From contig JALGVJ010000055.1 of NCBI GenBank assembly GCA_029838195.1, positions 1 to 20,105 on the forward strand: a stretch of 20,105 bases of DNA, in the 5' to 3' direction. This DNA is from Promethearchaeota archaeon. Its GTDB lineage: Archaea > Asgardarchaeota > Lokiarchaeia > Sigyniarchaeales > SOKP01. Both the position numbers and the translations under genes were made by a program. Below, piece by piece: positions 1 to 20,105 of the stretch (positions are counted from its first letter, which is position 1; the number at the start of each line of letters is the position of its first letter). Below the pieces are notes generated by a model. It did not search any database. It was not told the DNA's origin and was given only the letters and a program-made list of their open reading frames with translations.

Positions 1-1809
1 CACATTATTGAAAACGTGACCATAGACGCATCCAATTCTCCTATAGGAAGTGGTATTCTCATCGAAGATTCTAATGAATATTTTGTCATCCGAAATTGTA
101 CGATTTATGGCGCTAAAGAAGGACCCTGGGAATATAAATATAGGTATGCTGGGATTAAACTCGATAATTCCAGTAACGGAAAGCTAATTGAGAATAATTG
201 TTCAAACAATTTTAGAGGTACATATTTATATTATAGTAATAATAATATGCTAAAGGGAAATAATGTAATTAACAATACTGGTGATGGAATATATTTATAT
301 AATGGTGATAATAATACAATAATGAAAAATAACGTTAGCAATAATGATCTTCATGGAATAGTTTTATATTATAACAGTAATAACAACACGGTGTCGGTAA
401 ATAACATTAACAATAATAAATATTATGGAATTTATTTAGCTTATGGTAGTAGTAACACGATGTCGGGAAATTATATTTATAATAATTATTATGGAATAGA
501 TTTAGCGTTTAGTAATGAGAACACGGTGTCGGGAAATGATGTTAGTAATAATGTGGTTGAGGGAATAATTATAACTTCCAGTGATAAGAATATGGTGTTG
601 GGAAATGATGTTAGTAATAGTTTTTTTGGAATATATTTAGGATATAATAGTGAGAACAATGTGTCGGGAAATAATTTAACTAATAATTTTATGCATGGAA
701 TATATTTACGTTACAGTGATAACAACACGCTGTCGGAAAATAATGTGACTAATAATAATGAGTGTGGAATATATTTTTATTACAGTGATAAGAACACGGT
801 GTCGGGAAACAATGTGACTAATAATAATGAGTGTGGAATATATTTAAATAACAGTAATACAAACACGGTGTCGGGAAACAATGTGACTAATAATAATTAT
901 TATCATGGAATATACTTAAAAAACAGTTCTAATAATATGGTGTTGGGAAATGACGCTAACAATAATTATTATCATGGTATATGTTTAGATCAGAGTAATA
1001 ACAACACGGTGTTGGGAAATGACGCTAACAATAATTATTATCATGGAATATGTTTAGATCAGAGTAATAACAACACGGTGTTGGGAAATGACGCTAACAA
1101 TAATTATTATCATGGAATATGTTTAGATCAGAGTAATAATAATACGATATCGAGAAATAATGCAACCGATAATAAATTAGCAGGAATTTACTTAAAAAAC
1201 AGTTATGATAACATGATATCCGAAAATATTGGAAATATAGTATTTTACCCAAATTATCCAATAATTTTAAATTATTCTCCTGAAAATAATACGATCGTTG
1301 TGAGCACGACTGCTACGCTTAGCGTTGTTGTTTTTGATTTTGATGGGGATCTCTTAACAGTGGAATTCTATGATGCTTCTGATGATAACTTGATTGAGAG
1401 AATCACTGATGTTTTTAGTGGAGAAACAGTCTCTGTCATATGGTCTGGCCTTTCAGAAAATGCGACTTATTCGTGGTATGTAAACGTATCTGATGGTATT
1501 TTAATTAATCAATCAAATACGTGGGTTTTTAAGACCAGAATTAAGTTAAACTCAGAAGTAAGCTTGAATCATGCATTTAAAACAGCATTTCAAAAAGCTT
1601 TTCGAAAAAGTTTTAAAAGTAGATTAATTGAGAAAGAAAAAGAATCTTTATCCCAATCTCAAAAATTAAGTAATTCTGAAATTGTGATTAAAAATTTAAG
1701 ATATAATATAATTATCATTGCTGGGATAGTTGTTGGCATAGTGGGCGCAATTGTAAATAAAATATGGAAAAGAAGAATTGAAAAAAAAACAGAACCCCTT
1801 TTAAAATGA
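1..1809 (+). CDS. NosD/CASH right-handed parallel beta-helix cell-surface protein with a C-terminal membrane anchor (5'-truncated by the window edge)
   Basis: The frame is open from base 1 (HIIENVTID...), so the GTG at 16 is probably internal. It has about 16 repeats of 22-24 aa of the type GIYL..S.NNT(V/I)SGN...NN, then an Ig/FN3-like beta segment (YSWYVNVSDG), a C-terminal hydrophobic helix (IIIIAGIVVGIVGAIV) and a basic tail (KIWKRR). Confidence 0.9.
   Translation, partial: HIIENVTIDASNSPIGSGILIEDSNEYFVIRNCTIYGAKEGPWEYKYRYAGIKLDNSSNGKLIENNCSNNFRGTYLYYSNNNMLKGNNVINNTGDGIYLYNGDNNTIMKNNVSNNDLHGIVLYYNSNNNTVSVNNINNNKYYGIYLAYGSSNTMSGNYIYNNYYGIDLAFSNENTVSGNDVSNNVVEGIIITSSDKNMVLGNDVSNSFFGIYLGYNSENNVSGNNLTNNFMHGIYLRYSDNNTLSENNVTNNNECGIYFYYSDKNTVSGNNVTNNNECGIYLNNSNTNTVSGNNVTNNNYYHGIYLKNSSNNMVLGNDANNNYYHGICLDQSNNNTVLGNDANNNYYHGICLDQSNNNTVLGNDANNNYYHGICLDQSNNNTISRNNATDNKLAGIYLKNSYDNMISENIGNIVFYPNYPIILNYSPENNTIVVSTTATLSVVVFDFDGDLLTVEFYDASDDNLIERITDVFSGETVSVIWSGLSENATYSWYVNVSDGILINQSNTWVFKTRIKLNSEVSLNHAFKTAFQKAFRKSFKSRLIEKEKESLSQSQKLSNSEIVIKNLRYNIIIIAGIVVGIVGAIVNKIWKRRIEKKTEPLLK
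724..930 (+). repeat. Degenerate 69-bp in-frame tandem repeats (NT(L/V)S(E/G)NNVTNNN(EC/YYH)GIY...)
   Basis: AACACG(C/G)TGTCGG(A/G)AA(T/C)AATGTGACTAATAATAAT recurs at 724, 793 and 862. Confidence 0.85.
940..1146 (+). repeat. Three near-identical 69-bp in-frame tandem repeats encoding VLGNDANNNYYHGICLDQSNNNT
   Basis: Copies lie at 940-1008, 1009-1077 and 1078-1146 and differ only at a few synonymous positions (ggt/gga; aac/aat). Confidence 0.95.
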
Positions 1810-2110
1810 AAATTTTATGATGTTCCCAAAACCAAAATTTTTAAATTCTCTTAATCATGAATATTACATTTCTCATCTGGATGTTGCGATGGAAAGAGAG
1901 ACCTTATAAGGGTCAATTAATCGAAACAGATATTGATATAAAAGAAAAAATAATGAATTAAAAAAAGCAAAAGATAACGAATAGAAAGATTAAAAAACTT
2001 TGTATTTATAAATTTTTTAATTTAAAAAAAGGAAGTCCAATGTCTTATTAATGGCTTATTTTAGCATCATAAAATTTGAAAATAAAAATAAAATAATGAT
2101 CTTCTTATTT

Positions 2111-2135
2111 AATTACCATTTACAAAATGGTAATT
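2111..2135. repeat. Perfect 11-bp inverted repeat (hairpin or operator candidate)
   Basis: AATTACCATTT-aca-AAATGGTAATT. Confidence 0.7.
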
Positions 2136-2183
2136 TTGATGGGATCGTGTTCCAAATTCCGCCATTTAAAGCGGCTTTGTAAT

Positions 2184-2520
2184 TTACACATCTACCGCCT
2201 TACACGTTTCTTGATGAATAACGACGGGTTGGATCTTTTTCCCAAAATTTTTCTTAGTTCCTTCCCTGAAATCGGGGATTAAGACATCAATCTCGTCCTT
2301 TAAATGGCGATATTCCGAAACGAGGTGGGTGAAGGCATTTATTAAGTAAGGCTGAAAGCGAGAGAGAAACCTTCTTGTTGGACACTTGCGATTTGTAAGG
2401 AATCAACTTCTCCACGATATATTCGAGATTCTTATGGCATTCGATTCCAGGAAAAATATCAAAAAGATCCTCGCAGGGGGATGTGGCACACTTTAGTTCT
2501 TCTGTGATTAGGAGGAAACG
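2184..2520 (-). pseudogene. Possible frameshifted gene remnant of unknown product (possibly the 3' end of a mobile-element gene)
   Basis: This segment is GC-richer than the flanking intergenic DNA. The minus strand has two overlapping open frames with no start codon: RFLLITEELKCATSPCEDLFDIFPGIECHKNLEYIVEKLIPYKSQV... and ...RFLSRFQPYLINAFTHLVSEYRHLKDEIDVLIPDFREGTKKNFGKKIQPVVIHQETCKAVDV*, with the stop at 2184-2186. Confidence 0.35.
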
Positions 2521-2686
2521 CAGTAAAATTGCTGTGGATGCTTTTGGTGCTGTTTATATTATTGGTACTACTGCTTTTTCGAATTTTCCGATGCAATACA
2601 CATACAATGGCACTTTTAATGGTGTTAATGATGCGTTTATAAGCAAATTTGATCTCGATGGAGGTTTTTATTTAAAAAATATTTAA
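2521..2686 (+). pseudogene. Isolated SBBP (beta-propeller) repeat fragment
   Basis: IAVDAFGAVYIIGTTAFSNFP...YNGTFNGVNDAFISKFDLDG matches the SBBP blade consensus (IAVD..G.VYVTG.T.S.DFP.....GG.DAFV.K....G). Only one blade is present, and the N-terminal part of the 67-aa ORF does not fit the consensus. Confidence 0.7.
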
Positions 2687-2714
2687 AAAAAAATAAATTT
2701 TAAAGAAAATAAAA

Positions 2715-4412
2715 TTAATTCTTTTTTTTAGTAGCTTTCTCCGTCTCTTTTTCCCGTATCACTCGCCTTAAAATCTTACCAACGGCACTCTTGGGCAAGG
2801 AACGCACGAATTTTACTTTTCTTGGATACTTATACGCCGCCATGTTTTCCTTTGCCCACTCAATAATCTCTTGTTCCGTGATTTTACCCCTATATTCCGG
2901 ACGAAGAATAATGTGAGCCATAATGTCCTCTCCTTTCACGGGATCCTTCACTCCAAAAACAGCACACTCTAAAACTGCCGGATGCTCATAAAGAATTTCC
3001 TCCACCTCACGCGGATAAACACTGTGTCCCTTGTATTTTATCATATCTTTAACCCTATCTAATAAGAAAATATATCCCTCCTCATCTAATCGGGCAATAT
3101 CGCCTGTTCTAAGCCAACGATACCCTCCTGCCTCAAAAAATACCTTTTCATTCTCTTCTGGCCTGTTCCAATAGCCTTTCATGACTTGTGGGCCAGCAAC
3201 TACTAATTCACCAACTTCTCCTATGGGCAAGAATGCTCGCTTATCATTATCCCAAATTCCTACTAAAGTGTTTGCAATGGGATGACCGCAACTGCCTGGC
3301 TTTTTCTTAGCCCAAGGAGGCGCATTCGTGACGACGGGCGAAGCTTCACTAAGACCATACCCTTCTCCCATAGCAAATCCGGTTCTTTCTTCCCATGCCT
3401 TAGCAAGTTCAACAGGTAACGCCCCTGCTCCAACATTACAATATTTTAAGCAAGATAAATCTACATCTTTAAATGGAGGATAATTTAGTAAATTAATAAA
3501 CATGGTTGTCACGCCTAAAAATGTATTTGGGCGATATTTTTTAATTATTTCAATAATAGCATCCATGTCAAACGTAGCAAGTACAATTCCTGTCGATCCT
3601 GCTAAAGGACCTTGTGCCATCTCGCAGGTCTGGCCATATATATGATACCATGGAAGAACTGATATTCCAACCAAATCCTCCTTGATGTATTCTTCTTTCA
3701 TGTAGTCGGAAATTTGTTTTATTTGAAAAATATTGGAAACAATATTGTAATGAGTCAGGCAAGCTCCTTTAGGCAAGCCAGTAGTTCCACCAGTATATTG
3801 GATGACTGCTAAATCTTCCTTTGGGTTAATTTTAATATCCGGTTCTGGTCCTGGTTCGGGGAATTTTTCCATTAAAGTATCAAAATGGATAATCATATCG
3901 TTTTCGGGAATATCGGGTTTCTTACCTTCCACATTTACGATGATCACCTTTTTTAGAGAAGGGAGTCCTGCTTTAGCCGCGCGATTATATTGCTTGAAAA
4001 AGCGGTCAATCATGATGAGATATTTAGCTCTCGAATCCTTGATTTGATAAGACATTTCTCTGGCTACGAAGAGAGGGCTGATAGCGGTAATGATTCCGCC
4101 GGCTCCGAGTACTCCAAAATAAGAAATCGAGAAATGAGGGCAATTGGGAAGCCATAGAGCAACGACATCGCCTTTTTTCACGCCCAAATCGATTAATGCC
4201 GTTGCAAATCGCCTTGTTAGCAAATCCAACTCATTGAACGAGTATTCCCTCCCATAATAAATCATTGCGATTTTATCGCCAAATTGTTTTGCTCCATTTT
4301 TAGAAATATCGACGAGAGATTGATTTTCAGGAATATTAATCTCTAAAGTTATTCCCGGTGGTAAGAAATCTTTCCAATATCGGTTTTTAATATAATCTGG
4401 CAATTCGACCAT
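2715..4412 (-). CDS. fadD: Long-chain-fatty-acid--CoA ligase (AMP-binding family)
   Basis: AMP-binding P-loop QYTGGTTGLPKG, EGYGLSEASP, LRTGD..DEEGY...DRVKDMIK, and a C-terminal LPKSAVGKILRR. Confidence 0.92.
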   Translation of the reverse strand: MVELPDYIKNRYWKDFLPPGITLEINIPENQSLVDISKNGAKQFGDKIAMIYYGREYSFNELDLLTRRFATALIDLGVKKGDVVALWLPNCPHFSISYFGVLGAGGIITAISPLFVAREMSYQIKDSRAKYLIMIDRFFKQYNRAAKAGLPSLKKVIIVNVEGKKPDIPENDMIIHFDTLMEKFPEPGPEPDIKINPKEDLAVIQYTGGTTGLPKGACLTHYNIVSNIFQIKQISDYMKEEYIKEDLVGISVLPWYHIYGQTCEMAQGPLAGSTGIVLATFDMDAIIEIIKKYRPNTFLGVTTMFINLLNYPPFKDVDLSCLKYCNVGAGALPVELAKAWEERTGFAMGEGYGLSEASPVVTNAPPWAKKKPGSCGHPIANTLVGIWDNDKRAFLPIGEVGELVVAGPQVMKGYWNRPEENEKVFFEAGGYRWLRTGDIARLDEEGYIFLLDRVKDMIKYKGHSVYPREVEEILYEHPAVLECAVFGVKDPVKGEDIMAHIILRPEYRGKITEQEIIEWAKENMAAYKYPRKVKFVRSLPKSAVGKILRRVIREKETEKATKKKN

Positions 4413-4418
4413 TAAATT

Positions 4419-4457
4419 TCACCAATTTTAAATGATCTTTTCTTTTTCAATAAAATA
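4419..4457 (-). promoter_or_regulatory. Putative archaeal TATA box and GGTGA ribosome-binding site for fadD
   Basis: On the minus strand, TTTTTATATAA lies about 36-46 bp upstream of the ATG, and GGTGA (4419-4423) lies 6 nt before it. Confidence 0.45.
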
Positions 4458-4602
4458 GGAAAAATGAATTATATAAAAATAATACCAAAAAAACGATTTT
4501 TGATAAAAATGAAGATAAGAATGAGTTAGCAATGGATTCATGAAAGATAAAAAGGAAAAAGAAAAAATAAAATATTGTAGGGGTAAAGGTAAAAAAAAAT
4601 CG

Positions 4603-5457
4603 TTAAATGATGTATTTAGGGCATTGAAGGGTATCTTTATCGGTAATGATGATATAATCGGGATGGTTTCTAATGAAGGTAACGGGATAATCAGGGCCAG
4701 GCGCGCCAAATAAGGCGATTCTCAAAATAGTATTGGCCCAGTCATAAGGCGTTCCATTTCTGCAGTATAATCGAATCCTTTTAGAATTAAGAATTTCCCT
4801 CATGCCTAAAGTAAATGCAAATTTAGGAAAATTCTCTATATTTCCTCCTACATTCGCTCGAATGGCATTTATTGTAATGGTATACGCATTTAAAGCGACT
4901 TTTCTTGGGCCGGATTTTTCCACGCCTTTTTGTGGCTCATTAAACGCTACATGTCCATGAATTCCAATGCCTCCATGACACGTATCAATTCCTCCCAGGG
5001 AAGCAATCTGCTTGGCCACTTTCTTGATATTTTTTTCATTTGGAAAGATGATTTTTTCCTCATCTATTTCAATATCAGCATGTAGGTAATCAAAAAACAT
5101 TTCTTTAACAATTCGCTTGAAGCTTAGGGGATGAGTATCAGGTAAAGCACGTCCATCCTCGGAGCAATACTCATCCATGAAAAAAAACCAGCAGTTTTTC
5201 AAGGAAAGTCTCTTCTCATTAATGATGCGTGCTAAAATGGGATATTGTCCCGTAGGTCCCACGGGAAGAATTAATTTTGTGGCTTTTTTTTGGACCGAGT
5301 GGCTTTCAATTTCTTTGGCAATTTCTTCGGCGAAATGCTCGTGGAGTTCTTCTAAATCCTCACAAACGATTAGATGATTTCCCGCTTTTTCGATGGCTTC
5401 TTCCGGAGTTAATTTCAACAAGGTTCTTACTTCAATACTCCTATTATTTGTTCTCAT
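4603..5457 (-). CDS. Glucosamine-6-phosphate deaminase/isomerase (NagB/6PGL) family protein, PVGP subgroup
   Basis: FFMDEY (catalytic Asp motif), HPLSF, GGIGIHGHVAFNEP, AFTLGMREIL and DYPVT. The phosphate loop reads LPVGPTGQY instead of LATGST. Confidence 0.85.
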   Translation of the reverse strand: MRTNNRSIEVRTLLKLTPEEAIEKAGNHLIVCEDLEELHEHFAEEIAKEIESHSVQKKATKLILPVGPTGQYPILARIINEKRLSLKNCWFFFMDEYCSEDGRALPDTHPLSFKRIVKEMFFDYLHADIEIDEEKIIFPNEKNIKKVAKQIASLGGIDTCHGGIGIHGHVAFNEPQKGVEKSGPRKVALNAYTITINAIRANVGGNIENFPKFAFTLGMREILNSKRIRLYCRNGTPYDWANTILRIALFGAPGPDYPVTFIRNHPDYIIITDKDTLQCPKYII

Positions 5458-5485
5458 CTCTATTAATCAACATTCAATTGATTAA

Positions 5486-6877
5486 TTAGATTTTAGATTT
5501 CTTTTCCGCATGCAGGGTTTCTAACTTTTCTTTTATTTGTCTTAACCTCTCGCCATCTAAGGGATACTTGTAAATAGCGAAAATGGCAATTGCTAATGCG
5601 ATTGCGGGAAATATAAAGATTAATGTCCGTAAGCCAAATAGAATCTCTGGTGTAATTACATCAGGTTCAAACACAGCCCAGCCTACATTCGTAAACACGG
5701 TGGAAATAGCCAGAAAAATTAATATGGTCGTGAAGCGTAAAAATAGAGCATTAACTCCATAGTATCCGGCCTCTCTACGCATGCCTGTAACCGTCTCATC
5801 TTCATCAACGATATCAGAAACGACCAGATCAATGATATAAAGGGAGCCTGAAAGCCCAATACCGATTAGAAAAAAAGTAATTACTCCTCCAATGAAATCT
5901 TTAATGAACATTAATGGCGTGAGCGTTGCAATCCAAGAAGCCATGGAAATCATCCACGTTTTTCGATTCCCAATTTTCTGAACTAAAGGTTTCCAGAGTA
6001 TGGTCATGAAGATCACGGCTGAGATAAAAGTCAAGCCCAATAATAACGAAATTAGAAACGAATCTTGAACACCTAGCACGAATTTAGCATAAAGGGGGAC
6101 AATCGTGGGCAACATTCCGTAAACAAACCAATTACAAATTTCTGAAACGGAATACCACAAAAAAGACTTGTTCTTCACGCAGTATTTAATATTATTAAAA
6201 AATCCAGGTGCATTTTCGTGGTCCGCTTGAAATTCTTTCCGCTCTTTCGGGCCATATTTAAGAAAAATGTAGCCACATGCAATGACAATAAACATGCACG
6301 CAATTCCAAAAATTCGGTATTCAGGCAAGCTAGAAGGATCAGAGTAATCGGAGATGAAAAAGCTGGGTAAGATAAATGCCATGATAAGACCGATAATGGT
6401 GAACACCTGCCTCACATTATTCGCCTTGGCCCGTAGCTCACTCGTGATAAACACTTCTGGGAATAAGGATGTTAAGTTAAGCGAATACATTGTATAAAAA
6501 AGCTCAAATAAAATGATGATGATGAGGAAATAGATAAAATTTGCCATTTCCACGGAATTTTCAAGGGTTTTCAGAGGGGTAAAAAGCCAGAACATGATCA
6601 CGCCTAAAGGGATAAAAGCTACCATGATATAAGGAATTCTTCGCCCGAACCTTGTATGCGTCCGATCTGAAAGAGCACCTAAAAGTGGGTCGTTAAAAGC
6701 ATTCCACACGGACCAGATTATGAATCCAATCGAAATTAAAATGACGTTTATCCCCACGACAGCATAATAAAAAGTGAAAATCAAAAACGTGAATGTTTGA
6801 TAAGCCGTAACATCTCCTATCTGGCCAAAACTGTATATGGCTGCTATTTTAATAACGTTATTCTTCTTTTCACTCAT
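5486..6877 (-). CDS. MFS transporter, glycoside-pentoside-hexuronide (MelB-like) family
   Basis: About 12 TM helices, WNAFNDPLLGALSDRTHTRFGRRIPY, DIVDEDE..TG.RREAGYYG and a C-terminal YPL. It ends 28 bp before the NagB-like gene, suggesting an operon. Confidence 0.92.
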   Translation of the reverse strand: MSEKKNNVIKIAAIYSFGQIGDVTAYQTFTFLIFTFYYAVVGINVILISIGFIIWSVWNAFNDPLLGALSDRTHTRFGRRIPYIMVAFIPLGVIMFWLFTPLKTLENSVEMANFIYFLIIIILFELFYTMYSLNLTSLFPEVFITSELRAKANNVRQVFTIIGLIMAFILPSFFISDYSDPSSLPEYRIFGIACMFIVIACGYIFLKYGPKERKEFQADHENAPGFFNNIKYCVKNKSFLWYSVSEICNWFVYGMLPTIVPLYAKFVLGVQDSFLISLLLGLTFISAVIFMTILWKPLVQKIGNRKTWMISMASWIATLTPLMFIKDFIGGVITFFLIGIGLSGSLYIIDLVVSDIVDEDETVTGMRREAGYYGVNALFLRFTTILIFLAISTVFTNVGWAVFEPDVITPEILFGLRTLIFIFPAIALAIAIFAIYKYPLDGERLRQIKEKLETLHAEKKSKI

Positions 6878-7220
6878 GATAGTTCGAATTTCGTGATTAT
6901 AAATTATAGTATTTTTATTTTATTTTGAGATTATATAAAATTATTGATTAAGCTTAATAAACTTTAAAGATTTGTGGAAAACAAGTAATGAGATAAGTAG
7001 TTAAAAGAAGTTTTTCCAAAGAAATACTCGAATTCCTACGATACATGCAAGTTTTTCCCAAACTACGATATTATCTACATTAGATTCATTTTACACTGAA
7101 ATTTACCAATTTTAATAGAGAATTGCTCGGATATTGATAAATTTTTAAAATCAAGAGCATTTTTTCATTTAAAATTATCTTGTTTATTGATCAGTATTTA
7201 ATAAGGAGGAAAAGAAAAAA

Positions 7221-8153
7221 ATGGCGGAGCTTGAATTAAAGGAAAAAATGAATGATTGGGGGCCGTGGGAAGAAAAGGAATCTAAATGCTTGATATTCTC
7301 TGTAGGGAATCCTAATGAAGGACATGGTTATGCCATGCCAAGAAATATAGATGATCTTCATGCTAAAAAAGCAGCTCATGATCTGGAATTTACCACGGGT
7401 CAGAGGCATGTAGCCCACATTCCTTATACAACGGATCGGTGCGGACCTGTAGCGAAAGCTTGGGCACCAGCGTTTATCCCTTTCGAGGAATTTCTTGATA
7501 AATCCATTCAATTCATGAAATATCACATTAATTTGATTAAAGAACGAGGCGATGAGATATCATTAGTATTATTACTTACAGGACACGGTGGAAATGCTCA
7601 AATATTGGAAAGAAAATATCAAAAATTAATAGAACAAGAGTTAGAGGTGAAAAAATTTAGGGCAGTTACAGCTTTAGTTGATAGAAAAGACGCGGGAGTG
7701 GTTCTGGAAGAAGTGAAAAAATTAGCTAACGAGATGATCAATACAAAAGGCACTCGATTTGGATTCAATAATGCGGATGAGTTAGCGGATTTTTATTTCA
7801 AAATTTTATTATCAGCAGGCCATGCCAGTCATGCGGAGCATAGTCTTGCAGCAGCTTTAAACGTGCTTGACATGAAAAAAGTAGAAATAATGAATGACTT
7901 ATTAAGCAAGGATTTTGAAGCGGCTCTTAGGAAATGGCCCGCTATAGGGGGATTAGGCGGATATTTATTAGCAGGAGGAAAATACACGGAAGCCTTGGGA
8001 ACGGAAGATAATGATAAATTTGGTTTATGGAATTGTTTAAAAGGGCTTAGAGAAATTAACGAAGGAAAATTAGTTGTAGCGCCAGAGCTTGGTCATTTGA
8101 TCCATGACGTGAGTTTAAAAATCAAGACCACATTGATTTATAAGTATATTTAA
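7221..8153 (+). CDS. Creatininase-family metal-dependent amidohydrolase (ArfB/FAPy-deformylase-like)
   Basis: Metal-ligand motifs E-G-H-G-x-x-x-P-x-x-x-D (NEGHGYAMPRNIDD), TGHGGN and GHASHAE. An AAGGAGGA RBS lies at 7203-7210. Confidence 0.8.
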   Translation: MAELELKEKMNDWGPWEEKESKCLIFSVGNPNEGHGYAMPRNIDDLHAKKAAHDLEFTTGQRHVAHIPYTTDRCGPVAKAWAPAFIPFEEFLDKSIQFMKYHINLIKERGDEISLVLLLTGHGGNAQILERKYQKLIEQELEVKKFRAVTALVDRKDAGVVLEEVKKLANEMINTKGTRFGFNNADELADFYFKILLSAGHASHAEHSLAAALNVLDMKKVEIMNDLLSKDFEAALRKWPAIGGLGGYLLAGGKYTEALGTEDNDKFGLWNCLKGLREINEGKLVVAPELGHLIHDVSLKIKTTLIYKYI

Positions 8154-8185
8154 AAATTTTTTTACATGTTTTTTCCTTTAAATTT

Positions 8186-9058
8186 TTAATGAGTTTTTCC
8201 AAGAAGATATTTAAAAAAGATTTTCCAATTTTTTGGTCTGATAAAAATAGCAGGAACTCGTTTTTGATAATCTTTATATGAATTCCCAAATCGATTGATT
8301 AATTCTTTTTCTTCTACGAAATGAATATGAATATTAAATAAAAAATAATAAAAAATAAAATTAATAATTGAATAGAGCGTCATTTGAAATAACATTCCTC
8401 CCATACATATCAGTACTAAGCTTGCATAAGCCGGATGACGTAACACGGAATAGATCTCATGATCTTGAAGTTTACTTTCCTCAGGAAAATATAGGTAAAC
8501 CAATGCCATGTAATCGATGCCAAAAGTACTGACGGCTCTTAATGTCATAAGAATTCCAATAACTAAAAAAAAAATTCCTAAAATTAGTTGGAATATTGAA
8601 AATAATGAATACATAGAAGTAAAATAGAGGGGTAGGGGGGTACTAAAAAGTGACAAGGGATAATAGGACAAATAAATAGAGTTTAAGCGATAAAAGGGAA
8701 TCCAATTATGAATGGAGATGCTAATAATAACACTAAGGCCAGTAAGGCCTATTAAGATGATTTTTTGATATGCTAATTGACCATATTTAGCTTTCAATCG
8801 ATCTTTGCGGGACCACATTTGATAAACTAAAAATAATCCACAGCATCCCATTAAAACAATTCCAAGAATTGGAAATAAAATAATAATCTCATTCTTAATT
8901 CCATTTTCAAAAAATATTATTGGTAGTAGGTCAAAACTAAATTGTATCAAAAAACTAATGGTGAAAATCGAAATAAAATAAATAGGAACTAAAAGTATCT
9001 TTTTTCCCGTAAAAAATGATACTTTTTCTTGAAATTCATGTAATCCTTTAATTTTCAT
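8186..9058 (-). CDS. Isoprenylcysteine carboxylmethyltransferase / phospholipid methyltransferase (ICMT/PEMT) family membrane protein
   Basis: Multi-TM protein with the family motifs IYSVLRHPAY and EEKELINRFGNSYKDYQKRVP. Confidence 0.85.
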   Translation of the reverse strand: MKIKGLHEFQEKVSFFTGKKILLVPIYFISIFTISFLIQFSFDLLPIIFFENGIKNEIIILFPILGIVLMGCCGLFLVYQMWSRKDRLKAKYGQLAYQKIILIGLTGLSVIISISIHNWIPFYRLNSIYLSYYPLSLFSTPLPLYFTSMYSLFSIFQLILGIFFLVIGILMTLRAVSTFGIDYMALVYLYFPEESKLQDHEIYSVLRHPAYASLVLICMGGMLFQMTLYSIINFIFYYFLFNIHIHFVEEKELINRFGNSYKDYQKRVPAIFIRPKNWKIFFKYLLGKTH

Positions 9059-9110
9059 TTTTCAATATAAAATTAAAATAATTTATTTTCAAATTTTCCC
9101 ATACATAAAA

Positions 9111-9146
9111 AATTATTCTAATAATCCTTTAATTATTCTAATAATT
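9111..9146. promoter_or_regulatory. Tandem 15-bp direct repeat of a palindromic unit (candidate transcription-factor operator)
   Basis: AATTATTCTAATAAT occurs at 9111-9125 and 9131-9145 (20-bp period). Each copy contains the palindrome ATTATT-CT-AATAAT. It lies in the divergent intergenic region. Confidence 0.45.
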
Positions 9147-9407
9147 TTTTATGCTTTTTCAAAATTCTCACACAATATCTATTAGATTTTAAATTTTAAA
9201 TTAAAATCATATTTTTCTTGAGTTTTTGTTCCTATAATATTAATTAATATCATTTAATGTCTGATAATCCCCATTTTATTTTTATTTAAATTTAACTCAG
9301 ATGTATTTACATGGACGTGAATGAGAAAATTTTAAACTTAAAAATTCGATGTAATGAATTCAGCACATATTAAGAAAAAAATTTAATGCTTCTTTCTTTT
9401 TCTTTTA

Positions 9408-9433
9408 AATAACCTTAAATTATAAGGGTTATT
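9408..9433. promoter_or_regulatory. Imperfect palindrome just upstream of the transaldolase start
   Basis: AATAACCTTA-aatta-TAAGGGTTATT (one bulged G), ending 12 bp before the ATG at 9446. Confidence 0.4.
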
Positions 9434-9445
9434 CAAGGGAAAATT

Positions 9446-10114
9446 ATGAAATATTTTTTAGATAGTGCTAAAATTGATGAAATTAAATATGCATTGGAAA
9501 ATTGGAATATTGAAGGTGTTACTTCCAATCCAAAACACGTGAAGGCTTCGGGAAAATCTTTTTCAACCATATTAAAAGAATTTGCTGAAGAATTCAAGGA
9601 GCTTAATTTTCCGATTTCCGTAGAGATAAACCCTCATTTACAAACCGCTGATGATATGATTGAGGAAGCAATGAAAATATCATCGCTTTCCGATAATTTT
9701 GTTATTAAAATACCATGTACCGAACAAGGTTTAATTGCTACCAAGAAATTAACCGAGGAGGGGATACGAATAAATGTAACGCTAGTTTTTACGGCATCGC
9801 AAGCTCTTCAAGTAGGCAGAATCGGTGCTTCTTATTGCTCCCCTTTTATAGGATGGCAAGAAGCTTCTGGCGTCGATTGTTTTGAATTATTATCAAATAT
9901 TATTGCTATCTATGAAAATTATGATTTTGATACGGAAATCATAGTGGCAGCTGTTCGCAATGGGAAGCAAATCGTTGAAGCTGCAATTCTTGGTGCAGAT
10001 ATTGTCACTGCGGGCTTTCAAGTATATAAAGATAGCTTTTACCATCCTTTTACAGATAGAGGATTAAAGATTTTTCAGGATGCCTGGGATGATACGGAAT
10101 TAGGTTCATTATAA
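9446..10114 (+). CDS. sqvA: Transaldolase (small TalC/FSA-type), probable 6-deoxy-6-sulfofructose:GAP transaldolase (SqvA/SftT-like)
   Basis: D6, N28, Schiff-base K88 (VIKIP), and the transaldolase-type E60 and F134. SPFIGW has W137 where canonical enzymes have a phosphate-binding Arg. NPKH and AAVR (Ser to Ala, R171) also fit. The sequence closely resembles Bacillus SqvA as I recall it (MKYFLDSA..EI.YA.ENW...FPISVEINPHL...). Confidence 0.85.
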   Translation: MKYFLDSAKIDEIKYALENWNIEGVTSNPKHVKASGKSFSTILKEFAEEFKELNFPISVEINPHLQTADDMIEEAMKISSLSDNFVIKIPCTEQGLIATKKLTEEGIRINVTLVFTASQALQVGRIGASYCSPFIGWQEASGVDCFELLSNIIAIYENYDFDTEIIVAAVRNGKQIVEAAILGADIVTAGFQVYKDSFYHPFTDRGLKIFQDAWDDTELGSL

Positions 10115-10200
10115 AAAAAAATCTTATATTTTCTCTTTTAATATTCAGAATCAAGATAATGAAATTAATTATCTAATAAAATTAACATGAAAATTTTTTT

Positions 10201-12339
10201 TCAAGCTTTTACCTCGAATTCGCCGGTCAAGATTTTATTTTTGTACTCCGGAATGGGCTCAAAACCTCCTATTGAGATTTTAAAAACTCCTTCTTCAATC
10301 ACTCTTTTTCCTTCATTATTTATAATCGAATATTCTCTTGGGGTTAAAAGAAAAGAAATGTTTTTTCTTTCTCCTGGTTTTAACTGAATTTTTTTAAATC
10401 CTTTTAATTCTCTTAAGGGAGGATTTAAAGAAGATTCTATTTTGCTGAGATATAATGAAACAACTTCTTGACCTAATCGATTGCCTGTATTTGATATTTC
10501 CACATTAACCTTAATATTTTCACCCTTTTTGATTTTTTTAGGTGCTATTTCCAAGTTATCAAGTTTAAAGGTCGTATAACTTAGGCCGAATCCAAATGGA
10601 AAAAGAGGTTCTCCTTTAAAAAACCTATACGTCCGATTTTCCATGTCATAATTTTCAAAATCGGGAAGATCGCTAGTGGATTTATAAAATGTTATGGGTA
10701 ACTTTCCGGAAGGATTATAATTTCCAAAAATCACATCTGCAATCGCATTACCGCCTTGTTCTCCTGGATACCACGCTTCTATTATTGCTGTAATATTTTT
10801 TTTAGCAAAATTAATCGAAAGTGCGCCCCCATTCATTAGTACTAAAATAATGGGTTTTTTCAGGGAAGCTAGCTCTTTTAAAAGCTTTTCTTGAACTTTG
10901 GGCAAATCCAATGTATTCCTATCCCCTTTTAAGGGACCTAATACAAATCCTTCTTCTCCTTCGAATTGTCCGGTCAATCCTAAGATCATGATAATGACCT
11001 CTGCTTTATCCGCCATATCTAACGCTTCTTGCGATAAAAATTCATCTCTATTAAAATGTTCGCATCCTTTGGAATAAAAGATTTTTGTAGTAGAAGAAAG
11101 CATATTTTTTATTCCTTGAAGGGGTGTGTTATATTGTTTGGGTGTACCATTATAATCACCTAAAAGGGCTTCTAAATGATCGGCATTAGGGCCGATGATG
11201 GCTATCGATTTTATATTTTTCGATAACGGAAGGATTCTATTTTCATTTTTTAAGAGAACAATGGATTCTCGTGCCATTTGCAGGGATAAATTTCGATGTT
11301 CATCACAATTAACCACATCCATGGGGATGTTAGAATAAGGAACATTATCTGTAGGGTCAAACATCCCAAGTCTGAAGCGTGCGAGGAAAGAGAATTTCAA
11401 GGCTTCATCTATAGTTGATTCATTTAAAAGGCCTTCTTTTACAGCTTTTTTAACATGCACGTGATATCGCTTGATTTTTAGGGTAGTCATGATATTCAAG
11501 GGATTGATAACGTTGCATCCCCCTTTTAAGGCCCTTGCGGCGGCTTCTTTGAATGTTGCTACAACTTCATGTCCGGAATACATGTCTGTAACTGCTCCTC
11601 CATCCCCAATCACATAGCCATCAAATTTCCATTGTTCTCTTAAAATTTCTTTTAAAAGTTGAGAGTTTGAACAACATGGCTCTCCATTTAATCGATTATA
11701 AGCCCCCATTATTCCTTTAGCCTTTCCAATAGTGATGCATGCTTCAAATGCCGGTAAATAGGTTTCCCATAAATCTTTCTCTTTGACTTCAATATTGATT
11801 TCATGGCGTTTATTTTCTGGACCGCTATGGACGGCAAAATGTTTAGGTTCTGCTATTGTTTTTAAATATTTTGGATGGTTTCCTTGTAATCCTTTCACGA
11901 ATGCAATACCCATTTGCGAAGTTAAATACGGATCTTCACCAAACGTTTCTTGTCCTCGCCCCCATCGAGGATCTCGGTAAATATTAATGTTAGGAGCTGC
12001 AAACGTGAGTCCATGATACCGCACGCGCTTGTTTTGTTTAATTGCTTCATGATGTTTTGCTCTCGCCTCGGTGGAAATTGCATCTGCCACTTGATATACT
12101 AATTCGGGATTCCATGACGCACTCATTCCAATAACTTGAGGAAATACAGTGGCGTATCCCGCAAAAGCTACTCCATGAATGCATTCATTTCTCCAATCAT
12201 AGCGCGGGACGTGTAATCTTTTTATTTCTAAGGAAATATTAAATAATTGAGATATTTTTTCATCAAATGTCATGTGTCCAATTAAATCTTTTACCCTTTC
12301 CTCGAATGAAAGAGTCGTGTTCATGAAATTATAACTCAT
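10201..12339 (-). CDS. Glycoside hydrolase family 3 (beta-xylosidase/beta-glucosidase-like, cytoplasmic, FN3-like C-terminus) with an atypical -1 subsite
   Basis: PNINIYRDPRWGRGQETFGEDP, KHFAVHSGPE, nucleophile D246 (GYVIGDGG), EGEE acid/base region, AWYPGEQGG, SGKLPITF and FPFGFGLSYT. No signal peptide is visible. Confidence 0.93.
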   Translation of the reverse strand: MSYNFMNTTLSFEERVKDLIGHMTFDEKISQLFNISLEIKRLHVPRYDWRNECIHGVAFAGYATVFPQVIGMSASWNPELVYQVADAISTEARAKHHEAIKQNKRVRYHGLTFAAPNINIYRDPRWGRGQETFGEDPYLTSQMGIAFVKGLQGNHPKYLKTIAEPKHFAVHSGPENKRHEINIEVKEKDLWETYLPAFEACITIGKAKGIMGAYNRLNGEPCCSNSQLLKEILREQWKFDGYVIGDGGAVTDMYSGHEVVATFKEAAARALKGGCNVINPLNIMTTLKIKRYHVHVKKAVKEGLLNESTIDEALKFSFLARFRLGMFDPTDNVPYSNIPMDVVNCDEHRNLSLQMARESIVLLKNENRILPLSKNIKSIAIIGPNADHLEALLGDYNGTPKQYNTPLQGIKNMLSSTTKIFYSKGCEHFNRDEFLSQEALDMADKAEVIIMILGLTGQFEGEEGFVLGPLKGDRNTLDLPKVQEKLLKELASLKKPIILVLMNGGALSINFAKKNITAIIEAWYPGEQGGNAIADVIFGNYNPSGKLPITFYKSTSDLPDFENYDMENRTYRFFKGEPLFPFGFGLSYTTFKLDNLEIAPKKIKKGENIKVNVEISNTGNRLGQEVVSLYLSKIESSLNPPLRELKGFKKIQLKPGERKNISFLLTPREYSIINNEGKRVIEEGVFKISIGGFEPIPEYKNKILTGEFEVKA

Positions 12340-12598
12340 GGTTTTTCTATCATTCTATAATTATTAGTTAAAGAAATCATGAAAAATATTAAAATCCATA
12401 CTTTTAATTCGCAGACATAAATTAAACCTATTTAATGAAAGAGCTATCTTTTATTATTAAATAGAAATATCAGAATAATAGAGAAGAAATGCGAGTTTTA
12501 TTAATTAAATTAGCTCATTTTATTTTGTATTTTCAGAAAAACTTTAACATAAAACCAAAATTTAATGAATATTATAAAAACGATAAATACTGAATAAA

Positions 12599-13918
12599 AT
12601 GAAACAAAAAATTCGCATTGGAGTCGTTTGTTTAGCAAGAAAAACTTTTGATTTTCAAGCAGCTCAAGATTTATTTAAACAAATTCAAGAGAAAATAATG
12701 TTAATTGAAGATGTGATTTGGGAAATAATTCCAGATTTAATCTTCGAAGTCGAGGAGGCGCAAGATGCGGGGCAGATATTGGCAACAAAATCAATTGATG
12801 GGTTAATTTGTATTAATGGAACGTTTGCTTTAGGGCATTTAATTTTAGAAATTAATAAATGGATTAGAGTTCCTATTTTATTATGGGGTTTGGAAGAATT
12901 ACCACATAAAGGGGGCAAGATTCGTTTAAATTCTACATGCGGATTGAACCTCAATGCTTCAAATTTATATAAAGCGGGAATACGTAATTATCATTATTGT
13001 ATTGGAGGAGAAATAGATAAAGATTGGTTAGATGCGATTCGAATTTTAAAGACTTTTTCCACGGCACGTGTAGGAATAATTGGTTCACGTGCACGTGGAT
13101 TTTTCAATGTAGATGTGGATGAGTTAGATCTGTATAAACAATTAGGCGTGTTAATCGATTACTATCAATTAGAAGAGCTTCTAAACATGGGTATTGAAAA
13201 TGTAGAAATAGAAAAACGCATTGAAGAATTAAAAGCCAATTTTGACATATCTGAATTAAATGATCAGCAACTACGAAAAGTTGCGGAATTAATTGTTAGA
13301 CTTGATGAATTCATGAAAGTAAAATCATTAACTTCCATGGCGATTCGATGTTGGCCGGAATTTGCGGAGTATTATGGAATTTCTCCTTGCGCAGCAATGT
13401 CTGTATTACAAGCTGAGGGAAAAATTTTAACTTGTGAGGGAGATATTTTAGGAAGTTTATCAATGTTAGCACACGTGGCCATTGGCGGCCAATATCCTTT
13501 TTTAGCTGATTTTTCTCAAGTCGATTTCAAGGAAAATTTTGCTTTATTATGGCATTGTGGAGTTGCTCCATGTAATCTATGGGATCAAAAATGTACTCGA
13601 TCATTGGATACCTATTTTGCAGGAGGTAAAGGCGTTACTGCGGGTTTTGTCTTGAAAAGTGGGGATCTTTCAATATTACGCTTGGATTATTCCCCTCCGA
13701 ATGAATACAGGATCTTTCTACAACAAGGTAAAGCTATCCCCATAGCAAAAGAGCTTAAAGGCACATTTGCTAAGGTTGTTTTTAAAGAGGATGTGAGGAA
13801 TGTCTTGAATAAAATCATTAAGAATGGAATTGCACACCATGTATCTGTCGTGTATGGCGACTTTATCAAGCCCCTTGAAATTTTTGCAAAATTAAAAGGA
13901 TGGAAGGTTATTAAATAA
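12599..13918 (+). CDS. sqvD: L-fucose/L-arabinose isomerase-family aldose-ketose isomerase, probable sulfoquinovose isomerase (SqvD/SftI-like)
   Basis: Metal-site motifs AIRCWPEF, TCEGD, LAD, WHCG and GIAHH. The N-terminal RKTFD and IRLNS motifs match my recollection of SqvD/SftI. It is translationally coupled to a YihQ-like gene. Confidence 0.75.
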   Translation: MKQKIRIGVVCLARKTFDFQAAQDLFKQIQEKIMLIEDVIWEIIPDLIFEVEEAQDAGQILATKSIDGLICINGTFALGHLILEINKWIRVPILLWGLEELPHKGGKIRLNSTCGLNLNASNLYKAGIRNYHYCIGGEIDKDWLDAIRILKTFSTARVGIIGSRARGFFNVDVDELDLYKQLGVLIDYYQLEELLNMGIENVEIEKRIEELKANFDISELNDQQLRKVAELIVRLDEFMKVKSLTSMAIRCWPEFAEYYGISPCAAMSVLQAEGKILTCEGDILGSLSMLAHVAIGGQYPFLADFSQVDFKENFALLWHCGVAPCNLWDQKCTRSLDTYFAGGKGVTAGFVLKSGDLSILRLDYSPPNEYRIFLQQGKAIPIAKELKGTFAKVVFKEDVRNVLNKIIKNGIAHHVSVVYGDFIKPLEIFAKLKGWKVIK

Positions 13919-15882
13919 TGGATTTCAAACAAAAAGAGGATGGTTTTGAACTTTATTTTAACAATCAATTAATAATAAAGCACGACGAAACAAATCCTTG
14001 TTTTAAATTAGGAAAAGGAACTGCACGTTTTAAATTAAAAGGGCATAAATTTAAAATTCAAGAAAAATTATTAGAAGAATTTTCTCTCAAACACCATGAA
14101 CTCATCTCTTTCAGCAATAAAGGCGATTCTCTAAGTAGATTAGAACTATCTTTTTCCAATGCAAATACAAAATTAACGGTAGAAATTGAAGAAAAAGGCA
14201 ACTTCTTAGAGATAATTCCTCATTATAGTGACTCATCCATTAATCGTTTTTGGTTTTTTCTCAACGCATGTCCCGAAGAAGCCATTTTTGGATGCGGCGC
14301 ACGCTTTGAGAAAATAAACTTGCGAGGAAGCATCATTCATTCTTGGGTAGAAGATTGTTCGCCCGTTTTTAGAGATTATTATACCTATTTTCCCTTACCT
14401 ACTTTTATTTCAAGCAGCAACTATTTTTGTCATGTTGACACTTGTAAATATTCAGAATTTAATTTTGAAGCTCCTGATTATCATGTAATACATGTTTGGG
14501 GAATTCCTAAAAAAATTATCATCTGTAAGCAAGACAACCTCATTTCTTTAATTAAAGAATTATCTAATTATTTTGGAAGACAACCTCCTTTACCTGATTG
14601 GGTACATGATGGTATTATTCTTGGAATTCAAGGCGGAACTCAAGTTGTTGAAGAAAAAATAAAAATTGCGGAAAAAGCAGGTATTAAAATCTGTGCAGTC
14701 TGGTGTCAAGATTGGCAAGGAATTCGAATGACTTCTTTTGGCCAGCAATTATTTTGGAATTGGAAACATGATGATACACGGTATCCAAATTTGCCCATCT
14801 TTATTAAAGAGCTAAATGCGCGGGGAATAAAATTCTTAGGATATATTAATACTCAATTGAGTACTGAGGGAGATCTATATAAAGAAGGAGCCGACAAGAA
14901 TTATTTCTTAAAAAATGATAATGGTGAGGATTATATTATCTATACTACGGATTTTCCTGTAGCAGTACTGGATTTGAGTAATCCTAATACATTAACGTGG
15001 ATTAAAGAAATCATTAAAAAACACATGTTAGGAATTGGATTAGCCGGTTGGATGGCAGACTATGGTGAATATGTTCCGGTTGATGCAGTAAATCATGCGA
15101 GGAAAGAGGGGGAGTGTTTCCACAATGAATATCCGGTTATTTTTGCTAAAATCATGCATGATCTCTTAAAAGAGGAAGGAAAACTGGATGAAATTTTCTA
15201 CTTTCATAGATCAGGATACATCCATTCTTCAAAATACATGATGTGCTATTGGCCGGGAGATCAATTGGTCGATTGGGATGATAAGTTAGGAATTGGTTCA
15301 GTAATTTCTTGCGGAATTTCGTTAGGACTATGTGGAATTGGAAATTATCATTTTGATTTAGGAGGTTTTACGACGTATGGCCCTTATAAACGATCTAAAG
15401 AATTATTCATGCGATGGGCAGAATTATCCGCTTTTTCCTTAATCATGAGAACTCATGAAGGCAACCGTCCTAAAGACAATTGGCAATTTGATGGCGATTC
15501 TGAAACTTTAGAACACCTCTCAAAAATGGTAAAGATACATGTTCATCTCAAACCCTATCTACTTGAATGTGAAAAAGAATATCAATTAACGGGTATTCCT
15601 CCCATGAGACCCCTATTCTTACATTACCCCAAGGATTCCATCTTACATGATCTTAATTTTCAATATTTATTAGGAAGAGATTTATTAATCGCTCCCGTGA
15701 TCCAACCGAAAAAAAATCAGTGGAACTGTTATTTACCAGATGATTCTTGGATACACGCATGGTCAGGAAAGCGATTTAAAAAAGGATGGTACGTGGTAGA
15801 AGCGCCCCTTGGTAGACCTCCCGTTTTTTATCGTGAAACATCCCACCATGTGGGATTGTTTAATGAATTAAAGAATTTCTGA
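13918..15882 (+). CDS. yihQ: Glycoside hydrolase family 31, YihQ/sulfoquinovosidase-like alpha-glycosidase with a variant sulfonate pocket
   Basis: GRQPPLPDW, LGIQGG, WCQDWQGIRMTSFG..L.WNW, nucleophile GWMADYGEY (D381), acid/base WPGDQ.VDW (D448) and MRTHEGNRP.DNWQFDGD. The start overlaps the upstream stop (TAATG, 13916-13920). Confidence 0.9.
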   Translation: MDFKQKEDGFELYFNNQLIIKHDETNPCFKLGKGTARFKLKGHKFKIQEKLLEEFSLKHHELISFSNKGDSLSRLELSFSNANTKLTVEIEEKGNFLEIIPHYSDSSINRFWFFLNACPEEAIFGCGARFEKINLRGSIIHSWVEDCSPVFRDYYTYFPLPTFISSSNYFCHVDTCKYSEFNFEAPDYHVIHVWGIPKKIIICKQDNLISLIKELSNYFGRQPPLPDWVHDGIILGIQGGTQVVEEKIKIAEKAGIKICAVWCQDWQGIRMTSFGQQLFWNWKHDDTRYPNLPIFIKELNARGIKFLGYINTQLSTEGDLYKEGADKNYFLKNDNGEDYIIYTTDFPVAVLDLSNPNTLTWIKEIIKKHMLGIGLAGWMADYGEYVPVDAVNHARKEGECFHNEYPVIFAKIMHDLLKEEGKLDEIFYFHRSGYIHSSKYMMCYWPGDQLVDWDDKLGIGSVISCGISLGLCGIGNYHFDLGGFTTYGPYKRSKELFMRWAELSAFSLIMRTHEGNRPKDNWQFDGDSETLEHLSKMVKIHVHLKPYLLECEKEYQLTGIPPMRPLFLHYPKDSILHDLNFQYLLGRDLLIAPVIQPKKNQWNCYLPDDSWIHAWSGKRFKKGWYVVEAPLGRPPVFYRETSHHVGLFNELKNF

Positions 15883-16070
15883 AAAAGGATAGAAATTTAA
15901 ATACTTCCTTCTTTTTTTCAAGCGCTCCTTGCATTATAAAATCTTCCCTTTAAAAAGGAACCATTCTATCTGTGTCTAACGCATTTTAATATAAATTTAA
16001 ATAACTTTCCATCCATGTAATGATTAAGTAATAGTTTTTAGTAAATGGAATAAAAAGGAGTTTTACAAAA

Positions 16071-16811
16071 ATGGGAATCGAAGAATTATCTCAATTAGAT
16101 ATAATAAATGGAATCTTCACAACAATATTTGTTATTGTTTCCCTCATTGTCGGCCTAAAAATCTTGATTAAGTATTTCGCTTACAAGCAAAAGCAGTTAA
16201 TCACAGTGGGGCTTGCTTGGATGAGCATTGCGACACCATGGTTAGGAAATGTTAGTTCATTTTTACTCTATATCACATTTGGATTAAGACTAGAATTAAT
16301 TCCTTATCTTTTCATGGAAAATGTTTTCGTGCCTTTAGGAATAATTTTTTGGATTTATTCTTTTGCTACTTTAGTGTTTCAAGATTCGGCAACCATGAAA
16401 AAAATTACAGTGGTTTTTGTCTTAATTTGCATTCCCTATGATGTCTTTTTAATTATCATGCTATTCACGAATCCTGAAGTTATTGGAAGCTTAGAAGGAA
16501 TGTTTGATAGTCATCATGAGATCATTCCAAACGTGTTTCGCGTGTTTGGAATCTTCACGGTGTTAATAACGGGGATCTTGTTTTCAAGAGCTTCCATGAA
16601 GTCAAAAGATCCCACTGTTCAATGGAAAGGGAGATTTTTTTTAATCGGTATAATTTCTTTCACGATTGCTGCCTTTTTAGATGCCATATTAACTTTTGGA
16701 CCCCTTGGGATTATTTTCGTGAGGTTATTATTAACTTCCAGCGCAATAGAATATTACTTAGGCTTCTTTTTACCGGACCTCATTGCTAATAAACTGATTA
16801 AACAAAAATGA
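16071..16811 (+). CDS. Hypothetical integral membrane protein with about 7 TM helices
   Basis: Seven hydrophobic segments, no soluble domain, and an AAAAGGAG RBS upstream. Confidence 0.85.
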   Translation: MGIEELSQLDIINGIFTTIFVIVSLIVGLKILIKYFAYKQKQLITVGLAWMSIATPWLGNVSSFLLYITFGLRLELIPYLFMENVFVPLGIIFWIYSFATLVFQDSATMKKITVVFVLICIPYDVFLIIMLFTNPEVIGSLEGMFDSHHEIIPNVFRVFGIFTVLITGILFSRASMKSKDPTVQWKGRFFLIGIISFTIAAFLDAILTFGPLGIIFVRLLLTSSAIEYYLGFFLPDLIANKLIKQK

Positions 16812-17166
16812 AAAAAAGTATTAAATTAACACTTTTTTCTTTATTAATTTATTATTTTAAATTGCTTTTTCTTAGTTAAAAAATGCTTGCTCCTTTGATT
16901 TAATTTTTTTAAAATTTTTTTCTTTTCATGAAATATTTGAGGCTCGTTCCATTTTAGAATCCCATATTCCCGTATGATGATGGATAATATATTGGCATGC
17001 TGCTCAATGGCTCGGAGTAGTAGCAAATTAACAAGAAATCTCACGAAAAGAAATTCTTGCCCTTGAATCGTGATAAAAACAAGAAGAAAATGATTTTAAA
17101 ACAAAAAAAACCTACTATAAATATATTTCATTAAAAATAATTTTAATACTTAAAAGAGGTAATTAC

Positions 17167-18552
17167 ATGCTAAAAATTTCTTTTATTGGTGCTGCGTCTC
17201 TCGTGTTTGGGGAAAATATCATTTCAGATCTCTTGAGCTTTCCTGCTTTAAGAAAAGATACCCTTATTTGCTTGGAAGATATCGATGCTCATCGCTTGGA
17301 CCTCATCTATCAATATTTTCAAAAATATAAAGAATTAAATGAAAAAGAATTGGAAGGTGTTCAAATCGAAAAAACTACGGACCAAAAAAAAGCTATAGAA
17401 GATGCTAAATATATTATCAATGCAGTGCACGTGGGTGGTTTAGATGCATATAAATTGGATGTTGAAATACCGTTTAAATATGGCGTGTCTCAAACAGTCG
17501 GAGACACCTTGGGTCCTGGCGGAGTGTTCCGATTTCTTCGAACGGTTCCATTTTTTAATCAATTACTTGAAGACATGAAGACCATCGGATATAATGCGGA
17601 TAAAAAAGAAGGAAAAAAATCCCTATTATTAAATTATACGAATCCCATGGCCATGAATACGTGGTATTGCAATTTAATTTACCCTGGCTCTACGGTAGGT
17701 CTATGCCACGGCGTTCAAGGCACGGCGCATCTTCTCAGGCTATGGCTGGGGGCAAGACCAGAAGAAATAAGTTATTTCTGTGCTGGCATCAATCACATGG
17801 CTTGGTTTTTAGAATTCTGGTATAAAGACTCGAACGACCCCAATGCTCAATGGCAAAATGCTTATCCCTTACTTCGTGAAAAATTTAAACAATCAGAAAA
17901 ATTACAAAGGCTAAAAGGCATCCGCTGGGACATGATGGAAGCTACAGGATATTTTATGACCGAATCCGATGGACATCTTTCTGAATATCTCCCTTATTAT
18001 CGAAAGCGAAAAGATCTCTTGGAAAAATATAGAGTAGGGCCCGATTGGCTAAGCACCCTTGAACAAGCCTCTGACTATCACGAACAAGTAAAGTTTCAAG
18101 AGAGTCTGGAAAGCTTTTTTCGAAGAAAAATGAAACGAAGAAAACTTCCCTTTAGAAAAGCCGCTTCAGATGAGTATGCTTCTCATATCATTAACGCTCT
18201 TGAAACAGGAGTACCGTTTAGATTTAATGGAAACGTGATAAATAAAGAAGGAAGTTTAATCACCAATTTGCCTAATAATTGTTGCGTGGAAGTCCCCATT
18301 TTCGCAGACAAACAAGGGCTTCACCCTCAAGGAGGAATTATATTACCAACCATTTGCCAAGCTTTATGTATATCTAATATCATGGTACAAAAAGCCGCAG
18401 TTGAAGGTGCTCTCACGTTAGACAAGGAAAAGATATATCACGCCATTCTTCTTGATCCCAATACTGCCAGTGTTTGCTCCCCCGCAGAAATAAGAGAAAT
18501 GGTAAATGAAATGTTCGAGGCCGAGAAACAATGGGTCAATTATTTCGATTAA
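17167..18552 (+). CDS. melA: Glycoside hydrolase family 4 (NAD+/Mn2+-dependent), alpha-galactosidase/MelA-like
   Basis: Rossmann motif KISFIGAAS, KYGV.QTVGDTLGPGG.FR..RT, NYTNPM, GLCHG (Mn-Cys), GINHMAW, TES.GHLSEYLP and NLP...CVEVP. Confidence 0.88.
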   Translation: MLKISFIGAASLVFGENIISDLLSFPALRKDTLICLEDIDAHRLDLIYQYFQKYKELNEKELEGVQIEKTTDQKKAIEDAKYIINAVHVGGLDAYKLDVEIPFKYGVSQTVGDTLGPGGVFRFLRTVPFFNQLLEDMKTIGYNADKKEGKKSLLLNYTNPMAMNTWYCNLIYPGSTVGLCHGVQGTAHLLRLWLGARPEEISYFCAGINHMAWFLEFWYKDSNDPNAQWQNAYPLLREKFKQSEKLQRLKGIRWDMMEATGYFMTESDGHLSEYLPYYRKRKDLLEKYRVGPDWLSTLEQASDYHEQVKFQESLESFFRRKMKRRKLPFRKAASDEYASHIINALETGVPFRFNGNVINKEGSLITNLPNNCCVEVPIFADKQGLHPQGGIILPTICQALCISNIMVQKAAVEGALTLDKEKIYHAILLDPNTASVCSPAEIREMVNEMFEAEKQWVNYFD

Positions 18553-18619
18553 AAGAAATCAACGGATAAATCTCACATAATGAAAATGAGAATAAATAAA
18601 ATAAAAAAAAAATTAAAAC

Positions 18620-19963
18620 TTATTTTGATCTTTCTTTTTCCCAGTCAAAATCTAAAGTAATGAACTTTTTCGTGAATAAGAATGTCACGATGAGCACTCC
18701 CGAACACCATAAACCCCAAAGCACGTATCCCCAAGAAAAGTCCTTTCCCGGCACGTTCGGTAATCCTAAAATCGCACCCGTAATAAATAATGCAATCGCT
18801 TGAAAAATATTGAGTAAAATTTGGGGAAATCCTGCGTAAAGCCCAGATTTTCTGCCTTCTTCATCAAATTTAACTTCAGCATCTTCTGCGGTATCAGCGA
18901 GCCAAATATACGGAAATAAATAATATCCCCCAAGAAACGCTGCTACGCCTAAAATAAAAAGAATGGCAACGAATAAGCTAATTCCGCTTGGAATAAGTCC
19001 TATTAAGGTAAAGGGGAGTACTACGATTCCGGTGACGAGAATGATTAAAAAGGTTTGCTTTTTCCCTTTTTTATCAATCAACTTTTTCCACCCGAAAAGA
19101 AACACGACAATACCAACTAATAGCGTTACAGCTGCGATGTACATTTCATCTCCCTGAAATTTAAGGACTTCGGTGATAAAGCCGATTGATGTTGGCATTA
19201 TCATGCCAATAGCTAAAAATGCGATTGCTTGGAGCCAACATACGTTCATGAAATTCTTATCTTTTAAGACCTTTCTTAAATCTTCCTTGAAATTCATGCG
19301 AGCACCTTTAATTTGTTCCACGGGAAGGGCAAAAGCACAGAAATAAAAAAATACGACGACTAATGCACCAAAAGCAATAATTATGAAAGTAAAAATCGGA
19401 TCAATAACTCCAGTTGCTTGAAATGAGCTAATAAAAGGCGGAAACACGAGTAGCGTGAATACAACACCAAGACCTGAGCCTACAAAGCTGAAAAGATTTT
19501 GGAAGGCAGAAGCTTTTGGTCTTTGATTAACAAAAAATTGTTCTGAAACCCACGATTGATAAGGTGTCGTAAGCCCACCATAAGACCATTGAAATACAGC
19601 ATCCCAAATGATAATCCAAACGAATAACTGCGAGCTTGTGGGATTTTGAAGGAATAGCATGGGCAATAAAGCAAAAATGAAAGAAAGACCCGTGAGAGGC
19701 GCATAAAAAAACATGAAAGGTTTTCTGCGTCCGAATCTTGTATTAGTTTTATCAGAGAGCCATCCCATGAGAAATTGTCCCGCAGCGATGCTTAATTTGC
19801 CTATTGCCGTACCTATACCTGATAATATGGGGAGCAACCCATAAGCGGTAATGTAGAGGTATAATATTCCAAAATCTACAATGTCTAATACGATTCCAGC
19901 ACTAAATCTGGGCGAACCATAAATTAAATATTTTTTTATAGAAGTTTGATTAGTTGAATTCAT
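18620..19963 (-). CDS. MFS transporter, GPH/MelB-like family
   Basis: About 12 TM helices, GWLSDKTNTRFGRRKPF and ADTAEDAE.....GRKSGLYAG. Confidence 0.9.
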   Translation of the reverse strand: MNSTNQTSIKKYLIYGSPRFSAGIVLDIVDFGILYLYITAYGLLPILSGIGTAIGKLSIAAGQFLMGWLSDKTNTRFGRRKPFMFFYAPLTGLSFIFALLPMLFLQNPTSSQLFVWIIIWDAVFQWSYGGLTTPYQSWVSEQFFVNQRPKASAFQNLFSFVGSGLGVVFTLLVFPPFISSFQATGVIDPIFTFIIIAFGALVVVFFYFCAFALPVEQIKGARMNFKEDLRKVLKDKNFMNVCWLQAIAFLAIGMIMPTSIGFITEVLKFQGDEMYIAAVTLLVGIVVFLFGWKKLIDKKGKKQTFLIILVTGIVVLPFTLIGLIPSGISLFVAILFILGVAAFLGGYYLFPYIWLADTAEDAEVKFDEEGRKSGLYAGFPQILLNIFQAIALFITGAILGLPNVPGKDFSWGYVLWGLWCSGVLIVTFLFTKKFITLDFDWEKERSK

Positions 19964-20008
19964 TGTTGTTCAAATATAATTTTGTTTCAATTGAGGGTAT
20001 TTTTAAGT

Positions 20009-20105
20009 TTATAATTTAGCTTGGTTTTTAAATTTTTTAGCTTTAAGGGCGACAAAAATCGAGATTATAGCAATCGCAGTTTTGTCGGTTCTCGCTTGTA
20101 ATCCG
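20009..20105 (-). CDS. Possible 3' end of an upstream gene (partial)
   Basis: A minus-strand frame is open from the window edge (GLQARTDKTAIAIISIFVALKAKKFKNQAKL*) and ends 45 bp upstream of the MFS start. It is too short to verify. Confidence 0.25.
   Translation of the reverse strand, partial: GLQARTDKTAIAIISIFVALKAKKFKNQAKL

What the first reader, a model, noticed from the sequence alone, without database searches (positions are those of the whole stretch)
9446..15882. Core of the sulfoglycolytic sulfofructose-transaldolase (sulfo-SFT/sulfo-TAL) pathway in an apparently Asgard-archaeal genome
Seen: a transaldolase with sulfonate-type substitutions, an L-fucose/arabinose-isomerase-family gene and a YihQ-like GH31 lie within 6.5 kb. 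The last two are translationally coupled (TAATG), and GPH-type MFS transporters lie on both sides. Established: SQase, SQ isomerase (SftI/SqvD) and SF transaldolase (SftT/SqvA) define the sulfo-SFT pathway of Bacillus aryabhattai/megaterium and Eubacterium rectale (SQ to SF; SF + GAP to F6P + sulfolactaldehyde). Inference: flanking gene content points to a Lokiarchaeia-type archaeon, so this would be archaeal sulfoquinovose catabolism through sulfo-SFT. I know of no characterised archaeal example. Automated annotation would read it only as 'transaldolase / fucose isomerase / alpha-glucosidase'.
Basis: partly seen in the sequence, partly recalled or inferred. Interest (0 to 1): 0.92.

Follow-up and report, generated by a model that had tools for sequence, protein, structure and literature searches.

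The report
Sulfosugar-type transaldolase cluster in Asgard archaeon
An Asgard (Promethearchaeota) archaeal contig carries bacterial-type genes for breaking down the plant and algal sulfosugar sulfoquinovose via a transaldolase. This would be the first such pathway in archaea, but its glycosidase has an altered sulfonate pocket and the last steps lie outside the window.

Summary
The window is a whole 20.1-kb contig of a Promethearchaeota MAG.

- **Transaldolase (9446-10114):** it falls in the sulfofructose-transaldolase (SF-TAL) clade. It scores 305 bits to BmSF-TAL against 165 bits to the best canonical TAL, and all class residues are kept.
- **Isomerase (12599-13918):** it is homologous only to SftI, but belongs to a divergent sister clade ('type II').
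- **GH31 (13918-15882):** it overlaps the isomerase stop codon (TAATG) and lies in the YihQ clade. However, its sulfonate triad R-W-Y reads Q-W-F.

TAL>ISO>GH31 synteny recurs in Asgard genomes. SF-TAL is present in 38 of 400 genomes sampled, often with an SLA-reductase-like gene, an AEC-family exporter or an AOR+ferredoxin pair. One carrier is a closed 6,035,313-bp genome that matches 'Ca. Lokiarchaeum ossiferum', where the cluster sits next to Vps4 and ESCRT-II.

Trees place the Asgard TAL and isomerase inside bacterial clades, which suggests horizontal acquisition.

- **Best reading (about 0.65):** a sulfo-SFT-like sulfoglycolysis pathway in Asgard archaea.
- **Main rival (about 0.2):** the same chemistry on another 6-modified sugar.

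I found no paper reporting an archaeal pathway. Other first-reader notes of this scan, on this same window, had already flagged the Q-W-F motif and the missing SLA step.

The parts
9446..10114 (+). SF-transaldolase-type class I transaldolase (SftT/SqvA-like), 222 aa
   Evidence: PDB BmSF-TAL 8BC3: E=3.8e-90, 304.7 bits. The best canonical TAL (1VPX) scores 164.6 bits. Catalytic D6/E60/K88 and sugar-orienting N110/S132 are kept. W137 replaces the phosphate-binding Arg, and the sequence reads AAVR rather than ASIR and NPKH rather than NP[ST]L. It sits in the SF-TAL clade, split with 100% support from canonical Asgard TALs.
12599..13918 (+). Type II SftI-like aldose-ketose isomerase (L-fucose/arabinose isomerase superfamily), 439 aa
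   Evidence: The only NCBIfam hit is NF048012 (SftI), at 221 bits against a cut-off of 700. It is 48-57% identical to isomerases in bacterial gh31-tal-reductase-iso clusters and 24-29% identical to Bacillus/Lachnospiraceae SftI. It lies within 10 kb of the SF-TAL in 27 of 35 Asgard loci.
13918..15882 (+). YihQ-clade GH31 glycosidase with a remodelled sulfonate pocket (Q277/W280/F484 in place of R301/W304/Y508), 654 aa; start overlaps the isomerase stop (TAATG)
   Evidence: The catalytic Asp pair (D405/D472 equivalents) and Q262/Q288 are kept.
5486..6877 (-). GPH/MFS_2 glycoside:cation symporter (candidate importer)
   Evidence: Pfam MFS_2, E=2.1e-56; TIGR00792 gph. MFS_2 genes occur in 13 of 35 Asgard SF-TAL loci, as tandem arrays in L037 and L038.
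18620..19963 (-). Second MFS_2-family transporter
   Evidence: Pfam MFS_2, E=7.3e-34.
10201..12339 (-). GH3 (Xyl3A/BglX-like) glycosidase between the transaldolase and the isomerase; conserved in the closest relatives
   Evidence: A 69%-identical orthologue sits in the same position in the same-genus relative L072, and a GH3 sits next to the TAL in L054.
17167..18552 (+). GH4 NAD-dependent glycosidase, a recurrent neighbour of the cluster
   Evidence: Pfam Glyco_hydro_4 and Glyco_hydro_4C. GH4 lies beside the cluster in L072, L054, L050, L058 and L059.
4603..5457 (-). NagB-like (glucosamine-6-P deaminase superfamily) protein, a recurrent neighbour
   Evidence: TIGR00502 at 100.9 bits, below its cut-off. 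The same family lies near the SF-TAL in 9 of 35 Asgard loci, usually with an Amidohydro_2 gene.

Best explanation
The window holds the front half of a sulfo-SFT (sulfo-TAL)-like sulfoglycolysis route in a Promethearchaeota (Asgard) archaeon. The route appears to have been acquired from bacteria.

Proposed steps:
1. A GPH/MFS_2 symporter imports an alpha-sulfoquinovoside.
2. The YihQ-clade GH31 releases the sulfosugar.
3. The type II SftI-like isomerase converts sulfoquinovose (SQ) to sulfofructose (SF).
4. The SF-type transaldolase transfers the C1-C3 unit of SF to glyceraldehyde-3-phosphate. This yields fructose-6-phosphate for glycolysis plus 3-sulfolactaldehyde (SLA).

SLA disposal is not encoded in the window. 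Relatives carry, inside the cluster, a YihU-like beta-hydroxyacid dehydrogenase plus an AEC-family exporter, or an aldehyde:ferredoxin oxidoreductase (AOR) plus ferredoxin. This genome has an orthologous ferredoxin-AOR-LarA-like trio and an AEC gene on contig C35.

Shown here: homology, class-specific residues, conserved synteny and archaeal location. Inferred: substrate identity, each catalytic step, and the route of SLA disposal.
For: Transaldolase:
- It matches solved BmSF-TAL far better than canonical TALs, and all catalytic and class-specific residues are present. The WAR motif is as quoted in PMC11659671.
- It is a second TAL. This genome also has a canonical one on C51, 40% identical.
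- Across 400 Asgard genomes the hits are bimodal: 38 genomes have an SF-TAL type at 66% identity or more, and the rest match at 45% or less.

Synteny in Asgard genomes:
- The order is TAL > [beta-HAD reductase, 9 loci] [AEC exporter, 10 loci] [Fer4+AOR, 3 loci] > ISO > GH31.
- The reductase's top PDB hit is YihU SLA reductase 6SM7, E=2.6e-31.

Bacterial counterparts:
- Bacterial SF-TAL loci show the same gene sets: gh31-tal-reductase-iso, AEC, and in one case AOR.
- Priestia, Paenibacillus and Lachnospiraceae relatives of experimentally proven sulfo-SFT organisms fall in the same TAL clade.

GH31:
- It scores above the YihQ model's cut-off, and both catalytic Asp residues are conserved.
- Q at the R301 position also occurs in 16 of 37 GH31s inside bacterial SF-TAL clusters.
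- A GH31 SQase without the RWY motif (SqgH) has been characterised (PMC12780224).

Archaeal location:
- The nearest homologues are Asgard MAGs.
- In closed genome G138 the cluster abuts Vps4 and ESCRT-II.
- The window's 246-aa membrane protein has about 20 paralogues on other contigs of the MAG.
- The cluster was assembled independently twice.
Against: - The GH31 lacks R301 and Y508 of the Q/E-RWY sulfonate motif. K300 is also Q, and I found no compensating basic residue by class-contrast analysis. F at position 508 was seen in 0 of 37 bacterial cluster GH31s.
- The isomerase clade has no characterised member.
- The window has no SLA reductase or dehydrogenase, TauE or DUF4867. The best YihU-like gene in the genome is only 35% identical to the cluster-linked reductase.
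- Side genes could point to a broader or different glycan substrate. These are a GH3 Xyl3A-like gene, GH4, and a BD-FAE esterase just past the contig end, plus sulfatases near the cluster in 9 relatives.
- No expression or biochemical data exist.
Confidence: 0.65

Rival explanations
1. The same three-step chemistry (glycosidase, aldose-ketose isomerase, transaldolase cleavage to F6P plus a C3 aldehyde) acts on a different 6-modified glucose. Candidates are a 6-O-sulfated glucoside, a neutral 6-deoxy glucoside (quinovoside) or a uronate-type glucoside. In that case the C3 product is not sulfolactaldehyde.
For: - The GH31 sulfonate triad is Q-W-F, with no Arg at position 300 or 301.
- Asgard YihQ-clade GH31s have radiated into RWY, RWF, QWY, QWF, NWF and LYF pocket states. 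None of the 17 copies next to the isomerase in relatives is RWY: 9 are QWY, 6 RWF, 1 QWF and 1 is truncated.
- Sulfatase genes lie within 10 kb of the TAL in 9 of 35 Asgard loci.
- The cluster reductase scores equally well against tartronate-semialdehyde reductase: 1VPD at 4e-31, and NF008592 as the top NCBIfam hit.
- The type II isomerase is uncharacterised.
Against: - The transaldolase keeps every class residue of bacterial SF-TALs. It is 58-70% identical to those in clusters with canonical RWY sulfoquinovosidases, including Priestia/Bacillus relatives of proven SQ degraders.
- Q301-type GH31s also sit in otherwise standard bacterial sulfo-SFT clusters.
- W304, Q262 and Q288 are kept.
Confidence: 0.2
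2. This is an ordinary carbohydrate locus. The transaldolase serves the pentose-phosphate pathway, the GH31 is a generic alpha-glucosidase and the isomerase acts on fucose or arabinose. The neighbourhood has no pathway meaning.
For: - Automated names in databases are 'transaldolase', 'alpha-glucosidase' and 'fucose isomerase'.
- Other glycoside hydrolases (GH3, GH4) are interleaved in the cluster.
Against: - The genome has a separate canonical TAL on C51, of the type with the phosphate-binding Arg.
- The window TAL has W at that site and lies in a clade separated with 100% support.
- The TAL-ISO pairing is conserved in 27 of 35 Asgard loci and in many bacterial phyla.
- The GH31 is far closer to YihQ (633 bits) than to any alpha-glucosidase or alpha-xylosidase (135 bits or less).
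Confidence: 0.07
3. The contig is a bacterial contaminant mis-binned into an Asgard MAG (estimated contamination 7.9%). In that case the pathway call stands but it is not archaeal.
For: - The MAG has 7.87% estimated contamination and the window is a stand-alone 20-kb contig.
- The genes are of bacterial ancestry in the trees.
Against: - The best homologues of all three proteins, at up to 83% identity, come from dozens of independently binned Asgard MAGs.
- The cluster occurs on Asgard contigs of 122-672 kb, and in a closed 6.04-Mb genome beside Vps4 and ESCRT-II.
- The contig's 246-aa membrane protein has about 20 paralogues across the MAG.
Confidence: 0.03

Closest known systems
Sulfo-SFT / sulfo-TAL pathway of Priestia (Bacillus) aryabhattai SOS1, B. 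megaterium DSM 1804 and Eubacterium rectale (SftA/G/I/T/X/R or D/E; SqvA/SqvD)
   Same: - An SF-transaldolase-clade TAL with the same catalytic and sulfonate-type residues.
- A YihQ-clade GH31.
- An isomerase homologous to SftI.
- An MFS sugar:cation symporter.
- The logic SQ-glycoside -> SQ -> SF -> F6P + SLA (PMC7491151, PMC11968277).
   Different: - The host is archaeal.
- The isomerase belongs to a deep sister clade: 181-221 bits on the SftI model, against 835 bits for Priestia.
- The GH31 pocket is Q-W-F, not R-W-Y.
- The window has no DUF4867 (SftX), TauE exporter, SLA dehydrogenase or reductase, or regulator.
- Relatives use an AEC-family exporter, and in some cases AOR plus ferredoxin.
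Uncharacterised bacterial gh31-tal-reductase-(AEC)-type II isomerase clusters (Clostridia, Spirochaetota/Leptospirales and Planctomycetota MAGs; e.g. L086, L096, L122-L146, L127)
   Same: This is the nearest gene content: a type II isomerase (48-57% identical), a TAL (58-66%), a beta-HAD reductase (41-57% identical to the Asgard one) and an AEC exporter. Several have a Q301-type GH31.
   Different: All are bacterial, none has been studied experimentally, and all their GH31s keep Y508.
E. coli YihQ / A. tumefaciens SQase / E. rectale SftG (GH31 sulfoquinovosidases; PDB 5AED, 5OHS, 8R56)
   Same: Full-length homology (E=7e-189 to 5AED). The catalytic nucleophile and acid/base Asp residues are kept, as are Q262, Q288 and W304.
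   Different: R301 is Q, Y508 is F and K300 is Q. The loop at window residues 343-350 also has a different signature in all Q301-class members.
BmSF-TAL (SqvA) of B. megaterium, PDB 8BC2-8BC4
   Same: About 62-65% identical, aligned end to end. D6/E61/K89, N111/S133, W138 and the AA-x-R segment are conserved.
   Different: Position 30 is Lys rather than Arg. About half of the bacterial SF-TAL-clade sequences share this.
SqgH-type GH31 sulfoquinovosidase (AmSqgH; PMC12780224)
   Same: It is a precedent for a GH31 enzyme that hydrolyses SQ glycosides without the Q/E-RWY motif.
   Different: It is a different GH31 clade with a different residue set. The window protein is a YihQ-clade member, not an SqgH.

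Membership tests
SF transaldolase (SftT/SqvA) | Class I TAL/FSA fold with the Schiff-base Lys and the Asp/Glu catalytic partners (D6, E61, K89 in BmSF-TAL) | tested here: met
   Pfam TAL_FSA, E=1.4e-43. D6, E60 and K88 align with BmSF-TAL and are invariant in the clade.
SF transaldolase (SftT/SqvA) | Sulfonate-type specificity residues: Trp in place of the phosphate-binding Arg (W138), AA-x-R in place of AS-x-R, and NP[KR]H in place of NP[ST]L | tested here: met
   The window has SPFIGW(137), AAVR(171) and NPKH. Canonical Asgard TALs, including this genome's C51 copy, have GR / ASIR / NP[ST]L. Motif as described in PMC11659671.
SF transaldolase (SftT/SqvA) | Phylogenetic placement with characterised SF-TALs, apart from canonical transaldolases | tested here: met
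   An 83-row SF-TAL clade that includes Priestia and Paenibacillus is separated from canonical TALs with 100% SH-aLRT support. This was a quick tree.
SF transaldolase (SftT/SqvA) | Catalyses SF + GAP -> F6P + SLA | not testable with these tools
   Needs an enzyme assay.
SQ isomerase SftI/SqvD (NCBIfam NF048012) | Scores above the equivalog cut-off (700 bits) and groups with characterised SftI | tested here: not met
   The window protein scores 221 bits. Priestia SftI scores 835 and the Lachnospiraceae type 417. It lies in a separate deep clade ('type II') in the tree.
SQ isomerase SftI/SqvD (NCBIfam NF048012) | Encoded next to an SF transaldolase as the only aldose-ketose isomerase of the cluster | tested here: met
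   It lies within 10 kb of the SF-TAL in 27 of 35 Asgard loci. Bacterial SF-TAL clusters that carry an isomerase have a type I or a type II copy; only one (L113) has an isomerase of each type.
GH31 sulfoquinovosidase (YihQ/SftG) | GH31 catalytic nucleophile and acid/base Asp (D405, D472 of YihQ) and YihQ-clade membership | tested here: met
   Both Asp residues align. NF007746 scores 748 bits against a cut-off of 553, and 5AED gives E=7e-189.
GH31 sulfoquinovosidase (YihQ/SftG) | Q/E-RWY sulfonate-recognition motif (Q288, R301, W304, Y508) | tested here: not met
   The window has Q264, Q277, W280 and F484 in the ungapped motifs FGQQLFWNW and DLGGFTT. All five solved SQases have R..W..Y. Motif definition from PMC12780224.
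Complete sulfo-SFT pathway | An SLA reductase (SftR/YihU) or SLA dehydrogenase (SftD/SlaB) and a sulfonate exporter encoded with the core genes | tested here: not met
   None is in the window. The best YihU-model hits in the genome score 141 and 125 bits against a cut-off of 348. Candidates elsewhere are the Fer4-AOR-LarA-like trio at C35:37951-41600 and an AEC gene at C35:65202-66137. Relatives do carry a reductase, AEC or AOR inside the cluster.
Complete sulfo-SFT pathway | SftX (DUF4867) present | tested here: inconclusive
   There was no PF16161 match in the genome, but the control genomes gave none either.

The most novel reading that the evidence does not exclude
The remodelled Q-W-F pocket, the uncharacterised type II isomerase and the recurrent sulfatase, AOR and LarA-like neighbours could mean something other than classical plant-type sulfoquinovoside breakdown. 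Asgard archaea may instead run a not-yet-described transaldolase-dependent shunt for a different 6-modified sugar, such as a 6-O-sulfated or otherwise substituted glucoside. In this reading the C3 aldehyde is oxidised by a dedicated ferredoxin-linked AOR. That step would feed reducing equivalents and an organosulfur acid to the sulfate- or sulfite-reducing syntrophic partners.
Probability: 0.2. Interest if true: 0.85.

Novelty: new variant of a known kind. Interest (0 to 1): 0.7.

Why it matters
Sulfoquinovose is made at roughly 10 Pg per year, and every characterised degradation route is bacterial. A 2026 review states that no pathway is characterised in archaea or eukaryotes (PMC12890257).

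A conserved sulfo-SFT-like cluster in about 10% of sampled Asgard genomes would add a new substrate class to the physiology of the closest prokaryotic relatives of eukaryotes.

It also suggests a concrete cross-feeding link, DHPS or sulfolactate passed to sulfite- or sulfate-reducing partners. This would resemble the E. rectale-Bilophila pair in the gut.

The hypothesis is directly testable. A genome whose single contig has exactly the published length of cultured 'Ca. Lokiarchaeum ossiferum' B-35 (6,035,313 bp) carries the TAL-reductase-AEC-isomerase cluster and a Q-W-F GH31.

Separately, the Asgard radiation of YihQ-clade GH31s with six pocket states, and the Q301 class found in bacterial clusters, show that the 'RWY' rule used to annotate sulfoquinovosidases is not general.

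Tried and rejected
- **rRNA:** no 16S rRNA gene was found in the MAG. Taxonomy therefore rests on homologue names, on named contigs that are identical to anonymous handles, and on kinship codes.
- **Compensating residue in the GH31:** I contrasted the R301 and Q301 classes over 166 GH31 sequences to look for a compensating basic residue. No position gains K or R. Only the loop at residues 343-350 and a few neighbouring positions differ.
- **Papers not held:** Snow et al. 2023 (Structure) and Abayakoon et al. 2018 are not in the library. Motif definitions were taken second-hand from PMC11659671 and PMC12780224. I could not verify the quantitative effects of R301 or Y508 mutants.
- **DUF4867:** the search found nothing, but the controls did not ring either, so it is uninformative.
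- **Naming the type II isomerase clade:** the representative search plus cluster look-up gave only 'fucose isomerase family' labels from Brachyspira and Brevinema, with no characterised member.
- **'Generic PPP transaldolase' and 'bacterial contaminant contig':** both were considered and largely rejected (see rivals).
- **YihU sulfonate residues in the Asgard reductase:** not checked, because the residue definitions were not at hand. The PDB ranking is a tie between YihU and tartronate-semialdehyde reductase.

Full report
**1. What is in the window**

The window is the whole of contig C80 (20,105 bp) of a 4.5-Mb MAG with 94 contigs, 96.6% completeness and 7.9% contamination.

ORF calling and Pfam/NCBIfam scans give this gene order:

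| Coordinates | Strand | Product |
|---|---|---|
| 1-1809 | + | beta-helix protein |
| 2715-4412 | - | acyl-CoA synthetase |
| 4603-5457 | - | NagB-like protein |
| 5486-6877 | - | MFS_2/GPH symporter |
| 7221-8153 | + | weak creatininase-like protein |
| 8186-9058 | - | PEMT/ICMT-like methyltransferase |
| 9446-10114 | + | transaldolase |
| 10201-12339 | - | GH3 |
| 12599-13918 | + | isomerase |
| 13918-15882 | + | GH31 |
| 16071-16811 | + | 246-aa membrane protein with no family |
| 17167-18552 | + | GH4 |
| 18620-19963 | - | second MFS_2 transporter |

The isomerase stop and the GH31 start overlap as TAATG. Two qualifications apply: a minus-strand GH3 gene sits between the transaldolase and the isomerase, and the transporters are about 2.6-2.7 kb away rather than adjacent.

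**2. The transaldolase**

Against the PDB, the best matches are the three Bacillus megaterium sulfofructose transaldolase entries (8BC2-4). They give E=3.8e-90 and 305 bits, aligned end to end. Canonical short transaldolases reach only 165 bits and FSA about 76 bits.

PMC11659671 lists the residues that Snow et al. 2023 assigned in BmSF-TAL:
- catalytic D6/E61/K89;
- sugar-orienting N111/S133;
- a sulfonate-orienting 'WAR' motif that includes W138.

The window protein has D6, E60, K88, N110, S132 and W137, plus the AAVR171 segment.

A class comparison shows a clean split:
- SF-TAL-clade proteins read T[TS]NP[KRN]H ... SPFxGW ... AAxR;
- canonical Asgard TALs, including this genome's own second copy on C51, read TTNP[ST]L ... 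SPFxGR ... ASIR.

It is shared by about half of the bacterial SF-TAL-clade sequences, so it is not a concern.

In a quick ML tree, the SF-TAL clade (83 rows, including Priestia, Metabacillus, Paenibacillus and Lachnospiraceae) is separated from canonical TALs with 100% support.

**3. The isomerase**

Pfam gives only a sub-threshold Fucose_iso_C hit. The single NCBIfam hit is the SftI model NF048012, at 221 bits against a 700-bit cut-off, over the full length.

The same model gives the following scores:
- a Priestia SftI: 835 bits;
- Lachnospiraceae/Oscillospiraceae-type copies: 401-417 bits;
- the window-type proteins of bacteria and archaea: 181-216 bits.

BLAST and a tree show two deep clades:
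- type I: Bacillus, Paenibacillus and Lachnospiraceae, 24-29% identical to the window protein;
- type II: Asgard plus Clostridia, Spirochaetota, Planctomycetota, Brachyspira and Brevinema, 43-70% identical.

Almost every SF-TAL cluster with an isomerase carries one type or the other. I saw both types together only in L113, a Lachnospiraceae MAG.

No type II member carries a functional name. The protein is thus a paralogue-level relative of SftI whose role is inferred from context. It is not a member of the curated SftI family.

**4. The GH31**

It is clearly in the YihQ clade. NF007746 scores 748 bits against a cut-off of 553, and E. coli YihQ (5AED) gives E=7e-189. The next GH31 families, such as YicI, reach E of about 1e-37.

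The catalytic Asp pair is kept, as are Q262, Q288 and W304. R301 is Gln and Y508 is Phe, both in ungapped and highly conserved motifs (FGQQLFWNW, DLGGFTT). K300 is also Gln. All five solved sulfoquinovosidases have R..W..Y. PMC12780224 describes Q/E-RWY as the important recognition motif.

Two observations reduce the weight of this failure:
- In 37 GH31s inside bacterial SF-TAL clusters, 21 are RWY but 16 are QWY. Q301 is therefore common in otherwise standard-looking sulfo-SFT clusters.
- A GH31 of another clade (SqgH) is an active SQase without the motif.

F508 was seen only in Asgard sequences.

Among the 120 closest database homologues, nearly all from Asgard MAGs, the pocket reads QWY, RWF, QWF, RWY, LYF, NWF or HWF.

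In a FastTree, the window protein sits in a small QWF clade that is sister to a QWY clade. That sister clade contains the cluster-linked GH31 of a Hermodarchaeota MAG. QWF arose at least five times.

A class contrast found no compensating Lys or Arg. It found only a different loop signature at residues 343-350.

**5. Conservation and context**

A search of 400 genomes of the same phylum gave a bimodal result. SF-TAL-type matches at 66% identity or more occur in 38 genomes. Matches at 45% identity or less (canonical TALs) occur elsewhere.

I fetched up to 20 kb around 35 of these loci and clustered the ORFs. Counts within 10 kb of the TAL, among the 35 loci with a called TAL (the window included), are below. 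They are lower bounds, because many contigs are short.

| Neighbour | Loci |
|---|---|
| Isomerase | 27 |
| YihQ-clade GH31 | 18 |
| MFS_2 transporters (tandem arrays of five or six in two loci) | 13 |
| AEC-family exporter (Mem_trans) | 10 |
| Beta-hydroxyacid dehydrogenase | 9 |
| NagB-like protein | 9 |
| Amidohydro_2 | 9 |
| GH2 | 9 |
| Sulfatase | 9 |
| Ferredoxin + AOR | 3 |
| Sulfite-oxidase-family molybdoenzyme | 2 |

The typical order is TAL > [reductase] [AEC] or [Fer4-AOR] > ISO > GH31.

The reductase's best PDB hit is E. coli YihU SLA reductase (6SM7, 2.6e-31). This is essentially tied with tartronate-semialdehyde reductase. It is 41-57% identical to the reductase that follows the TAL in bacterial clusters.

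None of the 17 GH31s in the relatives' clusters is RWY. Nine are QWY, six RWF, one QWF and one is truncated.

**6. The missing back end in this genome**

The window has no gene for SLA disposal. Elsewhere in the MAG I found:
- a ferredoxin-AOR-LarA-like trio at C35:37951-41600, which is 57%, 73% and 55% identical to the trio embedded in the cluster of relatives L052, L043 and L056;
- an AEC gene at C35:65202-66137;
- only distant YihU-like genes, 35% identical to the cluster-linked reductase and at most 141 bits on the YihU model.

A Leptospirales SF-TAL cluster also carries this Fer4-AOR pair. Ferredoxin-dependent oxidation of SLA to sulfolactate is therefore a reasonable but untested proposal.

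**7. Is it archaeal?**

Four lines of evidence say yes:
- The closest homologues of TAL (73-83%), isomerase (64-70%) and GH31 (45-65%) are named Promethearchaeota, Promethearchaeia, Hermod-, Hod-, Heimdall-, Thor- and Helarchaeota MAGs.
JAEOUA010000010.1 (504,141 bp) is G276:C10, in the same family. 'Promethearchaeum sp.' CSMAG_2442 is G141, in the same order.
- G138 is one contig of 6,035,313 bp. This is exactly the published size of the closed 'Ca. Lokiarchaeum ossiferum' B-35 genome (PMC9834061). There the order is ESCRT-II < Vps4 < TAL > reductase > FKBP > aminotransferase > AEC > ISO. Its single YihQ-clade GH31 lies 1.2 Mb away and is also Q-W-F.
- The window's 246-aa membrane protein has about 20 paralogues on other contigs of the MAG. 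The cluster was also assembled independently in two metagenomes.

Contamination is therefore very unlikely.

**8. Origin**

In the TAL tree, Asgard sequences form a 28-row clade with 97% support, nested among bacterial lineages. Two bacterial rows (SAR324 and Desulfobacterales) lie inside it, and one Asgard pair lies outside. In the isomerase tree, the Asgard clade nests within bacterial type II.

This fits one main bacterial-to-Asgard transfer followed by spread. The trees are quick or FastTree trees, and I ran no AU tests, so direction and number of events remain provisional.

**9. Literature**

Searches combining sulfoquinovose or sulfoquinovosidase with Asgard, Lokiarchaeota, archaea or MAGs found no report of archaeal SQ catabolism. 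The 2026 review PMC12890257 states that all known pathways are bacterial. The only archaeal mention is a passing CAZy note of GH188 in Hikarchaeia.

**10. Verdict**

The core call is well supported for the transaldolase, for the genomic logic and for the archaeal host. That call is a sulfo-SFT-like module in an Asgard archaeon.

It is weaker for the isomerase, which belongs to an uncharacterised sister clade. It is weakest for the GH31, where a defining motif was tested and not met.

I put 0.65 on sulfoquinovose-type sulfoglycolysis. I put 0.2 on the same chemistry acting on another 6-modified sugar, and the remainder on trivial explanations.

It is a new variant of a known pathway in a new domain of life, and it can be tested in an existing culture.

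Noticed in passing
window 16071-16811 (+): A 246-aa polytopic membrane protein with no Pfam or NCBIfam family. It has about 20 paralogues (27-48% identical) spread over at least 15 contigs of the same MAG, so it is a lineage-expanded membrane family of unknown function.
   Followed up: partly
G000 contig C35:37951-41600; L056:12000-15666; L043/L075; L095: A ferredoxin, an aldehyde:ferredoxin oxidoreductase and a LarA-like (Lar_N) protein form a trio. It is embedded between TAL and ISO in some Asgard clusters, the Fer4-AOR pair occurs in a Leptospirales SF-TAL cluster, and the trio is present elsewhere in this genome. It is a candidate for Fd-dependent sulfolactaldehyde oxidation plus 2-hydroxyacid (sulfolactate?) racemisation.
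   Followed up: partly
P0001-P0120; L037-L071: Asgard archaea hold a large radiation of YihQ-clade GH31 paralogues whose 'sulfonate triad' reads RWY, RWF, QWY, QWF, NWF, LYF or HWF. Some contigs carry two different classes.
   Followed up: partly
L096, L101, L113, L117, L122-L151 (bacterial loci): 16 of 37 GH31s inside bacterial SF-transaldolase clusters have Gln at the R301 position (QQ[KY]QW...Y). The RWY rule for annotating sulfoquinovosidases is therefore not general, even in bacteria.
   Followed up: partly
window 17167-18552 (+); L072, L054, L050, L058, L059: A GH4 (NAD/Mn-dependent) glycosidase recurs beside the cluster. In L072 and L054 it follows the isomerase where GH31 would be, so it may be an alternative glycosidase for the same substrate.
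   Followed up: no
L161:14804-17426 (just beyond the right end of the window); L072:5947-7657: Independent assemblies extend the cluster by an AP_endonuc_2 (xylose-isomerase-like TIM) gene, a 147-aa ORF and a BD-FAE-family alpha/beta-hydrolase. The 148-aa + BD-FAE pair also follows the isomerase in the same-genus relative. It could be a deacylating esterase.
   Followed up: no
L037:88-9613; L038: Six (L037) and five (L038) MFS_2 transporter genes lie beside the TAL-ISO-GH31 cluster, all six in tandem upstream of the TAL in L037.
   Followed up: no
L045:7095-8147; L048:8538-9590: A sulfite-oxidase-family molybdoenzyme (Oxidored_molyb + DUF4079; SorA/MsrP-like) is inserted between TAL and ISO in two Asgard genomes.
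   Followed up: no
L039, L051-L054, L056, L058, L059, L070: A sulfatase (PF00884 + SGSH_C) lies within 10 kb of the SF-type TAL in 9 of 35 Asgard loci. It often occurs with GH2, a GFO_IDH_MocA oxidoreductase, a NagB-like protein and Amidohydro_2 genes in a divergent unit.
   Followed up: no
L090, L097: The SAR324 and Desulfobacterales TALs nest inside the Asgard SF-TAL clade, which hints at transfer back from archaea to bacteria. This rests on a quick tree only.
   Followed up: no

Follow-up and report, generated by a model that had tools for sequence, protein, structure and literature searches.

An arginine-bearing GH3 variant beside sulfofructose transaldolase-type genes in Lokiarchaeia: a candidate beta-sulfoquinovosidase

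Introduction

Which sugar is released by a glycoside hydrolase family 3 (GH3) enzyme in which the tryptophan that meets C5 of xylose in xylosidases has become an arginine, and is that sugar the substrate of the sulfo-sugar genes among which the GH3 gene lies? The question is raised by a locus of a Promethearchaeota archaeon (Lokiarchaeia; GenBank assembly GCA_029838195.1, contig JALGVJ010000055.1), of which a stretch of 20,105 nucleotides, here called the window, was analyzed. The initial annotation of the window proposed that the arginine forms part of a pocket for an anionic C6 group and that the enzyme is a candidate beta-sulfoquinovosidase. All characterized sulfoquinovose (SQ) pathways are bacterial, no archaeal one having been characterized (PMC12890257), and our literature search found no GH3 sulfoquinovosidase. 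Beta-linked SQ is documented, in the literature found, for Sulfolobales N-glycans only (PMC10755693, PMC12890257).

Results

An intact xylosidase-type GH3 with altered motifs

The GH3 open reading frame is intact (Table 1). Its product contains the three Pfam domains PF00933, PF01915, and PF14310, each above cut-off, which correspond to the (beta/alpha)8 domain, the alpha/beta sandwich, and the FnIII domain of GH3 enzymes. An AF2 model (pLDDT 95.6) is nearest in shape to the beta-xylosidase PcBxl3 (7vc6; TM 0.91, rmsd 2.2 A). The N terminus is not hydrophobic (hydropathy maximum 0.45), so the enzyme is probably cytoplasmic.

Table 1. Features of the window discussed in the text, with the GH3 residues given by their codons
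Feature	Position	Strand	Remark
GH3 beta-glycosidase, xylosidase-type scaffold, WRNE subfamily (His-type)	10201..12339	-	712 aa, three domains, no signal peptide
WRNE motif	residues 49-52	-	R50 codon AGA at 12190-12192
R50 codon (AGA)	12190..12192	-	aligned to Trp60 of PcBxl3 / Trp87 of TrXyl3A; invariant in 39/39 clade members
A114 codon	11998..12000	-	aromatic replaced (Phe129 of PcBxl3 / Tyr152 of TrXyl3A; Trp in 96% of Trp-type relatives)
E164 codon (AEPKHF)	11848..11850	-	replaces Thr (99% of Trp-type relatives); may form a salt bridge with R50
Nucleophile D246 and G247 codons	11599..11604	-	G247 is the lost Cys of the beta-face disulfide
N279-P280 codons	11500..11505	-	invariant in clade; stands for the second Cys of DLNCG
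Sulfofructose-transaldolase-like gene (SqvA/SftT type)	9446..10114	+	305 bits to BmSF-TAL 8bc3
Intergenic region between divergent GH3 and isomerase starts	12340..12598	.	259 bp
FucI-family isomerase, SqvD/SftI-like	12599..13918	+	NF048012 221 bits, cut-off 700
YihQ-like GH31	13918..15882	+	633 bits to E. coli YihQ 5aed; QQQWF instead of QQRWY
GH4 glycosidase	17167..18552	+	kept beside GH3 in close relatives
NagB-like gene and GPH-family MFS transporter	4603..6877	-	recurrent accessory cluster genes

The four motif changes described initially were all found where they had been placed, namely WRNE with R50, TFAAP at residues 112 to 116, GDGG at 245 to 248 with the nucleophile D246, and NVINP at 276 to 280. 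Two of the accompanying points need qualification. In the replacement of TFWSP by TFAAP, W114A is informative and the change of Ser to Ala is not, because Trichoderma reesei Xyl3A has YAP at this place. The insertion noted after NVINP is present but also occurs in archaeal Trp-type paralogues, including the one encoded by the same genome (contig C76; 54% identical), and thus reflects lineage history and is not part of the Arg signature. R50 itself is not an assembly error, since a contig of the public sequencing run X2, which may be related to the source sample, spans positions 12062 to 12311 and agrees at the R50 codon, the sole difference being at 12267. The public runs that best match this DNA are hydrothermal-vent metagenomes.

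Position of R50 in subsite -1

Alignment to PcBxl3 places R50 at Trp60, E52 at Glu62, and A114 at Phe129. In GH3 xylosidases, this Trp contacts C5 of xylose, Phe129 or Tyr152 extends the hydrophobic wall, and a disulfide faces the beta side, whereas glucosidases lack the Trp and so have room for C6 (PMC8913315). The alignment and these structures together bear out the earlier statement that the Trp two residues before the Glu fills the C6 space and that R50 stands at its position. The binders of O2, O3, and O4 (E52, R128, K166, H167, and Y214), as well as M211 and Y396, are invariant among the GH3 homologues, and D246, K166, H167, R128, E52, E460, and E462 are invariant in 103 sequences, so that the catalytic residues of a GH3 enzyme are in place. 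Because the ring-holding and catalytic residues are unchanged, the pocket should still read a gluco- or xylo-configured ring and be rebuilt on its C5/C6 side only.

In the AF2 model, the changed residues sit at the C-terminal ends of the barrel strands, and by alignment Arg and Asn (R50 and N279) occupy positions that line C5 and C6; the side chain of R50 would be predicted to point at C6. E164 replaces Thr in 35 of the 39 clade members described below, co-varying with R50. It may pair with R50 and neutralize its charge, and a buried R50-E164 salt bridge could run through the space left by W114. The four clade members without E164 keep R50, and one lineage of these is found directly beside a transaldolase-isomerase-GH31 (TAL-ISO-GH31) group.

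The WRNE clade

Two homologue searches were pooled and gave 39 proteins with R50 and 110 without it (Trp-type). R50, G247, N279, P280, I244, D48, F59, and R107 are invariant in the 39 proteins, in which residue 114 is always Ala or Ser; R50, G247, N279, and P280 occur in only 0-1% of the Trp-type homologues. Identity within the R50 set is at least 49% and on average 59% (49-59% being the range quoted for the 39 homologues carrying the signature). In a tree built with a quick method and rooted at its midpoint, the 37 R50 proteins that were placed fall on one side of a branch with 98% SH-aLRT support, and their neighbors are Trp-type proteins with the same insertion after NVINP. All named or placed members come from Asgard archaea. 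A DNA pattern search detected the WRNE motif in 12 of 400 Asgard genomes, all of one family, a count that may miss variants because the pattern demands the exact motif. The clade comprises a His-type subgroup (WRNECxHG), which includes the protein studied here, and a derived Gln-type subgroup, which makes up two thirds of it.

When all GTDB genomes were scanned, two further GH3 genes, both bacterial, showed a lone W-to-R change, and the 7 to 8 kb examined around them contained no SQ genes. Both were rejected as clade members, one because it keeps FWS, SDC, and NLNCG and the other because its active site is degenerate. Of the latter kind is an acidobacterial GH3 (L068:6579-7998) that combines WRNE with a degenerate active site, in which RYF stands for KHF and His for Arg in RWGRG. 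The WRNE clade is a conserved, uncharacterized specificity variant of GH3 that has so far been seen in Asgard archaea only.

Linkage to sulfo-TAL-type genes

Among 135 genomes of the family, at least one of the transaldolase, isomerase, and YihQ-like genes is present in 12 of the 12 WRNE genomes, compared with 32 of the 123 others. As a control, a pathway gene occurs in 13 of 25 genomes with a Trp-type GH3. The association is weaker once genus is controlled, since relatives are not independent: within-genus shuffling gave p = 0.02 for the isomerase and for any pathway gene, 0.05 for two or more genes, 0.10 for the transaldolase, and 0.14 for GH31, with values of 0.07-0.62 for the Trp-type control.

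Gene position separates the two subgroups. In each of the 8 informative His-type loci, which represent three lineages of the tree, the transaldolase or isomerase gene is no more than about 10 kb from the GH3 gene, as is expected of sulfoquinovosidases in SQ-type clusters. Gene order differs between these loci, yet the GH3 gene is mostly head-to-head with one of the two. By contrast, Gln-type genes are near a core pathway gene in only 1 of 13 loci, although their pocket is the same. An AEC transporter gene (PF03547) adjoins nine Gln-type genes and was considered as a link to the cluster; it was set aside as weak evidence, being present in 65 of the 135 family genomes. A metagenome scan, which yielded mostly Trp-type genes and was used as a negative control, revealed pathway neighbors in 0 of 79 non-WRNE loci (46 of the 80 loci being at least 10 kb long), and in the 13 family genomes that hold both, a Trp-type GH3 gene was never on a contig with a pathway gene. 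The predicted link between WRNE homologues and sulfoglycolysis genes thus stood up to the comparison of genomes. At the same time, no WRNE match was obtained in 32 of the 44 genomes that carry a pathway gene, so the GH3 is accessory to the pathway.

Neighboring genes

The transaldolase scores far better with the Bacillus megaterium sulfofructose transaldolase than with the best ordinary transaldolase (305 and 165 bits, respectively). It retains W137 and R171 and has Lys in place of R30, a substitution seen in 17 of 17 lokiarchaeal SqvA-like transaldolases read. The retained Trp is the residue that orients the sulfonate (PMC11659671). SqvA-like transaldolase genes were found in 26 of the 135 family genomes, often in the order TAL-isomerase-GH31.

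The GH3 gene had been described as lying between sqvA-like and sqvD-like genes and sharing a promoter region with isomerase-GH31. Its placement is confirmed, as it is divergent from isomerase-GH31 and convergent with the transaldolase gene across an 86-bp gap; the shared promoter found no support, a scan of the 259-bp region scoring no better than shuffled sequence.

The isomerase is well below the SqvD/SftI equivalog cut-off (Table 1), and so is its Brachyspira relative (171 bits). This relative, 48% identical, is the closest full-length one outside the isomerase's own 50% cluster, and it sits in a canonical cluster with TauE, a reductase, YihQ (QQRWY), and a TNPRH transaldolase. The Brachyspira reductase is 43-45% identical to one in three lokiarchaeal clusters. 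A Brachyspira pilosicoli-like contig (L182:572-9965) carries an apparently complete sulfo-TAL cluster of TRAP transporter, TauE, reductase, isomerase, YihQ, M24 peptidase, and TAL. In one genome (G269; C63, L031), the isomerase is split over two frames by a frameshift or an assembly error.

The neighboring GH31 departs from QQRWY/KERWY, which we take to be the sulfonate motif of GH31 sulfoquinovosidases after checking the residues against E. coli YihQ: it lacks both the sulfonate Arg and the Tyr. The Arg is absent from 17 of the 19 lokiarchaeal YihQ-like GH31 copies scored, most of which read QQQW(Y/F); the two others retain it (QQRWF and KQRWF). Together with K30 of the transaldolase, the loss of the sulfonate Arg suggests that the substrate of the pathway may not be plain SQ. 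Supported by the match of the transaldolase to sulfofructose transaldolase and by the Brachyspira cluster, the lokiarchaeal cluster probably encodes a sulfo-sugar pathway, albeit one with non-canonical features.

Around this core, NagB-like (9 loci), amidohydrolase_2 (10), and sulfatase (9) genes recur, as do GH2 and GH4 genes. The NagB-like gene (positions 4603-5457 in the window) is usually paired with amidohydrolase_2, and the two might act as the deacetylase/deaminase through which an amino sulfo-sugar enters the pathway. The clusters of relatives include a sulfolactaldehyde-reductase-like gene and an AEC transporter gene (L013:6764-8573; L057:5975-7787; L180:1460-3272) that are absent from this window, and the best reductase match elsewhere in this genome (contig C77) is only 33% identical. 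A search for the mutarotase SqvB through DUF4867 was blank, as was its search control. The window further contains a creatininase-like amidohydrolase gene with a convergent PEMT/ICMT-like methyltransferase gene (7221-9058), the former having a 45% identical paralogue on contig C75 and occurring near the cluster also in loci L081 and L082, and a gene (16-1809) whose NosD-like beta-helix product is anchored in the membrane and contains near-identical tandem repeats, each about 23 residues long.

Possible sources of SQ glycans

Recycling of the organism's own SQ glycans is not supported, because no match to UDP-SQ synthase was found in this genome. Full-length UDP-SQ-synthase-like homologues occur in 18 of 400 Asgard genomes and score 350-455 bits; the cut-off is 575, which one of two control hits also failed to reach. 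These 18 include none of the 12 WRNE genomes. Such genes may indicate that SQ glycans, of unspecified linkage, are supplied by the environment.

Discussion

The reading that we favor, and to which we would give an even chance, is that the WRNE protein is a cytoplasmic retaining exo-beta-glycosidase for a gluco-configured sugar with an anionic C6 group, which it supplies to the neighboring pathway. Its ancestor would be a xylosidase-type GH3 of Lokiarchaeia, whose subsite -1 would have been rebuilt along its C5/C6 wall by W50R, W114A, C247G, C279N, and T164E. With W114 and the disulfide gone, R50 and N279 would have room to bind the anionic group. By analogy with the family, hydrolysis would proceed by double displacement with D246 as the nucleophile and E460/E462 in the acid-base loop. 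The sugar would be released from small imported beta-glycosides and pass to the neighboring isomerase and then to the sulfofructose transaldolase. SQ is the most likely such sugar, although the step to a strict beta-sulfoquinovosidase is a tentative one; the remainder of that even chance falls to a 6-sulfate, a 6-phosphate, or a related 6-sulfo sugar. Several observations weigh against this reading: E164 co-varies with R50, Gln-type members share the pocket but are near a core gene at a single locus, the co-occurrence weakens within genera, most genomes with a pathway gene yield no WRNE match, GH31 and TAL depart from the canonical anion motifs, beta-linked SQ is documented narrowly, and a lone W-to-R change exists in two bacterial GH3 proteins without SQ genes.

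The main alternative is a neutral beta-glucosidase or beta-xylosidase in a general sugar-scavenging island, in which R50 would be structural, held by a salt bridge to E164, and would open room for a C6 hydroxyl or a 6-O-substituent. The co-variation of E164 with R50 is what such a role predicts, the island also has GH4, GH2, sulfatase, and peptidase genes, most Gln-type genes are distant from the core, and a widened -1' pocket has precedent within GH3, for example, in isoprimeverose-producing enzymes (PMC8913315). We nevertheless consider a neutral substrate rather unlikely, for R50 is kept where E164 is missing (four members, among them a lineage situated right beside TAL-ISO-GH31), and every WRNE genome has a pathway gene, a linkage that the neutral Trp-type paralogues do not show. 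An improbable alternative is a beta-glucuronidase, whose C6 carboxylate would be bound by R50 and N279 in convergence with SN243 (Arg136) and the NxK motif of GH2. Beta-glucuronides are commoner in nature than beta-SQ, and Arg with Asn suits a carboxylate as well as a sulfonate. That a GH3 can bind a C6 carboxylate through Arg is established (10.1101/2022.04.25.489410). The neighbors of the WRNE gene, however, are of sulfo-TAL type, and neither a uronate isomerase nor a KDG pathway gene was recognized in the annotated loci. SN243, moreover, is of NagZ type, and its Arg136, which we take to correspond to BsNagZ Arg57, would lie in another loop than R50.

The whole lokiarchaeal cluster might instead act on an amino or ester variant, for example, an N-acetylated 6-sulfo amino sugar or a 6-O-sulfate, which the GH3 would release and the NagB-like protein and amidohydrolase would funnel to sulfofructose. 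The recurrence of NagB-like, amidohydrolase_2, and sulfatase genes and the non-canonical anion motifs of GH31 and TAL are in keeping with this proposal. Yet the O2 binders show no recognized change (R128 and Y214 are invariant), the NagZ dyad is missing, many clusters have no NagB-like gene, and the literature search found no such pathway; we regard it as quite improbable, slightly more so than a beta-glucuronidase.

Returning to the anionic-sugar reading in its SQ form, we tentatively propose that sulfo-sugar activity appears in GH3 for the first time with the WRNE clade, which would also be the first sulfoquinovosidase to be both retaining and beta-specific, and with which Lokiarchaeia would harvest beta-SQ from the debris of archaeal glycoproteins for an archaeal sulfo-TAL pathway. 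If true, sulfoquinovosidases would gain a third family, one of new anomer specificity, and GH3 a new activity, reached from a xylosidase by few pocket changes; Asgard archaea would be tied to the sulfo-sugar cycle, and the enzyme could serve to strip SQ from archaeal N-glycans. Such harvesting would also imply that sediments commonly contain beta-SQ glycans. Should another sugar prove to be the substrate, the WRNE clade is still a well-defined, uncharacterized GH3 specificity group.

Among known systems, the GH3 beta-xylosidases PcBxl3 (7VC6/7VC7), TrXyl3A (5A7M/5AE6), and XlnD (6Q7I), and the bacterial Xyl3A family NF041776, are the closest. They share with the WRNE protein the three-domain fold (TM 0.89-0.91), the Glu at O4, the Arg/Lys/His binders of O3 and O4, the alpha-face Tyr, and the Asp nucleophile. 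Unlike them, it has Arg (R50) for the Trp packing on C5 and Ala (A114) for the adjacent aromatic residue (Phe129/Tyr152), and G247 and N279 mark the loss of the beta-face disulfide; its NF041776 score is 818 bits against a cut-off of 1250, in a model with about 130 extra positions. The GH3 beta-glucuronidase SN243 (7QE2) likewise uses Arg for a C6 anion but has the His/Asp dyad of NagZ and is not among the 60 best PDB sequence matches of the WRNE protein, which reads KHFAVHSG in place of KHFPGHG-x4-D(S/T)H (NF003740, 31 bits against 207).

Cleavage of beta-SQ is already known from GH188, and an Arg-based site for a C6 anion from one GH3, SN243. The GH188 sulfoquinovosidase SqgA hydrolyzes both anomers of PNPSQ, with beta-linked N-glycans as a suggested substrate (PMC10755693); the NAD+-dependent enzymes of this family thus resemble the proposed activity in cleaving beta-PNPSQ and differ in fold, in their oxidoreductive mechanism, and in accepting both anomers. 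GH31 sulfoquinovosidases such as YihQ are retaining, are encoded in SQ clusters, and have an Arg-based sulfonate site, but are alpha-specific and belong to another family. The sulfo-TAL (sulfo-SFT) pathway of Bacillus megaterium and B. aryabhattai shares with the lokiarchaeal locus an SqvA-like transaldolase, an SqvD-family isomerase, and a YihQ-like GH31, from which the locus described here differs in its archaeal host, in K30 of its transaldolase, and in the added GH3, GH4, and NagB-like genes.
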